Positions 1 through 64,000 of a stretch of DNA of 64,000 bases are shown here, piece after piece (position 1 is the first letter of the stretch; each line of letters starts with the position of its first letter). This stretch comes from Nitrosopumilus sp. (lineage in GTDB: Archaea; Thermoproteota; Nitrososphaeria; Nitrososphaerales; Nitrosopumilaceae): NCBI GenBank assembly GCA_965206745.1, contig OZ242220.1, positions 480,001 through 544,000 on the forward strand, in the 5' to 3' direction. The notes below the pieces were generated by a model. That model was not told the DNA's origin, did not search any database, and saw nothing but the letters and a program-made list of their open reading frames with translations. Position numbers and translations under genes: made by a program.

Positions 1-1844
1 TCAAGTTCCGATAGGATCCACCTGTCTGATGCTGCAAGCTTGCCTGATTCTACCACTGGAAAGCTGGATAGGAACCTTGAGACGTTCCACAGCTTGCTGA
101 GAAACTTTTTAGTCGACTCGATCTTTTGCTCGTTGCACCTGAAATCATATCCGTGATTAACCTCGCTTGCACTCCAAAACCTGAATGTGTCTGCGCCAAA
201 CTTTTCAATTATCGGCAGTGGGTCTATGGCATTGCCCTTGCTCTTGCTCATCTTCATCCCCTTTTCATCCAGCCCGTAACCCATGACCCACGCCTCTGAC
301 CACGGCTTTTTACCTGTCAGCTGCTCGCATCTGAGCAGTGTATAGTATAACCACGTCCTGACGATATCCTTTGCCTGCGGCCTGATTGAGGCTGGATACA
401 CCTTTTTGAAAAACTCTTCATCTTTACCAAACCTGCTGATGAAAAGCGGGGACACGCTAGAGTCCATCCATGTATCAAAGGTTCGCTGCTCGCCTGTAAA
501 TTCTACAGAGTCACACTTTGTACATTTGCTGATGGGGCATTTCTCCTCCCATGGCCTGTAATATCTTCCGGGTTCTGGTACATGCGGCTCTGAGCATTTT
601 TTGCAGTACCATATTGGGATCTCAGTCCCATAGTACCTTCGCCTTGAGATTGGCCAGTCCATGTTGATGGACTCCAGCCAGTTCATCAGAATCTGCTTGT
701 GCATCGGCGGGTGAAACGATATCTCCTCTCCCAGACCTTTTATCTTTGGAACTGATTCCTTTTGCTTTAGATAGTACTCCTCCATCGGAATGATCTCAAT
801 TGGTATCTTGCTTCTCTCTGATACCGGCGTTCTATGAATGATATCCTCTGTCTTTTCCAAAAATCCTCCCGCACTGAGATCTTCAATGATCTTTGTCCTT
901 GCCTGCTTTGGCTTTAGCCCCTCATAACTGCCTGCAGCACTGGTCATCTTACCATCTAACCCTATTGCGACAATCTCTTCCAACTCCAGTTCCCTGAATA
1001 GCGCCACGTCATTTTGATCACCATAGCTGCACACCATTACGGCACCTGAACCAAATTCCTGCTGGGCAGAGTGGTGTGTCCTCAGCTCAACTTCTGCGTT
1101 TGTTATTGGCACGATCACTTTTTTTCCAATGTACGGCGCATACCTTTGGTCCTCGGGGTTTACAATGATCGTCCTGCATGCACAGAGCAGCTCCGGTCTC
1201 GTACTTGCAATTATTATCTCCTTGCCGTCATGTTTCATTTTAAACTTCATGTATACCAGCTTTGTTGCTAGCTCCTCGTAGGCTATCTCTGCATCTGCAA
1301 TGGTCGTACCTGAGACCCAGTCGTAGTTGTTTGGCCTGTTTGCAAGGTATATCTGCCCTTTCTTCCACAAGTCGATAAACGTTGATTGGGTAAGTGCCCT
1401 GTACTCTTTGGAATCTGTCCTGTAATAGTTTGCAAGATCCCCGCTGATACCCAAACTTTTCATGATGAGAATCATCTCTGCCTCCAAGTCGTCTAGTGCC
1501 TCCCTGCACAGGTTCAGGAACTCGCCCCTGTCTGTCTCCCTCATTCTGATGCCGTGCTTCTTCTCTGTGTATAGTTCGACTGGGAGCCCGTTCCTGTCAA
1601 TTCCTATTGGAAAGTAGACGTTCTTGCCTGCCATCCTTGCAGTACGCGCAATCATGTCAATCTGTGAATAGTGTGCAGCAGCTCCAATGTGCCAGGGCCT
1701 GCCTGACGGGTATGGGGGCGGGGTGTCTATGGTATAGTTGTCATTTTGTGGTGTGAAATCATAAATCTTTTCTGCCTCCCACTGCTTTAGAATTCCCTTT
1801 TCAAGTTCGGGGTTCCATGCCTTTTCTGATATTTTGGGTTCCAT
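1..1844 (-). CDS. valS: valine--tRNA ligase (partial; continues past window start)
   Basis: Manual translation from ATG at 1844 gives MEPKISEKAWNPELEK..TIDTPPPYPSGRPWHIGAAAH (HIGH-like motif). A KMSKS motif lies at about 240-255. Absent from the ORF track because no stop falls inside the window. Confidence 0.93.
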   Translation of the reverse strand, partial: MEPKISEKAWNPELEKGILKQWEAEKIYDFTPQNDNYTIDTPPPYPSGRPWHIGAAAHYSQIDMIARTARMAGKNVYFPIGIDRNGLPVELYTEKKHGIRMRETDRGEFLNLCREALDDLEAEMILIMKSLGISGDLANYYRTDSKEYRALTQSTFIDLWKKGQIYLANRPNNYDWVSGTTIADAEIAYEELATKLVYMKFKMKHDGKEIIIASTRPELLCACRTIIVNPEDQRYAPYIGKKVIVPITNAEVELRTHHSAQQEFGSGAVMVCSYGDQNDVALFRELELEEIVAIGLDGKMTSAAGSYEGLKPKQARTKIIEDLSAGGFLEKTEDIIHRTPVSERSKIPIEIIPMEEYYLKQKESVPKIKGLGEEISFHPPMHKQILMNWLESINMDWPISRRRYYGTEIPIWYCKKCSEPHVPEPGRYYRPWEEKCPISKCTKCDSVEFTGEQRTFDTWMDSSVSPLFISRFGKDEEFFKKVYPASIRPQAKDIVRTWLYYTLLRCEQLTGKKPWSEAWVMGYGLDEKGMKMSKSKGNAIDPLPIIEKFGADTFRFWSASEVNHGYDFRCNEQKIESTKKFLSKLWNVSRFLSSFPVVESGKLAASDRWILSEL

Positions 1845-1851
1845 TTTCTTG

Positions 1852-2667
1852 CTATCTTGAGATGTTTGAGATGATGTGGGATCCCTTGTTGTAACCCTCG
1901 TAAATGTATACTCCGACTGCCTCAACGTTTGATGGCATCTTTGGCGCTAATAGCTTGATAATTTCACTTGAAAGATTCTCTACTGTAGCCTCTCCCTCTA
2001 GCAGGTATGTGGTATTCTTTGGAACCTGCAGCTCAAACATTCCCTTTGGTCCCTCAAACCGAATATGATAGTGCGAGTCATCCTCTTTCTGCAGGTATCT
2101 CTTGTTGATGAAAAACTTGTGATCAAATATGTTTACAACCCCCTTGATTATTTTCTTTGCCTCCCCGAAATCCAAGAGAAGGTTGTCCTTCATCTGTCCT
2201 ATCAGCTCGACCATTACGGAGGACGTGTGTCCGTGCAGGATGGAGCATTTCTCGACCAGCGGGAGTATGTGTGCATAGTCAAATGAGAATGACGCATCTT
2301 CTAAAAATATGGAGCCTGTCTGTGGAGTCTTGTCATAAAATACAATGTCCTGCAGCTCCTTTATCTGCGCGACATACTTTGCATGGCCTATTGCCATGAC
2401 CTTCTCTTCTGGACGGTCCTCCTTGATTCTTTTGTACTTTTCAATGTCCTCATCAGTGTCAATGACCTCGATTAGTCCATTTTCTGTCTTAAAGTCAACT
2501 AGGACCTCCTTGCCGTCACTTAGTGCCAGTTTGTGGTTGTACTGGTATTCATGTCCCAGAAAGGTGAGCATCTGCGCTACTGTCAGCTCTGTTCTGGTTT
2601 TGAGCAGGTTTCCCTTTTTGTCGATATATCGGAAATCTGAATCTAAAACTGTGGGACTTGATGCCAT
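1852..2667 (-). CDS. queD: 6-carboxytetrahydropterin synthase (QueD/PTPS family) with extra N-terminal domain
   Basis: C-terminal half has FDYAH..C..LHGH, LLDFG, FDH and TVENL motifs of the PTPS/QueD T-fold. About 115 extra aa at the N-terminus. Confidence 0.8.
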   Translation of the reverse strand: MASSPTVLDSDFRYIDKKGNLLKTRTELTVAQMLTFLGHEYQYNHKLALSDGKEVLVDFKTENGLIEVIDTDEDIEKYKRIKEDRPEEKVMAIGHAKYVAQIKELQDIVFYDKTPQTGSIFLEDASFSFDYAHILPLVEKCSILHGHTSSVMVELIGQMKDNLLLDFGEAKKIIKGVVNIFDHKFFINKRYLQKEDDSHYHIRFEGPKGMFELQVPKNTTYLLEGEATVENLSSEIIKLLAPKMPSNVEAVGVYIYEGYNKGSHIISNISR

Positions 2668-2826
2668 GTCACGTCAACTGACTCTGGATATAATATAAAT
2701 TCACAAGGGCATCTGTGCCGTTATAATGCATATTTTACAATGCCAAAGCCCATGCTGAATACCTTTTTCAGGCGTGAATTGACTCTGATATATTGGGAAA
2801 ACGTAAGGTTTGGGATTAGAATTCAA

Positions 2827-4812
2827 TCATTTTTGATTTTTTTTATTATCTTCAATTTTTTTGTATTCTATAAATTTTTTATGACAAGATTCTGCTTCTG
2901 CATATCTTCCAAGAACATGAAGAGACTTTTTTTTACCATCCCATGCTTTTAAGTTACGATGTTCAATTTCTAAAATTTTGTTAAAACCTTGAATCATTGA
3001 TTCTTCATATTTGCCAAGTTGATACAGTGCAGCGCCTTTATTCTGCAGTGCATCGATATTTGTTGCATCAATAGATAATATTTCATCAAAACATTCATCT
3101 ATTGCTATTTGTTGTTTACCTATCTTTAGTAAGCACACTCCTTTATTATTATAAGCTGCAATGTCCTCGGCATCAATAGATAACATTTTATTCAAAACTA
3201 TGATTGCTTCATCAAATCTATTCATCTTTCTAAGAGAGACAGATTTAAAATCTAGGTAATCTAAATTGTATGGATGATCTTTTATCAATGGATCAAAACA
3301 TTCATCAATTGATCTTTGATATTCTTTCAATGAAACAAATGCAGATCCTTTTCTCTTTAATGCCTGTGTATTTTTAGAATCAACCTGCAATATTTCATCA
3401 AATACTGATATGGCATCTACAAATTTATCTGATGCTGTTAATGTGCCTGCTTTTCCAAATAATGCATCTGTCATATTTGGTTCAAGTAAAAGAACTTGCT
3501 CAAAATATTCTAAAGCCTTATCGTACTGTTTTAATCGACTTAATGTGACCCCCATATTGTTTAGACCCGGAATACTATTTGGATTTTCTTTTAGTATTTT
3601 TTGAAGAATAACTAGAGCTTCATCTGATTTATCTAAATGACCTAGACATACTGATTTGTATTCCAATACACGTAAATCGTTTGGATTGGAAATTAAATAT
3701 TGATCTATGATTGGTAAAACTTCAGCAAATTTCTTTAGTTTTATCAAGGTACTTGACTTGTTAAATAATGCTGAATCATTTAATGGAGATATCATCAAAA
3801 TCTTATCACAAGTCAAAATTACTTCTTCAAATCTTTTTAAATCAAATAATGCAGAACTTTTTTGCATCAATGCTACCATTGAATCCGATTTAATTTCTAG
3901 AGCTTTATTACAATAATCCAATGATTCTTCATATTGTTTTAATCCTGTTAGTGCTTTTGCTTTATTTACTAAAACAAGTTCATCTTGAGGTTTGATTTTA
4001 AGTGCTTTATCAAAATAAACTATGGATTCTTTGAATTCATCGATCTTTAAAAGAGATACTCCCAAATTATTTATTGCATCTATGTTTTCACCATCAAGTT
4101 TAACTGCTTTTTCAAGTAGAGAGATTGCTTTATCATGTTGTCTTAATTCTGACAATGTTGCGCCTAGGTTTGCTAAAATAATTAGATCTTTTGGATCATT
4201 CTTCAATGCTTTTTCATAAAATAATGATGCTTCTTTGAATTGATCCAAATTGTAAAATGCATGTGCAATTTTGAGTAATGCTCCTGTATTATTTGGATTT
4301 TTTTCCAAATACATCTCGTATGATTTTCGGGCATCATCATAATTTTTTGCATTAAACGATACATTACCTTCTTGCAAGTATCTTTGAGATAGAATGAAAT
4401 CTTTTAATTCCTGATCATTTTTATCCATATATTTTTTTAATTTTTTAGTATCTTCCTTAGATTTTTTAACTGCACGAATGGCAAATACTATAGATATCAC
4501 AAGTCCAGCACCACCTAAACTGATTCCCAGTCTATTTTGATCAGTATTTTTTGTATCTGAAATATCTATTTTATCAATAATATTTTTTGAAATTGAATCT
4601 ATTTTTGATTGTAACTTATCCATATTATCTTGAAAATCTTCTCGTTTAACTGCCGAAGATTCTATTTTATCTAATTTTGTTGTTAGTTCTTCATGTTCGT
4701 TTGAACTAATATTTTGTTCTTCTGTTGCATTAACATTTGCTGTTTGAGAAAATGAGGCAGGAATAATTCCTGTTAGAACCGACAAAACCAGAAGAAGAAA
4801 AATTACTTTCAT
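2827..4812 (-). CDS. membrane-anchored tetratricopeptide repeat protein
   Basis: Signal peptide, coiled-coil-like stretch, TM helix (LGISLGGAGLVISIVFAI), then many tandem 34-aa TPRs (e.g. AINNLGVSLLKIDEFKESIVYFDKALKIKPQDEL). AT-rich relative to flanks. Confidence 0.9.
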   Translation of the reverse strand: MKVIFLLLVLSVLTGIIPASFSQTANVNATEEQNISSNEHEELTTKLDKIESSAVKREDFQDNMDKLQSKIDSISKNIIDKIDISDTKNTDQNRLGISLGGAGLVISIVFAIRAVKKSKEDTKKLKKYMDKNDQELKDFILSQRYLQEGNVSFNAKNYDDARKSYEMYLEKNPNNTGALLKIAHAFYNLDQFKEASLFYEKALKNDPKDLIILANLGATLSELRQHDKAISLLEKAVKLDGENIDAINNLGVSLLKIDEFKESIVYFDKALKIKPQDELVLVNKAKALTGLKQYEESLDYCNKALEIKSDSMVALMQKSSALFDLKRFEEVILTCDKILMISPLNDSALFNKSSTLIKLKKFAEVLPIIDQYLISNPNDLRVLEYKSVCLGHLDKSDEALVILQKILKENPNSIPGLNNMGVTLSRLKQYDKALEYFEQVLLLEPNMTDALFGKAGTLTASDKFVDAISVFDEILQVDSKNTQALKRKGSAFVSLKEYQRSIDECFDPLIKDHPYNLDYLDFKSVSLRKMNRFDEAIIVLNKMLSIDAEDIAAYNNKGVCLLKIGKQQIAIDECFDEILSIDATNIDALQNKGAALYQLGKYEESMIQGFNKILEIEHRNLKAWDGKKKSLHVLGRYAEAESCHKKFIEYKKIEDNKKNQK

Positions 4813-4879
4813 TATGTATTCATAATTTGAAATCTTTCTATTTTATAAATTCTGTAATGGACAACGCCTAGAACCGCAA

Positions 4880-5158
4880 TTATTCTAGGGAATTTAGAAT
4901 CTTGGCCAGACTGACATCGTTTTCTGTAATGCCTCCAGCATCATGGGTAGTCAGCTCTACTGTGATCTTGTTGTACACGTTAAACCACTCTGGATGGTGG
5001 TTCATCTTTTCAATCTCCATGGCTGCCCTGGTCATAAAACCAAATGCCTCATTAAAGCTCCCAAACTCAAACTCTTTGTGCAGTTTCTCATTTACGACAC
5101 TCCAGCCTGGCAGACCTACTAGCTTACTGTCAATATCTGCCTGTGATAGTTTCATCAT
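4880..5158 (-). CDS. pterin-4-alpha-carbinolamine dehydratase
   Basis: [25 protein letters not shown] signature. Confidence 0.93.
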
Positions 5159-5232
5159 GCCGTATCTGAAAACAACGTTAAATTAAAAGATTGATTCATT
5201 ACCCTTCCGGAGAGTGCGTGATGTGAGGAATA

Positions 5233-5994
5233 ATGGATGAGATGTGCAAAAAATTACTGGAAAATATTAGCAGCTCCATCTCGCAAACCGTCAGGGAGGG
5301 GAAGATTGGGGTTGCCTTTTCTGGCGGCGTTGACAGCACACTGATTGCCAAGGTCTGCTCGGAGATGAAATATGATGTCACGCTGCTGACCATCGGGTTT
5401 GCCGGTTCCCATGACATGCTGTTTGCAAAAGAAGTCAACGAATACCTAGAGTATCCGCACCACCTGCTAGAAATTGACCCTGAGACATTTGTCGCAGTCT
5501 CCTCCAAAGTCAACCAGACGATAGGCACGGAGAATCTGTCGTGGAATGAAAACTGCATTGCGTTTTACTATGTATCCCAACTGGCAAGCAGCCTGAATCT
5601 TGACACGGTGGTCACTGCAAACGGGATTGATGAATTGTTCTGCGGCTACAATGCGTACAGGGAGGCCTTCTCCGGAGGACAGTCCCAAATTGACAAGGTC
5701 ATGCTTGCCAAGCTGGACAACGAGCTAGACATGATGGAGGCAGTAAACCTTGTCGCATCAGAGTTTGATGTGAGGATACTCCAGCCCCTGCTTGCACCCG
5801 AATTCATCAAGTATGCAAAGACTGTCCCAGTATCTGAAAAGATCCACGACTCTGAGGACCTGTACCGCAAGCACATAATACGTAGACTGGCAACCCAGAT
5901 CAAAGTCCCGGAACTCTCCTGTACAAAACGAAAAAAGGCACTGCAGTACGGCTCTAAAATTCACAAGGCCCTGCTGAAATCCCGAGTAATCTGA
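5233..5994 (+). CDS. asparagine synthase-related PP-loop ATPase (synthase domain only)
   Basis: AFSGGVDS PP-loop, GIDELFCGY, RKKALQYGS. No glutaminase domain. Confidence 0.8.
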   Translation: MDEMCKKLLENISSSISQTVREGKIGVAFSGGVDSTLIAKVCSEMKYDVTLLTIGFAGSHDMLFAKEVNEYLEYPHHLLEIDPETFVAVSSKVNQTIGTENLSWNENCIAFYYVSQLASSLNLDTVVTANGIDELFCGYNAYREAFSGGQSQIDKVMLAKLDNELDMMEAVNLVASEFDVRILQPLLAPEFIKYAKTVPVSEKIHDSEDLYRKHIIRRLATQIKVPELSCTKRKKALQYGSKIHKALLKSRVI

Positions 5995-6084
5995 GATTAT
6001 CTGCCTTTGTTTTCTATATAGTATATGGTACTAGTGTAATCTATGCCTAGAATTTGTAAATACAGTTTTTAGAACCATCTATCA

Positions 6085-7623
6085 ATGAAGACAAAAACAT
6101 CACTACTGATTTTACTTACTGCGCTTACGGCGATCATATCACCGCTGTATGCAGAAGCAGCAATGACACCTGACACACCTGATCCAAGCCAAGAGTTCAC
6201 TATAACTGGGGCAGGGGCGACATTTCCGTTTCCCCTAATTGATCTCTGGAGGGTCGAATACAACAGGGCATATGACAATGTAAACCTCAACTACCAGTCA
6301 ATTGGAAGTGGCGGTGGGATAAAGCAGCATATTGAAAAGACTGTAAACTTTGCAGCATCTGATGTGCCCATGAAGGAGAAGGAGAAGGACCTGGCTCCGG
6401 GAACCTTGCATATTCCAGAATCCATCGGGGGGGTCGTCATAGTGTACAACCTGCCTGAAGTGCCAGATAACGGACTGAAACTGACTGCAGAAGCTGTTGC
6501 CGGAATATTCTTGGGGGACATCACAAGATGGGATGATCCCGTGATTGCCGATGTTAATCCTGACCTGGTCTTGCCTGACAAGGAGATCGTCACAGGGCAC
6601 AGATCAGACGGCTCTGGAACCACCTTCATCTTTACGGACTATCTTACAACTATCAGTCCGAAATGGGATGAGAAGGTAGGCAAGGGCAAGTCTGTTCCAT
6701 GGCCTGTGGGCCTGGCCTCTGCGGGAAATGAGGGCGTTGCAGCAATTGTAAAGTCGACTGAGTATTCAATTGGATACGTTGAACTCGCTTATGCGTTCCA
6801 GACTGGAATGACCTTTGCATCAATTGAAAATTCCGAAAAATCCGCATTCATTGCACCATCTCTGGAGAGCCTCTCTGCTGCTTCAAGCGGCATAGCTGAG
6901 ACACTGCCTGCAACGAAAGACAGCTGGGTGGGAGTCTCACTTGTAAACGCACCTGGCCCAGACTCGTATCCCATAGCAAGTTTCACATACCTGTTACTAT
7001 ACGATGATCTAAAACCGGTAACCAAAAGCAAGGAGCAGGCAAAGGCACTAATCCACATGATCAACTGGATGCTAACTGACGGCCAGGAATATTCGCCAAG
7101 CTTGTTGTACGTTCCACTCTCTGAGAGAATCACAAAACTCGGACAACAGGGACTCAAAGAGGTGACATACGATGGAGAGATTCTCTGGGATGAAAACGCA
7201 TTCTCAGAATCCATGGTCATGAAAGATGACAGGCAGATCTTTGAGGAGGAGAAAGGCGGCTGTCTGATTGCAACTGCAACGTATGGTTCGGAGATGGCAC
7301 CGCAAGTCCAGCTGTTAAGGGAGATAAGGGACAACCAGCTGCAAAACACCGCATCTGGAATGTCATTTATGACCGGATTCAACCAGCTATACTATTCGTT
7401 CTCACCGTACATTGCCGATATGGAGAGGGAAAACCCCGCGTTCAGAGAGATGGTAAAGATTGGAATTACTCCGCTACTGTACTCGTTACACGTGATGCAG
7501 TACGCAGAGTCTGACTCTGAGGTACTGGGGTATGGCATTGGCGTGATAATGATGAATCTTGGAATGTATCTTGCAGCACCTGCAATGCTATTTTATGGAA
7601 TCACCAAAAAATACCGACAGTAA
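6085..7623 (+). CDS. pstS: phosphate ABC transporter substrate-binding protein with C-terminal CFI-box-CTERM-like domain
   Basis: GAGATFP, YQSIGSGGG and RSDGSGTT motifs. C-terminal GGCLIATATYGSEMAPQVQ..TM tail typical of thaumarchaeal surface proteins. Confidence 0.95.
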   Translation: MKTKTSLLILLTALTAIISPLYAEAAMTPDTPDPSQEFTITGAGATFPFPLIDLWRVEYNRAYDNVNLNYQSIGSGGGIKQHIEKTVNFAASDVPMKEKEKDLAPGTLHIPESIGGVVIVYNLPEVPDNGLKLTAEAVAGIFLGDITRWDDPVIADVNPDLVLPDKEIVTGHRSDGSGTTFIFTDYLTTISPKWDEKVGKGKSVPWPVGLASAGNEGVAAIVKSTEYSIGYVELAYAFQTGMTFASIENSEKSAFIAPSLESLSAASSGIAETLPATKDSWVGVSLVNAPGPDSYPIASFTYLLLYDDLKPVTKSKEQAKALIHMINWMLTDGQEYSPSLLYVPLSERITKLGQQGLKEVTYDGEILWDENAFSESMVMKDDRQIFEEEKGGCLIATATYGSEMAPQVQLLREIRDNQLQNTASGMSFMTGFNQLYYSFSPYIADMERENPAFREMVKIGITPLLYSLHVMQYAESDSEVLGYGIGVIMMNLGMYLAAPAMLFYGITKKYRQ

Positions 7624-7644
7624 ACCACAACTTTTTTTATTTTT

Positions 7645-8667
7645 TTAAGATTCTTCTATGACGCTCTGTACCGTCTCATCTATTGCAATCTCTGATATGT
7701 CCCTTGAGTATTCTGCTGTCCTTCTGAGATCCTCTAGAATCAGCTTTATTATCGCAATGTTCTCATCGTGTTTTAGCGAGTCCATCAGTCTCTTCTCCCT
7801 CTCGATAACCTTGGTCACGTTTGTGGCCACATTCTCTGCCATTGTATAGTCTTTTTTTGAGAGTGCCGTGATGGAGTTGTCAAAGACGATGACTGACTCC
7901 CTGCTAATCTGCTCTATCTCTTTTACGATCTTTTTGTTCGTGGACGGTTTCATGTATTTGATCTTTTTGGCAATCATCCCCGCATGGTCTGCAATCCTCT
8001 CCACGCATTTTACCACCGTCCTATACCCCAGGCAGTCCGACGGTTTCTCTATTCCTGAATCCAGCAGGACCTGAACGTTCTCTAGTGCGAGATTCAGGTT
8101 CCTCAACAGGTAGAGGCTGAATCTGTCCACCTCGTCGTCCATCTTGATGATCTCCTCTGCATGCTCCAAATCCAAATCGTTTAGCGCCTCCATGGCTTCC
8201 TCGTGCATGTTCTTGGCAGTTGTATGCATCCTTTTGAGTGCGACACTAAATGACAGCTGTGAGAGCTGTGTCAGTACTTGTAACGTTATCTTTTCAGAAC
8301 TTGCCTCGATGATCTCTGTTCCCATAAGTGTAGTTCTTACCAGATCCCTGATTGCGCCCCTGTGCGTGCTGGTAATTTCTATCCCCTTTGTCCTAATCTC
8401 AATTGTCTTGTAGCCTGAGAGGTATATTGCGATAATCTTTCTCCTTATGGATTCCTTTGAGTCGTTTTTTCCAATTACCGTTGCGGCATTGTTCTTTCTG
8501 ATTTGCTCCCCCTGAAACAGCGTTATTGAGCCGTTGTGATTTTTTACCAGAGTGACATCAGAGTTTTTCTTTAGCTGCAGTTCATCGATCCACTTTTTTG
8601 GCAGTGATACTGTATATGTCGAACCCCCAGTCAACTGGAGCCTTCTGGTCTGTTTTATCTCTGACAT
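7645..8667 (-). CDS. phosphate uptake regulator (AbrB-like N-domain plus PhoU domains)
   Basis: RRLQLTGGSTYTVSLPKKW AbrB-like start; DDEVDR and ERIADHA PhoU motifs. Lies inside the pst cluster. Confidence 0.88.
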   Translation of the reverse strand: MSEIKQTRRLQLTGGSTYTVSLPKKWIDELQLKKNSDVTLVKNHNGSITLFQGEQIRKNNAATVIGKNDSKESIRRKIIAIYLSGYKTIEIRTKGIEITSTHRGAIRDLVRTTLMGTEIIEASSEKITLQVLTQLSQLSFSVALKRMHTTAKNMHEEAMEALNDLDLEHAEEIIKMDDEVDRFSLYLLRNLNLALENVQVLLDSGIEKPSDCLGYRTVVKCVERIADHAGMIAKKIKYMKPSTNKKIVKEIEQISRESVIVFDNSITALSKKDYTMAENVATNVTKVIEREKRLMDSLKHDENIAIIKLILEDLRRTAEYSRDISEIAIDETVQSVIEES

Positions 8668-8805
8668 GTCTTGTAACTATGATGGGACTTTAATTTCTCC
8701 TATTATACTGCTTTTGATCATGATCTATATAGTTCTAAACATCTTTTATACCATACATAATTCATGATCATTTTCAAGATATTCAATAGTTTTCGTTGAG
8801 TTCAT

Positions 8806-9777
8806 GTGGCAGAAAGTCTAGTCAGATCTCGCAGGCCGGTCATGGCTGCAGATAAGATCTTCAAGGTCGGCGCCACGATTGCCGGCTCTTTTGTTCTAGT
8901 TATCATAGTTTTGATGGTATTTCAGCTTGCAGTGGAGTCCTATCCAATCTGGGAGGAGGAGGGACTCGGGTTTGTAATCGGTACTGACTGGAATGCCGCT
9001 GATGGACGGGAGTCATTTGGCGCCCTACCCTACATACTGGGTACGCTTACCACGGCGGCACTTGCCATGCTCATAGGGGTCCCGCTCAGCATCGGCATTG
9101 CAATGTTTGTATCTGATGCGCCGCCAAAGATAGGTGCCCCTCTGGGATTTCTTGTGGAACTATTAGCAGCTGTTCCGAGCATAATTTACGGTCTCTGGGG
9201 ACTGTTTGTATTTAGGACGCACTTTAAGGATCTCATCGAGACCCCGCTTCATGACGCGTTTGGTGACAGCATCTGGCTCTTCTCTGGAACCCCGTTTGGA
9301 TTGGATATCTTTACTGCAAGCATCATACTTGCAATCATGATAATTCCGACAGTCTCCTCTGTTGCACGTGAGGTGATGAAGGCAGTTCCCCAACAGCAAA
9401 AGGAGGCAGCATACATGCTGGGGGCCACAAGATGGGAGATGTTCAAGCTTGCAATCTTTCCGTATTCCAAGACCGGCCTGATTGGCGCATCCATCCTTGG
9501 TCTTGGAAGGGCAGTTGGCGAAACCATGGCAGTAACCATGCTGATTGGCAATGCCACCGGACTCAACGCAATCCCCTCATCCCTGTTCAAGCCAAGTCAG
9601 ACGATGTCAAGTATTATTGCAAACGAGTTTCCCGAGGCATCCCTTGCAGGACTGCATCTTCCTGCCCTGATTGGGGTGGGACTGGTACTGTTGGGAATTG
9701 CAATGTGCATCAATATCGTTGCACATCTTTTGGTAACAAGGATGCTCAAGGTAAAAGAGGGGGCAATAAACAATTGA
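8806..9777 (+). CDS. pstC: phosphate ABC transporter permease
   Basis: ELLAAVPSIIYGLWG, EAA loop (EAAYMLGATRWE), GRAVGETMAV. Confidence 0.95.
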   Translation: MAESLVRSRRPVMAADKIFKVGATIAGSFVLVIIVLMVFQLAVESYPIWEEEGLGFVIGTDWNAADGRESFGALPYILGTLTTAALAMLIGVPLSIGIAMFVSDAPPKIGAPLGFLVELLAAVPSIIYGLWGLFVFRTHFKDLIETPLHDAFGDSIWLFSGTPFGLDIFTASIILAIMIIPTVSSVAREVMKAVPQQQKEAAYMLGATRWEMFKLAIFPYSKTGLIGASILGLGRAVGETMAVTMLIGNATGLNAIPSSLFKPSQTMSSIIANEFPEASLAGLHLPALIGVGLVLLGIAMCINIVAHLLVTRMLKVKEGAINN

Positions 9778-10700
9778 CAAACTTGGAAAAGAGGCAGCAG
9801 TATCGGGCCCTCTTCAAGCAAAACGTGCAGAGACGGTTACTTGTTGACAAGATAGTGCGGCTGATAGTGGTTGCATGTGTGATAACTGCAATAATCCCGC
9901 TTGGAAGCATCCTAGTTGAGGTGTTCAAAAATGGAATTACTGCAATCAGCATAGAGTTTCTCACCGAGGCGCCAGGCTCCATTGGTACAGGAGAGGGGGG
10001 AATCGGGCCTGCCATCCAGGGTACGCTGATCGTCGTGGGTCTGGCAAGCATCATCGGGGTTCCAATCGGGGTCCTCTCTGGAATATTTTTATCCGAGTTT
10101 GGGGATAACAGGCTTGGAAGATCCGTCCGGTTCTTCAATGACGTCTTTATGGAGTTCCCCTCAATCCTGCTGGGAATCTTTGCATTTTTAGTGATAGTCT
10201 TGATTCTGGGGCATTTTTCCGTGTGGGCCGGAGCGTTTGCCCTGGCATTGATCATGTTTCCAATTATAGCTAGAACAGTTGAAGAGTCGCTAAAGATGGT
10301 CCCAGTAACGTATCGGGAGGCGGGAATGGCACTGGGTCTAAAGCAGTGGGTGGTGACCATGCGAATTGTAATCTCTGCTGCCAAAAGTGGGATTGTTACC
10401 GGGGTGCTGCTAGCTGTGGCAAGGATTGGGGGCGAGACTGCCCCGCTGATAATGACCATACTTGGAAGCAGTCTGTTCTTTAGCAGCCTTGATGCCCCTA
10501 TGGATGCACTGCCGTTGAGGATATGGCGCCTCTCACTACTCCCCTATGAGAGTGCACAGATGCAAGGGTGGGGGGCCGCACTCGTACTGATCTTTATCAT
10601 AATTGCAATTAACATCGGGGTGAGGACGCTTGTTCTAAACAAGTCTGAGACCCGCAGATTCGTAAAGATGATTAAAGCAAGAATAGGTGTAACAAGATGA
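9774..10700 (+). CDS. pstA: phosphate ABC transporter permease
   Basis: [26 protein letters not shown]. The likely start is TTG at 9774, overlapping the pstC stop; the ORF-track start at 9432 is inside pstC. Confidence 0.93.
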
Positions 10701-11527
10701 GTACGTTGGCTACAAGACCTGATGTTATGGATAAACAGACTGCACCCCAGGATGTCCCACTTGAGGAGGAAAAGTACAAGATGATCGCAGAAAATGTCAC
10801 CATCTCTTACAGTGACATACCTGCAGTCAAGGACGTCACCATGAAGTTCAAGGAAAAGTCAGTCACTGCACTTATCGGGCCATCCGGATGTGGGAAGACT
10901 ACGTTTCTGAGGTGCCTTAACAGGATGCATGACATGACAAAGAATGCGCGGGTTGATGGCAAGGTGATGATTGATGGGATTGATCTTTATTCAAAGGAGA
11001 TAGACCCGATTTATCATCGGAGAAAGGTGGGAATGGTATTCCAAAAGCCAAACCCGTTTCCGACAATGTCCATCTTTGATAATGTAACTGCCGGCCTGAG
11101 ATTAAACGGTGTGAGGGACAAAAGAATCCTCAACGAGATAGTCGAGGACACGCTGAAAATGGCGTATCTCTGGGATGAGGTAAAGGATAATCTCAAAAAA
11201 CCTGCAGTGGAACTCTCCGGGGGACAGCAGCAGCGACTCTGCATCGCACGAGCCCTTGCAATTCAGCCTGAAGTTTTACTCATGGATGAGCCTGCATCGG
11301 CACTGGACCCTATTGCGACTCAAAAGATTGAGGAGACCATCACAGAATTGAAAAAAGAGTTTACGATAATCATAGTCACACACAACATGCAGCAGGCAGT
11401 CCGTGTATCTGATTATACGGGATTCATGTATCTTGGGGACCTGGTGGAGTTTAGGGAGACAAAGAAACTCTTTACTGATCCAAAGAACGAACTGACTGCA
11501 AAATATGTTCAGGGGCAGTTTGGATAA
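10697..11527 (+). CDS. pstB: phosphate ABC transporter ATP-binding protein
   Basis: GPSGCGKT Walker [23 protein letters not shown]. Confidence 0.96.
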
Positions 11528-12192
11528 TGGCCCGGCTAATTGATCCGTCACTTGAAAAGCTCTCCCAAATCATGGCAGAGATGGGGGATATGGCAATCAA
11601 GTGTATCTCACTGGCAGTTGACTCGTACCTTGACGGCAAGAACACCAACAATGAGGTCCATGACCTCTCTGATCTGATTCGCAAAAAGTACTTTGAGGTC
11701 GAGGACCTGATCTTTGACATGCTGCTAAAGTATCAGCCGGTGGCAGATGATTTCCGGATGATCCGCTCGTCGACTGAGATATCCTATGCGTTCTCAAGGT
11801 TCGGACGGTACGCCTATGACATTACCCAGGTTCGGGATCTGTTCGGGGACATCTCCGAGTGTACAAACGAGCCGCTCATTGAGATTACAAAAAAGGTAAA
11901 GCACATGATAAAGGAGGCAGTCCTGTCTTTTGCAGAGCTTGATGTCAGAAAGGCCGTAAAGATTCAAGAAGACGAGGCATTCATTGACAAAATTTACAAG
12001 GAGAGGCTGCCCAAGCTGATCGAGTCTGAGAATACTAAATGCGCGCTAGCTGAGGCGTTGCTCTTGCGCTATCTTGAAAGGATTGGTGATCATGCGGTGT
12101 TTATGAGTGATGCAATTAATTATATCGTTACTGGCAAGCACAAGCCAAGTGAGAAGAGAATCGCATCACATACCAAACCGTCATCAGAGTGA
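11527..12192 (+). CDS. phoU: phosphate signalling protein PhoU
   Basis: QPVADDFR and YLERIGDHA motifs. Directly follows pstB. Confidence 0.9.
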   Translation: MARLIDPSLEKLSQIMAEMGDMAIKCISLAVDSYLDGKNTNNEVHDLSDLIRKKYFEVEDLIFDMLLKYQPVADDFRMIRSSTEISYAFSRFGRYAYDITQVRDLFGDISECTNEPLIEITKKVKHMIKEAVLSFAELDVRKAVKIQEDEAFIDKIYKERLPKLIESENTKCALAEALLLRYLERIGDHAVFMSDAINYIVTGKHKPSEKRIASHTKPSSE

Positions 12193-12279
12193 AAACGTAT
12201 TTTTAAAAGCGATTTTTTGAGTCTGAAAACTGACAAATGCATAGTAATTCTTTTAACAAGTTAAAATTTTTGTAATTCA

Positions 12280-13381
12280 TTGAAAAAGGTGATTTTATCG
12301 GTTCTTGTGTTAACTTTGATTGTTGCAATGGGTCTCGAGTCTGCATACTCTCAAACTGACAGGGATCTTATACAAGAATGGAAGGAATACGTTGAATCAT
12401 ACAAAGAATATATGGAAAATTATCAAACATGGACCGATAATACTATCAAAAAGCTAGAATCCGAGAACAAAAATCTGAAATTAGAGATTAGCAAATTTGA
12501 ATCAAAACAAAGTCCAACAACCAATGATGTAGAAATCGACAAATACAAAAAAACAATCAAGAATTTAGAATCCCAGATTACAGACCTAGAATCCCAGATT
12601 ATTAAACTAGATTCAAAATCAAATAAAACACCAGATACAATTAAAGAATCTATCACAACATCAGAACCAACATCTAAACATGTTTCAGATATTGCCATTA
12701 ACCTAGACAAATCAAATTATGTTAATGGTGATAAAAATTATTGTAACTGGCAGAATATCGAATTATGATAAACCTGATGTTGTTACTTGGATAAATGAAT
12801 CGCATGATAATAGAGCACAGTCTTCTCCAATTCGATTACAAGAGGTTGTAGAGATTACTTGGTCAGTTAATTCACCTGACAATACCATGTACGTGGCATT
12901 TGGATCATTATTTCCAAATTCTGACGGATCTTTTGAATTTAGTTATGATTGTTGTAATGAATTGTGGAAATGGAATGGATCTTATCTTATTGAAGTAGTT
13001 TACAAAGATATTGCCACTACAAAATCCATCAACTATGTTGGACAAAAATCAACATCTGAACAGATTTCAAATATTGTCATTAACACAGACAAATCAAATT
13101 ATGTTGATGGTGATACAGTTATCCTAACTGGTAAAATACCAAATCATCATGATAAAGCAACTACCCAACTAAGTCTAATAATGACCGCACCTAACGGCAA
13201 CCTTGTTTATCTTGGTCAGCCAGTCGTAAGATCTAATGGCACATTTGAATCTTCCATTTATGTTGGAGATAATCTTCTTAAATCAGGCGGTTACGGTGAT
13301 TACTCTATAACCTTTGACTATCAGAGTGATTTTAACAATAAAACACTACACGCCACAAAAACAATACTATACATCAAATAA
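12280..13381 (+). pseudogene. secreted/surface protein with coiled coil and two repeated beta-rich domains, split by a 1-nt frameshift
   Basis: Removing one A from GATAAAAATT (A5 run at 12733-12737) joins the two ORFs as ..DKSNYVNGDKIIVTGRI.., matching the second repeat ..DKSNYVDGDTVILTGKI.. Confidence 0.75.
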
Positions 13382-13690
13382 TAATTCAAATTCAAATCGT
13401 ATGGGGTGGATATTTTATCTCTCAGCAGAGATGTTGAGACTTGTTGATGAACATGCATGTGATACATTTCACATCAATTCTAAATAAAAACATCATTTTA
13501 CCATGTCACTATCTTAATCTGTTTTTATGATGTAAAGGCTCCAGACTCATTCCATTCATCGTCTGAAGCCATCAATGATGAAAAGGCTTCTTTTCAAAAG
13601 CCACTTCTTATTCTTTTTATCATATTTTAATTTTTGAGACGCCTGGATCCTCACGAATTTTGGGCAGTGTACTGACTGTTCCGTAACTGG

Positions 13691-15052
13691 TCAGAGAAAT
13701 CTCTTGATGGTTCTCTTCACTGATGCCTGCACGTTTCTTATGATTGCAGGTGATGCGCCAAGATGCCTCTCTGCTGAAAATATAGAGTCAATCTCCTTGT
13801 CAGTCAGTCTAGATGTGAATGCCCTGTCGTTTTTTATTGCCTCTATGTAGTAGATTTCCTTCTCGTTTGCCTCAAATGCTACTCGTTGTACGTCCCTGTA
13901 TGCCGCAAATCTCGGTATGCCCTTTTTGATCAGCGCCTCCAAGACAAACTCTGCAAATATCTGCCCCTTTGTAATGGACAGGTTCTCCACTATCCTCTTC
14001 TCGTTTACCATCAGGTTTGAAACTATCCTATTCATGGTCTCTAGCATCTCGTCAACTAGGATGGATACTGTCGGAATCACAAATCTCTCGTTTGCAGAGT
14101 TTGAGAGATCCCGCTCATGCCATAGTGGAATGTTCTCAAATGCAACTGCAACCTGGCTCCTTACCAGCTTTGATAACGATGATACGCGTTCACTTTTAAT
14201 CGGATTCCGTTTCACTGGAACAGCACTGCTTCCCATCTGTCCCTTCTTGAACTGCTCTGCAACCTCCCCTATCTCGGTTCTCTGCAAATTTCTAATCTCT
14301 ATTGCAATCTTGTCAAGCGTTGCCCCAATCAGTGCAAGCTCAAATACATATTCGGCATACCTCTCCCTGGGGATGACCTGTGTTGTAACCTCTGCCGGAA
14401 ACAGGTTCAGTCTCTTTGCCGCCCTCTTTTGAACTTCAAGTGCCCTTGCACCCATCAGCGAGCCTGTACCCACCACACCGAGTGTCTTGCAGATTAGTAT
14501 CCTCTTTTTTATCTCCTCAATCCTCTCAACGTGCTTTGCCATCTCTGCTGCCCAGTTTGCAAACTTTAATCCAAACGAGATGATGCTTGCGTGCTGGCCA
14601 TGTGTCCTTCCCACTGCCGGAATCCTCCCATACCTTACTGCCTTTTCTGCAAGCATTGATGCCATCCTTGCGACCTTTGGCTCAATTATATCTAAAGCAT
14701 CACGCATCTGCATCGAACTGCTAGTATCGACTAGGTCATTGCTTGTAAGACCGTAGTGTATCCATGGCCTTGCATTCTTGAAGCATTTCTCGCTGAGTGC
14801 TTCTACAAGTGCTGCAGTATCGTGATCACTCTTTGCCTCAAGCTGACTGATTCTCTTTGCTGTAATCTTGTGCGACATTGCCGCTCTGCGAATCTCCCTG
14901 CCTACGCTCTTTGAGATCATTCCTATCTCGCTCTGGGATACTGCAACTGCGCCCTCAATCTCTAGCTGATAGTCTATCTTTCTCTGTTCGCTGAAAATCT
15001 CCATCATCTGTTTGGTGCCATAACGGCCGCTATCGATGGGTAGAATTGCCAA
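13691..15052 (-). CDS. purB: adenylosuccinate lyase
   Basis: HYGLTSND, GRTHGQHA, GSSAVPVKRNP and WHERDLSNS motifs. Confidence 0.96.
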   Translation of the reverse strand: MAILPIDSGRYGTKQMMEIFSEQRKIDYQLEIEGAVAVSQSEIGMISKSVGREIRRAAMSHKITAKRISQLEAKSDHDTAALVEALSEKCFKNARPWIHYGLTSNDLVDTSSSMQMRDALDIIEPKVARMASMLAEKAVRYGRIPAVGRTHGQHASIISFGLKFANWAAEMAKHVERIEEIKKRILICKTLGVVGTGSLMGARALEVQKRAAKRLNLFPAEVTTQVIPRERYAEYVFELALIGATLDKIAIEIRNLQRTEIGEVAEQFKKGQMGSSAVPVKRNPIKSERVSSLSKLVRSQVAVAFENIPLWHERDLSNSANERFVIPTVSILVDEMLETMNRIVSNLMVNEKRIVENLSITKGQIFAEFVLEALIKKGIPRFAAYRDVQRVAFEANEKEIYYIEAIKNDRAFTSRLTDKEIDSIFSAERHLGASPAIIRNVQASVKRTIKRFL

Positions 15053-15097
15053 TGCTTTTGGCAGTTACACATCGAAAATAAATCTATTCATGAGTTT

Positions 15098-15313
15098 CTA
15101 TCTTCTTGACTTTCTTACCGTTGCAATCTTTTTTGATGATCTGGCTTCCTTGGTCTTTGCACTTGCCTTGGTCACCTTGCCCTCTTTTTTTATGGGCAGG
15201 GCCTTGAGATACCCCTGCTTGAAGTTCCTCTCATCGATTGCCCAGTCCGGGTTTGCCCTCAGTTCTGCAAGCAGCTGGTCTGCCTTTTGCTTGATTATTG
15301 TCTCGTCTATCAT
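15098..15313 (-). CDS. small hypothetical protein with basic C-terminus
   Basis: ORF fills the purB-rtcB gap; Lys/Arg-rich tail. Confidence 0.55.
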   Translation of the reverse strand: MIDETIIKQKADQLLAELRANPDWAIDERNFKQGYLKALPIKKEGKVTKASAKTKEARSSKKIATVRKSRR

Positions 15314-15402
15314 GACTTTCTGAAATGATTCTGATTATTTTAAAATTATTTTACAAATCTTCTTAGTTTAAATTGGATTGAAAGGACTTTTTACCATTAC
15401 AC

Positions 15403-16851
15403 ATGTCTTCTGGCACGCCAAGAAAAATTGGGGAAAATCAATATCAGATTGATGCTGATTCCAATCTTGGGATGAAGGTTCCTGTGAGAATTTATGCCGA
15501 TGAGCCGCTGATGCAAAAGATGCTCTCTGATAGAACGATAATGCAGGCAAAAAACGTCGCCTCAATTCCCGGAATAGTGGGGCACAGCGTCGTCCTGCCT
15601 GACGGACACGAGGGTTACGGATTTCCAGTCGGCGGAGTGGCTGCCATGGATGCAAAAGAGGGGATGATCAGTCCAGGCGGCGTAGGCTATGACATTAACT
15701 GCGGGGTTAGACTGCTTCGCTCAAATTTGACAGAGGATGCCGTCCGCTCAAAACTAAAGGAGCTGGTCACGGATCTCTTTAGTTCGATTCCGTCCGGTGT
15801 CGGCTCCAAGGGGGCAGTAAATCTTACTCCCTCTGAGCTTGATGAGGTCCTGGTTAGAGGTGTGGACTGGGCAATTGATCATGGCTATGGCTCGTCTGAT
15901 GACGCTGATGTCTGCGAGGAGAACGGCAAAATCGGAGGCGCTGATCCAAACAAGGTCTCTGAGAAGGCAAGAAAGAGGGGAGCACCCCAGCTTGGAAGCC
16001 TGGGTTCTGGAAATCATTTTCTTGAAGTGCAAAAGGTTTCAGAGGTTCATGACGAGGAGGCAGCAAAGAGAATGGGAATAGAGGAGGGAACAATTACAGT
16101 TTTGATTCATTGCGGTTCGAGGGGATTTGGACATCAGGTTTGTAGCGACTACCTTAGGGTCTCTGAGCAGGCCATGGAAAAGTATGATATCAAACTGCCT
16201 GACAGGGAGCTTGCATGCGTTCCAAACAATTCCGAGGAGGGAGAGTCTTATCGGAAGGCAATGTTCTCGGCATTGAATTTTGCCTGGAGCAACAGGCAGA
16301 TGTTAACCCACTGGACCCGAAACTCCTTTGAGCGCGTCTTTGGGCAGTCCGAGTCTGATCTTGATATGAAGCTAGTTTATGATGTTGCACACAATATTGC
16401 CAAGGTGGAGAGACACAGAGTCGATGGACAAGAGCGCAGCTTGGTCGTGCACAGAAAGGGTGCAACTAGGGCGTTTCCTGCAAATCGAGACGAGATCCCA
16501 TCCCGGTACCGTGATCTGGGACAACCAGTCCTGGTTCCAGGTTCCATGGGAACTGCAAGCTGGATTCTGCTTGGACAGCCAAACTCCATGGACTTGAGTT
16601 TTGGCTCTACTGCACACGGTGCAGGCAGGACCATGTCGCGCTCCAAGGCTAGGAGAAACTTTACCGAAGAGGACGTAAAAAAGTCCCTCAATGACAAGGG
16701 CATATTTATCAAGGCACTGACTAGGGACGGGGTCGTAGAGGAGACCCCGCAGGCCTACAAGGATGTTGATTCTGTAGTTAACGTGTCTCATAATCTGGGA
16801 ATTGCCACTAAAGTTGCAAAACTGGTACCTATTGGTGTGATAAAGGGTTGA
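15403..16851 (+). CDS. rtcB: RNA-splicing ligase RtcB
   Basis: LPDGHEGYGFPVGG, GYDINCG, GSGNHFLE, HRKGAT and HGAGR motifs. Confidence 0.97.
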   Translation: MSSGTPRKIGENQYQIDADSNLGMKVPVRIYADEPLMQKMLSDRTIMQAKNVASIPGIVGHSVVLPDGHEGYGFPVGGVAAMDAKEGMISPGGVGYDINCGVRLLRSNLTEDAVRSKLKELVTDLFSSIPSGVGSKGAVNLTPSELDEVLVRGVDWAIDHGYGSSDDADVCEENGKIGGADPNKVSEKARKRGAPQLGSLGSGNHFLEVQKVSEVHDEEAAKRMGIEEGTITVLIHCGSRGFGHQVCSDYLRVSEQAMEKYDIKLPDRELACVPNNSEEGESYRKAMFSALNFAWSNRQMLTHWTRNSFERVFGQSESDLDMKLVYDVAHNIAKVERHRVDGQERSLVVHRKGATRAFPANRDEIPSRYRDLGQPVLVPGSMGTASWILLGQPNSMDLSFGSTAHGAGRTMSRSKARRNFTEEDVKKSLNDKGIFIKALTRDGVVEETPQAYKDVDSVVNVSHNLGIATKVAKLVPIGVIKG

Positions 16852-17267
16852 GTGACGAGGATTCCGAACTAGAGAGGTTAAAGGCAAGCAGGCTAGCTGA
16901 GATGCAAAAGAACATCTCCACACAGCAGACTACTCCTGATCCCAAATCTGCAGACCCCAAACCTGCAGAGTCTGTCCCTGAGAACCCGCGAGATTTACTT
17001 CTCAAAATGCTCGGATTCCGGGGACTGGAGGTGCTGGAGAATGCCGAGTCACAGTTTCCAAGCGAGACTGGAATGATTGTCAAAAAGCTATCCGAACTCA
17101 TCAAGACTGGGGAGATTAGCGAGACACTTGATGGCGGACAGCTGCTGGCATTATTCAGATCAGTCGGGTTGAATGTCCGAATGGCAACAAAGATCAACAT
17201 TGAGCAGGATGGAAAGTTTGTATCCCTAAGTGACAAGCTTGGTAGCAGATCACCTGATGATAAATAA
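16848..17267 (+). CDS. PDCD5-like double-stranded DNA-binding protein
   Basis: DSELERLKASRLAEMQ N-terminus typical of the PDCD5/MTH1615 family. Overlaps the rtcB stop. Confidence 0.65.
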   Translation: MSDEDSELERLKASRLAEMQKNISTQQTTPDPKSADPKPAESVPENPRDLLLKMLGFRGLEVLENAESQFPSETGMIVKKLSELIKTGEISETLDGGQLLALFRSVGLNVRMATKINIEQDGKFVSLSDKLGSRSPDDK

Positions 17268-17443
17268 CAAGTCTTATCTTCATTTCCAGTCCTCTTAGAA
17301 TCTGTCTGAATCTTACCGTTCCATCTTGTTCATGCCCTGATATTCCTATTTTATTTTATAGGGGATGGAAAATCCCAACTCAAACTGTCTCTGCAGAGTT
17401 GAATCTCGGATCACTTTAATGTCTTGTAGTTTGCAAATCTGTA

Positions 17444-18685
17444 ATGGCTAGAAATATGATGCTGATACTCTTCACAGTACTAGCTATCGGAATGATGACA
17501 GTACCTGCATATGCAGAGACACAACTATCCCCACTAAAACAGTTCAACATGGGCATTCCAATAGAGCAAATCTTGTGCAATGAGAACAAAGTGTTGATGC
17601 TGTCCAATTCGGGCAGACCATCATGTATCACTGTTGACACGTCTGTTATTTTGGCAGATAGAGGTTTTTCATTTGTGAATTACCCAGATGAAAAAGCCCG
17701 CTTTGAGAATTCAACAACCACGATCACGTCTTTGGCCCCAGAAGGTGGCCATGTCCTTACGAGTGGATACAGGGCTGATGTTTCATTAGAGTTTCCAAAT
17801 AGCATAAGTGTTGGTGAAGAGTTTGCCATCAACTTTGTAGTTGATCCAAGAACTGATGATATATCAGAGATACTTGATACTGGGCTTTACCCTTATGCTG
17901 GATTTGTGCCAACAGACTTTGAGATTTTGACTGAATTTGATAGTTTGGCAGTTACACGAATTGACAAATATGAACATCATGGAATGTATGAGTACGAGGA
18001 TTTTTTCACTGAATCTATGGTTGACAAAGAAAAAGACATCTTTGTCGGTTCAATAAATCTCAAATTAGATGATGAGATGGTTCATGAATTTGATTATTTT
18101 GTATTTAATGCAGGTCTTGCTTCTGGAAAGTTGATGTTTGAAAAGACAGACGGTGGTGCAATATTATCCAAGGCCGATCCTGGAAAAATTGTTGAGATAA
18201 GCTCAGATGGATATAGAAATAATCCTGTTCCTGATCCTAGCACATTTGATTTTGATGCATACGAGCCTGACAATGCAGTAACTGTTTCTGAACCAACTCT
18301 GTCATGTGCTACATATACTTATCCAGTACGTGATTCAAATCAAGTTTTTTGTACTGCTGAGGGTTGGCTCACGGATCCACATGGAAATGCATTTTGGGAC
18401 AGTCATGGATGTAGCTCTTTTCCATATGGTCCCGAACCTAGCAGTAGTAAATATTTTGGCAATGCAATTCCTTCTGAGATTGTTTGTCCCAATGCAAAGA
18501 AAGAAAATATCAGTTCTGAACGGAGTTGTTTTGAAACTTTAGGATGTACCAGCCAGTGGTTTCCAGACTTGGAGGCGGTACCAACATTCATCTACTGTCC
18601 TGCTGATGCTGGCGTAGTAGATAATGGAAATATTGTTTTTCCAAATTTCACCTGTCATGATGGTGGCCTGTGGAGACTGCCATGA
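17444..18685 (+). CDS. secreted hypothetical protein with Cys-rich C-terminus
   Basis: Signal peptide, then an SPLKQFNMGIPIEQILC..GRPSC module common in thaumarchaeal secreted proteins. Eight Cys in the C-terminal ~130 aa. Confidence 0.75.
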   Translation: MARNMMLILFTVLAIGMMTVPAYAETQLSPLKQFNMGIPIEQILCNENKVLMLSNSGRPSCITVDTSVILADRGFSFVNYPDEKARFENSTTTITSLAPEGGHVLTSGYRADVSLEFPNSISVGEEFAINFVVDPRTDDISEILDTGLYPYAGFVPTDFEILTEFDSLAVTRIDKYEHHGMYEYEDFFTESMVDKEKDIFVGSINLKLDDEMVHEFDYFVFNAGLASGKLMFEKTDGGAILSKADPGKIVEISSDGYRNNPVPDPSTFDFDAYEPDNAVTVSEPTLSCATYTYPVRDSNQVFCTAEGWLTDPHGNAFWDSHGCSSFPYGPEPSSSKYFGNAIPSEIVCPNAKKENISSERSCFETLGCTSQWFPDLEAVPTFIYCPADAGVVDNGNIVFPNFTCHDGGLWRLP

Positions 18686-18940
18686 GTAATTTATTGCAGT
18701 AATAATGAGGTTAAGATGTTCTCATTTTATCAACAGGATCAAGTCATCATTAATCATGACTGCATATTACAGTCATGAAGGACAGACGACCTCCCTGCTT
18801 TCTCCCTGAAACCCTTGGCATGACTGGAATTTCACACTGTAATTTTCGAGTCGTCCCCATGACTGTCGAACTATTTGATTAACTGGATCGTAATTCCCAA
18901 CGAATAGTTTTTTGAATTCAAAGAATCCATATCTCAGTCT

Positions 18941-19276
18941 ATGAGCCGAGGATCAGACAAAGTCCAGTCAAATGTCGTTTTGGAAGTGGGTACAAGAAAC
19001 TATGTAGACGACCTGCTATCGATTAAAAAAGCACTATCACACATAGAGACCCTGGTATCTGCTCATGGATACATTCTGGGTGAACCCTCGCCCAAATTCG
19101 GCTGGACGTTTTTCAAGTTGGCCTTCAAGCCTGATTTACAAAGTGCAGTAGAGAAAAAGTTCTCTGACATGATAGAGAGATATCCTCCAGGTGACAGGTC
19201 TGAAAAGTTTGCAAAATTTATGACAGACTATATACTTTCCAAGGGTTGCAATGTCAGAATAAAGTTGTCTGACTAG
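18941..19276 (+). CDS. hypothetical protein
   Basis: 111-aa ORF whose stop overlaps the rps11 stop; backbone-like composition. Confidence 0.6.
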
Positions 19277-19836
19277 ACTCTTCTTCCTCTCTTTCCACCC
19301 TTCTTTCTGGTGGTGTCGTGAGGTATTGGTGTTACATCGTCAATTCTTCCGATTTTGAATCCGCCCCTTGCCAGTGCCCTGATTGCCGCCTGTGCGCCCG
19401 GACCTGGTACCCTGGAACCGACTCCGCCGACTGCGCGGACTCTGATGTGAAATCCCGTAAACCCTTTGGTCTTTGCAGACTCTACAACTGCATTTGCAGC
19501 CTTCATTGCGGCAAATGGTGATGACTCGTATCTGTCTGCATTTACGTGAATTCCGCCGGAACTGATTGATACTGTCTCCCCGCCTGTAAGGTCTGTCATG
19601 TGGATTATTGTATTGTTATAACTGCTGTAAATGTGGGCAATTCCCCATTTTTCAGGGCCTTCTTTCTTTGTCTCTGGCTGAACCTTTGTCTCTACTACAG
19701 TTTCTACTTTGGCCTCTACTGTATCCTTTGCCTTCTCGGCTGGGGATTCTGTCTCTACTGTATCCTTTGTCTCCTCGACTATGGCCTTTGTCTCCTCGAC
19801 TGGTGCCTCTTGAACCTCAGTTTCAACTTTTGACAA
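19273..19836 (-). CDS. rps11: 30S ribosomal protein S11 with acidic repetitive N-terminal extension
   Basis: [40 protein letters not shown]. Confidence 0.96.
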
Positions 19837-19955
19837 TGTCTGATCAGACCATAAAGGGTTTAAAATACATTGATTTTTCAGACCTGTCTTTGGTTGGGCA
19901 TCCGGTGTATCATCAGTGACTATTCATATATCGCCCCTCAGTCTTAATGCATTAA

Positions 19956-20273
19956 ATGGCATCTGTTCTGTTTTTGGCAATTGGGATCGTGGTTGCAACT
20001 GCACTGGTAGTCTCTGTGGCAATTCATTTTTTAGTGCCGATCGGGGATTTTGGCCTATCCCGTGAGCAGGAATGCCAGCAGATTGCCAATGAAGGGTATA
20101 GGATTCATGCAACGTATCCTGACTTTGATCCTGAAGAACTTCCCGTTGATGACTTTGAACGCCTGATGCATCTAGATGAGATGTGGATCACCAAGTGCGT
20201 TAATGTCCTGCCCATAGAATCCGTATTTGATATTGCAAACAATGTTGAGCGGAACTTTTCTTACGGGGAATAG
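19956..20273 (+). CDS. hypothetical membrane-anchored protein
   Basis: N-terminal TM helix. Abuts the thiL stop. Confidence 0.6.
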   Translation: MASVLFLAIGIVVATALVVSVAIHFLVPIGDFGLSREQECQQIANEGYRIHATYPDFDPEELPVDDFERLMHLDEMWITKCVNVLPIESVFDIANNVERNFSYGE

Positions 20274-21224
20274 TCATTTGAAATGCTTCCAGCCATCATC
20301 TTTCAGCCGGACTAGTTTCCTGTCCCTTTGAACATATACGCCCTTGCCTGAAGTTACAAAACCTATCTCCATGATTGGTGTCTTTAGCAACCCTGCACTC
20401 TTTATGATGGCTTTTCTGTGGCTTGGCCGCACGGTAAATGCAAACTCGTACTCTTCTCCCCCGTTGAATACCATCTCATCCAGACTTGACTTGGTGGATA
20501 CTGCAAAGTCCCTTACATCCTTTAGTGCGGGAGTCTTGGTTATGATAAATCTCTTCTTGCTCTGTCTTGACATCTCATTTAATGTGACAGACAGCCCGTC
20601 ACTTGAATCCATTGAGGATGAAAAATACTTTCTGCCTTTTATCCCAAAGTCCAGTCTGGGTCTTGGCCTGGTAAATGAGTCAGTTGCCCTTTTGATAAAT
20701 GCAGTACTTCCCCTTTTCCTACCTTGAATCATATCTAGTCCTGCAGATGTATATCCGAATGGACCTGTAACAAATATCAGATCTCCCTTTCTTGAACCAC
20801 TCCTTGCAACTATCTTCTCTGCCACTCCAAAGAGGCACACGTTGAAGACTAGCTCCCTGCCCTCGTTTGTATCCCCTCCCAAAATTAAGATGCCAAACTC
20901 TCTGGCTGCCTTTCCAAAGCCGGAGGTGATCTGCCTGACCTCTGATGGTGAGACAGTCTTTGGGAGATTCACTGAGATCATTCCATATGACGGCCTGACG
21001 CCTTTTGAGGCAAAGTCACTTACGCATGCAACGACACTCTTCCTTGCAGCATCAGAGAGTCTCATCTGGGATGGAATGTCCGTGCTTTGCACCATCGTGT
21101 CAGTCTTTGCGACAATCTTGTTTCTGCCTAGGCTGAATGTCTCTACATCCTCTGATACGAACTTGCTTCTGCCAAATCCCTTCTGAAAAGTCTCAATTAT
21201 AGAGGTCTCATCTAATTTCTTCAT
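20274..21224 (-). CDS. thiL: thiamine-monophosphate kinase
   Basis: SDFASKG, ILGGDT, MDSSDGL and GGEEYE motifs. Confidence 0.92.
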   Translation of the reverse strand: MKKLDETSIIETFQKGFGRSKFVSEDVETFSLGRNKIVAKTDTMVQSTDIPSQMRLSDAARKSVVACVSDFASKGVRPSYGMISVNLPKTVSPSEVRQITSGFGKAAREFGILILGGDTNEGRELVFNVCLFGVAEKIVARSGSRKGDLIFVTGPFGYTSAGLDMIQGRKRGSTAFIKRATDSFTRPRPRLDFGIKGRKYFSSSMDSSDGLSVTLNEMSRQSKKRFIITKTPALKDVRDFAVSTKSSLDEMVFNGGEEYEFAFTVRPSHRKAIIKSAGLLKTPIMEIGFVTSGKGVYVQRDRKLVRLKDDGWKHFK

Positions 21225-22506
21225 AACTCTGATTCACCATCTTTATCACATCCTTGACTATTCCTTCACATCTCTCTTGGTTATCTGACTCTGCTGAAAC
21301 CCTGATAATATCTTCTGTATTTGACTTTCTGATTAATACCCAGCTGTCCTCATCGATGATCCCCTTGATTCCATCAAGGGTGATCACTTTGGAATAGTCC
21401 TTTGAAAATCTTGATTCCATCCTTTCAATTATTTTATCATGGAATCCTGAGTCAATCTTGACTTTATCTCTGACCTGACTATACCCCTGCATATAGTTTA
21501 ACATCTCATCAAACTTTGAACCTCCAATCATTGATGTAATGAGACCGCTTGCAAGAATTCCCTCCCTGCAATAGTTAAACTCTGGCAGGATAAAGCCCCC
21601 ACTACTCCCCTCGCCTCCTGCCTGTGCGTCATTTTTCAGCAAGAGTTCTATTACATTTGCCTCGCCCACCTTGGATCTCTGGACGGTTCCGCCCTTTTCC
21701 CTGATGAACTTTTCAACTGCGACGCTGGTATCGACACTTAGGACAAACCTTTTGTATCCAAGCTCCAGTGACTTTGCAACGCCCAGACCTAGTGTGACAT
21801 CCGGTGTCTGCTTTATTCCATTTCTAACTATTACCAGCCGATCCCCGTCGAGATCAAATGCAAACCCAATGTCATTTTTACCAGTAGCTGAGATCAACTC
21901 TGACAAACCATCTGATGTCGGATCCGGACCCCGTGAGCATGCAGAGACATCCTCGTTAATCACCCTGACATTACATCCTATCCTCCTTAGCAGTTCTGGG
22001 GCAAAGCCTCTGGCAGCACCTCCGCCTATATCCACTACAACACTCGGCCTGCCTTCTATGTCCCCTATGATCTCTGCAGCATCCTCTATGTATGATGTTG
22101 GGATGTCAGTCTCAGTACCTACTTTGGTCTTTGGAATATCCTGGTGTTCTATGATCCTGGCAAGCTCATCCTCGTTTATTCCACGTCCTTCAACTATGAA
22201 CTTTATCCCGTTCCATTCCAGCGGATTGTGCGATGAGGAGATTACCAATCCTGCACCATAACTTCTTGCCTCCCTGAATATCACTGGTGTTGGGACAGTC
22301 CCCAAATCAAAGACGTCTATCCCGTTTTTCATCAGTGTGGCACTTGCCGCATCCTTTAGCATCGGGCCTGACAGTCTGGTGTCCCTTCCGATGACGCATC
22401 TTTTTGATTCTATCAGTGCTGAAAAATTATTTGAAAATTCCAATACATCCTTCAAGTTGAGGTCCTCTCCGAATATTCCCCTGATCCCCGAAATTGTTTT
22501 TTTCAT
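21208..22506 (-). CDS. phosphomannomutase/phosphoglucomutase family protein
   Basis: SGIRG, SSHNP phosphoserine loop, FDLDGDR metal loop, GGEGSSG, RKSNTE. Confidence 0.92.
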   Translation of the reverse strand: MKKTISGIRGIFGEDLNLKDVLEFSNNFSALIESKRCVIGRDTRLSGPMLKDAASATLMKNGIDVFDLGTVPTPVIFREARSYGAGLVISSSHNPLEWNGIKFIVEGRGINEDELARIIEHQDIPKTKVGTETDIPTSYIEDAAEIIGDIEGRPSVVVDIGGGAARGFAPELLRRIGCNVRVINEDVSACSRGPDPTSDGLSELISATGKNDIGFAFDLDGDRLVIVRNGIKQTPDVTLGLGVAKSLELGYKRFVLSVDTSVAVEKFIREKGGTVQRSKVGEANVIELLLKNDAQAGGEGSSGGFILPEFNYCREGILASGLITSMIGGSKFDEMLNYMQGYSQVRDKVKIDSGFHDKIIERMESRFSKDYSKVITLDGIKGIIDEDSWVLIRKSNTEDIIRVSAESDNQERCEGIVKDVIKMVNQSYEEIR

Positions 22507-22560
22507 TTAGTCCATTATCGGAAAGGCTTTTTATTAACTCTGATGGATTTACTCAAACGT

Positions 22561-22634
22561 GCCTTGGTAGCTCAGCCTGGTAGAGCGAACGCCTCGTAAG
22601 CGTTAGGTCGCGGGTTCGTACCCCGTTCAAGGCT
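22561..22634 (+). tRNA. tRNA-Thr(CGT)
   Basis: Cloverleaf: acceptor GCCTTGG/TCAAGGC, D-arm GCTC/GAGC, anticodon stem AACGC-CTCGTAA-GCGTT, T-arm GCGGG-TTCGTAC-CCCGT. Confidence 0.93.
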
Positions 22635-22825
22635 CTGATTCATTCTATATCATATTGGCAAATTCACTGGTGTCTTGCAATGGTTGTACATGCTCCTTAA
22701 AATTCGGGAAAACTGCTCAATTGAGGATTTCATGGTGCTCCCGACGGCATTTAATTTGGAGCCTAGAATGTTGCACTGGCAGAGAATGTTAGATCTTAGT
22801 GTATTTTCATCTATTTCAATAGTCT

Positions 22826-23050
22826 TTAGGATGCAGATGGTTTACAATGCTCACAATCTTTGTAATTCATACCATGCTCTTTAGCTAAACGTTGTGCTGT
22901 TTCTGTAGCAGTTTGCATGTCTGGTGCTGTAAACCATTCTGTGGTTGTTGCACTGAGGTCTCTTTCTGTATAGTGACCACAATCAATCTTGTGTATTTTG
23001 ATGTCTGTTGCTTTTAGAATATCATGAAAAATTGCGAACATGTCTGACAT
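22826..23050 (-). CDS. small hypothetical protein, possible metal-binding
   Basis: HxxxC near the N-terminus and CxxC at the C-terminus. Confidence 0.55.
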   Translation of the reverse strand: MSDMFAIFHDILKATDIKIHKIDCGHYTERDLSATTTEWFTAPDMQTATETAQRLAKEHGMNYKDCEHCKPSAS

Positions 23051-23269
23051 ACCATATGAATATCGAACTTGGTTAAAAACTTTGTATTGTGCAAAAAATA
23101 TTGGAATTCAAATCAAAGTTGCACTGATTGCATAACTCGACCCGTTAACTAGATCTGTTCACCTGATTTACTCTAATTGCTACCTAGATCATGGTGATGA
23201 TCCAATAGTACTAACTAAATATGTTGAATTGGTGGAATAAGAGAAAATAATTCTTTCACAATCACAAAA

Positions 23270-23869
23270 TTATTCATGAGATCGTATTTTTTCGATTTTA
23301 TTATTTATCACATCTGTTGTGTCTACCATTTGAGCCATCACAATCAACAAGTAATTATTTTTCCATACTGTGGATTCTCCATCTTTCTTTCTCCATGCAA
23401 TTGAATCTAATGAAATATCATAGTCTAGATGACTCAAAGCATTTCTAAAATCCTTAAAGAATACCTTATTCATATTTTCACTTTTTTCTGTGGTATAGAT
23501 TAATTTTTTATAAATTTTTGTTAAATATGTGCCTAATTGATTAATTTCTGGATCAATTTTTTGAGGATCAATAATTGCTTTAAGATAAGTTTTCAATTCT
23601 TCAGAATTTTCTTGCATATGTGACAAATGAAGTTTTTTGTTGAAAGCAATCCATTCGTTTTCTGGAATGAATGTACCCTTTGATTGTTCTTGATGTTGTA
23701 CTATTTTATTTATGGCAGATTGTTTTAAACGATTAATTTCTATTCGATGTCCGAATTCTTCAGCAATTTGTAACCATTCTGGATTGGGAAATTTTAACAA
23801 TCCTGCATTTTCTATATCTGATAAAAATTCTTCGACATCTCTCCTAGTTTTTGTTGTTTCACTCACCAT
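23270..23869 (-). CDS. hypothetical protein, possibly HEPN-like
   Basis: AT-rich 199-aa ORF containing RNALSH (Rx4H), the HEPN-type motif. Confidence 0.55.
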   Translation of the reverse strand: MVSETTKTRRDVEEFLSDIENAGLLKFPNPEWLQIAEEFGHRIEINRLKQSAINKIVQHQEQSKGTFIPENEWIAFNKKLHLSHMQENSEELKTYLKAIIDPQKIDPEINQLGTYLTKIYKKLIYTTEKSENMNKVFFKDFRNALSHLDYDISLDSIAWRKKDGESTVWKNNYLLIVMAQMVDTTDVINNKIEKIRSHE

Positions 23870-24199
23870 AGAATCTTTGATGATTTAGAAGATATTTGTT
23901 TTGATATGATCTAAATAATTATCTTTTATTTTTTAAAAATGTTTTTGAAATTTGTAATTCTAAGTATGTGATTCTAGTCACAAATGGTGATCTTTTTACG
24001 ATTCCCAGTCAGATAGTGATCTAGTGTGAGCTATCACCATACACAAAATCATCTACAACCAGCACAAAATTTCCTAAAAACCCAATCAAAAAATCATAGT
24101 GTGGGCTGCAAATGCTGTAATTCTCAATTCGGATCCTTGTCAAAATTTGGTGATCTGTATGTCTTGCTTCACAAACAATCATCAAAATAATCTTGGCAC

Positions 24200-24430
24200 A
24201 ACTCAGTCTTGTATCTTCAACTGCTGTACTTGATCTCCCTCCTTGAATCTTTGTACCCACATTGAATACCTTGTCTGAGGAATGCAGCATAGTTCTGCTG
24301 TCTCTTCTATCGTCTTTTGTTTTTCTAATACCTTGTGCACTGCAAACATTCCCTGAGCAACCTTGCTGTCTTTTTACAGAACACACTTTTGAAATCTTTG
24401 TCCAGAGTATTCATAAAATGGATATGATGT
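24200..24430 (-). mobile_element. degraded IS630-like transposase N-terminal fragment
   Basis: Minus-strand fragment DSKVAQGMFAVHKVLEKQKTIEETAEL..WVQRFKEG resembles the IS630 HTH N-terminus and the fragments at about 50.7 and 54.5 kb. Boundaries approximate. Confidence 0.5.
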
Positions 24431-24566
24431 GCAGATCTTTCTAATCCTTGTATGATGACATTTGATATCCAGATTAACTTTTACCTGTCACTATAGTTGC
24501 AACCATGTACAAGATATACTGCGAGCTGAGGACATAAATAATATCCATGATTTGCATGATTAGTAA

Positions 24567-25196
24567 ATGAACAGGCAAAAAATACTAGTCACCTGTGTTT
24601 TGATTGTAATAGCAATATCTGTGACAACTTTGGCAATATCAACATCCGAATCCTCGTATGTTTACACTCCATCAGACATCACAAAAGCAAATCCAAATCT
24701 TACAATGGGTAACGGCTTATTCTCTATGATAGACGATATAGCATATGTAAAGGATGATGTGGTATTGTCATTGTCTGGAACCGTATTATCTGTGGGGGAT
24801 CCTGTGGATTGGACGGATCATGAAACCGGTCATGCTATGGGTGATGTACCCGTAACAATTCAGATAGATGAAAAAGGCAAAAATGAAGAATTACATCTGA
24901 AATTAGACAAGGGTGATGAATTCACATTTCATTTAGGCGGAATATATGAACGAGGCCAATACCATATTTGGAATTTTCAACCTCAGTTTGAAATTGGTGA
25001 AAAAGTTATCGTGCACCTCGGTAAGGATGATCTACTAGGTCCGAATGTAGGTGAGGATAATTACCATGTGGCAATAGGCAAGTTTGGAAAGTACAAAATT
25101 ATTGAAGGAAAGGCATACAATGAAAAACATCCGTTTGGCAAATCCGTAACCGGAGCACTTTATGAAACCCTGTGGTTCTCTTGGTTCCCTTTTTAA
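24567..25196 (+). CDS. secreted or membrane-anchored hypothetical protein
   Basis: N-terminal hydrophobic helix; 209-aa ORF. Confidence 0.7.
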   Translation: MNRQKILVTCVLIVIAISVTTLAISTSESSYVYTPSDITKANPNLTMGNGLFSMIDDIAYVKDDVVLSLSGTVLSVGDPVDWTDHETGHAMGDVPVTIQIDEKGKNEELHLKLDKGDEFTFHLGGIYERGQYHIWNFQPQFEIGEKVIVHLGKDDLLGPNVGEDNYHVAIGKFGKYKIIEGKAYNEKHPFGKSVTGALYETLWFSWFPF

Positions 25197-25769
25197 TTTG
25201 GTGTAATCTGTTTTATTGTATGGCTTGGTCCACCTCGATGATAATCTGTCTCCCCGCACAATCTGGTCTCAATCATACTGTGAAGGATCCAATGCCAGTC
25301 CTCCATCCCAATTCCCCTTTGAACCAGTCTGATCATCAATGCAGATATGATTGCTACAAGTCTGTCATTGTAACCATTCTGATTCCCGCACACAGGCATG
25401 AGTAATTTTATGATCTTTGGCTTTTTTTGATTTTCTCAAACTGTAAATCTAAAGATGATTACAGGTAGAGTCATGCAAAGCATCAAAATCTATCTTTTGA
25501 CCAATCTGCCTATCTCCACTACTACAAATTATCCGGATTACTCTTCAACACCTGCAAATCCACAGATCGCAGATTCAAGACTGTTAGTTTTTTAAAATTG
25601 TAATGACTACTAAGCTGATTCATCCAGGGTTTCAATGTCTATCTCTAGCTCTTTTCCCAAACCTTTCCACCATTTTGTTTGTTCTGTCATGTTCCCCTTG
25701 TAATTTACTTGGAATTGTCCTTTATAGATCTGTCGGTTGATCAACAATTGATCAAATACCGACAATATC

Positions 25770-25967
25770 TCAAGACGATCTAGTTTTCTCTTCCTCTTTC
25801 TTGTTCTTGAACTTTCTGTATATGATTATCATAAGAGTCGCACCGGCGCAACCCCAAAACAGATTGGATGTCCCGTTATCTATCCCATACGGCACAAATA
25901 CCCCCACAAAGCCCAACGTCATTATTGCGACAAGAACCAGTCCTATGATCTCTAATAGTTTTGCCAT
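25770..25967 (-). CDS. small membrane protein
   Basis: Two predicted TM helices and a basic tail. Confidence 0.55.
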   Translation of the reverse strand: MAKLLEIIGLVLVAIMTLGFVGVFVPYGIDNGTSNLFWGCAGATLMIIIYRKFKNKKEEEKTRSS

Positions 25968-26024
25968 CTCTCCACCGATCTACCAGAATCAAAAAGATAT
26001 ATGGTTTTGTAAACAAAGCTATCT

Positions 26025-26237
26025 GTGGACAAATACCTGCTAATAGTCATGATCTTCCTCGTTGTAACCATCCCCATCGCGTTTGTCGAGCCATCTAGCG
26101 GTGATATTCGAGACCGTCCTTTCTTTGAACTGATGTGGATTGCAATAGCGGGAATAATCATCATCTTCCTGTATAATGCCCGCAAAGAGGGAAATGAACG
26201 ACGTGCAGCCAATGCAAAGAGAAGATCCAAAAAATAG
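26025..26237 (+). CDS. small membrane protein
   Basis: Two TM helices and an Arg/Lys-rich tail. Confidence 0.6.
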   Translation: MDKYLLIVMIFLVVTIPIAFVEPSSGDIRDRPFFELMWIAIAGIIIIFLYNARKEGNERRAANAKRRSKK

Positions 26238-26238
26238 G

Positions 26239-26526
26239 CTATAATTCGAGTCCGAATGATTCGGCAATACTTGAAAAGTTCACATAAGAGTCCAGATACT
26301 GCCTGCCTTTGGAGGTAATCACAAATGTGTTTTTTCCATCATACTCTATCTTGTTTATCAGGCCCGCACCAGTCAGGTTCTCCAGGAACTTTGAGAGCCT
26401 TGAATGCGACAGATTTGCCTTTGTGAGCAGGGATGTTGTCTTGATGCCCTCTTGGCCGGACTGCTGGGTTGCATCTAGCAGATCTGCGACAATTTGCATG
26501 CTGGTCCTATACGATGCCATATGCAA
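26239..26526 (-). CDS. winged helix-turn-helix transcriptional regulator
   Basis: YRTSMQIVADLL..KANLSHSRL..L..AGLI..ITSKGRQYL. Paralogue of 59731..60018. Confidence 0.85.
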   Translation of the reverse strand: MHMASYRTSMQIVADLLDATQQSGQEGIKTTSLLTKANLSHSRLSKFLENLTGAGLINKIEYDGKNTFVITSKGRQYLDSYVNFSSIAESFGLEL

Positions 26527-26605
26527 TAATACATCAAACTCTGATATAAGCGTATTACCATCGATTCAGATCAAGATAAATAAGCTCTACGACGATCTCC
26601 GTGCA

Positions 26606-27181
26606 ATGTCTTTGATTCCCTGGTTTGATGACTTTGTAGGTGTCGCATACAGGTACTATGATCTGAGGATGAATGTCGCCCCTTTGTTCACTGACAGAAG
26701 GGATGCGGCATCTCTCTGGTATAATACCATCCATCCGTGGGTTGATCCCTCAATTAAGATCCGTTTCCTGGAGATCGATGACAAGTACTGGTTTATCATG
26801 GGTTCTGATTCGCAGAGACCGTCTACGAATGTCTCCTTCTTTAAGGAACTCTCAAAATCTGAAAACTATGAGCGGTTCAAAAAGGGCCATGACGGCGAGG
26901 CGTACCTGAGACTGGGAATATACGCCGATGAATCCCTTGCTGATGCAAAAAAGGACGCAGTGTGTAGCTGCGGCCATGATGCACAGGATCACGATGAGGG
27001 GGACGGCGATATCTGCCTGTTTAACTCGTGTGACTGCAAGAGGTTTTCCAGCTTTCAACTGACCCTGCTAAAGAAGAAGAAGATAATAACTGACATTAAA
27101 TTTCTAAAGGAAGGTGACATACAGAGTGACCCGCTAGTCTGGAACTGTATCAACGCAAACAGGCTTCAGAAACCGGACTAG
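26606..27181 (+). CDS. conserved hypothetical protein with Cys/His cluster
   Basis: Likely start ATG at 26606 (MSLIPWFDDF); the longer ORF overlaps the wHTH gene. Contains CxCGH..H..C..CxC. Confidence 0.65.
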   Translation: MSLIPWFDDFVGVAYRYYDLRMNVAPLFTDRRDAASLWYNTIHPWVDPSIKIRFLEIDDKYWFIMGSDSQRPSTNVSFFKELSKSENYERFKKGHDGEAYLRLGIYADESLADAKKDAVCSCGHDAQDHDEGDGDICLFNSCDCKRFSSFQLTLLKKKKIITDIKFLKEGDIQSDPLVWNCINANRLQKPD

Positions 27182-27396
27182 TCCAGATCCTTGTTTACCC
27201 TGACATGCTCGCCAGGATAGTATTCGTTGAGCTGCTTTGAGTAGCACTTGCCGCATAGCGTGCCGTCGATATTCCACTCCTCCATGGCCTTGAAACGAAG
27301 GCTTACCTGCTCACTGCAGATTGTGCATTTTTCACTCTTACCCAAAGTGAACCTGCTCTCTTTGTTGGATATAAAAAACATTCCCGAACCGATCAC
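27178..27396 (-). CDS. small zinc-finger protein
   Basis: CTIC...CGKC. The true start is probably downstream of 27396. Confidence 0.6.
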   Translation of the reverse strand: MIGSGMFFISNKESRFTLGKSEKCTICSEQVSLRFKAMEEWNIDGTLCGKCYSKQLNEYYPGEHVRVNKDLD

Positions 27397-27504
27397 GCTT
27401 TGGGAAAAATTATGTTAAATATTACCCGTTTATACCCAATTTGGGTACGTCTGACCAATGTAAACCTCCTGCAAGATTTTTACTTGGTTGGACTGCCTTT
27501 CCAA

Positions 27505-29256
27505 TCAGAACAGGCTCGATGCGAGCTTTTTTAGTGCCAAAATCTCATCTTCTTCCTGCCTTATCTTCTTGTCCACTACCCGGAGCATCGAGTCATTCCA
27601 CACGTGCTGGGAGAAGAAATTGTGCTTGGTGTTGGCAATCTCTATCTCGTCATCCACTACTGTATCCTCAAGAAACTTTGTCACAACGACGTCAGTTATC
27701 CTCAGAATCCTCGAGTTTAGCTTGAAACTGTGAAAGATCGGCTCGAGCTTTCTCACGTCGGTCTTAAAGTCCCCCTTTGACTCTAGAATTTTCTTGTGCA
27801 GGATTCTAAAGTACACTGCGACAAAGAACAGCGTGGCGTATCTCTTTGTCTTGTGTCCGCCCTGCTTTCCGTACTTTAGTGATTTTTTTGCAAACTCTTT
27901 GACCAGATACGGATACAGCAGGATTCGATAGTCGTCCTTGAGGTTGTCGTTGAATACGTCATCATACTTTCTTCCCCTTGGGAGGAACTGTGCAGGCGAG
28001 CTGTACGCTTCAGTCGGCCTCTGCTCAATTCCTGCAACTAGCGACTGTATTGCATCCTTTGCGACGATGACCCTCTTGTGGTTGTCTGGAAGATAGCTGT
28101 TGTATGCAGGGTCCCCCTCGTACTCGCTCTGCTTTGACTTTGTCTTTGTATCAAAGGAGCCTGCCTGAATCTCATAAAAGTAACCGGAATTTTTAAGCTG
28201 CGACTTTATTGACTTGTGAAAGTCCATAAGCGAGACCAGATCCTTTCCCCTGACTGAGTTTTGCGAGTTTCTGTACTTTGTAATGTTGTTCTGCTCCTGC
28301 TCGTCATCTGCCTTGATTATGGTAACTGTCATGGAGCCGTCCATGTTCTTTGTCCTCTTTGAGTGATCCAGGATGGAGTTTGATGTCTGTGCACCGTTGA
28401 CTATTTGTGGTGCGTGCAGCTCTATTAGATTCTCGCCAAGCTCTGCAAAGTCACTTACCACGATGGTTATCCCGTTATTGTAAAAGAAGAACTTGTCGGG
28501 ATTGCTCTGCAATGTCTCCCTCAGACCCTTGTTTACTGTTGTCTTAAACTGCATCCACTGCCTGATGTTTGACTCAAATACATAGTCCCGGTTCTTGCTT
28601 ACAAATTCGGTGAGTTCGCGCAGCTTTAATATTCCAAGGATGGTATTTTCATGCCTTAGCATCCTCTCTAGCTTTATCGATGACTTTTTTCCCGCTGCCG
28701 GCTTTTTTATCCTGTCCCACAGTTTCTGGATTATCACCTTTTGATCAATTATCTCTACCAGGTCATCAGCATAGTCCACCTTTTGGTCAGTAACATAGCA
28801 GCACTTTATCTTTAGGTTCTTCTCCTTTATCTTTGTGACAAGCTGGGCAAGCTCGGGCCTCATCTTTATGACGTCCTTTCCAAGCAGCCTCTGCACGTCT
28901 TCCTTGAACTTTGCAATGGCCTCCAGGGAATGCGATGTCCCGTACTTTGACTGGAAGAGCCTGATGGTGTTGTCTGAAAAGTCCACTGGAAGGTATGCGT
29001 CAATCCCGAGATCGTTTGCCCCATCCAGAATTGCATCTGCTGCATCATCTTCAGTGGCCTCAAAGACCCTTGTTAGAATCCACTGGAGAAAGTTGTTGCC
29101 CTTTTCGACCTCGCTTTTTGAGTTTTGGGCATACTCGTGGATGCTCTCCTGTATGTTCTCTGCAAACCCCTCTAGGGGTGGACTGGAGTTTTTCTGGACT
29201 AGCAGCGTGTGGGAGCCTGGTATGTACTCTAGCAGGCCGTTTCCGTTTTGAGTCAA
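27505..29256 (-). CDS. AIPR family protein
   Basis: DGANDLGID..FQSKY nuclease-like N-domain; FESNIR, FFFYNNGITIV and QIVNGAQTS AIPR motifs. Confidence 0.88.
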   Translation of the reverse strand: MTQNGNGLLEYIPGSHTLLVQKNSSPPLEGFAENIQESIHEYAQNSKSEVEKGNNFLQWILTRVFEATEDDAADAILDGANDLGIDAYLPVDFSDNTIRLFQSKYGTSHSLEAIAKFKEDVQRLLGKDVIKMRPELAQLVTKIKEKNLKIKCCYVTDQKVDYADDLVEIIDQKVIIQKLWDRIKKPAAGKKSSIKLERMLRHENTILGILKLRELTEFVSKNRDYVFESNIRQWMQFKTTVNKGLRETLQSNPDKFFFYNNGITIVVSDFAELGENLIELHAPQIVNGAQTSNSILDHSKRTKNMDGSMTVTIIKADDEQEQNNITKYRNSQNSVRGKDLVSLMDFHKSIKSQLKNSGYFYEIQAGSFDTKTKSKQSEYEGDPAYNSYLPDNHKRVIVAKDAIQSLVAGIEQRPTEAYSSPAQFLPRGRKYDDVFNDNLKDDYRILLYPYLVKEFAKKSLKYGKQGGHKTKRYATLFFVAVYFRILHKKILESKGDFKTDVRKLEPIFHSFKLNSRILRITDVVVTKFLEDTVVDDEIEIANTKHNFFSQHVWNDSMLRVVDKKIRQEEDEILALKKLASSLF

Positions 29257-29290
29257 TTACGCCTTCTGATATGTTATATATTTAGAGGAT

Positions 29291-29725
29291 TTGGTATTGT
29301 GTAATAACTCTGGAAAAGGAGATGATATGATAAAAATAATAATGATAATTGGAATTGTTGCAGTAGCTGTGGTCGGCCTTGCAGCATATGGTTTGTCGGT
29401 GGATATTCCACAAGACCCTAAAGTTGCTGTTACAGGCGATGTCATCATGCCCTCAAAGGCCTCCCGTCCCGGATGCGAGGATGACGACATGTGTTACATT
29501 CCGTCTGTGATTGCAGTTGGTCCGGGGAATACTGTCACCTGGGTAAATGAGGACTCTGCGTTTCACAGTGTTACCTCTGGATCCTATGATGAGCCCACTG
29601 ACCTGTTTGATAGCGGGTATCTGGATCCGCTTGAGCCATTTACCTTTAACTTTGATGAGTTAGGAACCTATGATTATTTCTGCACCCTTCACCCTTGGAT
29701 GAAGGGACAGGTCGTGGTAGGGTGA
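29291..29725 (+). CDS. cupredoxin (plastocyanin/azurin family) blue copper protein
   Basis: VTWVNEDSAFHSVTSG and YFCTLHPWMKG type-1 Cu ligands. Confidence 0.92.
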   Translation: MVLCNNSGKGDDMIKIIMIIGIVAVAVVGLAAYGLSVDIPQDPKVAVTGDVIMPSKASRPGCEDDDMCYIPSVIAVGPGNTVTWVNEDSAFHSVTSGSYDEPTDLFDSGYLDPLEPFTFNFDELGTYDYFCTLHPWMKGQVVVG

Positions 29726-30117
29726 CTCGGAGGATGTCTAAACTCTCTTGGATGATCTTTGCAGAGTGTTATTCTGCTAGAGCACCTGATGAATCATTTG
29801 TTTGGTTTATGATTCAATGCTATGACCCGTTACTGAAGAAAATAGTTTGATCTGATTTTGAAATATAGTTGAAATCCACACGGTATCATTGCATGCAAAA
29901 AAGATGTTACTTGTGATCAATCCAATTTGATGCACTTGTATGATAAAAATTTCTGTCTTTATGTCCAAGACGCATCAAAAAATAATAGAATTTGTTATAT
30001 GATGGCAAGCAAAATTTCATCAGAATGGATCTAGTTATTTACCTTAAACTAAAACAATAAAGACAAGGACAAATTTTTGATTATAACTATAATTCTGTAC
30101 AAATTCCCAGATTGGAG

Positions 30118-30873
30118 TTAATTTTTTATTATGTTTTTTAATTTTGTATTGGACTGACAATTCCACTCAAAATAACTTAATATTCTTTGATTCAATTCTT
30201 CCTTGCTTTGTCTCCATTTTGGATATGCATGCTCTAAAATACTGAGAAATCTTTCGTTATGTTTTCTTTCTTTAAGATGTACTAATTCATGTACAAACAC
30301 ATAGTCTATACAGTACAATGGTTGTTTTGCCAACTCTAAGTTAAGCCATATTCGTTTATCTTTGATATTGCATGTTCCCCACTTTGTCTTCATTTTTTTA
30401 ATTTTAACCTCTTTTACCTTAACTCCAACTTTCTTCTCCCATTTTTTGAGTAATTTAGGAATGATTTTTTCTAATTCATCACGATAAAATTTTTCAAATA
30501 TCTTTTGTTTTTGATAAATTGTTGTCTTTGGTTTGGTTGTTAGTTTAATGGATGTTTTTTTAGTAATCTTGATTTCTGGTTTTTCTTCATTTTTTTGTAC
30601 GGTTAATTGATATTTTTTACCAAAAATGTAATGACTTTCACCGCTAACATATTCTCTTTTTGTCTGTCTTTCTTGCTTTGAAAATCTTTCTTTTTGTTTT
30701 TTTAACCATGTAGCTTTTGTTATGAGAAATATTCTGAGAGTTTCATCATTTGTTGCAAGTGGAACAGATACCCTAATTCTTCCATCCGGAGGATATACCC
30801 CGAGATGAATATTCTTAATGTCTTTTCTTATTGTCTCTATTTGCAAATTAGATATCTTGAATCTAGTAGCCAT
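30118..30873 (-). CDS. M48/YgjP (DUF45) family metallopeptidase-like protein
   Basis: KMKTKWGTC, YVFVHELVH..HNERF. Follows hsdR. Confidence 0.88.
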   Translation of the reverse strand: MATRFKISNLQIETIRKDIKNIHLGVYPPDGRIRVSVPLATNDETLRIFLITKATWLKKQKERFSKQERQTKREYVSGESHYIFGKKYQLTVQKNEEKPEIKITKKTSIKLTTKPKTTIYQKQKIFEKFYRDELEKIIPKLLKKWEKKVGVKVKEVKIKKMKTKWGTCNIKDKRIWLNLELAKQPLYCIDYVFVHELVHLKERKHNERFLSILEHAYPKWRQSKEELNQRILSYFEWNCQSNTKLKNIIKN

Positions 30874-33800
30874 TTTTTGGCTCCTTTATAATCGCAAAGA
30901 TTGAATTTATTGTTCCACCATCTGTAATATTAAATTGCTTTAATGTTTTTTTAACGGCAATGTACACTGTTTTTTCTTTGATCATTGTACCTCTCCAACT
31001 GTCTGCCTTGCTTGCAATAATTGCTTTATCAACTGCTAATGCAATTTCATCATTAGCATTCAAATTATCATAGAGTGCTTGTTTTCCCTTAGAGTCTATA
31101 CTAACAGGATATTTTATATCTCTAGACTGATTTGTTGCTTTCTTGCAAAGTTCTGTAATTTTATCCAGATATTGCTCGTACTTGATAATTTTCTTTTTTC
31201 TTTCAGCAATAAGTTCTTTGAGTAAGATAGACATTCTTTCATAATATTTTGGATTCGTAGGTCTCTCTTCAGTAATTAATCTTCTAACATTGTTTTCAAT
31301 TACTTCAGCAAGTGTGTTTTCGTTTTTACTGATATTTTTTGGAATTTTTGTAATTGTATAATTAATACCTTTTTTTACAATCATTTCAATAAGTGTAAGA
31401 TTATCAAATGCGGATATTTTTTCACTTTCGTTTGCACTAATGTATGTATCAAGTAGATGTCTCATTGCAGGTTCAAATGCCTTCAAATCAATATAATCTC
31501 CACTGGCAAGTTTGATTTCTTGTCTGACTCCAAGATAATGAGTAACCTCTTCTTTGATTTTTAATGCCTCTTTTTTGGTGTACCCTGCAACTGTCATTTC
31601 ATTTGCAAGATTAGAATATGCCCTTAATAATGATGAAGACATTTTGTATAGTGCAACTCTTCTTTGAGCAGTCTTCTTTAGATCAACTTCAGGTGCAAAA
31701 AAGTCAATATAATCGGGTGTTTCTTTTGGTGGTTTGACAGGATCACATAATGCACGAATGTTTTCAAGTTCTGTATCGAGTTTAGTCTTTGCAACTGATA
31801 TTCTATCTTTGAGTATTCCTTTGATATCTACTTTATCGTATCCGTCTAGTGCTTCTGAAGTATAGTCAGTAACTGATTTTTCTAAACTTTTGAAGAGATC
31901 CTTGTAGTCAATGATGTAACCATAGTCCTTGTCATCACCATCTAATCTGTTGACTCTACAAATTGCTTGGAATAGACCATGATCTTTCATTGATTTGTCA
32001 ATGTAAAGATATGTTGCTGGAGGTGCATCAAAACCTGTCAAAAGTTTGTCAACAACAATTAGCAGTTTCATTTGTTCAGGTTCTTTCACAAATTTTTCTT
32101 TGACTTCTCTTTCAAAATCTTTTATCTTTTTACCATCAAGCATTTTTTGATATATTTCATACTTGACAATGTTATCAGTATCTTCATCAAGACTGGTTGT
32201 CTCACCTTTGATAGAACTGATATGTGGATTGTAAGAAGTAATAATTGCACATTTTTTTAATTTATTTTTTTGAAATATTTCATAATATTTGCATGCCTCG
32301 TAAATACTACCAGCAATCAATAATGCGTTACCTTTTCCTGTTAAAAGTCTAGGTTTTGTTTCTAGATCCAGTATAATGTCTGCCACAATTTTTTCTAGTC
32401 TAGACTGTGAACTTAGAATTTTTTGCATTGTTGCCCATTTTTCCTTTAATCTTGTTACTGCGTAATCTGTCAATCCATTTGTCTTTGCTTCAAACCACTT
32501 GTCAACTTTGTCTTTTGATGTTACTTTTTGATCAATCTTCCGTGCTTCGATTTTAAGATCAAGAATTACCTTATCCTTTACAGCTTCGTCATACTTGTAT
32601 GTGTGAATATATCCGCCAAATACGTCCAGACTACTCTTCTTGTCTTTTTTCAGTAATGGAGTTCCAGTGAATCCCACAAACACTGAATTGGGAATGATTG
32701 ATTTCATTGCATCATGCATTTTTCCACTTTGTGTTCTGTGGCATTCATCAACAAAGACGTAAATGTCTCCCTTTACTTTGAAATCTTTTGGAATTTTAGA
32801 AAATATCTCAACAAAGTCATCTTCTTGCTCTGATTGGGTATGATCAAACTTGTGAATTAAAGAACAAATTAACCAAGGTTTTGCATTGTCTAGCTTTTTG
32901 ATAAGATCTCGTCCACTCTTTGTTCTATATATTGTCTCACCAATTCCATAGAATCTTTGTTCTATTTGATTATCTAGTTCATCACGATCGGTAATTATTA
33001 TCACTCGTGAGTCATTGATGTTTTCTCTAATCCACTTTGCAACCCAGATCATAGCGAGTGTCTTACCGCTACCTTGAGTATGCCATATAATTCCTCCTTC
33101 TCTTTTTTTGAGTTTTTTCTGAGTTTCTTTTACTGCAAAGTATTGATTGTGTCGCGCAATTTTCTTTTGACCTAGATCAAATACAATAAAGTCGTGAATT
33201 AGTTCCAAAAATCTCTCTTTTTTGCATAATACAGATAATCCACCATCAAGCTTATTTCTTATTCTAGTTTTTTCTTTCCAATTGAGATAGTATTTTTCAG
33301 AGGTCTCAATTACCCCGTATCTCAACCCTTCAGAATCATTTCCTGCCATGACAAGTTGAATCGTCCCAAAAAAATTACGAATAAATTCTGGTTTCTGGTT
33401 ATCAAGATTCTGTCTGATTCCCTCTGAAACTGAAACTTTACTTCTTTTTAACTCTAAAACTCCAAGAGCAATTCCATTTACATATAGTACAATATCGGGT
33501 CTCTTTCTGTTTTGACCTGCTACTGTAACTTCTTCAGCAATGTAAAAGTCATTTTTTAGAGGTTCTTTCCAGTTGATTAGTTGAATGGTTTGTTTCTTGT
33601 CTTTGATGTTTTCTTTTACTGAAATACCATATCGCAGAAAACTGTATATTTCTTTGTTGATGTGGTATAGACTTTTATTCTGATTTCTTGAAACCTTTTC
33701 AATATGACTGATTGTTTTTTTGATTAAAAAGTCATCATATTTTCCTTTGAGATATTTTGAAAGATATTCTTTTTCGATATTGGTGTTTTCTTCTCTTTTC

Positions 33801-33892
33801 TCCCAATTTCCAAGATATGTATACTTCAATTCTTTTTGAAAAAATTTGATTACTCTATCTTGAGTTTTTCTTTCAATCTGCCCTACTTTCAT
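30863..33892 (-). CDS. hsdR: type I restriction enzyme R subunit (locus 1)
   Basis: RPDIVLYVNGIALGVLELK nuclease motif, HTQGSGKT, DECHR, GFTGTP, LTGFDAP. Confidence 0.95.
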   Translation of the reverse strand: MKVGQIERKTQDRVIKFFQKELKYTYLGNWEKREENTNIEKEYLSKYLKGKYDDFLIKKTISHIEKVSRNQNKSLYHINKEIYSFLRYGISVKENIKDKKQTIQLINWKEPLKNDFYIAEEVTVAGQNRKRPDIVLYVNGIALGVLELKRSKVSVSEGIRQNLDNQKPEFIRNFFGTIQLVMAGNDSEGLRYGVIETSEKYYLNWKEKTRIRNKLDGGLSVLCKKERFLELIHDFIVFDLGQKKIARHNQYFAVKETQKKLKKREGGIIWHTQGSGKTLAMIWVAKWIRENINDSRVIIITDRDELDNQIEQRFYGIGETIYRTKSGRDLIKKLDNAKPWLICSLIHKFDHTQSEQEDDFVEIFSKIPKDFKVKGDIYVFVDECHRTQSGKMHDAMKSIIPNSVFVGFTGTPLLKKDKKSSLDVFGGYIHTYKYDEAVKDKVILDLKIEARKIDQKVTSKDKVDKWFEAKTNGLTDYAVTRLKEKWATMQKILSSQSRLEKIVADIILDLETKPRLLTGKGNALLIAGSIYEACKYYEIFQKNKLKKCAIITSYNPHISSIKGETTSLDEDTDNIVKYEIYQKMLDGKKIKDFEREVKEKFVKEPEQMKLLIVVDKLLTGFDAPPATYLYIDKSMKDHGLFQAICRVNRLDGDDKDYGYIIDYKDLFKSLEKSVTDYTSEALDGYDKVDIKGILKDRISVAKTKLDTELENIRALCDPVKPPKETPDYIDFFAPEVDLKKTAQRRVALYKMSSSLLRAYSNLANEMTVAGYTKKEALKIKEEVTHYLGVRQEIKLASGDYIDLKAFEPAMRHLLDTYISANESEKISAFDNLTLIEMIVKKGINYTITKIPKNISKNENTLAEVIENNVRRLITEERPTNPKYYERMSILLKELIAERKKKIIKYEQYLDKITELCKKATNQSRDIKYPVSIDSKGKQALYDNLNANDEIALAVDKAIIASKADSWRGTMIKEKTVYIAVKKTLKQFNITDGGTINSIFAIIKEPKNGY

Positions 33893-35088
33893 TTCAATCT
33901 AATTTCCCCTGTTAGTAATTTTTGCATCATTCCTTGTTTTATGTTGATGTATTTGTCTCGTTGTTTTTCTAGTTGATTAATTTCTAATTTCATATCAGAA
34001 AAAATTTTCATAATAGAATTTTGTTCATTGATTTTTGGAATTTTTAATTCTAAAAACTGATATTCTGATAACCAGTATCTTTTATGATCTCCTACGACAA
34101 AATCAATTATTTGCATCATTTCAAAAATAAATTCTAAATTTACTTTAGTATTTTTCTTCTTTAATATTTTCATTGCAGAAGATTTGACTTTGAAAGGAAA
34201 AGTTACAAATTTTGTATCCGTAGTAAAATCATCAAAAATTATTACTGGAATATCTTGAAAAATACTACTTTGTTCGTGGGTATATCCCAAAACAAAAGTT
34301 TTTCCTGCGGTTAAAACAGGAATAGAAAAAGCATCATTGTAGTTTGTATCCCTTATCAAATATTTTGTAGGTTGCTCATAATCCAATAATTCTCCAAATT
34401 TTTTAGTGTCCCATTCTCCACTAAACCCTTCTAATCTTTTCCTTCCTGTTAAAAATTCCTGTATTATTCCTTGTTTGATATTTTTTAACTTTGTGATTAG
34501 GCAGTCTAATTGTTTGATTAGTTTATCTGTATCTGATAATGATATTACAATTTTTTTTTGTTCGGTAATATCAGGAATTACAAAAGAAAAATTTACAAAA
34601 TCTTTTTGATAGAGATGAGTTATAGTTGAACCTGCAGTAAGTTTGACTAAAAAATTTTTAAAATAATTTGATAGAAAAAGATAATATAAAAATGAAGATA
34701 AATAACTATTATTTTTAGAATGGATTACAAATATTCCAGTATTTAATGTGGTGGGAAGCGACAAGGAATCTACATAAGCAATTTTTCCAATAGTTCCATC
34801 TTTTGTTACTAGTATATCTCCAATTTTTAGTTGAATATTTCTATCCTGTTCAAATCTTTTTTTGTCAACATAAACACATGTGTCCCAACTAATCTTTCCA
34901 TTTTTAAAATCTGTTCCTGTAACAAGATAGAACTTTCCATGCATTTTATATTCTGCAGTTGTTAGTCCTTGCCATCCTATTCTAGCTTTTAAAGTTGAAT
35001 CATCTAAAATATTTCCTATTTTCCAATCTTCAGGAATTGGTCCAAGTTCTGTTTGTTTGAAACCTTTCTTGATCTTTTGTTCTACCAT
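33889..35088 (-). CDS. hsdS: type I restriction enzyme S subunit (locus 1)
   Basis: IPEDW, EQKKI, KQGIIQEFLTG and KQGMMQKLLTG conserved regions flanking two TRDs. Confidence 0.93.
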   Translation of the reverse strand: MVEQKIKKGFKQTELGPIPEDWKIGNILDDSTLKARIGWQGLTTAEYKMHGKFYLVTGTDFKNGKISWDTCVYVDKKRFEQDRNIQLKIGDILVTKDGTIGKIAYVDSLSLPTTLNTGIFVIHSKNNSYLSSFLYYLFLSNYFKNFLVKLTAGSTITHLYQKDFVNFSFVIPDITEQKKIVISLSDTDKLIKQLDCLITKLKNIKQGIIQEFLTGRKRLEGFSGEWDTKKFGELLDYEQPTKYLIRDTNYNDAFSIPVLTAGKTFVLGYTHEQSSIFQDIPVIIFDDFTTDTKFVTFPFKVKSSAMKILKKKNTKVNLEFIFEMMQIIDFVVGDHKRYWLSEYQFLELKIPKINEQNSIMKIFSDMKLEINQLEKQRDKYINIKQGMMQKLLTGEIRLK

Positions 35089-37484
35089 CTGAATCCCATC
35101 TGCTCCAAATGCTGATCAACTTTTACTGATAATGTTTTCACATCCTCATTTAATTCAGGTAATCTTATCTCATATCTTTCTGCAAGCTCTTTTATTCTTC
35201 CAATTAATGTATGGGAAATATATTCAATTTCTTCATCGATTGAATGATTTATTGAGGCTAGCCACTTATCCTGAATGATAATTTCCTTTATCTCTGGTTC
35301 GTTTAGTTGTTGATATCTCTCTAGCACATCTTTGTTTAGTTTTGATTCTGCTTCTTTGATATGTTTTTTTAGAATTTTTTCTTGTTCTGTTAGTTTTTGA
35401 TATTCGATTAATATTTTTAATTCATCGAAAAATTCATGATCGTTTTCTATCTCTTTGATTCTTTTTGGAATATCTTTTTTGTTTATTTTTTTATCATTTC
35501 TGACATCAATAAACAGATCCTCTTCACCTTGATTATCATCCATTTCCTGCATTTGTCGTTTAATATCGTTCAATTTTTTCTCTAATTCTTCAATTTGATT
35601 TTTTTCTTTTAGAAAATATTTGTCAATTACAACATCTTTTGGAATTAACTCACTATCCCAGTTTATTACCTTGTCTTTTTTATCTTTGATTTCATATATT
35701 ACAACATTCCACCCATTCATTGAAATAAGATATACATCATCCTGCATAGTTTCTTCCCAATATGTCATTAATTTTTGATAGATATTATACTCGTCAATAA
35801 GATCATCAATTTTTGAGAATTTTTCTAGTATGTCTTCAGAAATTATTGAGATAAACTCTTTTGGTTTGGAGCCTATATCCATCTCAATAAATAGAGAATA
35901 ATTGTTTACCTTCCAAGATTCAAATGATTTTTTGAATATTTCTAAGAATTTCTTAAACTCTGTATGTTCAAAGATTGTTGATTTGATTTCTGACTTGTCA
36001 ATATTGAGTTTTAGATATCCTTTTCTGAGTGTGGAGAAGAGTAATTTTCTAATATTTGGATAGACTTTCCAATATTTCTCAAGATCATCAATATCTTTTC
36101 TTGGGATTCCTCCTTTAAGATGTCCTTCGATATCTTGAATGTCTTCTTTTTCTTCGTTGTCAATATATCTGGGAATATTTAGATTATAATCATTTTTCTC
36201 ATCACAAATTTCAGAAATTGGAACTAGTCTTGAGAATTTTGGAATCTCTAGTTGTTTTGTAAATGCATCAACTATCTTGCGAATATTCTTTGCTTGCAAT
36301 CTGTTTTTATTTCCATCCTTGACAAATCCTTCCTTCGCATTAATCATAAAAATACCTTTTCTGCTCTGGGCATTTTCTTTATCTAAAACTATGATCGATG
36401 CAGGAATGCTAGTTCCATAAAACAGATTAGGCGGTAATCCGATTATTCCTTTGATAAATCCTCGATTGATTATGTTCTTTCTAATTTCTGCCTCCACATT
36501 TCCTCTAAATAATACGCCATGGGGTAGAATGATTGCACCCTTGCCAGTACTCTTTAGAGATTTTAAGACGTGTAATAGAAATGCATAATCTCCATTTTTC
36601 TTTGGAGGAATTCCATATTCAACAAATCTATCAAATTCATCATCAGTTTCGTTTATTCCATTGCTCCAAGATTTAAAAGAGAAAGGAGGATTTGAGACTA
36701 TCAAATTAAAAGTCTTGAGTTTGCTATTTTTTTTGAATAATGGATTTGCTATAGTGTTTCCTTGTTGAATATCTGCATCAATATTATTATGTATCCACAT
36801 GTTCATCATTGCCATTGCTTTTGTTGCAACATCGTTTTCTTGTCCGTAAATTGTAATTCCTTTTGGTGTTTCATGGGCTACTTTGAGAAGTAAAGAACCA
36901 GATCCTGCTGTGGGATCATATACAGTTTGATCTTTTCTTTTTATATTACTTGCACCAATAACTTTGGCAATTATTTGAGATACCTCAGAAGGAGTATAGA
37001 ACTGGCCTTTTGCTTTTCCAGATTCTGTTGCAAATTTTCTCATTAAATATTCATATGCGTCACCAAGCAAGTCATCTCCATCAGCCCTGTTTTTATTAAA
37101 ATTTAATAATTTACTTTGAAAAATAGATATAAGATTTGTAAGCTTGTCTACTTTTTCCTTTCCGGAACCAAGTTTGTCTGAATCATCAAAGTCTGCCTCA
37201 TCAATTATTCCACTTAGATCATTTTCTTCTGCAAGTTTTTTAATAATTTTATTCATTCCTTCACCAATTCCAGGTTTGCCCTTGAGTGCAATCATATCAT
37301 CAAAACCTCCACCTTTCGAAATAGTGATGGCAACATCTTTTTGGTTCTTGTACTTGTCAGAGATATATTTTACAAATAGAATTGATAGAATGTAATCTTT
37401 GTATTGAGAAGGATCCATACCTCCTCTAAATTCATCACAACTCTGCCAAAGTTGACTGTAAATTTCACTTTTTTTGATTGCCAT
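35082..37484 (-). CDS. hsdM: type I restriction enzyme M subunit (locus 1)
   Basis: GQFYTP, YDPTAGSGSLL, SNPPFS, GVLFRG. Confidence 0.95.
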   Translation of the reverse strand: MAIKKSEIYSQLWQSCDEFRGGMDPSQYKDYILSILFVKYISDKYKNQKDVAITISKGGGFDDMIALKGKPGIGEGMNKIIKKLAEENDLSGIIDEADFDDSDKLGSGKEKVDKLTNLISIFQSKLLNFNKNRADGDDLLGDAYEYLMRKFATESGKAKGQFYTPSEVSQIIAKVIGASNIKRKDQTVYDPTAGSGSLLLKVAHETPKGITIYGQENDVATKAMAMMNMWIHNNIDADIQQGNTIANPLFKKNSKLKTFNLIVSNPPFSFKSWSNGINETDDEFDRFVEYGIPPKKNGDYAFLLHVLKSLKSTGKGAIILPHGVLFRGNVEAEIRKNIINRGFIKGIIGLPPNLFYGTSIPASIIVLDKENAQSRKGIFMINAKEGFVKDGNKNRLQAKNIRKIVDAFTKQLEIPKFSRLVPISEICDEKNDYNLNIPRYIDNEEKEDIQDIEGHLKGGIPRKDIDDLEKYWKVYPNIRKLLFSTLRKGYLKLNIDKSEIKSTIFEHTEFKKFLEIFKKSFESWKVNNYSLFIEMDIGSKPKEFISIISEDILEKFSKIDDLIDEYNIYQKLMTYWEETMQDDVYLISMNGWNVVIYEIKDKKDKVINWDSELIPKDVVIDKYFLKEKNQIEELEKKLNDIKRQMQEMDDNQGEEDLFIDVRNDKKINKKDIPKRIKEIENDHEFFDELKILIEYQKLTEQEKILKKHIKEAESKLNKDVLERYQQLNEPEIKEIIIQDKWLASINHSIDEEIEYISHTLIGRIKELAERYEIRLPELNEDVKTLSVKVDQHLEQMGFRW

Positions 37485-37489
37485 TTAGA

Positions 37490-38431
37490 TCACTTTTGCT
37501 TTTTACTCTGATATATTTTTTCAATCAAAGGAATTGCTTTTGCAATGTCGTCAAAATTTTTTATTGAAGAGCGAAAATTTCCTATTCCATGATGCCCAAT
37601 GTTTGAAACATCTTTTACAAACTTGGAAGTTTCAAGTAGAGTCATGTCACTTGTGGAATAATTGAGAGTAATTTTGGTTTTCAGTGCTTCTAGTGTACAT
37701 ATTGAAGAACCACCATCTCGTAGATAGTAACCACCATAAATTTTCCTTTGTTTAAACTCTACATCTTCAAATATTTTTTCAATTGTTTTCTTTAACTCAC
37801 CCCACAATTTTTTTATCTCGTCAGTAGGATGCTGATTATGATATTTTCCTGTAAGGTATTCCTCCTCAGTGTATTCTGATAGTCTAATTCTTACTTTAGT
37901 TGATTTTGGAGAATTTGGACTTTGAATTTGAGAATCTCCCATTCGGTTTAGAGTAATTATGTTGTCTTGATATTTTTTTATCTCATAGAGCTCAATAGGC
38001 AGTCCTTGAAAACCACTTGCTCTTTTTTGATATTTTGTGTATTCTTGTGAAATGAAAATTACACGTGTTTCATCCCAGTTGATATCCTTCACATCTGATG
38101 TTTTGTTCATTTTCTTGTTATAGAGCAGAACAAGGTTTTCTTTTCTCTCATGTAGTAATTGATAGTAACTTACCCCTTGATCAATTAGAGAGTAATTTTT
38201 AATTTTTTTGTATTCTATTATGACAAATGATTTTTTTTCAGAATCAAATGCTATAGTGTCAGGTCTTAGATCCTTTATCTGAAATTCAGTCTCAATAAAC
38301 TCTAATTCTGGAAATATTGAATCTAGGTTTTTTTCAACCATGTTCTGAATTATTTCTTCCAAATCAAATGCCTCTTGATGACTTTCTACTAGATTGTTCT
38401 TTTTTGATTGAAAAATTCTCATCAGAATCAA
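37490..38431 (-). CDS. NucS/DUF91-like PD-(D/E)XK nuclease with C-terminal DUF5655-like domain
   Basis: E..IQ..LEFIETEF..RPDTIA..VIIEYK..IDQGVSYY. The C-terminal DVSNIGHHGIG motif resembles DUF5655. Confidence 0.7.
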   Translation of the reverse strand: MILMRIFQSKKNNLVESHQEAFDLEEIIQNMVEKNLDSIFPELEFIETEFQIKDLRPDTIAFDSEKKSFVIIEYKKIKNYSLIDQGVSYYQLLHERKENLVLLYNKKMNKTSDVKDINWDETRVIFISQEYTKYQKRASGFQGLPIELYEIKKYQDNIITLNRMGDSQIQSPNSPKSTKVRIRLSEYTEEEYLTGKYHNQHPTDEIKKLWGELKKTIEKIFEDVEFKQRKIYGGYYLRDGGSSICTLEALKTKITLNYSTSDMTLLETSKFVKDVSNIGHHGIGNFRSSIKNFDDIAKAIPLIEKIYQSKKQK

Positions 38432-39069
38432 AAAAGATATCTATTGTCTCTTAGATAAAGGATCTTATGAAAATCACAATTGCCAGAAAAATTAATCTCA
38501 GTTTTGATGTTAAATAGTCTAAATATTTCGTATGAGATCGTTACTTAAAAAACTAGACATAAATATTTTCAACAATATTGATTCATCTTAACTAAAAGGG
38601 ATAGGTAACCTCATACAATATTTTGATGGAGAAAAATAATCGTATGCTAAGCAAGTAAGAAAAAGAATATCTCCAGTGTAATCTTGTTCATCAAAAAACT
38701 ATGAACATAAATTTATTTTATCAAAAAGAAGATAAAAACACAAGTAAACTAGATTGACGTCGACGATCTCTGATGAATATCTGACATCTTTCTTTATTAT
38801 ATCTGGATTACATGTGGCTGTAATCATCACAATCATGTGAGGGATACATTGCATACGAGACCCAGAGGTTTCTAGTGATCTCCACATGTATGGCATTTGG
38901 GCTGCAGGAATCATAATAATAGTAGTTGCAGGTTGTCAGATACTTTGTTTTTAGTTTTCTGGGATTAGTGTTAGACACAAATTACCATTAATACAAAACT
39001 TGTCTGTTATTGAAATCTGTAATTTTACAACCAAATCCAGCAATGTTTTTCATGAATGTGAAAAATCAA

Positions 39070-39141
39070 AGGTACCCGAGGGAGTCGAACCCCCTTGTAT
39101 AAGCTTTGCAGGCTCACGCATAACCGTTCTGCCAGAGTACC
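39070..39141 (-). tRNA. tRNA-Cys(GCA)
   Basis: Reverse complement GGTACTC..TGAGC-CTGCAAA-GCTTA..GGGGG-TTCGACT-CCCTC GGGTACC T folds as a cloverleaf. Confidence 0.92.
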
Positions 39142-39180
39142 GTTTTAAAAAACACAAAATGAACAATTAAACTCTTTAGA

Positions 39181-39402
39181 TTAGAATTTGCTAAATGACT
39201 TTGAGGCCAGCTTTACATCCTCGCCCTTTACCGTCTTTCTGCCGGCATGCGATGTCATATCGACTGCACCCTTGGCAATATTGTCTGCAATCCCCTCTAT
39301 CACCCTTCGTAGTTCCTCTGCTGACTCGTCGCTGACCCTCTCTGCACCTGCCTTTTTTAGAATCCTGTACATTGCAGCATGTCCCAACTCTGATGATCTC
39401 AT
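39181..39402 (-). CDS. archaeal histone (HMf-like histone fold)
   Basis: [26 protein letters not shown]. Confidence 0.93.
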
Positions 39403-39498
39403 GAATCTTGTTTTGATTTTTTCCGAAAAAGGATAAAGAGTGAAAAAATATCACCAAGGGATCGATTTATACAGACTATCTCAACGATTCATAAAGAA

Positions 39499-40248
39499 AT
39501 GACCTGGTATTTTGATTCCCACATCCATCTCTCTGATTCCCAGTATGCCTCTGATATGGAGTTTCTCTTGATGCAGATGAAATGTTTAAAGATCAAGGCC
39601 TGCTGCGTATCAATGGACTATGAGAACTCGCTGCAGACCCTGGAGCTTGCCAAAAAAAGTGATCTGATCCTGCCCTTTATCGGAATCCATCCAGAGTGCT
39701 CCGGTGACGGACTGGAGGATGTCTCAAGGCTGATTGAGGAGAACCATGGTATCATATCTGGAATAGGCGAGATTGGACTGGATCCTACCTATGTGGATAC
39801 GGATCACACAAGGCAGAGTAAAGTGTTTGAGACTATGCTGATGCTGGCTGAAAAGTTTGACAAGCCGGTATCCATCCATTCCAGAAAGAGCCTTGATGAT
39901 GTCTTTGAAACCATGACCTCATATGATACCAAGCACGCGTTGTTACACTGGTTTGATGGAAGCAAAAAGCAGCTGCGAAAAGCAATGGATATGGGATTTT
40001 TTGTATCCTATGGTCCCGTGATGGTCTATGCCAATGACAAGCAGACCCTGCTCTCAAAGACTGACGAGTCTAGGATTCTTGTAGAGACTGATGGGCCTGT
40101 GAGGTTTTCTAGATGCTTTGAGATGAAGTCTGCACAGGTCAGCTTTATTCCAAGTGTGATATTTTGTGCATCAAAGATACTTGGCAAACCATTTGATGAG
40201 ATGGCATCCCTGCTGGAGTCAAATACAAACTCGTTTCTAGGGGTATAG
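39499..40248 (+). CDS. tatD: TatD family hydrolase
   Basis: DSHIH, GIHP, IGEIGLD, SIHSR, LVETDGP. Confidence 0.93.
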   Translation: MTWYFDSHIHLSDSQYASDMEFLLMQMKCLKIKACCVSMDYENSLQTLELAKKSDLILPFIGIHPECSGDGLEDVSRLIEENHGIISGIGEIGLDPTYVDTDHTRQSKVFETMLMLAEKFDKPVSIHSRKSLDDVFETMTSYDTKHALLHWFDGSKKQLRKAMDMGFFVSYGPVMVYANDKQTLLSKTDESRILVETDGPVRFSRCFEMKSAQVSFIPSVIFCASKILGKPFDEMASLLESNTNSFLGV

Positions 40249-40255
40249 GTTGGAT

Positions 40256-40468
40256 TCATCTGCTATTTTGGATGATCAGCATGTTAAAGTCATGCATGTT
40301 GTCCTGTATTGATAACTCTACTGCCTCTTTCATATTCTCCATGATTTCCCCGTATGTTTGACCCTGTGAGAAAGCATGCAACTCATCGCAACTGCCTATA
40401 AAACCGCCGTCAATCTTATCGGGAGTTATGAGTATGGTGTATGTCTTTTTTTGTACTATTGAATCCAT
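40256..40468 (-). CDS. HicB-family antitoxin-like protein (orphan)
   Basis: YTILITPD..GGFIGSCDELHAFSQGQT..E..ENMKEAVEL. No adjacent hicA seen. Confidence 0.75.
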   Translation of the reverse strand: MDSIVQKKTYTILITPDKIDGGFIGSCDELHAFSQGQTYGEIMENMKEAVELSIQDNMHDFNMLIIQNSR

Positions 40469-40571
40469 GATGTACCGTTTAATCACAAGGTGACAAAATA
40501 AAGTTTTATGATATATTTGGAGACCAATACGATAAAATATTCGAGGAACTGCATCAGATATTGATTAATTC

Positions 40572-41195
40572 ATGACTGAGTTTGATATTGATACAACTTT
40601 ACAGTCTCTATCCCAAATTCGCCCAATTTTTCACAATGAAGCAGATTTCCAATTTGCATTTGCATGGGAAATTCAAAAGCAATATTCAGATTACAACATT
40701 AGGTTAGAATACAAAGTCCCTACATTTGGTAATCGCTATACGGACATATGGATAAACGGCAAAAATCCTATTGCAATTGAATTAAAATACAAGCCAGTTT
40801 CAATGAATCTGCAGCATAATAAAGAGACATTTGAATTGAAAAATCAGGGTGCGGAAGATCTTGGCAGATACGATTTTCTAAAGGATGTTCAAAGGTTGGA
40901 AGAAATTATTATGAAATATCCTGAAACTAGCGCATATGCCATCATGATAACAAATGATAGTCTGTATTGGAGAAATCCGTCAAAACTCGATTCTATTGAT
41001 AAAGACTTTAAGATACATCAAGGTCGAAACATTCATGGCACCTTATCGTGGTCACCAAAGGTAGGAAAGGGCACTACAGAGAACAAGGATCCAATACAAA
41101 TTCATGGCAAATACTGCATGAATTGGCAAAGCTATTCTGACATTGATCAAGAATATGAAAAATTCAGAATGTTATGCTTGCAAATTAATTCATAA
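40572..41195 (+). CDS. putative PD-(D/E)XK nuclease
   Basis: FHNEADFQ..RLEY..TDIWI..IAIELKYK pattern. Confidence 0.6.
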   Translation: MTEFDIDTTLQSLSQIRPIFHNEADFQFAFAWEIQKQYSDYNIRLEYKVPTFGNRYTDIWINGKNPIAIELKYKPVSMNLQHNKETFELKNQGAEDLGRYDFLKDVQRLEEIIMKYPETSAYAIMITNDSLYWRNPSKLDSIDKDFKIHQGRNIHGTLSWSPKVGKGTTENKDPIQIHGKYCMNWQSYSDIDQEYEKFRMLCLQINS

Positions 41196-41251
41196 TTTGA
41201 TACGCCAGTAAAAGCATAATAAAAAACACATATGTAAAAATCAAAAATTAC

Positions 41252-41281
41252 TTGCGTCAATCCTGCAAAAATTTGATTCAA
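41252..41281 (+). repeat. degenerate copy of the hsdS dyad recombination site
   Basis: TTGCGTCAA-TCCTGCAAAAAT-TTGATTCAA. The first 14 bp match the hsdS-A distal site read on the minus strand, and the spacer is again 12 bp. Confidence 0.45.
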
Positions 41282-41334
41282 TCTTGGCTATGATCCTTTT
41301 GGAAGATTCACTTTCTCAGACTCTAAATTATACA

Positions 41335-42255
41335 TTATGATTTTTCGTCTCTGTTGGACATTGCCACATTAAACTGCTTGAATGTATCTTCTGCCATGTC
41401 TCTGATCTTGTCCTGTAATAGCACGTCTCCGTCTAGAAACTCACTGGGATTCACTTTGATTGATATGACAGGATATTTCACACATCTGTCTCTCCCTGGT
41501 TCTAAAGAGACGTTGCCATGTTGATCTAAAACTACGTAACGCGGGTCACGCCGAGTAGGCATTTTTACTGCATCTTCAAACGCATTTTCTAGTTTTATAA
41601 CCAAGTTGCAATCTTGTTTAAAATAACGGTCATACCGTTTATTTCCATATCCTAAAGGTTCATACAAATTGACTGCAGCTACTCTGATACAATGAATATC
41701 CGAAATACTCCATATTCCATGTTTGGTTACAATATATGAGAGAGGATCAATAAATTGAGATTTTTCAGACATTGGAGCTATGCCTATTCCCTTTTTAGTA
41801 TAACCAAGAATGAATGGTTTGCTGTGTCTTGCTACTAATTGTTGTGTGGTAGAAAACGCATAGTCTAATTGCAATCTTCCTTCTGAGAGAAATCGTAAAG
41901 AACCAAATTCGATTATTCCGTTAACCATGCAATCATATATTCTTGGAACCATTTCATCAATGGTGTAATGTATGTATGCAACATTGTCCCAAAATTCTTT
42001 TTTTAACCTCGTTTCGATCTCTTGATCACTCATTGTGTCCTTCCAATTATCATAGATTTTTTGGGGACTCACCCCACATGCAAAGATATGGTGTGGTCTG
42101 TTTTTGGCCTGTTGTATTATGCAGATATTTCCATCTTCATCTTGGCCTATTTCCAATTTCTGATCCAATTCATTACACATCTTTGATGCATCTTCAAGCA
42201 ACAAACGAAATCTGGCATGATTCCATGATGAATCTATCTTGCCATATGATTTCAT
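41335..42255 (-). CDS. hypothetical protein
   Basis: 306-aa ORF divergent from TBP paralogue 1; no recognisable motif. Confidence 0.7.
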   Translation of the reverse strand: MKSYGKIDSSWNHARFRLLLEDASKMCNELDQKLEIGQDEDGNICIIQQAKNRPHHIFACGVSPQKIYDNWKDTMSDQEIETRLKKEFWDNVAYIHYTIDEMVPRIYDCMVNGIIEFGSLRFLSEGRLQLDYAFSTTQQLVARHSKPFILGYTKKGIGIAPMSEKSQFIDPLSYIVTKHGIWSISDIHCIRVAAVNLYEPLGYGNKRYDRYFKQDCNLVIKLENAFEDAVKMPTRRDPRYVVLDQHGNVSLEPGRDRCVKYPVISIKVNPSEFLDGDVLLQDKIRDMAEDTFKQFNVAMSNRDEKS

Positions 42256-42391
42256 ATGATGGTATTTTTTAATATCTTATTAAATTTTTAGTAGAAAAAA
42301 ATCACAATTGAAAAATATGATCAGATAAAGGATGATTCAAACAATGTTGCTTTTTTCAAAGTGTATTAAGGGTATAACATTCAATAAAAGA

Positions 42392-42931
42392 ATGTCACTT
42401 TCAAGTTCAAAACTTAGATCAGAGATAAAAATTCAAAACACTGTAACCACGGCAGATCTCAAGCAGGAGATAAATCTGACATCTTTTAACAAACACAAAC
42501 ATCTTAGCTCAAATCTAGAACTATACAGATGTGGCTATGTTAAAGATGACACCATGACAGGCAGAGTTACCGTCTTTAGAACCGGAAAACTCATCTCAGT
42601 TGGAACAAAAAGTCCAGGGCAGGCAAAAAAAGAGCTAGCCAAAGCATGTAAGATACTACAGAAATACAAGATTGCAAAACCTGTTAAAATTACTCCACAA
42701 ACAAGAAACATTGTATCAAGATTTGACATGAAGAAAAAATTACCAATAGAAAAACTTGCAAGAACACTGCCAAAATCCATGTATGAGCCAGAACAGTTTC
42801 CTGGACTGATTTATAGAATTCAGGGCAGCTGTGTTGCCCTGATATTTGCATCAGGAAAAGGAGTCATTGCAGGAGCAAAGTCAATAGAGGAAACAAATGC
42901 GGCATTCTTTGATGTAAAATCACGGCTCTAG
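42392..42931 (+). CDS. tbp: divergent TATA-box-binding protein paralogue 1
   Basis: Two TBP repeats: IQNTVTTADL..VTVFRTGKLISVGTKS and RNIVSRFD..YEPEQFPGLIYR..LIFASGKGVIAGAKS. Likely start ATG at 42392. Confidence 0.85.
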   Translation: MSLSSSKLRSEIKIQNTVTTADLKQEINLTSFNKHKHLSSNLELYRCGYVKDDTMTGRVTVFRTGKLISVGTKSPGQAKKELAKACKILQKYKIAKPVKITPQTRNIVSRFDMKKKLPIEKLARTLPKSMYEPEQFPGLIYRIQGSCVALIFASGKGVIAGAKSIEETNAAFFDVKSRL

Positions 42932-43011
42932 CATAAAATACAAAAATAAAACAACTAGAACCATATCCTAAAACTATGGCACAAAAATAGAAATTATGCA
43001 ACAAATATCCG

Positions 43012-43935
43012 TTGACTACCTATCCTACATCTAGAGCGACTATCTTGTTTGAGGAGTCAATAAAGTCAAAGTACACCAAAAAGAACTACACGTCACACCT
43101 TAACCAATTCCTGAGATTTGCAGATATGCATTCTGAGAACCAACTGCTGAAAATACCTCATATGGAACTGCAGTACAAGCTAGAAAATTACCTAATAGAG
43201 TTAAAACATACCACAAACCCCAATTCAATATCGTCAAGGTTTCAGGGGATAAAGCACTTTTGTATTATGAACGAGATCAACCTCAACTGGAATATCATAC
43301 ACAAGATGTTCCCGCAAAGACAGAAAACCCAGAGTCTGCGTTCGTACACTTGCAAGGAAATCAGAGAGTTGTTATCTTGTGCAAAAAGTCTGCGTGATAC
43401 AGCCTTGATTCATTTTTTGGCATCGACTGGTGCAAGAATAGGAGTGTTTGATAATGTACTGTCAATGAAACATCTCAGAAAAATATCACACGGTTGCAAT
43501 GCCGTCAAGGTCTATGCAGGACAAGTTGAGGAATATTGGGTTTTTCTTACACCTCAGGCCTCAAGGGCATTGAATGTTTATCACAAATATCGTAAGCAGC
43601 ATGGTGAGATGTTTTGTGAAGACACTCCAATCTTTGCTATAATGAGTGCATCCCATGGACAGCTGGGATGGAGTGGTGCAAGATCTGCAGTATACAGAAC
43701 AGTCTCAAGAAGCAACATAAGACAAGATAAACAAGATAGTAGATATGATGTGCAGGTGGACCACGGATTCAGAAAGAGATTCAACACTATTCTAAAACTG
43801 GATAATTCTGTAAACTATAACATTGCCGAAAAGCTAATGGGACACAAGAATGGACTTGATGGTGTATATCTGACTCCTACTCTAGATGAACTCTTTGTGG
43901 AATTTAGAAAAGTGATGCATAAAATTGAGGTTTAA
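43012..43935 (+). CDS. tyrosine recombinase/integrase
   Basis: Catalytic residues present: STGARIG (R), HGFR (HxxR), LMGH (H), DGVY (Y). Confidence 0.92.
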   Translation: MTTYPTSRATILFEESIKSKYTKKNYTSHLNQFLRFADMHSENQLLKIPHMELQYKLENYLIELKHTTNPNSISSRFQGIKHFCIMNEINLNWNIIHKMFPQRQKTQSLRSYTCKEIRELLSCAKSLRDTALIHFLASTGARIGVFDNVLSMKHLRKISHGCNAVKVYAGQVEEYWVFLTPQASRALNVYHKYRKQHGEMFCEDTPIFAIMSASHGQLGWSGARSAVYRTVSRSNIRQDKQDSRYDVQVDHGFRKRFNTILKLDNSVNYNIAEKLMGHKNGLDGVYLTPTLDELFVEFRKVMHKIEV

Positions 43936-44044
43936 TCTTTTTTCTTTTAATTCAACCATTTATTGATATGGGACTATTTGAATCAAAAGTCCAAATATTC
44001 TTTCTCAAGAAAAGATATAATTTACAGATGAAATTATCTACAAA

Positions 44045-44878
44045 ATGGCAAAACTTATTTGTACTCTAAAAGAATTTACATATTTTATCGATCCAAGAGT
44101 AAGGAATAATGTTGCCACCATGACAAAACGATCAAAAAATCTCCTAGATTACAAATGTCAAAAATGCAATGAAAAAAAAGAATTAGATGCAGCCCATAAA
44201 CATGGGAGCAGCAGACCTGAGATTATTCGTAATGTTTTAAATAATTACAAAACAAATGATGATGAATATGAAATTGATGATTTGCAGAAAATAATCGATG
44301 AAATCAATGTAGCTCACACTCCCATTGAAGATCACTTTATATTTTTATGCAAAACATGTCACCGAGAATACGATTCATGGACACGGAATCTCGTCAACAC
44401 ACAACTTGAAGATGGCAATAGTAAAAAATCCTACAACATACAACCAAATAAATCACAAGAATCAAAGATACTCACAAATCTAGGTGATAATAACAATCCT
44501 GCTGAAATTTTATTCAAGGATGAGACCCGGAGTTGGAAATACAAGCTTGGTTGGACATCAATCCAAAATAGAAAAAATATCGAAGAACTAATTTCTAAAA
44601 TAGAAGCAAATTTTGATTGCTATCCGATTGCCCGCAATTCATGGTATTATTATAAACGAAATGACAACGACAAACAATTCTCAGCAATAAAAACCAACAT
44701 AAATGATTCAGAGATATGTTTTAGAATAGAACCTCTCTCTTTTGACATTAAGGATCCAAGAATAATTCATGGTAAGAGGTGGTTTTTTCCAGAAGGCAAA
44801 GAAAGAAAAATCAAGATCATCCCAGAAAACTATGAATTAATTTTGAAATGTTTGGATTATTCATACAAAATATCTTGA
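44045..44878 (+). CDS. putative HNH-type endonuclease with additional C-terminal domain
   Basis: CQKC..LDAAH....LCKTCH zinc/HNH-like pattern in the N-terminal half. Confidence 0.55.
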   Translation: MAKLICTLKEFTYFIDPRVRNNVATMTKRSKNLLDYKCQKCNEKKELDAAHKHGSSRPEIIRNVLNNYKTNDDEYEIDDLQKIIDEINVAHTPIEDHFIFLCKTCHREYDSWTRNLVNTQLEDGNSKKSYNIQPNKSQESKILTNLGDNNNPAEILFKDETRSWKYKLGWTSIQNRKNIEELISKIEANFDCYPIARNSWYYYKRNDNDKQFSAIKTNINDSEICFRIEPLSFDIKDPRIIHGKRWFFPEGKERKIKIIPENYELILKCLDYSYKIS

Positions 44879-45041
44879 TGTATTATTTCAGATAGAATTA
44901 CCCAATTATCAATTTGAATAGAAGATGAGGTATCTAGTGGATAAATTCAGATTTGTAAAAAATCCTCTAAAAACGAAAATATTGATTAATATTTCCATGT
45001 TGTAGTTGGTTTTTGATCCTAATAGAGAATTATGCTTGTAT

Positions 45042-46340
45042 CTATGTCTCTATAACTTGACCGAACTGTAACTTTATAGTTACAGTTAATCTCATGCATA
45101 AAATTATGATGATTATGAATTGTATACAATTTATTGCGTCAACTCCTGACAGGATTGACGCAATTTTTTGTTGTTCTGGTAGATATTTTGGAACGAGTAT
45201 TAACATTTTTTTAATTTCAGTCTTACTAATTTCTAGAAAAGTTGTTCCATATGATAATCGGATTAGGGTATTTTTATTGTTACATAATAAATAAAAAATG
45301 AATAAATTATCAAATTTATTATTACAAATTATATTTTGAAAACCTTGATTGGTAGATATTGGGTTGGCAGTTATTGCACATTCTCCAATAGTTGCTCTAG
45401 AAGTGAGTAAAATTGTACCTTTTGGTAATAATTTAGCTGAACTATCTTTTAATCCTTTTTCTGTAATCTTTCTTTCAGTATTATTAATGTAAGTTGTTTG
45501 TAACTTTGTAATATCTGTTGGAACCGCCCACAATATATTCCCATTCCAGTATTCTTTATTTTTAGAATTTGGTGTGCCACCACTGACTATTTCTCCTATA
45601 TTATCAAGCTTTGTTATTTTCCATTCTTCTGGAATTTCAATCTCTTTTCTAAATAATCCTTTAACTTTCTTAAACTTTGTATGTCTAATTCCTCTAGCCA
45701 ATAATTCTTGCATCAATCCTTTCTTTAATCGTCCAGCTTTATCCACAACTTGTTGTGTATTTTGTATCAATGCGTCAACATTAGAAAGAATTGATGCAAT
45801 TTTTTGTTGTTCGTTGATAAGAGGTAATAAAATTGGCATAATGGAATATTGTTTTGCATTAACATTGGGTTGAACTCCCCATGTTTGTATCGATAATAAC
45901 CATGCCCAATAAAATTTTGAATGTGTTAAATAAAAAAGAAATTTAGAATCAAGATTTTTATTGTCAGGTTTAAAACGAATTAGATATCCTGCAAATGCAC
46001 ATGTTTCATTACTTTCTTGATGAAGATATGTTTTGCCAACTGTTGCGCCAGTTCTTGCAAATAGAATATCTCCTTCATATAAAATATAATCTTGAGCATC
46101 TTCTTCGGATATTGATTTCCATTCTGAATATCTTAATGTTCCATTATCATTTAGATCTGTGATACGTATGTATCGAGGTAATTTTAGATTTTTTTCTATT
46201 GCTGACACAGATACACCATATTCAGCTTTACCAATACAATTTTCAGATAATGTTGTTTTCTTCCATTCTTCTGGAATCTCCATCACTTTTCCAAAAATCC
46301 ATTTTAGTAACTTGTAACCTTGTCTTGGTTTTCTAGCCAT
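45042..46340 (-). CDS. hsdS: hsdS-A: type I S subunit with two TRDs but no C-terminal conserved helix (probable silent cassette)
   Basis: MARKPRQGYK..IPEEW TRD1, central EQQKIASILSNVDA..KKGLMQELL, then TRD2. After EQQKIASILSGVDA the frame runs into unrelated sequence (INCIQFIIIIIL..). Confidence 0.88.
   Translation of the reverse strand: MARKPRQGYKLLKWIFGKVMEIPEEWKKTTLSENCIGKAEYGVSVSAIEKNLKLPRYIRITDLNDNGTLRYSEWKSISEEDAQDYILYEGDILFARTGATVGKTYLHQESNETCAFAGYLIRFKPDNKNLDSKFLFYLTHSKFYWAWLLSIQTWGVQPNVNAKQYSIMPILLPLINEQQKIASILSNVDALIQNTQQVVDKAGRLKKGLMQELLARGIRHTKFKKVKGLFRKEIEIPEEWKITKLDNIGEIVSGGTPNSKNKEYWNGNILWAVPTDITKLQTTYINNTERKITEKGLKDSSAKLLPKGTILLTSRATIGECAITANPISTNQGFQNIICNNKFDNLFIFYLLCNNKNTLIRLSYGTTFLEISKTEIKKMLILVPKYLPEQQKIASILSGVDAINCIQFIIIIILCMRLTVTIKLQFGQVIET
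45135..45167 (-). repeat. IR2-left: distal inverted repeat, pairs with 56921..56953
   Basis: Reverse complement AAAATTGCGTCAATCCTGTCAGGAGTTGACGCA is 32/33 identical to 56921..56953. The site is itself a near-perfect palindrome (45133..45164). Confidence 0.9.
45699..45812 (-). repeat. IR1-left: central inverted repeat, pairs with 56288..56401
   Basis: 114 bp; its reverse complement is identical to 56288..56401 on base-by-base comparison. Confidence 0.95.
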
Positions 46341-46347
46341 AATTGAT

Positions 46348-46890
46348 TTATTTAAGCAACCCATTTAATCTTTGAATTATCTCAAAAGAGGCAGTGTTTA
46401 ACTCATTTGCAGATTTTGCACCTATGATTACAATTTTTCCTGATGCAAAAACAAGACAGCTACAACTATCCAATCCTTTTACTATCATACCTGGAAATGT
46501 TTCAGGATCATACACTACACCATCCATCTTTGTTGATATGATGTCAATCGGTATTGCTTTACCTGTTGTAACTGTAGCTACAATATTTCTAATCTTTGTT
46601 GATAATGTTACATTTTTTATCATGTTGTGTTCTAACAGATGGAATTTAGATTGGTTTAACTGCTCTTTTGCCCTTTTAATTGACTTTGCGCCAACTGATA
46701 TCATCTTACCACTTAGAAAAATAGTAACACGACCATCCATTTCAGGTATTTTGACATATCCGCATCTACCACCATATATTGCCTCATCATAAATACAACA
46801 AGGGATTTTTACAAATTTTAATATGTCTACTTTTTGCTTTAAATCTGCAGTACATACAACATTGTGAATTTTGGGTTTTAGATTCAACAA
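46348..46890 (-). CDS. tbp: divergent TATA-box-binding protein paralogue 2
   Basis: IHNVVCTADL..VTIFLSGKMISVGAKS and IRNIVATV..YDPETFPGMIVK..LVFASGKIVIIGAKS. Likely TTG start at 46890 or 46887. Ends 7 bp before the hsdS-A start. Confidence 0.85.
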   Translation of the reverse strand: MLNLKPKIHNVVCTADLKQKVDILKFVKIPCCIYDEAIYGGRCGYVKIPEMDGRVTIFLSGKMISVGAKSIKRAKEQLNQSKFHLLEHNMIKNVTLSTKIRNIVATVTTGKAIPIDIISTKMDGVVYDPETFPGMIVKGLDSCSCLVFASGKIVIIGAKSANELNTASFEIIQRLNGLLK

Positions 46891-46954
46891 AACAGAACAC
46901 TTTGCGGCTCTTAAATATCCCTCATTTTTGATAAAATATTTAGATGATGTAAAT
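46891..46954. promoter_or_regulatory. putative compact divergent promoter region between tbp2/hsdS-A and hsdR
   Basis: 64-bp AT-rich gap between head-to-head starts, with TATA-like CTTAAATA and TTGATAAAATATTTA. Inferred from position only. Confidence 0.4.
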
Positions 46955-49900
46955 ATGTCAAAACTATTGGATTTTAATGTAGGTACAGGTGATGAGGCAG
47001 AACAATCAGAGATCCCAGCACTAGAACAGCTAGTCAAAATGGGATATCAATATATTTCAAAAAATGACCTAAAAAGAGAACGAAGAAAAACAACCGAAGT
47101 CTTATTGTATGACAGATTAAATAATGCAATTAAAAGAATCAATCCTCAACTAGATTCAGATGGAATCGATGATGCAGTAAATCAGATCAAAGAAGATACA
47201 TTTCCATTTACATATGATACAATGAATACTAATGAAAAGATTCGAGCTAAATTAATTGGATTGTCTCAAACAGGAGGACTGGAACCAATAACAGTTGATC
47301 AACATGATAAAAACAGGACCATAAAAAAGACTGTAAAACTTTTTGATTTTGATGATATAGATAACAATGATTTTATTGTTACAAATCAATTTGAATTGCA
47401 GGGACTCAAAAATCTAATATATCCCGACATTGTTTTATTTGTAAATGGCATTCCATTAGTTATCATAGAATGCAAATCACCATTTAGAAGAAATTGGTTA
47501 GTTGATGCAGTAGAAAAAGAAAATTTCAATAAATATCGTTCTAGAGGAGCAGGTTATGAAAAACTAATGTTCTACAATCACATTCTAGTTGCAACTTGTG
47601 GCACACAAGCAAGACATGGAACAATATCGTCAGATTTAAATCATTTTCAAAATAGCAGATGGTCAAGCGCATATCCATTAACTGAAAAAGAGATTGAAGA
47701 AAAATTTGGAAAAAACAGAGAACAAGAGATTTTAATTGCAGGAATGCTTGACAAATCCCATCTTTTGGATTTACTAAAAAATTATGTACTTTATCAAACA
47801 GTTAACAACAAGCGAATCAAAATTATTGCAAAACATCAACAATATAGAGCAGTCAGAAAATGTGTTGAAAAAATTAAAACTGCAAACACCAGACAAGGAG
47901 GAATTATCTGGCACACTCAGGGTTCAGGAAAATCCTTTACAATGCTGTGGGTTGCAAGGCAGGCAATAGAATATGATAATTTGCCTCTAGTCATAGTCAC
48001 AGACAGGCGTCAATTAGATAAACAAATCCACACTACTTTTACACAAGTTGGATTCCCAAATCCAATAAAGGCATACAAATCAGCACAACTTGCAGATTTT
48101 ATAAAATCACCAAAGGGTAAAACCATGATGACTACAATTCAAAAATTTGAGGAAATTAGTGAATCTACAGATGAGAAAATTATCGTTCTAGTGGATGAGG
48201 CACATCGGTCACAGTTTGGAATCGATGCAGGTGCAATGGATAAAGCAATTCCAAATGGGATTTACTTTGGGTTTTCTGGAACTCCAATTGATAACAAAGA
48301 TAAATCCGTATATCGAGTATTTGGTGATCTAATAGACAAATATGGATTTGAAGAATCAAAAGCAGATGGTGCTACCATCCCGATAAGATATGTTGGACGA
48401 TTGCCAAATCTCTTTGTCGAAGATGATGAATCTATCGATATCTTATTTGATAGAATTATTGGTTCTGAACCAAACATGACGCCAGAACTAAAAGAACAGC
48501 TAAAAAAAGAATATGTGAATAAAGATAAAATTATACAAGCTCCTCAAAGGATTAAAAAAATTGCATTGGATATTGTAGAGCATTACACTAATAACATTCA
48601 AGATAATGGCTACAAGGCAATGATTGTGGCATCATCACAAGAATCTGCAGTACTATACAAAGAAGAATTAGATCGCCTCAATGCTCCGCCATCAAAAATC
48701 ATCATGGATCAAAGGATTGGCAAGACAGGAAAAGATGGAACAAGTTGGGATGTCCATTATCTAACCGATTCTCAAAAAAGACAAATAGAAGATTCTTTCA
48801 AAAATCCAGATAATGAGATTAAAATTTTGATAGTTGTTGATATGTTGCTAGTTGGATTTGATGCACCGATAGTCAAAGTGATGTATCTTGATAAATCCCT
48901 CAAAGAGCATGCACTACTTCAGGCAATTGCACGTGTAAACAGGTCATATGATGAATGGAAAGAAGAGGGATTGATTGTAGATTATTATGGCATAACTAAG
49001 AATATTCAAAAAGCATTAGAAACTTTTGATCCAAAAGATATCAAAGGAGCTTGGGAATCTGATGACTCGCAACTAGATATACTAAAAATATATCATACAC
49101 AAACAATGAATTATCTCAAAGGATTAGATAAAAACAAACCGGAACAAATCATAGAAGCATTTGAATCCATTGATAAAAGAGAGGCATTTGAGGATTATTT
49201 TAAAAAATTTTCCAAAGTTCTAAATTCACAATTATATAAAACGGAATCATCTCAATACATTTCTGATTTTAAGGAATTGAGTAAGATCAGAGCATTGTTG
49301 AGAAACTGGTATGAGAATCCAAAAAATTCTACTCGAAAATATGCTGTGATGATTCAGAAATTAATTGATGATGCAATAGGAGCAACTGGTGTTTCTGAAC
49401 TTGTAAAACCAATGGAAATAACATATGATAATTTCTTAGCATATGTCTTAAAATTTAAATCTTCAAGAGCTAGAACTGCACTTATTAAAAATAAAGCAGA
49501 GCAAGTGATTATGGAAAATTACTCCCATAATCCAGTATATTATGAAAAATTGCGGGAATTACTTAAACGATTAATCTCAGAAGAAAAACAAAGAAGAGAA
49601 GAGAATGCGGAGTATGTTGATTCAACCATGGAGGAAAAATTCAAGGAAATTTATAATAAAGCATTAGATATAGAAAAAGAAAGAAAAAATCTTGGGTTTG
49701 ATAGAGACATAGAATTTTCAATATATGGATTAATTAAAGAATATAAAAAAGATAAGAATAAATCAATTGAAATTACAAAGAGATTATCTGAAAAAATATT
49801 ACCTGAGACAGAAATTATTGAATGGCATCATAAATTAAGCATCAAACGAAAGATTGAAAAAATCACATATGATATTCTAGATTCATTTGGTATTGTGGAT

Positions 49901-49960
49901 GAAGATATATCAAAATTATCGGAAAAGATTTTAACATTGCTCAATTGTGATAACTTGTGA
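46955..49960 (+). CDS. hsdR: type I restriction enzyme R subunit (locus 2)
   Basis: YPDIVLFVNGIPLVIIECK, HTQGSGKS, DEAHRSQ, GFSGTP, VGFDAP, QAIARVNR. Likely start ATG at 46955 (MSKLLDF). Confidence 0.95.
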   Translation: MSKLLDFNVGTGDEAEQSEIPALEQLVKMGYQYISKNDLKRERRKTTEVLLYDRLNNAIKRINPQLDSDGIDDAVNQIKEDTFPFTYDTMNTNEKIRAKLIGLSQTGGLEPITVDQHDKNRTIKKTVKLFDFDDIDNNDFIVTNQFELQGLKNLIYPDIVLFVNGIPLVIIECKSPFRRNWLVDAVEKENFNKYRSRGAGYEKLMFYNHILVATCGTQARHGTISSDLNHFQNSRWSSAYPLTEKEIEEKFGKNREQEILIAGMLDKSHLLDLLKNYVLYQTVNNKRIKIIAKHQQYRAVRKCVEKIKTANTRQGGIIWHTQGSGKSFTMLWVARQAIEYDNLPLVIVTDRRQLDKQIHTTFTQVGFPNPIKAYKSAQLADFIKSPKGKTMMTTIQKFEEISESTDEKIIVLVDEAHRSQFGIDAGAMDKAIPNGIYFGFSGTPIDNKDKSVYRVFGDLIDKYGFEESKADGATIPIRYVGRLPNLFVEDDESIDILFDRIIGSEPNMTPELKEQLKKEYVNKDKIIQAPQRIKKIALDIVEHYTNNIQDNGYKAMIVASSQESAVLYKEELDRLNAPPSKIIMDQRIGKTGKDGTSWDVHYLTDSQKRQIEDSFKNPDNEIKILIVVDMLLVGFDAPIVKVMYLDKSLKEHALLQAIARVNRSYDEWKEEGLIVDYYGITKNIQKALETFDPKDIKGAWESDDSQLDILKIYHTQTMNYLKGLDKNKPEQIIEAFESIDKREAFEDYFKKFSKVLNSQLYKTESSQYISDFKELSKIRALLRNWYENPKNSTRKYAVMIQKLIDDAIGATGVSELVKPMEITYDNFLAYVLKFKSSRARTALIKNKAEQVIMENYSHNPVYYEKLRELLKRLISEEKQRREENAEYVDSTMEEKFKEIYNKALDIEKERKNLGFDRDIEFSIYGLIKEYKKDKNKSIEITKRLSEKILPETEIIEWHHKLSIKRKIEKITYDILDSFGIVDEDISKLSEKILTLLNCDNL

Positions 49961-50652
49961 TTAAAAAAATAAAATATCTTGATTCTGTGATAGAATATGA
50001 CTTAATCAAAAGTAAACGTAGAAAGACATCACAAATCACAATTACACCTGATAAAATAACGATAAGAACACCAGATACGAAATCTTCAGCAGATGTAGAA
50101 AAAATTGTACAAAAAAAGGCACAATGGATATTTAAAAAACAATTACATTTTATTGGACAAAAAAAACCAGTTTTTTCATTAAAATCGCTTTTACTAATTT
50201 ACGGCAAAAATTACAAAATCAAGATTATTCCCAACAATACGGAAAAAACATGTCTGAATGGAGATGTTATAGAATTTCACATATCACAAAAGAAATACAA
50301 TACAAAGCAGATCAAAGCACAGTATGATGCATATTTGAGGAAAAAAGCGTACGTATTGTTTCCAAAATGGACCAAAGTATTAGCAGAAAAAATTGATGTG
50401 CATCCAACCAAAATCAACATCAAAGAGCTCCGAGGTAGATGGGGAAGTGCTACTGCTACAGGTGCGATCAATCTTAATTCCAATCTGATAAAGGCTCCAA
50501 AAAAGATCATCAGATATGTTATTTTTCATGAATTATGTCATTTTAAAATCAAAGAACATTCACATCATTTTTGGAATCTAATGGGACAACATATGCCTGA
50601 ATATAAGGAATCAATAAAATGGTTAGAAGCAAATGGAATCAAAATCAGTTAA
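49957..50652 (+). CDS. M48/YgjP (DUF45) family metallopeptidase-like protein
   Basis: RGRWGSA, YVIFHELCH..HSHHFW. Overlaps the hsdR stop. Confidence 0.88.
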   Translation: MIKKIKYLDSVIEYDLIKSKRRKTSQITITPDKITIRTPDTKSSADVEKIVQKKAQWIFKKQLHFIGQKKPVFSLKSLLLIYGKNYKIKIIPNNTEKTCLNGDVIEFHISQKKYNTKQIKAQYDAYLRKKAYVLFPKWTKVLAEKIDVHPTKINIKELRGRWGSATATGAINLNSNLIKAPKKIIRYVIFHELCHFKIKEHSHHFWNLMGQHMPEYKESIKWLEANGIKIS

Positions 50653-50689
50653 GATGTATTTTTGATGCTAAAATAGTATGATATCGTCT

Positions 50690-50810
50690 ATTCAAAAACC
50701 AAATACAAAAATGTATTCCACAAAGAAAAAGATAACAAGGTTGTTCAGAAAATGCTTACAATGTACATGGTATTGAAAGAAAAAAATGACATATGAAAAG
50801 ACAGATCATA
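50690..50810 (+). mobile_element. IS630-like N-terminal fragment
   Basis: KEKDNKVVQKMLTMYMVLKEK, similar to the fragments at about 24.3 and 54.5 kb. Limits approximate. Confidence 0.4.
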
Positions 50811-50939
50811 TACTTATGCATTCTTCTGATGGAGTATCCATATGGGTACAAAGAGGATCGTCTTTATGCCTTCGTAGAGGAGAGATCTTCCATGAATTAA
50901 TAGGTCTCCATAGATATCATATACAAAACTTAACAAGAT

Positions 50940-51830
50940 AATGCACCCTAACGAATTTTTGTTCATCAGTTTATCACACATCAAATCTTGACGGAAATAA
51001 ATATGCGTGATTATTTTTACCAGTAATCCAAACACATGTTTTTTAATCATCAGTTAATCATATTGTTAGTTATTGATAATATGAGTTAAAAAAATTACAG
51101 TTCTTTTATTCAATGGCTTCAAGCTACCTGTCAGATTACAAACGATCTTGACCTGCAAATCATATCTCATCACACCACACTACAAAAGACAGCGGCAAGA
51201 ATAAATGAAAAGATACTATACATGGTAATAAAACGATTCATCAATCATGTATATGCAAGAGAAATATTTGGAATTGATATATTTGGAATTGAGACAGGCC
51301 GTGCAATAAAACATTATTCATGGAGGGTTCAAAATCAGATATATATTTATCAAGGCATATCTCTATGTTCTGACATATCAACCCAGATTGTCTGCACTAC
51401 AATTGTAGATAATCACCAGTATCTCATGACGTCAAACATGTTTCTTCATCGCTATCAAAAATACATCCTCACAAATTAGTAAAGCCAATGATACCTGACA
51501 AGGGAATAGGATTCAGAATTAATCCACAAATTGATACTCAGTAACAGCATACATTCTGTAATTCCTGTAAGAAGCAGGACAAACAGGGTCAGCAAGGTAA
51601 AAAAGACATGCAGAAAAGAGATGTATCGAAAATTTGAAAAAGAGACATATTTTCAGAGAAATTAAAAAGAGTTGTCTTTTCGGTAATAAAGAGAATGTTT
51701 GATCAAAGATTCTTTCATGTAATGAATCTTAGATAGTAAAAGAAACACCACATAAAATATTGGTCTATAACTGTCACAGAATATACCTGATCGTAAATTT
51801 AGAGATGATTTCTATATTGTCGATCTAACT
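50940..51830 (+). mobile_element. heavily degraded IS5-family (DDE_Tnp_1-like) transposase
   Basis: Frameshifted fragments in the expected order: DKG.DSELIH, VIPVR, KFEKETYFQRN, VFSVIKRMF, LVYNCHR. Confidence 0.65.
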
Positions 51831-51866
51831 AAATCTATATTACTTGAAGACTATCATAGTTATTAG

Positions 51867-53375
51867 TTGTCAGATAAAATTACCCTTGAAGAATTAAAAT
51901 CTTATCTTTGGAAAGCCACTGATATTTTACGGGGATCTCTTGATCCTCAAGAATATAGACAACCGGTAATGACTGTTCTATTTCTAAAGAGATTAAATGA
52001 TACTTTTGAAGAAAATGTTGAAAAATTAATCAAAGAGGGAAATACACAAAAAAAAGCAGAACAAAAATTTCGACACAAGTTCTATGTTCCAGAATCTGCA
52101 CGATGGCATGTACTATCTGATGCATCATCGAATCTGGGTGAAATAATTGATAATGTCTGTAGAGATATTGAAAACAACGTTTCACAACTAGAAGGAGTTC
52201 TCACCAATACTACATACAATGATAAAAAAAAATATCCTGATGATAAATTACGAAAATTAATTGCACATTTTAATGAACTTACACTAAAGAACCAAAATCT
52301 AGAGAAAGAAGACATCTTTGGAGATGCATACGAGTATTTATTGGAGACATTTGCAGATGAAACAAAAAAGAAAGGTGGTGAATTTTTTACTCCAAGGGAA
52401 ATTGTTCAACTTTTAGTAAACATTACAAAGCCACAGGAAAAAATGAAAATCTCAGATCCGACATGTGGTTCTGGTGGTATGTTGGTTGTGTCTAGAAAAT
52501 ATGTCAAAGATCACAGAGGAAATATCGAAAACATTGTACTTGATGGTCAAGAATCTAATTATGGAAATTTAGGAATGTGTAAGATGAATCTAATGTTGCA
52601 TGGTGTGGAGAATTTTAGAATAGAATATGGTGATACCTTGTCTGATCCTAAACTTATTGACTGTGGAAAATTGAAACAATATGATAGAGTATTGGCAAAT
52701 TTTCCATTTTCCATGGATTGGGATAACTCTACTGCATCAAAAGATCCATACAATAGATTTGGATACGGTATTGCACCAGCCAAAGATAAGGCAGACTATG
52801 CATTTATCTTGCACATACTATCATCTCTAAACGAAAAAGGACAAGCAGCCATTGTCTGTTCACAAGGTGTTTTGTTCAGAGGAGGTGAGGAAGGGAAGAT
52901 TAGAAAGAATATGATAATGGGTAATGGATCAAATAATCTTGCAAATGATGTAATTGAGGCAATAATTGCATTGCCTCAAAAGATGTTCTGGGGAACAAGT
53001 ATTCCTGCTTGTGTAATGATACTAAACAAGAATAAGCCTACAAAAAGAAGAAGAAAAATAATATTCATTTACGGCGCAAAGGATTTTGAGGAGGGAAAGA
53101 ATAGAAACAAACTACGCGATGTAGATATGAAAAAAATTATCTCAGCGTTTGAGAAATTTGAAGATATTGACAAATATTGTCATGTTGCAAATATTGAAGA
53201 GTTGGAGGAAAATGAATTTAATCTCAACGTTCCAAGATATGTTGATATTTCAGAGCCTGAAGAAGATATTGATATTCAGAATGCATGGGATGAACTCATA
53301 GAGATCAACACAGTACAAGAAAAACTGAAAAAACAAGTAAAAACAGATCTCAAGGAATTAGGAATAAAGATCTGA
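51867..53375 (+). CDS. hsdM: type I restriction enzyme M subunit (locus 2)
   Basis: LWKATDILRG, GEFFTP, DPTCGSGGML, ANFPFS (variant motif IV), GVLFRG, NLNVPRYV. Confidence 0.94.
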   Translation: MSDKITLEELKSYLWKATDILRGSLDPQEYRQPVMTVLFLKRLNDTFEENVEKLIKEGNTQKKAEQKFRHKFYVPESARWHVLSDASSNLGEIIDNVCRDIENNVSQLEGVLTNTTYNDKKKYPDDKLRKLIAHFNELTLKNQNLEKEDIFGDAYEYLLETFADETKKKGGEFFTPREIVQLLVNITKPQEKMKISDPTCGSGGMLVVSRKYVKDHRGNIENIVLDGQESNYGNLGMCKMNLMLHGVENFRIEYGDTLSDPKLIDCGKLKQYDRVLANFPFSMDWDNSTASKDPYNRFGYGIAPAKDKADYAFILHILSSLNEKGQAAIVCSQGVLFRGGEEGKIRKNMIMGNGSNNLANDVIEAIIALPQKMFWGTSIPACVMILNKNKPTKRRRKIIFIYGAKDFEEGKNRNKLRDVDMKKIISAFEKFEDIDKYCHVANIEELEENEFNLNVPRYVDISEPEEDIDIQNAWDELIEINTVQEKLKKQVKTDLKELGIKI

Positions 53376-53599
53376 TCAATGATATCTGCTCTATAAATTA
53401 GGAAATATTTTGTACAATTTCAGATAAGACATCAAATGATATCTTTGTTGCATGTAATTGTGTAGTTAATCCTACAACGTTTTTCCATAGGATTCATTTG
53501 CAGGTAAATCAGTTGACGTATGTTGTGGTTTGTTACAGGAAAGAATATTGAGCTGTTGTGTTATGTGTCGTATTTCAGTTGTTATAATCCATGCATCCA

Positions 53600-54580
53600 A
53601 AATATTGTAGATCTAGACTTACGATCAAAAATTTATCTCCTGTTGCAATTATCACCCTGTTGAGATATCGGATAACATCCATGTTGTATCGAACTGTTCT
53701 AAAGTGTTCGGAGATTTTATCCCACATATCACTGTTGGATAATATTCAGATATACACAGATCTCATTTTGCCTGATGTCCACATTTCTCCACTGCATCCA
53801 AATGTGGAGATCTTTTTGGTAGGTAGATCATCTTGATGTTCTTGTCTCTTTTGAGCAGCTCTTGGATATTGTTTGTCAGATGTTGAGGTGTCTTATCCTC
53901 TGTTACTACAATTTTACCAAAATGTCTTTGCATGTCAATGATGTATTTTTCAAATATCTTTATATCAATCAATCATATGTCCTAAAGAATTGCTTGTCAT
54001 CAATTGAAAGTGCACCATACACTGCAACTTTTTGATGCAGTCCAATGTATGGAATCATTATAGATTTCCTTTGATAGATCAGTATTTACATCACGGTGTT
54101 GCGTCATGAATAAAGAAAGATTTGTTTTGACTAGAATAATAAATCTCTTGTGTTTTAGGAATCCAATCTTGTTTTGTGTACGGCGTTGCCATCTGTATAC
54201 TGCCTTACTGTCTTCTCTGTTAATGTATATTCTTCTGGCACATTTAGGGATCCTATTGTATATCTGCATCATCTTGTTGAGTGATGTTATATGCAACGTT
54301 GCATTGGTTTTATGGAATATGTGTTGATATAATTTTGACAGAGTGATCTGCAAATTAGATATCTCATTCATTATGCGGCCAATCTTTCTGCGTTGTATTT
54401 TTGAATGCTTACCATTACGAGAAAGATCCCTGAAGACGTTCATGCTGGCCTCGTTGAATCTTGATATTCATTTGCCTACTCATTCTGAACAACACATAGT
54501 ATGTTGGCAATCTCCTCATACATCACCTTTTTTCCAATACCATGTGAACTATAATCATTCATCTACTGATTAGAATATTT
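53600..54580 (-). mobile_element. IS630-family transposase pseudogene
   Basis: Fragments RDLSRNGKHSKI (HTH region) and GKIVVTEDKTPQH..IYLPKRSPHLDAVEKC (DDE_3 'LP..SP.LN.IE' motif), with multiple stops and frameshifts. Confidence 0.75.
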
Positions 54581-55178
54581 TTTTCCTTGTCACATATTTT
54601 TTTAAATTTTTTATGTTTGGGTTATTCATGTCATACATGAACTGAGATGATCCTTATACTCAGAGTTTTACAAAATTTGATACATGAATGAGTTTTTTCT
54701 CGTCAGTCTAGTCTGATTCTGCGAATCACACTAGCAAAAATCTAACATATGATAAGAGGTAATTTTATATGGAAATATTTTTTCTACTCTGCAAACTGTA
54801 AATATATACGGATGACAATGAAGGCATGTTACAAGAATTCCTGAAGTACAAATTATTCATTTACTTGTTAATCAAACACATAACAACACCAACAGAATCA
54901 AGATCATACCAACTATGTCTAGATGATTTGATGGTTTTTTAAATTATCATGCATAGTTTTTTTAGACATCCTGTCTCCTTTCTTCCATTTCATTTGCATT
55001 CTCGCTCGTATTTTCTTGAATAGTCTTTTGATCTCTGGTATTGCGTAAATTCTTTAGATTTCATTGGTATTTTTGAGGCATATCGTTTAAAAGTTTTTTG
55101 ATTTGATGTGCTACTGATCTATAAGCTTTTTGTTATTTTTAGAGGTGAGTTTATGGGCAACATTGATTTCTTCTCATT

Positions 55179-55742
55179 ATGCAAATTTTTATATCTCATG
55201 CCAAAGAAGATAATCCCATAGTCTACCAAATATTGAAAATGCTAGACGATAATCAAATTCGTCATTGGCAGGATCTAACTCGAATAGATGTAAGTAGTTC
55301 TATTAACAAAGAGATAAACGATGCAATTAGTTCTTCTAGTCATTTTTTATTAATATGGTCAAAAAATGCAAATAAATCAACGTTTGTTCAAAAAGAATAT
55401 AATTCAGCTATTACTCCAGATTATGATTATAAATTAAAGAAAATAATTATAAGATTAGATGATACTCGTCTACCTGCATTATTGGCTGATTTACGATATT
55501 ATAGAATTAGTTCTGATGAATTAGAAAAAACTATGCATGAGATAATTTTTGACATTAAGAAACTAGATAATGAAGATGAAAGACAAAAGAAATTTGATGA
55601 TTATCTAGATGAAAAATTTGACAATATTTTTATTGCAGATCACGAATACAGCACATCATATGCATTAAAAAATATAGATAACAAAACATATCATGAAAAC
55701 ATGCTAAGTTGGGAAGATGTTTTAAATGAGGAAGGAAATTGA
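55179..55742 (+). CDS. TIR-domain protein (TIR_2-like) with short C-terminal extension
   Basis: IFISHAKED, EINDAISSS..FLLIWS.NA.KS.FVQKEY with the putative catalytic Glu. The stop overlaps the hsdS-B start. Confidence 0.85.
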   Translation: MQIFISHAKEDNPIVYQILKMLDDNQIRHWQDLTRIDVSSSINKEINDAISSSSHFLLIWSKNANKSTFVQKEYNSAITPDYDYKLKKIIIRLDDTRLPALLADLRYYRISSDELEKTMHEIIFDIKKLDNEDERQKKFDDYLDEKFDNIFIADHEYSTSYALKNIDNKTYHENMLSWEDVLNEEGN

Positions 55743-57052
55743 AAAAAAGAAATAGATACAAGAGAGTAAAAGGATTGTTTGGTGAATATGAAGAAATTCC
55801 AGAAGAATGGGGCTTTTCAATTTTAAATAAACTAACTTTACATAATGATCAGAGTTCCATCCGAATGGGTCCATTTGGAAGTAGTCTAAAAAAACATGAA
55901 TTATTAGATGAAGGAAAAATTAAAACAATCTGGATTGAAAATATTGTAAATAATGAATTTTCATGGGAATATCAGAAATATATCTCTGAAGAAAAATATA
56001 AACAACTTGGAAATTTCACAGTAAAACCAAATGATCTTCTTATTACAATGATGGGAACTTTGGGAAGAGTAGCTATAGTTCCAAAAGACATCGATATTGC
56101 CATAATCTCGTCACATCTTCTAAAAATTACATTAGATAATGACAAAATGATTTCAGAATATTTGTATTATTTCTTAAAATCAAATTTTGCATTTCGACAG
56201 ATTACAAAAGAATCTAGAGGGATGGTAATGGGAGGTTTGAATACAAAAATTATTAAAAATCTATGGATAATTATTCCAACAATTCTAGAACAACAAAAAA
56301 TTGCATCAATTCTTTCTAATGTTGACGCATTGATACAAAATACACAACAAGTTGTGGATAAAGCTGGACGATTAAAGAAAGGATTGATGCAAGAATTATT
56401 GATAAAAGGAATAAAACATGACCAATTTAAGAAAATAAAAGGATTATTTGGTAAAGAGATAGAGATTCCTGAAGATTGGGAGATCAAGAAAATTAATGAA
56501 ATAGGAGAGATAATAACTGGTAATACTCCATCAACAGATAACCAAGAATATTATGGTAATGAATATTTGTGGGTTAGCCCATCAGATATAAATCAACAAA
56601 AATTTATTGATAATACTAATTCAAAATTATCCCGTAAAGGATTCGAAGTTTGTAGAAGTATACCTAAATATGCGGTTTTAATTGTTTGTATTGGTTCGAC
56701 TATAGGAAAAATTGTAATAGCATCCAAACAAATGTCAACTAACCAACAAATTAATTCAATAATTTGTAAGCAATTTGATCCAGAATTTGTGTATTATCAA
56801 ATACTAAAAAATAATAAATTAATCAAAAACATATCTAATCAAGCTGCAGTTCCAATTTTAAACAAAACAGATTTTGGCATAATTAAAATCATTATACCCA
56901 CTAATTATGAAGAACAAACCAAAATTGCATCAATCCTGTCAGGAGTTGACGCATACATTCAAAAAAATCAAGAATACAAGAAACATCTGGAACTTCTAAA
57001 GAAAGGATTAATGCAAAAATTACTAACTGGTAAAATACGTGTAAAAGTATGA
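55739..57052 (+). CDS. hsdS: hsdS-B: full-length type I S subunit (probable expressed allele)
   Basis: IPEEW TRD1, central conserved helix, IPEDW TRD2, and complete tail YIQKNQEYKKHLELLKKGLMQKLLTGKIRVKV. Confidence 0.94.
   Translation: MKKRNRYKRVKGLFGEYEEIPEEWGFSILNKLTLHNDQSSIRMGPFGSSLKKHELLDEGKIKTIWIENIVNNEFSWEYQKYISEEKYKQLGNFTVKPNDLLITMMGTLGRVAIVPKDIDIAIISSHLLKITLDNDKMISEYLYYFLKSNFAFRQITKESRGMVMGGLNTKIIKNLWIIIPTILEQQKIASILSNVDALIQNTQQVVDKAGRLKKGLMQELLIKGIKHDQFKKIKGLFGKEIEIPEDWEIKKINEIGEIITGNTPSTDNQEYYGNEYLWVSPSDINQQKFIDNTNSKLSRKGFEVCRSIPKYAVLIVCIGSTIGKIVIASKQMSTNQQINSIICKQFDPEFVYYQILKNNKLIKNISNQAAVPILNKTDFGIIKIIIPTNYEEQTKIASILSGVDAYIQKNQEYKKHLELLKKGLMQKLLTGKIRVKV
56288..56401 (+). repeat. 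IR1-right (114 bp)
   Basis: Identical inverted copy of 45699..45812. Contains TTGCATCAA-TTCTTTCTAATG-TTGACGCA (56301..56329). Confidence 0.95.
56921..56953 (+). repeat. IR2-right (33 bp)
   Basis: Contains TTGCATCAA-TCCTGTCAGGAG-TTGACGCA (56925..56953). Inverted copy of 45135..45167. Confidence 0.9.
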
Positions 57053-57194
57053 CTTTGGGAATGTGCCTAGAATGGAAAGATCATCAAAATTCAGAACAAG
57101 ACTGATTCCTATGCCTAGAATGCCAGTTGTATCCTTGGGGGAGCCACAAAACGGGTATTAGGTATAAAATACCCCTTTCCTCACTTGACGATTA

Positions 57195-57680
57195 GTGGAT
57201 AGAATAAAGCGACTCTCATTTGAGGTTCTAGTAGATCACAAATCCAAGTTTGGCGAGGACTTTGCTGATAACAAAAAGGCACTTGATCTGATATCGATAA
57301 TCCGTTCAAAGGGATTAAAAAATGAGGTTGCAGGATATATTACAAAATTTATCAAAAACGAGATTCGTGAGGAGAAGACCAAGCAGGCAAGAATTGAGGC
57401 GGCAAAATCTGAGCAGCAGTTTGAGGAACCATCTGAGGCAGAACTCGGAAATGATGTACCTCAAGAGGCAGATAAAGTGACAACAGATGATAATACAGAT
57501 CAAGCAGTATCTGACATCCCTGATATTACAGAGCCTGCCACAGCAGACACAGCTCAAACAGTACCTGATATCCCTGAGACTGTAGAACCTGCCACAGCAG
57601 ACACAGCTCAAACAGTATCTGAGACTGCAGAACCTGTCACTGAGAATCCATCCGAACCAGTCAAAGAACCTGAATCATAA
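57195..57680 (+). CDS. rps17e: 30S ribosomal protein S17e with acidic repetitive C-terminal extension
   Basis: IKRLS..FGEDFADNKK..RSKGLKNEVAGYITK. The tail has EPATADTAQTV twice. Confidence 0.88.
   Translation: MDRIKRLSFEVLVDHKSKFGEDFADNKKALDLISIIRSKGLKNEVAGYITKFIKNEIREEKTKQARIEAAKSEQQFEEPSEAELGNDVPQEADKVTTDDNTDQAVSDIPDITEPATADTAQTVPDIPETVEPATADTAQTVSETAEPVTENPSEPVKEPES
57530..57636 (+). repeat. in-frame tandem repeat (54-bp period) in the rps17e tail
   Basis: CCTGCCACAGCAGACACAGCTCAAACAGTA occurs twice. Confidence 0.8.
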
Positions 57681-57712
57681 ATTAAATATTATTTCCCAAT
57701 CTCAAACTAGAC

Positions 57713-58483
57713 ATGTTTACTGTAAAATTTGTAGGCGGCGCAAAAAAATCATTCCCATCAGAGTATCTAAATATTGATCAGCCAGAGATGACAATACAAG
57801 AATTAATCACACTATTACCGGATCTAAAGCCTGCTGACACTCCCAAGCTTGACACAGATAACATCCTAATTGCAATTAATGGGGCTGACTCGTCTGCGAT
57901 GGATGGCAGGTCCACAAAGATAAGGAAGGACGATATTGTAAGTATCATACCGCTTATTCATGGAGGCGCATCAAAGAGGATTACATTTGAACTCTCAAAA
58001 AAAATCATACAGGCAGTTCAAATCAAAGGTCAAAAATCAACGACCGTAAAATTCATCGATGAGCTGAGACAGAGACACCCCAGAGTCCGACTACAGGCAG
58101 TATCAAGTGACTTTATTCTAAACCGCTATCACCTAAAAAAGATCATCTCCATATCCTTAGAGTCGGAGAAAAATGACATCCTGCTCTCAAAGAAACTTGA
58201 GATTGACATCCTGATGAGGTTTGCCCTGACTGCGCAGATCTCAAGTGCGATAAAGAATGCCGGAATAAAGCCCAAAACAGACTTTATCATAATTGCAATA
58301 GGCAGCAAACGATATCTGGATTCTTTATACCGTGAACTGATGCCCCTCTCTACCATCATGACTCTAAATAATCATGAATCCCTAAAGAGGCACTTCAAAA
58401 TAACAAAAAGACACATTGACTCGGTCCACTCAAAAGATCCGCTAGCCGACATACTAGTCGAAAAGGCAGCCGTACTATTCTGA
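57713..58483 (+). CDS. ubiquitin-like (ThiS/MoaD/Urm1) domain fused to KEOPS subunit Cgi121-like domain
   Basis: N-terminal VKFVGG..ILIAING..IIPLIHGG (internal GG). C-terminal LEIDILMRFALTAQISSAIK.AG is Cgi121-like. Confidence 0.8.
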   Translation: MFTVKFVGGAKKSFPSEYLNIDQPEMTIQELITLLPDLKPADTPKLDTDNILIAINGADSSAMDGRSTKIRKDDIVSIIPLIHGGASKRITFELSKKIIQAVQIKGQKSTTVKFIDELRQRHPRVRLQAVSSDFILNRYHLKKIISISLESEKNDILLSKKLEIDILMRFALTAQISSAIKNAGIKPKTDFIIIAIGSKRYLDSLYRELMPLSTIMTLNNHESLKRHFKITKRHIDSVHSKDPLADILVEKAAVLF

Positions 58484-58996
58484 GATGCTTCGCTTGGTCT
58501 TTTCAGTGCTCAGTATGTCTGATTTTCTCAGAATCGACACCCCCGTCTTGTTGCCTAGAATCTCAACTAGTAGCACCTTGTCTGGAAAGTCCAGGGACAC
58601 CTTGTTCTTTATCTTACCTGCTACCCTTGTGATTATCTCCCTGCTTGATAAATCAGAGTTCCTCTTCTCGACTGATATCTTATACTCCTCACCCTCCAAA
58701 ATCTGACCTGACAGCTCTCCTGCGCTCTCCTCTATCTCCTCGACTTTTGACTCGATGACCCTCTGTATGGGTATGACCCTTTTGCAGTATCTCACACTCC
58801 ACGGCTCATCAAGGAGCATCTCTTTCATCCTCCTTACGACCTCTATCGGGTCAAGGCTTGTCTTGACAGTCAGGATTCCAGACATGCTAGTAATCGTCAC
58901 CTCGGCATCCGGATCCCCAAACTCTCCCAGGATATCCACAAGCTCATCCTCTGTCTCAGGTTCAAGGTGTCTGGGGCAGGTAACTATAAGATTCAT
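58475..58996 (-). CDS. THUMP domain RNA-binding protein
   Basis: NLIVTC..E, RVIPIQ, YKISVEKR, KVSLDFPDKVLLVEILG. Confidence 0.85.
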   Translation of the reverse strand: MNLIVTCPRHLEPETEDELVDILGEFGDPDAEVTITSMSGILTVKTSLDPIEVVRRMKEMLLDEPWSVRYCKRVIPIQRVIESKVEEIEESAGELSGQILEGEEYKISVEKRNSDLSSREIITRVAGKIKNKVSLDFPDKVLLVEILGNKTGVSILRKSDILSTEKTKRSISE

Positions 58997-59622
58997 GATT
59001 GTAAAATCTCCTCTTTGGTTAAAGAGCCTTTGCGGATTAGATTGATCCCCCCGTTATCGATCTCAATTATCGTTGATTCCCCCTTGCCTGCAATGGTTCC
59101 GCCATCCACAAAGACATCATAGCTCTGCAGACTCTTTAGGCAATCCTCCGGATTCGTATGTGGCAATCCTCCGGAGACATTTGCGCTGGTCCCGACAAGA
59201 AAGTCACACCTTCTTAACAGTTCTAGCGTGCACCTGTGGTCCGGGATTCTGATTGCTATCTTGTCTGTCAGATTCAGTGATTCCTTGATCTTTTCATCTG
59301 TAACCTTTAGAATTATTGTCAGTGGCCCTGGCCAGAATCTCTCAACGATCCTTTTGGCAAGTTCATTAAACTCTGCTATTCTTTGAGCAGCCTCCACTGA
59401 ATGCGTTAAAACTGGAAGCGGCTTTGATGCATCCCTTGACTTGATCCTGTATACCTTCTCCACTGCCACTCTATTGTATGGGTCGCACCCTATCCCATAG
59501 ACCGTATCTGTTGGAAAGACTGCTACTCCGCCCTGGCTGATTATCTGGGATGCCTTCTCTATTCCCTCCCCATCACAACTTACCTTCAACGCATTGGAAT
59601 GATCCCTTTCTTTAATTACCAT
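58993..59622 (-). CDS. L-threonylcarbamoyladenylate synthase (Sua5/YrdC/TsaC)
   Basis: FPTDTVYGIG, KxR..KPL, FWPGPLT, TSANVSG, STII. Confidence 0.93.
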   Translation of the reverse strand: MVIKERDHSNALKVSCDGEGIEKASQIISQGGVAVFPTDTVYGIGCDPYNRVAVEKVYRIKSRDASKPLPVLTHSVEAAQRIAEFNELAKRIVERFWPGPLTIILKVTDEKIKESLNLTDKIAIRIPDHRCTLELLRRCDFLVGTSANVSGGLPHTNPEDCLKSLQSYDVFVDGGTIAGKGESTIIEIDNGGINLIRKGSLTKEEILQS

Positions 59623-59665
59623 TTACATTTGAAAAAGTTTTTAACAGTTCTGATCATTGAAAGGT

Positions 59666-59734
59666 ATGTCATCTGTAAATTACGAGGATAACGACTTTGA
59701 GGATGACTTTGATGACAATCTAGATGAGGACTAG
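59666..59734 (+). CDS. putative 22-aa hyperacidic micro-protein
   Basis: MSSVNYEDNDFEDDFDDNLDED*. BRE/TATA-like GAAAAAG-TTTTTAA at 59631..59644. The stop overlaps the convergent wHTH stop (CTAG). Confidence 0.4.
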   Translation: MSSVNYEDNDFEDDFDDNLDED

Positions 59735-60018
59735 ATGTTCAACCCAAAGCTGTCTGCAAAGTTTGTAAACGTATAGTATGCCTGCAGGAACTCCCTGCCG
59801 TTCTCGCTGATCTTGTACTTGTTTGAGCCCTGGGTGTCATTTTTTTCCAAGAGTCCCTGCGACACCAGGGTCTTTAGTATGCTTGAGATTCTAGAATGCG
59901 GAATGTTGGCTTTTCGGATTAGATATGTAACTGATGCCCCGTTCTCGTCTTGAAGGTCATCCCTTGTTGTAGCTAGAATATCCCCAATTATCTTCATGTG
60001 TGTCCTGTATTCGGCCAT
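59731..60018 (-). CDS. winged helix-turn-helix transcriptional regulator
   Basis: YRTHMKIIGDIL..KANIPHSRI..QGLL..ISENGREFL. Paralogue of 26239..26526. Confidence 0.85.
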   Translation of the reverse strand: MAEYRTHMKIIGDILATTRDDLQDENGASVTYLIRKANIPHSRISSILKTLVSQGLLEKNDTQGSNKYKISENGREFLQAYYTFTNFADSFGLNI

Positions 60019-60138
60019 TTGTACTATTGGTAATTACTCTAATTTCTATGATAGCTCATTGATATTTTCCAATATACAAAAAAGATAAAAGAATTTGACT
60101 AGTTCGTGATTTCTTATGGTTTTGAGCCTGACAGGCAG

Positions 60139-60777
60139 TCATCTCATGTCATCATCGAACTTTATCCTCGTTAACGGCACCTTGCTTACGGGGATGAACA
60201 ATGCTACCAGTCCTGCGATCTTGATAATTATTGATGCCGAATACAGGATTGATCCCGGGAATACAAACGAGTACCATCCGACAAATTCACCCAATGCCAA
60301 CAGTCCCAGTCCCACTGCAACTGAGATTGCCCCCCTGTTCCTGTTTTCAAAGTATGAGAGCATCGTCTCAATTGCACCGTATGCCAGCAGGATAAATGAC
60401 ACGGACCGGAAGATGTGTTCGAGCTGGACAGAGGAGACTAAAAACAGTGGAACTATTCCTACTGATCTAAAGTAGCTGGATTTTGGAAAGAATGATTTAA
60501 TGCTGTGTGAAAATGCGATAAAGAAATATCCGACTGTCTGAATTGCGATTCCCAGTGTCTGAATCCCCCTTTGGGTGTTTCCTATCTTTGTAAAATCATC
60601 TATCATATAGCCGGACCATATGACAAAAAAGCCCAAGCTGATTGAAAAGAATGCGATCGTCAGTCTAAACAGTGTCGGACTTCCCGTGTTCCTAAACCCG
60701 ACATATGACATTATGCCTATTGCAAGTCCTACCAGGAACCCCACCATGTTTAGGATGTTCTCTAACCAAAAGTCCAA
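60139..60777 (-). CDS. polytopic membrane protein
   Basis: About 6-7 hydrophobic helices. Confidence 0.7.
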   Translation of the reverse strand: MDFWLENILNMVGFLVGLAIGIMSYVGFRNTGSPTLFRLTIAFFSISLGFFVIWSGYMIDDFTKIGNTQRGIQTLGIAIQTVGYFFIAFSHSIKSFFPKSSYFRSVGIVPLFLVSSVQLEHIFRSVSFILLAYGAIETMLSYFENRNRGAISVAVGLGLLALGEFVGWYSFVFPGSILYSASIIIKIAGLVALFIPVSKVPLTRIKFDDDMR

Positions 60778-60837
60778 TGATAACTAGAACTGCGTTTAAC
60801 TAATTATTTTAACCTGATGAATCATTACACTATCTTG

Positions 60838-61047
60838 TTAATCCCATTCATCCAGCGAACCTGCAGTTTGGCCTTCAGTACTACTTGCATAGTCCCCCAG
60901 GATATCAGAGTACTTTGCCTCATTGTGGGCAACAAATTTTACGTATTCCCCGTAACTCATGTCAAGGTCGCAAGAGCCGCATTTGACTTCTGAATAGTCC
61001 ATTGCCAGCTCTGCGTTCTCTTTGCATTTTGGGCATTTTATCTTCAT
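60838..61047 (-). CDS. small zinc-ribbon protein
   Basis: CPKC..CGSC. Confidence 0.7.
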   Translation of the reverse strand: MKIKCPKCKENAELAMDYSEVKCGSCDLDMSYGEYVKFVAHNEAKYSDILGDYASSTEGQTAGSLDEWD

Positions 61048-61149
61048 GTCTGTATGTCTCTATGATAATTATTATTGTTTTACATTCCAGCGTCGAATTT
61101 CCTGCCTTTTGAGGCCTATCTTGTTTTCCCTGCAAGTGAATCAGGTGGG

Positions 61150-61270
61150 GAATTCCATTTCAGGATATATCGCAAGTCTAAAAAAACATGATAAACCAAT
61201 TCCTCTCCCAATTGATGAGGAAACTGTGGAAATACATGTCTAAACTGTCCATTATTTCGACAAGATCCTT
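61150..61270 (+). pseudogene. hicB/hicA toxin-antitoxin remnant
   Basis: HicB-like C-terminus ISGYIASLKKHDKPIP..EETVEIHV* overlaps an ATG giving MSKLSIIS (HicA-like start) that does not continue. Confidence 0.45.
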
Positions 61271-61302
61271 TTTATTATATCTCAGGCCACTGGGATTAGC
61301 GT

Positions 61303-62787
61303 TTGACTAGCTTAACATTTCACGGAGGAGTAAATGACATTGGCGGGAACAAGTTTCTAGTCCAAGACAAGGACACAACCCTGTTTATGGACTTTGGAAT
61401 GTCTTTTACAGAGGAGGGAAGATTCTTTTCACAGTTCATGAGGGCCAGAGGCTCCAACGCCCTAGCTGACATGTTCGAACTTGGAATCCTGCCCAAAATC
61501 AAGGGCATGTATCGCCGAGACTATGCCAAGCACGTGGGATTCGGAGGCGATGAGGAGACGGCAATTGACGGGATTCTGCTTACACACGCGCATGTTGATC
61601 ACTGCGCATACATTCCGTATCTCCGCCCCGACATTCCGATTTACTGCTCTGAGGAGTCAAAACTGATCATGCAAAACTTTGATGATACGGGAATCAACCA
61701 GCAGTACCTTACCCTCAAGGAAAAGTTCAAAGTCTATCAGAACAACAAGGGTGACATCAGCCGAGCAACCGGTGAAAAGGTAATGATTCCTCGAACAATC
61801 AAAACGTTTCAATCTGGAAAAGAATTCTCCATAAATTCAGTCAGGGTGGAACCACTGCCAGTTGATCACTCGATAGCTGGAGTACATGCATTTATCCTGC
61901 ATACCTCTGAGGGCTCCATTGGGAACACTGCCGATCTGAGATTTCACGGCAGACGAAGCAAGGATACAGAAAGGTTTGTTGAGAGATGCGGCGAATCCTC
62001 ACTTGACCTCTTGTTGTGCGAGGGAACCCGGATTAACTTGTCAGATTCCAAGACCGAGTATGACGTGGAGACCATCGTTACTGATATTGTAAACAAGACG
62101 GCAGGACTTGCAATCTGTGGTTATCCAATCAGGGATTTGGACAGACTGTTGTCATTTTACGAGTCAGCAAAGCAGTCCAACCGTGATTTAGTGATAGACC
62201 TAAAGCAGGCGTATCTACTCAAACTGTTTTCTGAATCCGAGAATCTGAGAGGGCACTATCCTGCACCAACTGATGCAAACATCAAGGTGTACATTCCAAG
62301 GGGCTCATGGGGACTGATTGACAAGGACCTGGAAAGATTCTCAGAGAAGCAGTTACAGATAGATTATGCCAAATGGCAGAGAGAGTTTTTGGATTATCCA
62401 AACAGAGTGGATTACAGGGACATCAAGGCAAACCAGAAGAACTTTCTCTTCTTCTGCAGTGACTTTAAGTTGCAGGACCTCATAGACATCAAGCCTGATG
62501 AGGGGGCCACATACATCCGCTCGCTGACTGAGCCCTTTGATGCGGAGATGGAACTAAAAGAGGAGCAGGTAAGAAACTGGTTTGTCCACTTTGGCATCAT
62601 AAAAAGAGACCAGGACTGGCACCAGGTGCATGTTTCAGGTCACGGGGACGGCCCCCAGATCAAGAGGGTCATTGACGGGTCCAATGCCAAAAGACTGGTC
62701 CCAATCCATACCAAGCATGAAGGGTATCATAAAAGGCTGCATGGTAACGTGGTATCTGTGAATCAGCATGACTCCATAAACCTGTGA
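61303..62787 (+). CDS. MBL-fold metallo-hydrolase, beta-CASP/RNase J-like
   Basis: GGVNDIGGN, THAHVDH, VDHS, ADLRFHG, LCEGT, HVSGH, PIH. Confidence 0.88.
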   Translation: MTSLTFHGGVNDIGGNKFLVQDKDTTLFMDFGMSFTEEGRFFSQFMRARGSNALADMFELGILPKIKGMYRRDYAKHVGFGGDEETAIDGILLTHAHVDHCAYIPYLRPDIPIYCSEESKLIMQNFDDTGINQQYLTLKEKFKVYQNNKGDISRATGEKVMIPRTIKTFQSGKEFSINSVRVEPLPVDHSIAGVHAFILHTSEGSIGNTADLRFHGRRSKDTERFVERCGESSLDLLLCEGTRINLSDSKTEYDVETIVTDIVNKTAGLAICGYPIRDLDRLLSFYESAKQSNRDLVIDLKQAYLLKLFSESENLRGHYPAPTDANIKVYIPRGSWGLIDKDLERFSEKQLQIDYAKWQREFLDYPNRVDYRDIKANQKNFLFFCSDFKLQDLIDIKPDEGATYIRSLTEPFDAEMELKEEQVRNWFVHFGIIKRDQDWHQVHVSGHGDGPQIKRVIDGSNAKRLVPIHTKHEGYHKRLHGNVVSVNQHDSINL

Positions 62788-62839
62788 TTGGAGCAGGCAT
62801 TCAAGAAAAGATAAAAGGAGTTTGATATCTCCAGTTTTT

Positions 62840-63121
62840 ATGAGTCGTACCTGTACCAAATGTAAAGGTTCAATCCCTGATAATGAGGAACTGGGAATTG
62901 TTGCAGCAAAGTACCCCACATGCAACAAGTGCTGGGCAGAGTGGAAAGAGTACCAAATCATGGTGATGAATGAGATGAAGCTTGACATGTCCATGATGGA
63001 TCACAGAAAACTGCTAAAAAAGCATGAAAAGATCTTTGTCGGTGTGCTATCCCCGGAAGGCGAGGTTATTGATTATACCGATGAGGATAACAGAAAGCCT
63101 GACGAGCCTGCAGGCCTCTAA
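62840..63121 (+). CDS. YggX-like Fe(II) trafficking/oxidative damage protection protein
   Basis: CWAEWKEYQIMVMNEMKLDM..HRKLL resembles the YggX family. Start ATG at 62840. Confidence 0.75.
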   Translation: MSRTCTKCKGSIPDNEELGIVAAKYPTCNKCWAEWKEYQIMVMNEMKLDMSMMDHRKLLKKHEKIFVGVLSPEGEVIDYTDEDNRKPDEPAGL

Positions 63122-63582
63122 AAATTCAGGTGCGTTTTAGCATTCTCTGGTATAACCATCATCATTCGTCTCTTCAAGTTCTCATCCAGATTGTTTACTA
63201 TCTTTTTAATGGTGCTGGCAAGAATCTCCCGCTCGTCCTTCTCCAACGTGAGAAATATCTCCAAAATGCCATCCACGTGAAAGGTGATCAACTTTTGCGG
63301 GGACTGTGCAACCTGTATGATATATGCCGAGAACAGTCCCTCCCTCTGCTCCTCAGGCAATGTCGTCAGAATTTTCAGCCACGTCTTGAATAGCTTGGCA
63401 AAGTTTGGAAATGGAATTGTCGGACCAGCCTCCAGTGCATTGTTAATCACCTCGGTCTTTTCTGATTCTGATAGCGAAAAGAACTCTATCATTCTTTTTT
63501 TAAGAATCGGGTTTCTCAAAAAGTCCGGCAGATTTGCCAGATTGATAATTATGTTTCCTGCAAAGTTCTTGCTAGCCATCAT
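63118..63582 (-). CDS. conserved hypothetical protein
   Basis: 154-aa ORF with backbone-like composition, convergent with the yggX-like gene. Confidence 0.7.
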   Translation of the reverse strand: MMASKNFAGNIIINLANLPDFLRNPILKKRMIEFFSLSESEKTEVINNALEAGPTIPFPNFAKLFKTWLKILTTLPEEQREGLFSAYIIQVAQSPQKLITFHVDGILEIFLTLEKDEREILASTIKKIVNNLDENLKRRMMMVIPENAKTHLNF

Positions 63583-63621
63583 ATTGGACCTGTCGTCGCT
63601 AAATATAAAATCATAGATAAA

Positions 63622-64000
63622 TTGCTCTTTGATGAATGTAGGATAAATTTATCATTTATTTTAAAAGAATCTTATCTTCATAATGATTCGACACAAGATG
63701 ATGCATTGGAAATTTTTTCTATACTTCTGGATAGTGAAAATCATATTATTCGAGAAAAAATTATCTTTTTCTTACTTGCAACATTAGAAGATGAAACAAG
63801 TTAGATGTAAAGAAATTTACTGATAAGATTAAACTCATTTGGATAAAATATCTAAAGAAATCGATAGAGATGAATGGAATCTTCAAATTATAGCAGAATT
63901 GGTAAAATTTTTAGAAAAAAACTGGATACATATTCTACAAAAATCTGTTGAATATTTAGAAAAAATAGTTAAATCCAATGAAAAATATTTAGAATTTAAT
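63622..64000 (+). pseudogene. AT-rich frameshifted ORF at the start of another accessory region
   Basis: A 60-aa ORF is followed by plausible coding fragments in other frames (HLDKISKEIDRDEWNLQIIAELVKFLEK). Truncated by the window end. Confidence 0.35.

Follow-up and report, generated by a model that had tools for sequence, protein, structure and literature searches.

Two TBP paralogues in a low-GC restriction-modification island

The stretch of 64,000 nucleotides of Nitrosopumilus DNA analysed here (the window) carries a gene for a diverged TATA-box-binding protein (TBP), which we named rmTBP-1, with a tyrosine recombinase gene following on the same strand after a gap of 80 nt (Table 1). The rmTBP-1 ORF runs from an ATG at 42392 to a stop codon at 42929-42931. 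The longest ORF over the gene begins at 42332 and the database gene call gives 195 amino acids, but we took the ATG at 42392 as the start because the homologues are about 179 amino acids long and a TATA-like box lies upstream of this position. That box, 21-29 nt before the ATG, points to a promoter of the gene's own that would yield a leaderless or near-leaderless mRNA. A similar A/T box, about 21-31 nt 5' of the ATG, was seen in most of 32 orthologue upstream regions, as judged by eye and uncounted.

Table 1. Features of the window around the two rmTBP genes (positions are those of the window)
Feature	Position	Strand	Basis or remark
First R-M block of the island	30118..38431	-	Pfam; YgjP-like, hsdR, hsdS, hsdM, PDC-S18 candidate
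PDC-S18 candidate defence gene	37490-38431	-	PADLOC, E 1.1e-76
TATA-like box GTATTAAGG	42363..42371	+	sequence
rmTBP-1	42392..42931	+	179-aa two-repeat TBP paralogue, stop included
Residues 41-51 of rmTBP-1, NLELYRCGYVK	42512..42544	+	remodelled repeat-1 stirrup and strand S3
Residues 131-142 of rmTBP-1, YEPEQFPGLIYR	42782..42817	+	canonical repeat-2 stirrup; same motif in the genome's canonical TBPs
Tyrosine recombinase	43012..43935	+	TTG start
hsdS copy directly downstream of rmTBP-2	45042..46364	-	Pfam Methylase_S, E 3.8e-45; inverted relative to hsdS at 55739-57052
43-nt inverted-repeat pair of the two hsdS, 91%	45135-45177 and 56911-56953		repeat search
263-nt inverted repeat common to the two hsdS, 83% complementary	45550..45812 and 56288-56550		repeat search
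rmTBP-2	46348..46890	-	second paralogue, 180 aa (gene call P0121), motif YGGRCGYVK, Pfam TBP E 1.8e-30
Type I R-M operon region	46871..57052	+	Pfam; hsdR, YgjP-like, hsdM, TIR, hsdS
hsdR	ORF from 46871, probable ATG 46955, to 49960	+	Pfam, upstream sequence
YgjP-like	49957-50652	+	Pfam
hsdM	51867-53375	+	Pfam
TIR protein	55179-55742	+	Pfam
hsdS	55739-57052	+	Pfam

The protein matches the Pfam TBP family (PF00352) in two stretches, with an E-value of 1.6e-35 and 121.2 bits (cut-off 22.9), so that both tandem repeats of the superfamily are present above the gathering threshold. Its AF2 model (pLDDT 94.9, pTM 0.86) is a saddle of ten strands and four helices, built as two pseudo-symmetric halves, in which the S1-H1-S2-S3-S4-S5-H2 pattern appears twice. 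With this model, Foldseek returned a TM-score of 0.87 to the TBP of Sulfolobus acidocaldarius (1mp9_A) and an rmsd of 1.9 A to DNA-bound Arabidopsis thaliana TBP (1qna_A), and ranks 1-44 of the PDB fold search were all TBP chains. On the NCBIfam model NF001592 rmTBP-1 scores 103 bits, below the cut-off of 270; since the canonical TBPs of the same genome also miss it, with 229-247 bits, this cut-off has no discriminating power in the lineage. A search of the protein atlas retrieved generic TBP clusters only, and neither rmTBP-1 nor the second paralogue described below matched any family of PADLOC 2.0 or PHROGs v4. A viral origin was considered and rejected: an alignment of the N-terminal half gave 66 pattern matches in IMG/VR viral contigs, none of which was confirmed.

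The earlier note, drawn from the letters of the DNA, had described a two-repeat TBP just upstream of a recombinase in a defence island, with a canonical acidic stirrup in repeat 2 and the usual segment of repeat 1 replaced by NLELYRCGYVK, and our analysis bears out this description. It had missed rmTBP-2, which shares the repeat-1 motif and is 43% identical to rmTBP-1. The 3' end of rmTBP-2 overlaps the start of an hsdS gene by 17 nt, and the gene is divergent from hsdR. A complex prediction of rmTBP-2 with this overlapping HsdS scored 0.00 against a mark of 0.32, which is no evidence either way. Both paralogues lie in an island with a GC content of about 0.27-0.36, compared with 0.42-0.48 in the flanks, that contains two type I restriction-modification (R-M) systems, a third hsdS, a TIR protein and the PADLOC candidate PDC-S18. 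None of the six TFB genes of the genome is inside the island. The upstream regions of the R-M genes in the window, inspected by eye, have TATA-like boxes and revealed no distinctive motif.

A separate TBP clade with a remodelled first repeat

Phylogenetic reconstruction with IQ-TREE placed the proteins of rmTBP-1 and rmTBP-2 type in one clade (22 rows, 100% support), with a long branch between it and 42 canonical TBPs, and the canonical TBPs of Nitrososphaeria, the three of this genome included, formed a separate clade with 99% support. The same split was recovered with FastTree on 167 rows. The prospect, raised in the earlier note as fatal to its proposal, that the protein would group with ordinary housekeeping TBPs is thus not realised. 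No fused form of the rmTBP clade was found among longer proteins, where all 13 matches had at most 37% identity. A broader subfamily with the motif 'GKxISxG' accounts for at least 56 of the best 150 representative clusters.

The clade is defined by the signature Y-x-C-G-Y-[VI]-K...M-x-G-[RK]-V-T-x-F, which is invariant in 102 of 102 sequences: Y45, C47, Y49 and K51 are fixed in all aligned members, and M55, G57 and F62 are likewise invariant. The 'RCGYVK' by which the earlier note had labelled such a clade does not hold as its name, because R46 varies (47 R, 23 A, 3 H and 1 Q among the 76 sequences of the closer clade), and we rejected RCGYVK as the defining motif. In the AF2 model, residues 47-50 of the remodelled segment form strand S3. 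The DNA-face Asn, Val and Phe positions of the canonical repeats (N16, V18, F62, N106, V108, F136, F152) are invariant or nearly so among the 102 sequences. The C-terminal stirrup, Y131-E-P-E-Q-F-P-G, is also retained in the family: in the closer clade E132, P133 and F136 are each found in 76 of 76 sequences, and position 134 is occupied by E (67 sequences) or D (9). In rmTBP-1 this acidic Y-E-P-E-x-F-P-G element, recognised as a sequence motif, coincides with the region that contacts TFB in the solved structures of TBP-TFB complexes.

A TATA-binding TBP kinks DNA with one pair of Phe residues per repeat and makes further contacts through central Asn and Thr residues. In rmTBP-1, one of the four kink-Phe positions is lost in repeat 1, where R46 is found with the invariant Y45 beside it, and both S5 Thr positions are hydrophobic in rmTBP (V70, and V or A at 160). 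Because of these replacements, normal TATA binding is not assured.

The rmTBP genes are under purifying selection, as dN/dS between rmTBP-1 and its orthologues ranges from 0.05 to 0.2 over ten pairs (dS was not computable for three more), and the signature motif is kept across clades whose overall identity is only about 40%. Pseudogenised copies also occur, in loci L035, L164 and L165, as TBP fragments in L163, and in G507. In sum, rmTBP-1 is a real, strongly diverged archaeal TBP copy belonging to a mobile family linked to R-M genes.

Association with R-M genes and with a recombinase

Genes of the rmTBP-1 type were found in 13 and those of the rmTBP-2 type in 8 of 401 Nitrosopumilaceae genomes, and canonical TBP matches in 40 of 41 relatives; the family is rare, patchy and accessory rather than universal. 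In the databases these genes are named plainly 'TATA-box-binding protein'. Of the 27 rmTBP loci with 1.5 kb of flank or more, 15 have an hsd gene within 3 kb, and of 77 canonical-TBP loci none has one, so the enrichment near defence or mobile genes on which the earlier note had staked its proposal is found. Counting R-M genes of all kinds, 32 of 54 rmTBP genes (50 loci) have one within 3 kb and for 25 it is directly adjacent, at 0-500 nt. Unbiased clustering of the neighbours in the 50 loci returned HsdS (23 loci), HsdM (17), HsdR (12) and the recombinase (12), and no other family in more than three loci.

The partner systems are of type I, including the EcoEI type, type IIG (L115, L178) and type III (L137), and the Hsd proteins beside other rmTBPs are often only 24-36% identical to those of the window. 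The gene may be placed inside the hsd gene row (L034, L162, L207), overlap hsdS (in the window and in L204) or, in a member from another family (L258), stand head-to-head with an hsdM-hsdS-hsdR-YgjP row. In the commonest layout, with 20 of 32 cases, the rmTBP gene and the last R-M gene stand tail-to-tail. On a stop-to-stop ORF map, 13 of 54 rmTBP genes are 0-9 nt from a neighbouring R-M ORF or overlap it. No R-M gene was seen within 3 kb of the other 22 of 54, many of which are on short contigs. The surroundings are housekeeping genes (TIM, PolB) in L206, and metabolic genes with a PDC-S18 homologue in L203; other neighbours of defence type are Schlafen/AlbA_2 and an MBL nuclease (L140) and a PIN protein (L178). 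Conversely, a strong match to PF02384 was obtained in 32 of 101 genomes of the genus, and of the 29 among these that were searched for rmTBP, 7 carry it. Most R-M-bearing genomes of the genus thus lack rmTBP, and R-M systems clearly work without it. The occurrence of the family almost solely beside R-M genes in ammonia-oxidising archaea suggests that such modules bring along a transcription start factor of their own.

The recombinase downstream of rmTBP-1 gave matches below the cut-off to Pfam Phage_integrase (E 1e-5) and to a XerA-type NCBIfam model (E 1.2e-15). No T-run is present in the gap between the two genes, so that they could be co-transcribed. In the window, the recombinase sits between the inverted hsdS genes that share repeats. 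Among 21 loci of its subfamily (54-73% identity), 13 have hsdS within 1.5 kb, several of them on both sides, and just 3 have rmTBP at that distance. The recombinase was detected at 59% identity or more in 21 genomes, 11 of which lack rmTBP by the thresholds used. In the opposite direction, the recombinase family was found within 3 kb in 12 of 50 rmTBP loci, with 63-73% identity to that of the window in L033, L034, L162, L163, L177, L202, L204 and L205. We therefore rejected rmTBP as an obligatory partner of the recombinase. No strand-changing joint indicative of hsdS inversion was found in the contigs and reads of four runs over 42000-57300; in two of these runs, contig breaks fall at the hsdS repeats. 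Two small 'skip' joints were recorded in the same region, with sides of just 20-23 letters, and are not interpretable.

Proposed role and comparison with known systems

Given the fold, the clade, the selection, the patchiness and the R-M linkage, all of which are observed, we put at roughly one in two the probability that rmTBP is a module-borne alternative TBP controlling the transcription of the adjoining R-M genes. According to this proposal rmTBP would be a functional, free-standing and horizontally mobile TBP subfamily travelling with the R-M modules of Nitrosopumilaceae. Driven by an ordinary TATA promoter of its own, the protein would bind and bend DNA through its largely intact saddle and recruit a host TFB by way of the canonical stirrup in its C-terminal half, thereby controlling the adjoining R-M genes and, here, perhaps also the recombinase gene. 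The remodelled N-terminal half (Y-x-C-G-Y-V-K...M-x-G-R-V-T-x-F) might alter promoter choice or polarity, or dock a partner. In function, such a protein would correspond, in archaea, to an element-borne sigma factor or an R-M controller (C) protein. Binding to DNA and to TFB, the promoters targeted and whether these are activated or repressed are parts of the model that we infer. The promiscuity of rmTBP across R-M types and its lack of a fixed protein partner would be expected of a regulator and not of a subunit. The more specific proposal that R-M modules own a basal factor whose new invariant surface gates the expression of type I, IIG and III systems is tentative, and we hold its chances to be a little short of even. 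In a bolder variant, this surface may dock the R-M enzymes, and DNA would be bent for restriction or methylation, not for transcription.

Several findings count against a regulator. The tail-to-tail layout is unusual for one linked in cis, the island has neither a TFB gene nor a distinctive promoter motif in the window's upstream regions examined by eye, and the loss of a kink-Phe, the hydrophobic S5 Thr positions, the many R-M genomes devoid of rmTBP and the unlinked rmTBP genes must be added to these. Of the three roles put forward in the earlier note, one of which was a decoy for viral TBP-targeting proteins, an alternative basal factor for island promoters is still the best supported, although no target promoter came to light.

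It is unlikely, in our view, that rmTBP is instead a part of the defence machinery, a module binding and bending DNA so as to mark, sense or block it for R-M enzymes or other effectors. The TBP-domain proteins reported in the TOTE and TALON systems (PMC12458937) are in line with such a role, and so are the very tight adjacency to R-M genes, with its hsdS overlaps, the defence-type neighbours in L140, L178 and L203, and the fact that the remodelled repeat-1 surface, a possible docking site, is the most invariant part of the protein. The partner R-M systems, however, are complete, self-sufficient and spread over three types. Outside R-M, no partner family turns up in more than 3 of the 50 loci, and no PADLOC model matches rmTBP. 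The TPR of TOTE was seen just in L163 and its OB nowhere, and a pure DNA sensor would have no need of the conserved TFB-contact stirrup. A passive or 'stealth' TBP of AT-rich islands, soaking up TATA-like sites in the manner of plasmid-borne H-NS paralogues, or a redundant hitch-hiker with no role specific to R-M, appears decidedly improbable. The islands are strongly AT-rich relative to their genomes (27-33% GC foreign DNA), the genes are rare and patchy, some copies are pseudogenised, and L206 and, largely, L203 are outside defence contexts, all of which such a passenger would explain; it would not explain strong purifying selection on an invariant novel motif across clades this divergent, nor a linkage to the R-M genes themselves, sometimes intra-operon, that holds over systems with little shared sequence and leaves no other island cargo recurrent.

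The role of an architectural cofactor of the tyrosine recombinase, bending DNA at hsdS inversion sites by analogy with IHF or Fis, had also been proposed in the earlier note and fares poorly; we consider it most improbable. It draws on the position of rmTBP-1 directly upstream of the recombinase with no T-run between, on the recombinases in the eight loci named above, and on the inverted hsdS genes of the window with their 263-nt and 43-nt repeats. Yet 18 of 21 loci of the recombinase subfamily have no nearby rmTBP, 38 of 50 rmTBP loci have no recombinase within 3 kb, and rmTBP is also found beside type IIG and type III systems, which have no hsdS to shuffle; the reads and contigs over the region show no inversion joint.

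In bacterial R-M systems, switching and timing are handled by dedicated controller proteins. For archaeal defence systems, no counterpart of the controller proteins is known that would handle switching, timing and the safety of a new host. A conserved mobile TBP paralogue accompanying several R-M types would be a concrete and testable candidate for this control. If the transcriptional role we favour is correct, rmTBP would exemplify, in nature, a basal factor dedicated to a set of genes acquired by horizontal transfer. The family also offers a naturally re-engineered N-terminal TBP half for studies of promoter recognition and polarity. The generic annotation hides the fact that these genes mark defence islands in Nitrosopumilaceae.

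Compared with canonical archaeal TBPs (PF00352; 1mp9 of S. acidocaldarius and 1ais, the TBP-TFB-DNA complex of P. woesei), rmTBP has the same two-repeat saddle (TM 0.80-0.87), the Asn and Val of S1 in each repeat, all but one of the four Phe positions and the stirrup YEPEQFPG. It differs from them by its own long-branch clade, a repeat-1 stirrup and S3 that read Y-x-C-G-Y-V-K, an S5 of GK[LM]ISVG in place of GKMVCTG, the absence of the acidic C-terminal tail, the lower NF001592 score of rmTBP-1, and an accessory, patchy distribution in place of a universal one. Haloarchaeal TBP/TFB paralogues and eukaryotic TRF2/TBPL1 have an altered DNA-binding face, keep the TFB/TFIIB side and are thought to serve a subset of promoters. 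As far as its sequence indicates, rmTBP resembles them in combining an altered DNA face with a TFB-binding side that appears to be kept; unlike theirs, its lineage is thaumarchaeal and its signature motif its own, and we know of no physical linkage of those paralogues to R-M genes.

Bacterial C proteins and the WYL-type BrxR/CapW are small DNA-binding regulators, optional and module-borne, encoded beside diverse defence genes. rmTBP is likewise small, encoded next to several R-M types, optional and moving with the module, but the bacterial proteins are HTH or WYL repressors and activators that bind operators, whereas rmTBP is a TBP saddle and mostly tail-to-tail with its partners. Since rmTBP-1 has a TBP fold where a C protein is a small HTH protein that recognises a C-box in front of both its own gene and the R gene, the likeness would be one of role alone. 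Phase-variable type I R-M loci, such as the pneumococcal and mycoplasma hsd loci, combine an adjacent tyrosine recombinase with inverted hsdS copies. The window is similar in having its recombinase between repeat-sharing inverted hsdS genes, and in several other genomes members of the recombinase subfamily have an hsdS gene on either side. It is dissimilar in the presence of rmTBP and in that its layout is known from the sequence, with no inversion joint seen; we know of no TBP-like accessory gene in the bacterial phase-variable hsd loci.

The description of TOTE is credited to Aravind et al. (2022). TOTE (TPR, OB, TBP, Effector) and TALON are bacterial conflict systems that contain TBP-domain proteins and that are reported to be defined by TPR-OB/CSD and effector or YprA-helicase partners and by a NERD nuclease (PMC12458937). 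Compared by description, not by sequence, rmTBP is similarly a TBP-fold protein in a defence or conflict gene neighbourhood; at its 50 loci just Hsd subunits and the recombinase recur, and TPR is confined to L163. Finally, thaumarchaeal integrative-conjugative elements are reported to carry TFB homologues next to ParB, in a paper whose main text has 0 occurrences of the term 'TBP' (PMC6563490). These homologues differ from rmTBP in being the other basal factor and in residing on conjugative elements. Like rmTBP, they are basal-factor paralogues on mobile DNA in the same phylum, and as described there they provide a precedent for a module-borne basal factor such as rmTBP (PMC6563490).

A diverged TBP pair in a low-GC island

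The source genome (1.86 Mb, 41% GC), of which G000:C1:480001-544000 is the window, contains a low-GC stretch, at roughly 30000-58000 of the window, with two type I R-M gene sets and a third, inverted hsdS, as well as two YgjP-like genes, a TIR protein, a PADLOC PDC-S18 candidate and a HicB-like ORF. Within this stretch lies rmTBP-1, a member of the R-M-linked TBP subfamily of Nitrosopumilaceae that we call rmTBP. The earlier note had recognized here a divergent TBP, an observation confirmed and extended by an intact ORF of 179 aa and a two-repeat Pfam match (PF00352, E 1.6e-35, 121 bits); the segment NLELYRCGYVK that it quoted corresponds to residues 41-51, and its repeat-2 segment to residues 131-142 (YEPEQFPGLIYR). 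Alternative ATGs are found upstream at 42332 and 42344, but the start at 42392 is preferred because homologues are about 179 aa long and a TATA-like box is placed 21-29 nt 5' of it, a similar box being visible at the same distance in most of 32 orthologue upstream regions (by eye, not counted). Two sequencing runs that cover the window almost completely have, in addition, a minor contig. At 42509-42613, in the rmTBP-1 gene, it differs by about 12 substitutions and a single-base deletion, and at 44183-44248, in the 277-aa ORF, by 9 substitutions; it probably represents a co-occurring related strain or element.

A second paralogue, rmTBP-2, had been overlooked by the earlier note. It encodes 180 aa (Pfam E 1.8e-30) with the motif YGGRCGYVK and is 43% identical to rmTBP-1. 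At its 3' end the gene runs 17 nt into the start of hsdS, and it is divergent from hsdR, the two starts being 64 nt apart (probable hsdR start 46955); back-to-back TATA-like boxes are seen in this intergenic region. The genome encodes six TBP-like proteins, namely three canonical ones, the two island copies and a very weak one whose tree branch is very long, and six TFBs, none of them in the island. One canonical TBP gene directly adjoins a TFB gene, which suggests a TFB-TBP gene pair (G000:C1:1237040-1238189).

Features of the island and TBP-like genes elsewhere in the source genome (G000); window positions unless a contig is named
Feature	Position	Strand	Basis or remark
PDC-S18 candidate defence ORF, 313 aa	37490-38431	-	PADLOC E 1.1e-76; adjoins hsdM
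HicB-like ORF, 76 aa	40256-40486	-	phrog_497, E 1.6e-7
ORF, 207 aa	40572-41195	+	sequence; no family match
ORF, 306 aa	41335-42255	-	sequence; no family match
rmTBP-1	42392-42931	+	
Tyrosine recombinase	80 nt 3' of rmTBP-1	+	Pfam below cut-off; NCBIfam XerA-type E 1.2e-15, below cut-off
ORF, 277 aa, between recombinase and hsdS	44045-44878	+	CxxC and His-rich motifs reminiscent of HNH nuclease
hsdS	45042-46364		
rmTBP-2	46348-46890	-	
TIR-domain protein, between hsdM and hsdS of type I operon	55179-55742	+	Pfam TIR_2 E 2.3e-18
Two tandem 54-nt copies, 83% identical	57495-57602	+	sequence; inside S17e-like ribosomal protein gene (57195-57680)
Very weak TBP-like ORF, 173 aa, outside window	G000:C1:384808-385329 (L011 1471-1989)	+	Pfam repeats 27.8 and 21.2 bits
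Canonical TBP beside TFB gene, outside window	G000:C1:1237040-1237636	-	TFIIB repeats of neighbour 1237647-1238189

Among the other island genes, the TIR gene overlaps the start of hsdS by 4 nt, and the 277-aa ORF had no match in Pfam, NCBIfam, PADLOC or PHROGs. Homologues of the PDC-S18 candidate adjoin an rmTBP-2-type gene at locus L203 (35%) and lie near one at L204 (53%). Homologues of the 207- and 306-aa ORFs stand beside rmTBP-1-type genes at L033 (55%), L164 (51%) and L177 (75% and 48%); the two ORFs may be further island or defence cargo.

In the AF2 model of rmTBP-1 (pLDDT 94.9, pTM 0.86) each half shows the complete order of strands and helices of a TBP, with a TM of 0.87 to 1mp9_A among solved TBPs and an rmsd of 1.9 A to DNA-bound A. 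thaliana TBP. The repeats are in register at a constant offset of 90 residues (N16/N106, F62/F152), so that the repeat-1 counterpart of F136 is R46, beside the invariant Y45. rmTBP-1 retains the S1 Asn-x-Val motif of each repeat, along with F62, F136 and F152 and its C-terminal stirrup, YEPEQFPG. In TBPs these Phe positions kink the DNA, the Asn and Thr positions are the central ones, and the stirrup is the TFB contact. Compared with canonical TBP, however, the repeat-1 stirrup and S3 of rmTBP-1 are altered, rmTBP differs at the S5 Thr positions (V70; V or A at 160) and its S3-S4 loops are one residue shorter in each repeat; the acidic C-terminal tail of the genome's canonical TBPs is absent from rmTBP-1. 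In our reading, rmTBP has probably retained DNA binding and TFB recruitment, and its N-terminal half has acquired a new, strongly constrained surface.

Phylogeny, signature and distribution

A word-index search listed 120 relatives of rmTBP-1 at 66-100% identity, 68 of those listed having RCG[YF]V, and a similar search with rmTBP-2 returned 223 proteins at E <=1e-3. The earlier note had raised the possibility of a clade distinct from housekeeping TBPs, and both trees recover this separation. With FastTree (167 rows), one branch (support 99) sets the two island types apart from every one of the 77 canonical control TBPs and from the four remaining TBP-like ORFs of the genome; with IQ-TREE (64 rows), they form one clade (22 rows, support 100), a long branch away from the 42 rows of canonical TBPs, among which those of Nitrososphaeria make up a clade of their own (35 rows, support 99). 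The proposed hallmark RCGYVK holds in part: across 102 aligned family members C47, Y49 and K51 are invariant, as are T20, Y45, M55, G57, F62, G65, K66, I68, S69, G71, N106, Y131, P133, F136 and G161, but R46 varies. This gives the signature Y-x-C-G-Y-[VI]-K...M-x-G-[RK]-V-T-x-F, then GK[LM]ISVG. When 1.84 billion cluster representatives were searched with a profile, 281 proteins reached E <=1e-30. Of the 150 top-ranking ones, the strict motif occurs in 6, a looser CGY..K..M.G[RK] form in 13, and [CVAI][GA]Y.K together with GK.IS.G in 56, while 24 are plainly canonical. The RCGYVK clade thus forms the centre of a diverged subfamily that is wider, and whose gene context was examined for one member, L258.

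The rmTBP-1 type (E <=1e-40) is present in 13/401 Nitrosopumilaceae species genomes, 11/246 high-quality genomes and 5/27 genera, and the rmTBP-2 type (at least 49% identity) in 8/401 genomes. At class level, the family profile matched 15/223 in Nitrosopumilaceae, 1/78 and 1/10 in two other families, and none in the remaining families. Some copies are broken (L035, L164, L165, G507 and the TBP fragments at L163); intact ones are under purifying selection, with dN/dS of 0.05-0.2 in 10 pairs (dS was not computable for 3 further pairs). No rmTBP gene was found on viral contigs in an IMG/VR scan.

Association with restriction-modification genes

In blastp searches (E <=1e-5) of 35 family loci with the island proteins of the window, an hsd gene was found within 3 kb of the TBP at 15 of the 27 loci with at least 1.5 kb of flank, and at none of 77 canonical TBP loci, whose flanks are far longer (median 15.5 kb vs 3.8 kb); the enrichment near R-M genes anticipated by the earlier note is thus found. 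Pfam searches of selected neighbours at loci lacking an hsd match revealed Eco57I/MmeI-type type IIG enzymes (L115, L178), a Res and N6_N4 methylase pair (L137), a TaqI_C-domain protein (L138) and EcoEI-type HsdR (L162, L177, L180, L128). Unbiased clustering of every ORF lying up to 3 kb from the TBP at 50 loci gave HsdS (23), HsdM (17), HsdR (12) and the recombinase (12) as recurrent neighbours, no other family being present at more than 3 loci. Altogether, 32 of 54 family genes have an R-M gene within 3 kb, as detected with the window's own proteins and Pfam on selected ORFs only; it is directly adjacent (<=500 nt, no ORF >=100 aa between) in 25 of these 32, and 20 of the 32 pairs are convergent, 10 share a strand and 2 are divergent. 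Many contigs are short, related loci and genomes are not independent, and near-duplicate metagenome loci (L113/L114; L123/L124/L125/L127; L129/L131; L135/L136; L139-L141) make independent cases fewer than the counts. At complete or long genome loci, R-M genes lie within 3 kb in 9/12 for the rmTBP-1 type (exceptions L033, L163, L182) and 6/8 for the rmTBP-2 type (exceptions L203, with its adjoining PDC-S18 homologue, and L206, in a housekeeping context).

The TBP gene can stand within the hsd row itself, as in hsdS-TBP-hsdR-hsdM (L034), hsdR-TBP-hsdS-recombinase (L162) and hsdM-hsdS-TBP-hsdR (L207). At L258 (G540:C8:8000-27999; a 3.5-Mb genome of another family), a TBP with the motif YGGRVGYIK lies head-to-head with an hsdM-hsdS-hsdR-YgjP row in an island of 27-33% GC; HsdR is 52% and HsdM 64% identical to the window's proteins, which suggests inter-family transfer of the whole module. 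A strong PF02384 match (E <=1e-40) occurs in 32/101 genomes of the genus, and 7 of the 29 PF02384-bearing genomes also searched for the TBP have one; the TBP is therefore an optional companion of R-M systems. At L113, L114, L117, L122, L131, L132, L143, L180 and L205, the TBP meets the last R-M gene tail-to-tail, their ORF ends either overlapping or no more than 8 nt apart (0-8 nt), so that their transcripts should overlap in antisense.

The recombinase and the role of rmTBP

The recombinase subfamily (at least 59% identity) was found in 21/401 genomes (two unpublished genomes, G132 and G293, are counted in the search's overall tally of 64 but support no claim here). Among 21 loci of the subfamily, taken with 1.5-kb flanks, 13 have hsdS, on both sides in several, 10 have a small HicB-like ORF homologous to the window's 76-aa ORF, and only 3 have a family TBP. 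Of the 21 genomes, 11 have no family TBP. Recombinase and TBP are thus separate satellites of R-M loci. The inversion-cofactor role advanced in the earlier note is poorly supported by these counts: an obligatory relation is unlikely and, in spite of their proximity in the window, we consider that rmTBP very improbably serves the recombinase. The window's two inverted hsdS genes have repeats in common (263 nt at 83% and 43 nt at 91%) and, by sequence, look like a shufflon; contigs mapped onto the region break at the hsdS repeats, and no inversion joint was seen among them.

The earlier interpretation is partly supported, best for an alternative basal factor and poorly for an inversion cofactor. 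rmTBP is a family of TBP paralogues that is specialized for R-M modules or at least tied to them. As to its function, we infer with a probability of about 0.5 that it is a module-borne alternative TBP, which would control transcription of the adjoining R-M genes. That rmTBP is cargo, passive or 'stealth', or else a redundant paralogue is a doubtful reading, to be set beside both the broken copies and the purifying selection on intact ones; some other role altogether takes the small remainder. The frequent tail-to-tail layout (sometimes 0-8 nt between stop codons) is unexplained by any of the readings considered here, the defence-machinery one below included, and may add antisense or interference effects.

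Full-text searches, covering main texts and few subscription journals, found no description of TBP paralogues linked to archaeal R-M. One study, whose main text does not contain the term 'TBP', reports that thaumarchaeal ICEs carry TFIIB homologues and that cryptic integrated elements carry type I R-M genes (PMC6563490). Other articles mention an orthologous group of TBPs found in a single sponge symbiont only (PMC6697440) and a small genomic island in which a TBP gene accompanies inositol-phosphate genes (PMC7265257). The strongest competitor of the alternative-TBP reading, although clearly less probable, is that rmTBP would itself work as a component of the defence machinery, in the manner of TBP-domain proteins mentioned for the bacterial TOTE and TALON systems (PMC12458937).

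Follow-up and report, generated by a model that had tools for sequence, protein, structure and literature searches.

A tyrosine recombinase in a Nitrosopumilus genomic island as putative invertase of a type I restriction-modification specificity shufflon

In host-associated bacteria, programmed DNA inversions that alter the specificity of restriction enzymes have been studied in depth and serve as epigenetic switches. The window analysed here, a stretch of 64,000 nucleotides from a Nitrosopumilus sp. (assembly GCA_965206745.1, contig OZ242220.1, positions 480,001 to 544,000), raises the question whether an archaeon uses the same device: in an inserted island, a gene for a 307-aa tyrosine recombinase (INT, 43012..43935, + strand) stands close to two inverted hsdS genes, and its product could turn over these genes or could have inserted the island. 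A preliminary description had proposed that INT is kept as the inversion enzyme rather than only as an island integrase. Our analysis makes this the more likely reading, on the grounds of a family-wide linkage to hsdS and of a breakpoint that is fixed in 15 of 15 loci, while the island and its att-like 11-bp repeat still allow for an integrase role. We consider it rather probable that INT drives a type I restriction-modification specificity shufflon as its site-specific invertase; this is supported at the level of the family, and is likely for the copy in the window.

From the ORF list, the family matches, an alignment and the predicted fold, INT is a real and intact tyrosine recombinase. Its open reading frame has a TTG start and zero internal stops, and the catalytic motifs fall at R142, H251-x-x-R254, H278 and Y286. 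In an alignment of 24 family sequences R142, R254, H278 and Y286 are invariant and H251 is nearly so, which confirms the earlier statement that the catalytic R, HxxR, H and Y residues are intact. The hairpin lysine of tyrosine recombinases, by contrast with these positions, is without conservation in the INT clade according to the same alignment and the structural model: the beta2-beta3 hairpin lies at 163-179 of the model and the protein of the window has K166, this column is occupied by K, L, N or R across the clade, the turn (YAGQVEE) is without lysine, and some distant homologues carry K or R close to the turn. Sequence matches to known families are faint. Pfam Phage_integrase (PF00589) is hit at E 1e-5 with 25.9 bits, under its cut-off of 27.1, and a search with this model over the whole genome at E 0.01 gave zero matches and missed INT itself, being too insensitive for this family. 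Likewise a search of the PDB with the single sequence returned nothing at E 0.01, and a family profile was needed to reach the XerA structures 5HXY (E 1.3e-7) and 4A8E (1e-5). The AlphaFold2 model (pLDDT 87.9) resembles XerA (Foldseek E 1e-9) and Cre (TM 0.66), and the predicted fold is of the two-domain type, with a core-binding and a catalytic domain.

Archaeal XerA (5HXY, 4A8E) is thus the nearest solved relative by profile and fold; it is two-domain like INT, and the candidate target site described below has a dif-like dyad layout. XerA is also the best-scoring curated family in NCBIfam, and INT is single copy and the sole tyrosine recombinase of its kind found in the 1.86-Mb genome, all of which would suit a housekeeping Xer-type enzyme for chromosome-dimer resolution. 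INT is not XerA, however. Its score of 57.8 bits lies far under the family cut-off of 220, it is without the conserved hairpin lysine, its gene is borne by an island that is missing from 8 of 10 relatives, and its distribution in the genus is patchy: at E 1e-20, 27 of 61 genomes of the genus lack a match and others have several copies. We regard the housekeeping role as highly improbable.

The recombinase gene is preceded directly by a TBP paralogue (42332..42931, + strand) and followed by an ORF without family match (44045-44878). Further left, at the island edge, is a HicB-like antitoxin gene (40256..40486, - strand). To the right comes hsdS_B1 (45042..46364, - strand), an ORF with two target-recognition domains, and a second TBP paralogue (46348..47037, - strand) that overlaps the hsdS_B1 start. 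These are followed by hsdR_B (46871..49960, + strand), a YgjP-like metallopeptidase gene (49957..50652, + strand) that is the customary partner of these type I systems, and hsdM_B (51867..53375, + strand); hsdR_B and hsdM_B lie within the predicted invertible segment. A decayed IS630-like transposase remnant (53647-54497, - strand) stands between hsdM_B and hsdS_B2, with a TIR-domain gene between the remnant and hsdS_B2, the latter being a complete specificity gene (55739..57052, + strand). Our transposase search drew its queries from four clusters of ORFs, three of IS630-, IS4- and IS66-like transposases and a fourth of recombinase-like ORFs, and the remnant agrees with the earlier remark that the transposase content of the island is decayed. 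Nor were replication genes, which the preliminary description had not seen either, found among the neighbours of INT scanned with Pfam, NCBIfam, PADLOC and PHROGs, a scan that covered part of the island's small ORFs.

The type I locus holds two hsdS genes, hsdS_B1 and hsdS_B2, which lie on opposite strands and enclose hsdR_B and hsdM_B. Two inverted hsdS genes reportedly flank the other hsd genes in Mycoplasma pulmonis too, with the recombinase HvsR said to be encoded outside. The two HsdS proteins of the window are 39% identical overall and fully so over the 38 central residues, and they align up to exactly ..SGVDA. Directly after this point hsdS_B1 has 30 unrelated residues that replace the C-terminal conserved helix, and hsdS_B2 has the sole full C-terminal helix (..SGVDAYIQKN...LLTGKIRVKV). 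A 114-bp inverted repeat had been noticed before and is indeed perfect (45699-45812 against 56401-56288): its left arm (45699..45812) lies in the central conserved region of hsdS_B1 and its right arm (56288..56401) in that of hsdS_B2. A second perfect repeat, of 24 bp, joins two distal motifs (45135-45158 in hsdS_B1). Both repeats are inverted within the hsdS genes and occupy the same codon register of the HsdS conserved motifs, so that the reading frame would be kept after an exchange.

At these repeats we find a dyad-symmetric 30-bp candidate site with the consensus ATTGMRTCAAY-N10-RTTGAYGCA. It coincides with the codons of two conserved HsdS helices (..KIASILSxVDA..), ..KIASILSGVDA.. being encoded by a near-palindrome. 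Four copies lie in the hsdS genes: the distal site D1 at the end of the hsdS_B1 frame (45133..45164, - strand), whose outer edge is where the homology between hsdS_B1 and hsdS_B2 ends; the central site C1 of hsdS_B1, inside the 114-bp repeat (45769..45800, - strand); the central site C2 of hsdS_B2, with a spacer identical to that of C1 (56300..56331, + strand); and the distal site D2 of hsdS_B2, whose spacer equals that of D1 and is unlike those of C1 and C2 (56924..56955, + strand). A lone fifth copy with 1 mismatch and a spacer unlike the other four occupies an intergenic gap (41253..41282, - strand) and is probably the relic of a lost hsdS. These five occurrences compare with 0.04 expected by chance in the window, and at up to 1 mismatch they are the only ones in the 1.86-Mb genome, all of them in the INT island. 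With the end of INT at 43935 and the start of the nearest hsdS site at 45133, the recombinase gene lies about 1.2 kb outside the predicted invertible segment, as described earlier.

From this arrangement we propose that INT acts on the 30-bp dyad site, of which there are two inverted pairs, the central C1/C2 and the distal D1/D2. An inversion between the C sites would turn over about 10.5 kb, hsdR and hsdM included, and would swap the N-terminal recognition domains. An inversion between the D sites (about 11.8 kb) would pick the gene body that is joined to the sole complete C-terminal helix, and the body left without a complete helix would end in junk. Combined, the C and D exchanges would yield four HsdS variants. 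Since the spacers are identical within a pair and different between the pairs, only C-with-C and D-with-D exchanges are to be expected, and C-with-D would be forbidden. Read in this way, the sequence predicts that INT binds the 30-bp sites, that inversion takes place in this strain and that the HsdS variants differ in methylation specificity. The central crossover may also proceed by RadA or another long-repeat mechanism acting on the 114-bp repeat.

Related loci have much the same design. Gene maps were drawn for 36 of them, and 12 show one inverted pair of sites enclosing the other, in the order C D..D C or D C..C D. The central spacers are identical within the pair in all 12 nested loci; of the 13 loci with paired distal sites (the 12 nested ones and L010), 8 have identical distal spacers and 5 have a single-base difference, and central and distal spacers differ from each other in every case. 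As an aside, the identity of the C-site spacers could be a mere consequence of the long identical repeat and does not count as independent evidence. The distal sites are the more telling. In the window and 14 related loci the paired distal sites match at 28-30 of 30 positions (15 of 15 loci), in the next 30 nt past them only 4-17 of 30 positions agree (mean 10.5), and the outer edge of the site is also the exact end of one hsdS copy. Both arms of the site recur in another HsdS family (..KIESIFDRIDA..) with an HsdM of only about 25% identity. A breakpoint fixed at the edge of the dyad site in two HsdS families points to site-specific exchange and not to general recombination. Many related loci also have near-identical inverted repeats joining the paired hsdS genes, for instance 860 nt at 98.4% in L002, 750 nt at 99.6% in L036 and 189 nt at 99.5% in L013.

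The family to which INT belongs follows the hsdS genes closely. Relatives at E 0.001 or better number 1255, and the best 120 of these 1255 are 58-100% identical to INT (100% being INT itself); several of the best 120 sit on contigs of 1-2.8 Mb, and the relatives that carry a name are Nitrosopumilaceae. In the gene maps the commonest layout runs from a truncated hsdS through hicB, hicA, INT and a complete opposite-strand hsdS to hsdM, hsdR and YgjP, so that INT stands between two hsdS genes (L013, L016, L019, L020, L027); in L024, where a transposase replaces hicBA, INT again stands between two inverted hsdS genes, and L006 shares the topology of the window. A maximum-likelihood tree, built without seven loci whose INT is fragmentary, has a clade of 24 rows (23 loci and the window) with 100/99 support that contains every hsdS-linked member, the window INT included. 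In 15 of these 23 loci an hsdS lies within 3 kb, and 13 of the 15 have hsdS on both strands within 12 kb. As for the 8 loci without hsdS, two are on contigs of 3-4 kb, another is on a contig that runs 0.9 kb past INT and terminates in a site motif, and L023 has a type IIG layout, INT having an Eco57I/MmeI-like type IIG gene on one side and a spare C-terminal cassette, inverted, on the other. The clade serves two type I families with HsdM proteins as distant as stated above.

A count with a starting point other than INT gives the same picture; it was made on 61 same-genus genomes of at least 90% completeness, the window genome included, a sample not independent of the 36 loci, with which it overlaps. 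These genomes gave 99 Methylase_S matches and, at E 1e-20, 88 INT matches with a bimodal distribution of identity. When split at 52%, 23 matches lie at or above this value, and the 65 below it are longer ORFs, the customary integrases of the genus. An hsdS domain (Methylase_S) is found within 3 kb of 16 of the 23 INT-clade matches versus 0 of the 65 other tyrosine recombinases, and INT is found within 5 kb of 10 of 14 two-strand hsdS loci versus 5 of 29 single-strand loci. The corresponding Fisher values, 1.7e-12 for the linkage to hsdS and 0.0014 for the two-strand loci, overstate the linkage, because related genomes are not independent. Exceptions occur on both sides: 7 of the 23 clade matches are without hsdS nearby (3 broken or partial, 1 of type IIG (L023), and 3 intact without such a neighbour), and 4 of the 14 two-strand loci are without INT. 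The preliminary description had suggested a phylogeny of homologues together with a test of their co-occurrence with paired hsdS genes; both bring out the association, in the 16 of 23 matches just given and in the two-strand hsdS of 13 of the 23 full-length loci. It had also named homologues unlinked to hsdS pairs and acting at tRNA att sites as evidence against its proposal, and here linkage was found and no tRNA att duplication.

The island itself has to be accounted for, and it lends weight to the main rival explanation, namely that INT is only the integrase of a cryptic integrated element of 17 kb which has the restriction system as cargo, the hsdS genes being rearranged by general (RadA) recombination through the 114-bp repeat. 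The island measures 16.9 kb (40251-57163) and begins at the tatD stop. It is absent in 8 of 10 same-genus genomes, where tatD directly adjoins the gene whose window counterpart starts at 57195. An att-like direct repeat (10/11 nt) bounds it: the left copy (40241..40250) lies at the tatD stop codon, and the right copy (57153..57163) is followed by the sequence that comes after tatD in the relatives. From the empty tatD site in 8 of 10 genomes and the flanking direct repeat it follows that INT and the restriction system came in as parts of an inserted element. As the only recombinase in the island, INT may have made the tatD insertion. G017 carries a different insertion of 8.9 kb at the same spot and G014 one of at least 20 kb, and in L002, L003 and L005 INT stands at the edge of variable DNA beside the same conserved genes. 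The literature has a place for such a view: Krupovic et al. 2019 (PMC6563490), in the part that concerns these elements, class integrase, HsdMSR and M48 peptidase combinations as cryptic integrated elements, and the available part of a review of archaeal recombinases (PMC8371274) cites Krupovic et al. for att sites down to 8 bp.

Several results speak against a pure integrase. The longer integrases of the genus are never among the hsdS neighbours in the count above, which sets them apart from the INT clade; in L013, L016, L019, L020, L024 and L027 INT lies between inverted hsdS genes and not at an island edge; and the border repeat of the island has no likeness to the 30-bp hsdS site. In the tatD-site insertions of G017 and G014 we found no gene of the INT clade. 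The general recombination that this explanation calls for also fits the distal sites poorly, as D1 and D2 have just 24 identical bases in common, which is short for such recombination, and yet the design with one truncated copy is kept in 15 loci. We therefore think it unlikely that INT is an integrase only. Two candidates examined in this connection were set aside. The tRNA-Cys gene (39070-39141, - strand) as att site has no partial copy in the window (blastn-short; best match 16 nt, E 0.38), and the border is at the tatD stop; the gene is 3.9 kb from INT, and the conserved histone and tatD genes lie between them in a tRNA-Cys-histone-tatD block that is kept in 24 of 24 sampled same-genus genomes, so that the earlier statement of INT not being adjacent to a tRNA holds in substance. 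In L001 INT is 1.5 kb from tatD, the end of tatD is broken by an IS4-like element and the att motif is absent; this locus is neither for nor against tatD targeting.

The invertase reading would place INT beside known bacterial systems, and by analogy its working principle is that of the pneumococcal PsrA and other bacterial invertons, the archaeal case being a variant of it. In the sections of Huang et al. 2020 (PMC7672463) on these loci, the SpnD39III or cod locus of Streptococcus pneumoniae with PsrA (CreX) has the same ingredients: a type I system, two or more hsdS genes inverted to each other, inverted repeats in hsdS, a tyrosine recombinase encoded at the locus and several HsdS alleles. 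It differs from the window in several ways. The window is archaeal, and kinship of the two recombinases, judged by the best match to XerA rather than by a direct comparison with PsrA, is no closer than the superfamily; hsdR and hsdM are inside the invertible segment in the window; the second hsdS of the window is a full two-domain gene minus its last helix, whereas that of the pneumococcus is a promoterless part-gene; and inversion by PsrA is proven by experiment, whereas INT is known here from its sequence. The same sections report that an invertase gene may lie inside or outside its inverton. In the Bfa9343I inverton of Bacteroides fragilis, bfiA lies beside and not within the invertible DNA, like INT; this system is bacterial, has four hsdS genes, two of them single-domain, and its inversions were confirmed by PCR and sequencing. 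Among the features that define an 'epigenetic inverton' for Huang et al. 2020, which include inversion within a clonal population, three are found in the window: two hsdS genes, inverted repeats that would keep the frame and a co-localised gene for the (here putative) invertase, INT at 1.2 kb from D1.

For archaea the record is thin. The Thaumarchaeota elements of Krupovic et al. 2019 (PMC6563490), as presented in the pertinent part of that paper, resemble the window in having an integrase, HsdM/S/R and an M48/YgjP-type peptidase in strain-specific DNA with short direct repeats; the paper treats the recombinase as the integrase of the element, and neither 'inversion' nor 'hsdS' appears in its main text, as far as available. 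Milman et al. 2023 state explicitly that archaea were left out of their scan, and the main text of Atack et al. 2020 is without mention of archaea. The words 'invertase' and 'restriction' are absent from the available part of the archaeal recombinase review (PMC8371274), as are 'inver' and 'recombinase' from a survey of archaeal restriction-modification, and in the open-access literature, supplements aside, we found no case of inverted hsdS genes in archaea or of a recombinase-hsdS association in Thaumarchaeota.

If INT and its clade are invertases, phase-variable defence, and possibly methylome switching, would extend to the abundant marine ammonia-oxidising archaea, the 'integrases of cryptic elements' of Thaumarchaeota would need reannotation, and a defined 30-bp site with a small enzyme would be open to direct testing. 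A broader proposal, which we hold about as likely as not and offer tentatively, is that the Nitrosopumilaceae possess lineage-wide programmed restriction-specificity shufflons, which would be the first of their kind known from archaea, run by a clade of their own of Xer-like recombinases that are without the lysine, on a 30-bp site in the codons of the HsdS coiled-coil helices. Two full hsdS bodies would compete for one C-terminal helix in a 'tail swap', the invertible unit would often contain the recombinase gene and a HicAB pair, a type IIG enzyme would be served as well, and the TBP paralogues of the module may give the island its own control of transcription.

For the strain of the window a further explanation has to be weighed, that of a fossil: the family once inverted hsdS genes, and the module is now frozen here. 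The layout of the window is indeed atypical, with INT 1.2 kb from D1, an unrelated ORF between them and hicA missing; in relatives hicB-hicA is directly upstream of INT, and in the window hicB is inverted relative to INT. The module thereby departs from L013, L016, L019, L020 and L027, the IS630-like remnant (53647-54497) has settled between hsdM and hsdS_B2, the hairpin lysine is not conserved, and INT is broken in L021, L025, L027 and L034. Against this, the INT frame is intact and its other four catalytic positions are conserved, the bodies of hsdS_B1 and hsdS_B2 are both open frames, and neither pair of sites has a mismatch, over 114 bp for C and over core and spacer for D, a state that drift would have eroded. 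We judge a frozen module to be rather improbable.

Population data bear on the same point. Out of 7 matched sequencing runs we examined X1, X2, X3 and X6. In the Logan contigs of X1 and X2, the two runs with the locus, no inversion joint is listed at the C or D sites, which favours a fossil; as counter-evidence to an active invertase this is weak, because such contigs drop rare variants. Contigs end at 45135 in X2 and at 45150-45179 in X1, and repeats in the genome do not explain these ends; both runs include related strains, and the ends could come from co-occurring strains of this kind. Depth differences in X2 indicate mixed strains, so that contig ends at the sites are unreadable as inversion. 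Three other candidates were dismissed: X3 as a source of the locus, its raw reads matching only about 18 and 24 nt and being unrelated; the second contig of the genome (2066 nt) as an alternative arrangement, as it has no chromosome match; and L036 and L004, which have the same isolate label, as two states of one locus, their arrangement differing at an identity of 92-95% that assigns them to co-occurring strains. A rearrangement that takes in INT itself is seen. A joint between opposite strands, from 40450/40458 (the hicB start) to 44835, is present in X6, from a related organism, at a depth of 11.4, and the same joint is a minor one in X1 (depth 2.1 of about 440), so the 4.4-kb block that contains INT is subject to rearrangement among strains. 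Comparison of relatives further shows hsdM, hsdR and the recognition domains inverted relative to a collinear INT module.

Directly 5' of the counterparts of INT, the tyrosine recombinase gene (43012-43935, + strand) considered a candidate hsdS invertase, HicB-HicA toxin-antitoxin pairs are found in the related loci L002, L006, L013, L016, L019, L020, L025, and L027; in L013, L016, L019, L020, and L027 the smallest invertible unit includes the pair. Other related loci carry a second HicB/HicA type, located downstream. The window has kept a single hic gene, a hicB (40256-40486, - strand) situated at the very edge of the 17-kb island. The start of this hicB, with an arm-like motif, is also the left breakpoint of an opposite-strand joint (40450-40458 / 44835) present in the contigs of a related organism (run X6, depth 11.4) and, as a minor form, in the run holding the window locus itself (X1, depth 2.1 of ca. 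440). The INT-bearing 4.4-kb block is therefore differently arranged in those contigs.

Two paralogues of the TATA-binding protein (TBP) in the window belong to the restriction/INT module: one (42332-42931, + strand) is situated directly 5' of INT while the other (46348-47037, - strand) overlaps the start of hsdS_B1, the first of the two inverted specificity genes (45042-46364, - strand). Eight related loci (L004, L010, L011, L012, L014, L017, L034, and L036) likewise have TBP paralogues adjoining hsdS or INT. The term ‘TATA’ is absent from the main text of the paper on thaumarchaeal mobile elements (Krupovic et al. 2019, PMC6563490). At the other end of the module a TIR-domain gene (55179-55742, + strand) overlaps by 4 nt the start of the second specificity gene, hsdS_B2 (55739-57052, + strand), and because of this overlap the two genes are probably co-transcribed; a decayed IS630-like element (53647-54497) stands between the methylase gene hsdM_B and the TIR-domain gene.

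One relative is associated with an enzyme of another type. In locus L023 (6430-11738) an INT homologue of 52% identity has a 1157-aa Eco57I/MmeI-like type IIG enzyme on one side and a 269-aa cassette on the other; this cassette is an inverted spare C-terminal part, linked to the type IIG gene by repeats of 115 nt (95.7% identity) and 759 nt (77%). From this gene arrangement, the locus is likely a recognition-domain shufflon of another enzyme type. A further INT-clade gene, together with hsdS and a TBP gene, is carried by a 3086-nt contig labelled Hyphomicrobiaceae bacterium (L017), which is probably mis-binned since its INT is placed among the Nitrosopumilaceae in the tree.

In the whole genome to which the window belongs, the INT protein query gave one match and no second tyrosine recombinase. 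The PF00589 search of the same genome returned no match at E 0.01 and is insensitive, as INT itself was missed; neither of the two queries revealed a gene of the XerA type.

Bordered by a conserved gene on one side and tRNA-Cys on the other, a second strain-specific island (29726-39069) is missing from relatives. Its genes include a further type I system (hsdR, only one hsdS, and an 800-aa hsdM), a YgjP-like peptidase, and a PDC-S18 candidate defence gene, with neither a recombinase nor copies of the 30-bp candidate INT site. Insertions have a hot spot at the tatD stop: at the same point just 3' of tatD, unrelated DNA is inserted in G017 (8.9 kb) and in G014 (at least 20 kb), both same-genus genomes, and neither insertion contains an INT-clade gene. 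Genomes that otherwise show ca. 75% identity contain additional tRNA-Cys region copies with 93-97% identity across 112-139 nt: G007 (C1:1836796-1836913 and 1848238-1848355, inverted, with 11.4 kb between them), G024 (C63), G001 (C82), and G022 (C40). In G014, 35 nt of the 3' half of the tRNA are also present in duplicate (C1:1737750-1737784). These copies suggest that mobile elements use tRNA-Cys as a target or bring a copy of it with them.

What the first reader, a model, noticed from the sequence alone, without database searches (positions are those of the whole stretch)
45042..57052. Candidate archaeal phase-variable type I R-M shufflon: two outward-facing hsdS genes with nested inverted repeats
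Seen: hsdS-A (minus strand, 46340->45042) and hsdS-B (plus strand, 55739->57052) bracket tbp2, hsdR, the M48 gene, hsdM and the TIR gene. Their four TRDs are different. Yet they share a perfect 114-bp inverted repeat (45699..45812 / 56288..56401) in the central conserved region and a 33-bp one (45135..45167 / 56921..56953) after TRD2. hsdS-A loses HsdS similarity exactly at the end of the 33-bp repeat, and the only C-terminal tail lies outside the right repeat. Inference: inversion at IR1 (about 10.5 kb) and/or IR2 (about 11.8 kb) yields four full-length alleles (B1-B2, A1-B2, A1-A2, B1-A2), with the left position acting as a tail-less silent cassette. Established: invertible hsdS loci are known in bacteria (Streptococcus pneumoniae SpnD39III/ivr, Mycoplasma pulmonis hsd loci with hsdS genes flanking hsdR/hsdM, Bacteroides fragilis). 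I do not know of a described archaeal example; a literature check is needed.
Basis: partly seen in the sequence, partly recalled or inferred. Interest (0 to 1): 0.95.

Follow-up and report, generated by a model that had tools for sequence, protein, structure and literature searches.

The report
Archaeal invertible restriction-specificity gene switch
An ammonia-oxidising archaeon carries a restriction-modification locus that looks built to swap its DNA-recognition modules by flipping DNA, with its own recombinase and short target sites, a design so far shown to work only in bacteria.

Summary
Two intact, outward-facing hsdS genes bracket tbp2-hsdR-YgjP-hsdM-TIR. They share a perfect 114-bp inverted repeat. 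The second repeat is 32/33, not perfect. hsdS-A loses HsdS similarity exactly at that repeat's outer edge.

A Xer-like tyrosine recombinase (43012-43935) lies 1.1 kb away. Each repeat holds a 28-bp dyad site, TGCRTCAA-N12-TTGAYGCA, shaped like dif (11-6-11). The genome has five such sites, all in this window.

The design recurs in related Nitrososphaeria genomes. Close recombinase orthologues had such sites within 10 kb in 18 of 22 places examined. Of 69 sites, 52 have an inverted partner with the same centre and none a direct partner. Six loci have a tail-less hsdS cut at the same point. CR1 and CR2 centres differ, in three loci only synonymously.

Inversion itself is not shown. The public runs are 31-mer contigs that cannot span the 114-bp repeat, and no alternative allele was found in public data. 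Eight literature searches found no described archaeal case.

Best reading (0.6): a recombinase-driven hsdS shufflon, a new archaeal variant of a known bacterial kind.

The parts
43012..43935 (+). Xer-like tyrosine recombinase (307 aa), the candidate invertase
   Evidence: PF00589 E 1e-5, 25.9 bits, below the 27.1 cutoff. R142, R254, H278 and Y286 are invariant in 103 homologues. Profile against PDB: XerA 5hxy E 6.7e-17. AF2 pLDDT 96.1. Foldseek: XerA, Cre-loxP, XerH. Orthologues lie beside hsdS pairs in relatives.
42332..42931 (+). TBP paralogue 1, directly upstream of the recombinase
   Evidence: PF00352 E 2.5e-35. The TBP-then-INT pair recurs in L074, L076 and L081.
45042..46364 (-). hsdS-A: TRD A1, CR1, TRD A2, CR2 core, then a non-HsdS tail (tail-less copy)
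45135..45162 (-). CR2 core site of hsdS-A (28-bp dyad). HsdS similarity ends at its outer edge.
45771..45798 (-). CR1 core site of hsdS-A
45699..45812 (.). IR1 left arm (perfect 114 nt)
46348..47037 (-). TBP paralogue 2, immediately upstream of hsdS-A on the same strand, inside the invertible segment
   Evidence: PF00352 E 1.8e-30. 43% identical to TBP1.
46871..49960 (+). hsdR
   Evidence: SWI2_SNF2, HSDR_N and T1R_D3 domains.
49957..50652 (+). YgjP-like metallopeptidase
   Evidence: PF01863 E 3.6e-49.
51867..53375 (+). hsdM
   Evidence: N6_Mtase E 8.5e-103 and HsdM_N.
55179..55742 (+). TIR-domain gene, overlapping the hsdS-B start by 4 nt
   Evidence: TIR_2 E 2.3e-18. Coordinates.
55739..57052 (+). 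hsdS-B: TRD B1, CR1, TRD B2, CR2, then the canonical C-terminal helix
56288..56401 (.). IR1 right arm (perfect 114 nt)
56302..56329 (+). CR1 core site of hsdS-B
56926..56953 (+). CR2 core site of hsdS-B
56954..57052 (+). The only canonical HsdS C-terminal tail in the locus, outside both site pairs
41253..41280 (+). Orphan fifth dyad site of the second arm type (TTGATTCA). It encodes a CR-like peptide outside any listed ORF and is probably a relic.
   Evidence: Compare the class-2 sites in L072, L079 and L082.

Best explanation
The locus is a site-specific-recombinase shufflon for the specificity subunit of a type I R-M system in a Nitrososphaeria (thaumarchaeal) genome.

Proposed mechanism. 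A Xer-like tyrosine recombinase (43012-43935) binds 28-bp dyad sites written into the codons for ...IASILSxVDA at the start of each HsdS conserved region. I read each site as 11-nt arms around a 6-nt centre, like dif. The CR1 sites of the two genes share one centre (TTTCTA in coding orientation). The CR2 sites share another (TGTCAG). Each pair is in inverted orientation.

Recombination within a pair would therefore invert 10.5 kb (CR1) or 11.8 kb (CR2). CR1 x CR2 events, which would delete a TRD, would be disfavoured by the mismatched centres. Only one canonical C-terminal helix exists (56954-57052), outside both pairs. Each state would thus give one complete HsdS (B1B2, A1B2, A1A2 or B1A2) and one tail-less one. 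This would change the bipartite target of methylation and restriction in a subpopulation.

Shown: the anatomy, the recombinase fold and catalytic residues, the sites and their recurrence in relatives. Inferred: binding, cleavage positions, the actual inversion, and that the tail-less product is inactive.
For: (1) Anatomy is confirmed.

(2) Recombinase. All 6 close orthologues hit PF00589 (best E 2.6e-6). A 103-sequence alignment has exactly R142, R254, H278 and Y286 invariant. Profile against PDB: XerA 5hxy 6.7e-17, 4a8e 5e-11, XerD 1e-5, XerH 6e-5. The AF2 model has pLDDT 96.1 and pTM 0.90. Foldseek finds XerA (3e-10), Cre-loxP (TM 0.62-0.67), XerH, IntI and lambda Int.

(3) Sites. TGMRTCAA-N12-TTGAYKCA matches exactly 5 times in the 1.86-Mb genome, all in this window. 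Four are at the hsdS CRs. The reversed control gives 0.

(4) Recurrence near hsdM relatives. Of 35 hsdM-related loci, 6 have a second inverted hsdS with repeats at CR1 and CR2. Those 6, and none of the other 29, encode a 54-68% identical recombinase and carry the dyad.

(5) Recurrence class-wide. The exact dyad occurs in 27 of 401 genomes, against 1 of 401 for the reversed control. For recombinase hits of 485 bits or more (26 hits), 22 were examined with context and 18 have such sites within 10 kb.

(6) Design. Of 69 sites in 27 loci, 52 have an inverted partner in the same locus with the same 12-nt centre (1 mismatch allowed). None has a direct partner. The pairs I looked at, including all three in L067, are nested.

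(7) In L011 and L024 and L069, CR1 and CR2 encode the same peptide. Their centres differ only at synonymous positions, and each variant matches its inverted partner.

(8) Codon constraint. In the core, Leu is CTG in 11 of 11 and Val is GTT in 11 of 11. Downstream invariant Leu positions use 4-6 codons. In 21 CR motifs of loci without the recombinase, the same peptide motif uses varied codons, the residue after VD is not Ala, and no dyad forms.

(9) In the window and 5 relatives, one hsdS loses similarity exactly after ...SGVDA, at the outer edge of the dyad.

(10) The dif sites of archaeal and bacterial Xer enzymes are 11-6-11 (PMC8371274, section 20 read).
Against: No inversion was observed.

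The two runs that hold the locus are 31-mer contigs that break at IR1. They show only the parental junctions across IR2 (X1 pieces 44534-45179 and 56372-57563). No strand-changing joint is listed, but contigs drop rare variants.

No alternative allele exists among public proteins: next to the genome's own protein, the best hit is 66% identical. The IR1 63-mer has no match in metagenome contigs. Only one close recombinase orthologue, on a 1.4-kb contig, was found there.

The recombinase is convergent with hsdS-A and separated from it by a 277-aa ORF. Four of the 22 orthologue places examined have no hsdS or site nearby.

More distant members of the recombinase family are common: 214 of 401 genomes match. 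Integrases of this general kind are described as integrases of thaumarchaeal mobile elements that carry type I R-M genes (PMC6563490, passages read).

Site-specific exchange does not explain why 114 bp are identical. That needs gene conversion or a recent duplication.

Partner sites lie inside homologous gene segments, so their identical centres are not fully independent evidence.

In L011, L070 and L080 the recombinase match is split over two reading frames, which may mean decay there.
Confidence: 0.6

Rival explanations
1. Static relic on a mobile island. The low-GC 30-58 kb region is a cryptic integrated element. The recombinase is its integrase, for integration and excision. hsdS-A is a left-over duplicate kept similar to hsdS-B by occasional gene conversion. 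No programmed inversion takes place.
For: GC is about 0.27-0.36 over 30-58 kb against about 0.45 in the flanks. Related strains diverge after 44835 and before 57108, so 44836-57107 is an indel. Krupovic et al. 2019 report XerC/D integrases together with type I R-M, M48 and plastocyanin genes on thaumarchaeal integrated elements. Four of 22 orthologue places have no hsdS. No inversion was seen.
Against: No direct repeats flank the island, and no tRNA-Cys or tRNA-Thr fragment of 13 nt or more is repeated. hsdS-A is an intact 440-aa frame with two good TRDs. The cut exactly at the dyad edge recurs in 6 loci. The sites always come in inverted pairs, never direct ones. Synonymous positions of the core are constrained only where the recombinase is present. 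A decaying duplicate predicts none of these.
Confidence: 0.2
2. The segment does invert, but by general homologous recombination (RadA-dependent) between the 114-bp perfect repeat. The neighbouring recombinase plays no part.
For: A perfect 114-bp repeat is a good substrate for homologous recombination, and its length is not explained by site-specific exchange. In S. pneumoniae, spnIII rearrangement was reported to be independent of all known site-specific recombinases (PMC6620402, title and abstract start only).
Against: IR2 has only 24 exact bases, yet it marks the exact boundary of the tail-less copy. In relatives the CR1 repeat can be as short as 48-64 bp at 86-96%, while the 28-bp core and the recombinase are kept. 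The synonymous CR1/CR2 centre differences have no role under this model.
Confidence: 0.12
3. The recombinase moves TRD cassettes by excision and reintegration, as reported for the pneumococcal tvr/SpnIV locus, rather than by simple inversion.
For: Similar TRD types (60-78% identical) sit at TRD1 or TRD2 positions, and in either gene, in different genomes. L067 holds isolated tail and TRD fragments with 6 sites. The tvr precedent is PMC6265443 (abstract start only).
Against: No site has a direct-orientation partner with the same centre (0 of 69), so excision has no obvious substrate in the present arrangements.
Confidence: 0.05

Closest known systems
Mycoplasma pulmonis hsd1/hsd2 invertible loci (recalled from memory; no paper on them was read here)
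   Same: Two hsdS genes in inverted orientation flank hsdR and hsdM. Recombination sites lie inside the hsdS coding sequence at two positions. Chimeric hsdS genes result.
   Different: This locus is in an archaeal host. It has a XerA-like recombinase and 28-bp dif-like sites with pair-specific centres. One copy always lacks the C-terminal helix. TBP, TIR and YgjP genes lie inside the segment. Inversion is not shown here.
Streptococcus pneumoniae SpnD39III (ivr/cod) locus with the CreX/PsrA tyrosine recombinase (PMC4948785 and PMC7096588, abstract starts only)
   Same: One expressed hsdS plus partial or variant hsdS copies in inverted orientation. Inverted repeats lie in the conserved regions. 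A tyrosine recombinase is adjacent. In relatives such as L011, L016, L023, L024 and L069 the recombinase even lies between the two hsdS genes.
   Different: In the window the invertible segment is 10.5-11.8 kb and contains hsdR and hsdM. Both hsdS 5' halves have upstream genes on their own strand. Only the 3' helix is unique.
Surveys of bacterial hsdS invertons: Huang 2020 (PMC7672463), Atack 2020 (PMC7394358), Milman 2023 (PMC9881135)
   Same: They use the same criteria: several hsdS genes, inverted repeats, a nearby invertase.
   Different: Milman et al. state that archaea were not scanned. Huang et al. only note that many archaea have several hsdS genes. The main text of Atack et al. does not contain 'archaea', and its supplements were not visible.
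XerA/dif chromosome-dimer resolution in Archaea (5hxy, 4a8e; PMC8371274, section 20)
   Same: These are the closest solved structures and sequence relatives of the recombinase. The target has the same 28-bp 11-6-11 geometry.
   Different: There are several sites per genome, all inside hsdS genes and in inverted pairs, rather than one dif. The gene is missing from 187 of the 401 class genomes searched, so it is not a housekeeping gene.
Cryptic integrated elements of Thaumarchaeota (Krupovic et al. 2019, PMC6563490)
   Same: Low-GC islands carrying a XerC/D-type integrase, HsdM/S/R, M48 and plastocyanin genes. The S subunit is counted more often than M or R (11, 9 and 6).
   Different: That paper treats the integrase as a mobility gene. 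Its main text contains neither 'inversion' nor 'hsdS'.

Membership tests
Invertible (phase-variable) type I R-M hsdS shufflon | Complete type I system (hsdR, hsdM, hsdS) at the locus | tested here: met
   Pfam domains.
Invertible (phase-variable) type I R-M hsdS shufflon | Two or more hsdS genes or gene parts in inverted orientation with different TRDs | tested here: met
Invertible (phase-variable) type I R-M hsdS shufflon | Inverted repeats inside the hsdS conserved regions | tested here: met
   114/114 and 32/33.
Invertible (phase-variable) type I R-M hsdS shufflon | Site-specific recombinase gene at the locus | tested here: met
   43012-43935 lies 1.1 kb from hsdS-A. Orthologues are linked to hsdS pairs.
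Invertible (phase-variable) type I R-M hsdS shufflon | Both orientations present within one population (reads or PCR) | tested here: inconclusive
   Only 31-mer contigs were available. They cannot span IR1 and show only the parental IR2 junctions. No alternative allele was found in public data.
Invertible (phase-variable) type I R-M hsdS shufflon | Several methylation motifs sharing half-sites | not testable with these tools
   No methylome data.
Tyrosine recombinase, Xer-like (two-domain, no arm-binding domain) | Catalytic R...H-x-x-R...H/W...Y residues | tested here: met
   R142, R254, H278 and Y286 are invariant in 103 sequences. H251 is invariant in the 6 orthologues.
Tyrosine recombinase, Xer-like (two-domain, no arm-binding domain) | Fold | tested here: met
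   pLDDT 96.1. Foldseek probability 1.00 to XerA, Cre and XerH. The Pfam score alone is below the curated cutoff (25.9 against 27.1 bits).
Tyrosine recombinase, Xer-like (two-domain, no arm-binding domain) | Acts on a 28-bp site of two inverted arms around a short centre | tested here: inconclusive
   Sites of that shape exist and co-occur with the gene. Binding and cleavage were not tested.
Integrated mobile element with its own integrase (thaumarchaeal CIE) | Flanking direct repeats (att sites), often a tRNA fragment | tested here: not met
   No flanking direct repeat was found, and no tRNA-derived repeat longer than 12 nt. Repeats as short as 8 bp are reported for such elements and would escape this test.
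Integrated mobile element with its own integrase (thaumarchaeal CIE) | Island of deviant composition that is absent from relatives | tested here: met
   Low GC over 30-58 kb. Related strains diverge at 44835 and 57108.

The most novel reading that the evidence does not exclude
Ammonia-oxidising archaea (Nitrosopumilaceae and relatives) possess a conserved family of programmed DNA-inversion switches. In it, a XerA-like recombinase acts on dif-like 28-bp sites encoded within the HsdS coiled-coil codons. Pair-specific 6-nt centres act as natural heterospecific spacers, so that TRDs are reshuffled without deletions. If so, this would be the first programmed, gene-altering inversion system and the first phase-variable R-M system described in Archaea. 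The associated TBP paralogues may be part of its control.
Probability: 0.5. Interest if true: 0.85.

Novelty: new variant of a known kind. Interest (0 to 1): 0.72.

Why it matters
Invertible hsdS loci give bacteria reversible, population-level diversity in restriction specificity and in the methylome. They have been studied almost only in host-associated bacteria.

If the same strategy operates in ammonia-oxidising archaea, an abundant group of nitrifiers, it would affect virus-host dynamics and gene flow. It would also affect how metagenomic methylation motifs and MAG assemblies of these organisms are read.

It would show a Xer-type enzyme recruited for programmed gene alteration in Archaea.

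It would also provide a compact recombinase with 28-bp targets and naturally orthogonal centre variants. That could be a useful genetic tool for archaea.

The hypothesis is directly testable with long reads or a two-site inversion assay.

Tried and rejected
Read evidence. One run search and one read-laying run were allowed. X1 (share 0.99) and X2 (0.92) are Logan contigs. They break at 45728/45790 and 56317/56372, that is at IR1, so they cannot phase the orientation.
- I considered reading the X2 contig 45135-45811 (depth 32, against 17-19 in the flanks) as a sign of recombinants. I rejected this. Inversion does not change copy number, and X2 depth varies from 7 to 58 across the locus, which points to several strains.
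- The X1 break at 45150-45179 is better explained by a minor strain variant.
- The X3 raw reads (17 laid) join 45926-45943 to 55725-55748. Both stretches are A-rich low-complexity sequence, so I treat these reads as spurious.
- X4 holds only the flanks.

Alternative junctions. The second contig of the assembly (2066 bp) has no similarity to C1. The IR1 63-mer has no hit in metagenome contigs. The HsdS-A protein search found no allele closer than 66%. The recombinase search in metagenome contigs gave one close orthologue on a 1.4-kb contig.

Structure. The first AF2 model, from 6 sequences, had pLDDT 45 and was discarded.

Own-genome PF00589 six-frame search. It found nothing at E 0.1 or better, even though hmmscan on the ORF gives E 1e-5. 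The family is too divergent for that screen.

HicB idea. A small conserved ORF follows the tail-less hsdS in L004, L011, L016 and L024. By eye it looked HicB-like, but Pfam gave nothing better than E 0.047 for the ORF I tested, so I dropped the name. A TATA-like element about 60 nt past the site may be its promoter. That is inference only.

att sites. None were found.

Supplementary files of papers were closed. The supplements of Atack 2020 and Data S2 of Chanin 2023 may list archaeal candidates that I could not see.

Full report
OBSERVATION. The window comes from a 1.86-Mb, 99.6%-complete archaeal genome. Its hsdM relatives are all Nitrososphaeria (Thaumarchaeota), mostly Nitrosopumilaceae.

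At 45042..46364 (-) and 55739..57052 (+) lie two intact hsdS genes, each with two Methylase_S domains. Between them are a TBP paralogue, hsdR, a YgjP-like metallopeptidase, hsdM and a TIR-domain gene.

The 114-bp inverted repeat 45699-45812 / 56288-56401 is perfect and cannot be extended. It lies within 263 nt that are 83% complementary. The '33-bp' repeat is 24 exact bases, one mismatch at 45159, then 8 exact bases.

HsdS-A ends ...KIASILSGVDA followed by 30 unrelated residues. HsdS-B continues with the usual C-terminal helix. The four TRDs differ. The observation therefore stands, apart from the one mismatch.

ORF 43012..43935 (+), 1.1 kb from hsdS-A, gives a weak PF00589 hit: E 1e-5 and 25.9 bits, below the 27.1-bit cutoff. 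I strengthened this in three steps.
- A profile search of 1.84 billion representatives found 3443 relatives at E 1e-3 or better.
- In an alignment of 103 of them, the only invariant columns are R142, R254, H278 and Y286, the tyrosine-recombinase catalytic set.
- That profile hits archaeal XerA structures (5hxy 6.7e-17, 4a8e 5e-11), XerD and XerH.

The AF2 model reaches pLDDT 96.1. Foldseek matches it to XerA, Cre-loxP complexes (TM 0.62-0.67), XerH, an integron integrase and lambda Int. A first model built from only six sequences was useless.

THE SITES. All four HsdS conserved-region starts share a 28-bp dyad, TGCRTCAA-N12-TTGAYGCA, which encodes IASILSxVDA. A slightly generalised pattern matches exactly five times in the whole genome, all in this window. 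Four matches are the CR sites and one is an orphan at 41253. The reversed control matches 0 times.

I read the site as 11-nt arms around a 6-nt centre. This is the geometry given for archaeal and bacterial dif sites in PMC8371274 (section 20). The CR1 pair has centre TTTCTA and the CR2 pair TGTCAG. Each pair is inverted, so exchange would invert rather than delete.

RECURRENCE IN RELATIVES.
- Among 35 hsdM-related loci, six (L004, L011, L016, L017, L023, L024) have a second, inverted hsdS with repeats at CR1 and CR2.
- Exactly these six encode a 54-68% identical recombinase. Only these six carry the dyad; the other 29 loci have no hit.
- In a sample of 401 genomes of the class, the exact dyad occurs in 27. 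The reversed control occurs in 1.
- The recombinase profile matches 214 genomes, with a distinct top tier of 26 hits at 485 bits or more in 21 genomes.
- I examined 22 of those 26 places with context. Eighteen have dyad sites (1 mismatch allowed) in hsdS genes within 10 kb. Four have none: L071, L075, L077 and L081.
- The four not examined lie on short contigs or were not fetched.
- A second arm type (TGAATCAA / TTGATTCA) goes with a different type I family, in L067, L072, L073, L076, L079 and L082.

DESIGN FEATURES THAT ARGUE FOR FUNCTION.
(a) Of 69 sites in 27 loci, 52 have an inverted partner in the same locus with the same 12-nt centre (1 mismatch allowed). None has a direct partner. The pairs I looked at, including all three pairs in L067, are nested.

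(b) CR1 and CR2 centres always differ within a gene. In L011 and L024 and L069, both CRs encode the identical peptide and the centres differ only at synonymous positions. Each variant is shared with its inverted partner.

(c) In the core, synonymous positions are nearly fixed: Leu is CTG in 11 of 11, Val is GTT in 11 of 11, Gly is GGA in 10 of 11. Invariant Leu and Gly positions a few codons downstream use 4-6 codons. The left arm was part of that script's selection pattern, so only codons from the third base of the Leu codon onward are unbiased. One search selected by peptide only and shows the same.

(d) In 21 CR motifs of related loci without the recombinase, the same EQQKIASILSxVD peptide uses varied codons. 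The next residue is not Ala, so no right arm forms.

(e) In the window and five relatives, one hsdS loses HsdS similarity exactly at the outer edge of the CR2 dyad. A sixth locus, L066, has a non-canonical tail beginning four codons later. A decaying pseudogene would not be cut at the same nucleotide six times.

CAVEATS. Partner sites lie in homologous gene segments, so their identity is partly inherited. Related genomes are not independent samples.

HOW IT WOULD WORK. Inversion at CR1 exchanges the 3' halves. The tbp2-linked A1 gains B2 and the only canonical tail. The hsdM-TIR-linked B1 gains A2 and the junk tail. Inversion at CR2 exchanges only the tails.

Both 5' halves keep their upstream genes. 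tbp2 abuts or overlaps hsdS-A, and TIR overlaps hsdS-B by 4 nt. The left copy is therefore 'tail-less' rather than silent. That it is inactive is inference from the role of the distal helix in HsdS.

Comparison of the three loci of the 'flanking' type is compatible with both states existing in nature. In the window and L004 the hsdM-linked hsdS has the canonical tail. In L066 it has the non-canonical one. This compares different species, so it does not show switching.

WHAT IS NOT SHOWN. I could not observe inversion.
- The two runs holding the locus are 31-mer contigs. They stop 30 nt into IR1 from each side. Across IR2 they show only the reference junctions, and no strand-changing joints are listed. 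Contigs drop rare variants, so this is weak evidence against frequent CR2 inversion and no evidence about CR1.
- No alternative allele appears in public proteins or metagenome contigs.
- The assembly's small second contig is unrelated.
- The perfect 114 bp is not explained by site-specific exchange. Relatives have 48-213 bp at 86-96%, so gene conversion or recency must be invoked.

RIVALS. The region from 30 to 58 kb is low in GC. Related strains diverge at 44835 and 57108, so the locus is an island. Krupovic et al. 2019 (passages read) describe thaumarchaeal integrated elements with XerC/D integrases, type I R-M, M48 and plastocyanin genes. In that view the recombinase is a mobility gene.

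I found no att-like direct repeats or tRNA fragments. Very short att sites would escape that test. This rival explains neither the inverted-only pairing, nor the conserved truncation point, nor the synonymous constraints. Homologous recombination at IR1, or tvr-like excision and reintegration, remain possible contributors.

LITERATURE. Eight full-text searches and passages from nine papers found no described invertible hsdS locus in Archaea.
- Milman et al. 2023 say archaea were not scanned.
- Huang et al. 2020 mention only that many archaea have several hsdS genes.
- Chanin et al. 2023 found 12 archaeal invertons in 42 long-read sets, none described as hsdS in the passages read. They credit Atack et al. 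2020 with a computational hint.
- The main text of Atack et al. has no mention of archaea.
- Reviews of archaeal R-M, archaeal tyrosine recombinases and prokaryotic epigenetics report none in the passages found.
- Supplements were closed, so candidate lists there may include archaea.

VERDICT. The finding is real and richer than reported. It is a member of a conserved, recombinase-linked, double-hsdS architecture in ammonia-oxidising archaea. I give 0.6 to an active or recently active recombinase-driven shufflon. I file it as a new (archaeal, Xer-like, dif-like-site) variant of a known bacterial kind, with interest 0.72. One long-read data set would settle it.

Noticed in passing
window 42332-42931 (+) and 46348-47037 (-); L066, L074, L076, L078, L081: Two divergent TBP paralogues, 43% identical to each other, belong to the module. 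One is directly upstream of the recombinase and the other directly upstream of hsdS-A. TBP-then-INT or TBP-then-hsdS pairs recur in five related loci. The genome has six TBP-like genes in all. Why a TATA-binding protein travels with an R-M shufflon is unexplained.
   Followed up: partly
window 41253-41280: Orphan fifth dyad site of the second arm type. It encodes a CR-like peptide (..LLASILQKFDS..) outside any ORF of 100 aa or more. It lies between a 207-aa ORF and a 306-aa ORF that have no Pfam hit. It is probably the relic of another hsdS cassette.
   Followed up: partly
window 30118-37484 (-): A second complete type I R-M operon: YgjP-like, HsdR of 1009 aa, HsdS of 399 aa with one clear TRD hit, and a long 800-aa HsdM. 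It has no dyad sites. With the AIPR gene at 27505-29256 it makes 27-58 kb a defence island.
   Followed up: no
window 55179-55742 (+): A TIR-domain gene (TIR_2, weak ThsB_TIR) sits inside the R-M operon between hsdM and hsdS-B and overlaps the hsdS-B start. L004 has an AAA_33 kinase-like ORF at the equivalent place.
   Followed up: no
L004, L011, L016, L024, about 60-300 nt downstream of the tail-less hsdS: A small conserved ORF follows the truncated hsdS, preceded by a TATA-like element. The window keeps only the first ~60 nt of this region. Pfam gave no significant family for the ORF tested.
   Followed up: partly
window 57495-57602, in the S17e-like ORF 57195-57680: A 54-nt tandem duplication (83% identical) lies inside the ribosomal protein S17e-like gene. 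A related strain in run X4 shows length differences there (joints 'goes back 51' and 'skips 45').
   Followed up: no
window 44835 and 57108; 56344-56368: Contigs of a related strain (X4, and a minor variant in X1) diverge from the window after 44835 and before 57108, so the whole shufflon is an indel between strains. X1 also holds a depth-60 contig with four substitutions in the IR1 region, so that sample is not clonal.
   Followed up: partly
G000 whole genome; contig C2: A six-frame PF00589 search finds no canonical tyrosine recombinase (XerA) in this 99.6%-complete genome. The assembly's second contig is 2066 bp, has GC 0.376 and has no similarity to the chromosome.
   Followed up: no
L067 (G100) 6500-13700: A more complex relative has six sites in three perfectly nested inverted pairs, mixing both arm types. 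It also has isolated TRD fragments and a tail-only fragment, and would be a good target for long-read testing.
   Followed up: partly
L023 13875-14951: The second hsdS of this Cenarchaeum-like locus is cut short by a 358-aa ORF that looks unlike its surroundings and is possibly an insertion element. Its partner CR2 site is missing.
   Followed up: no
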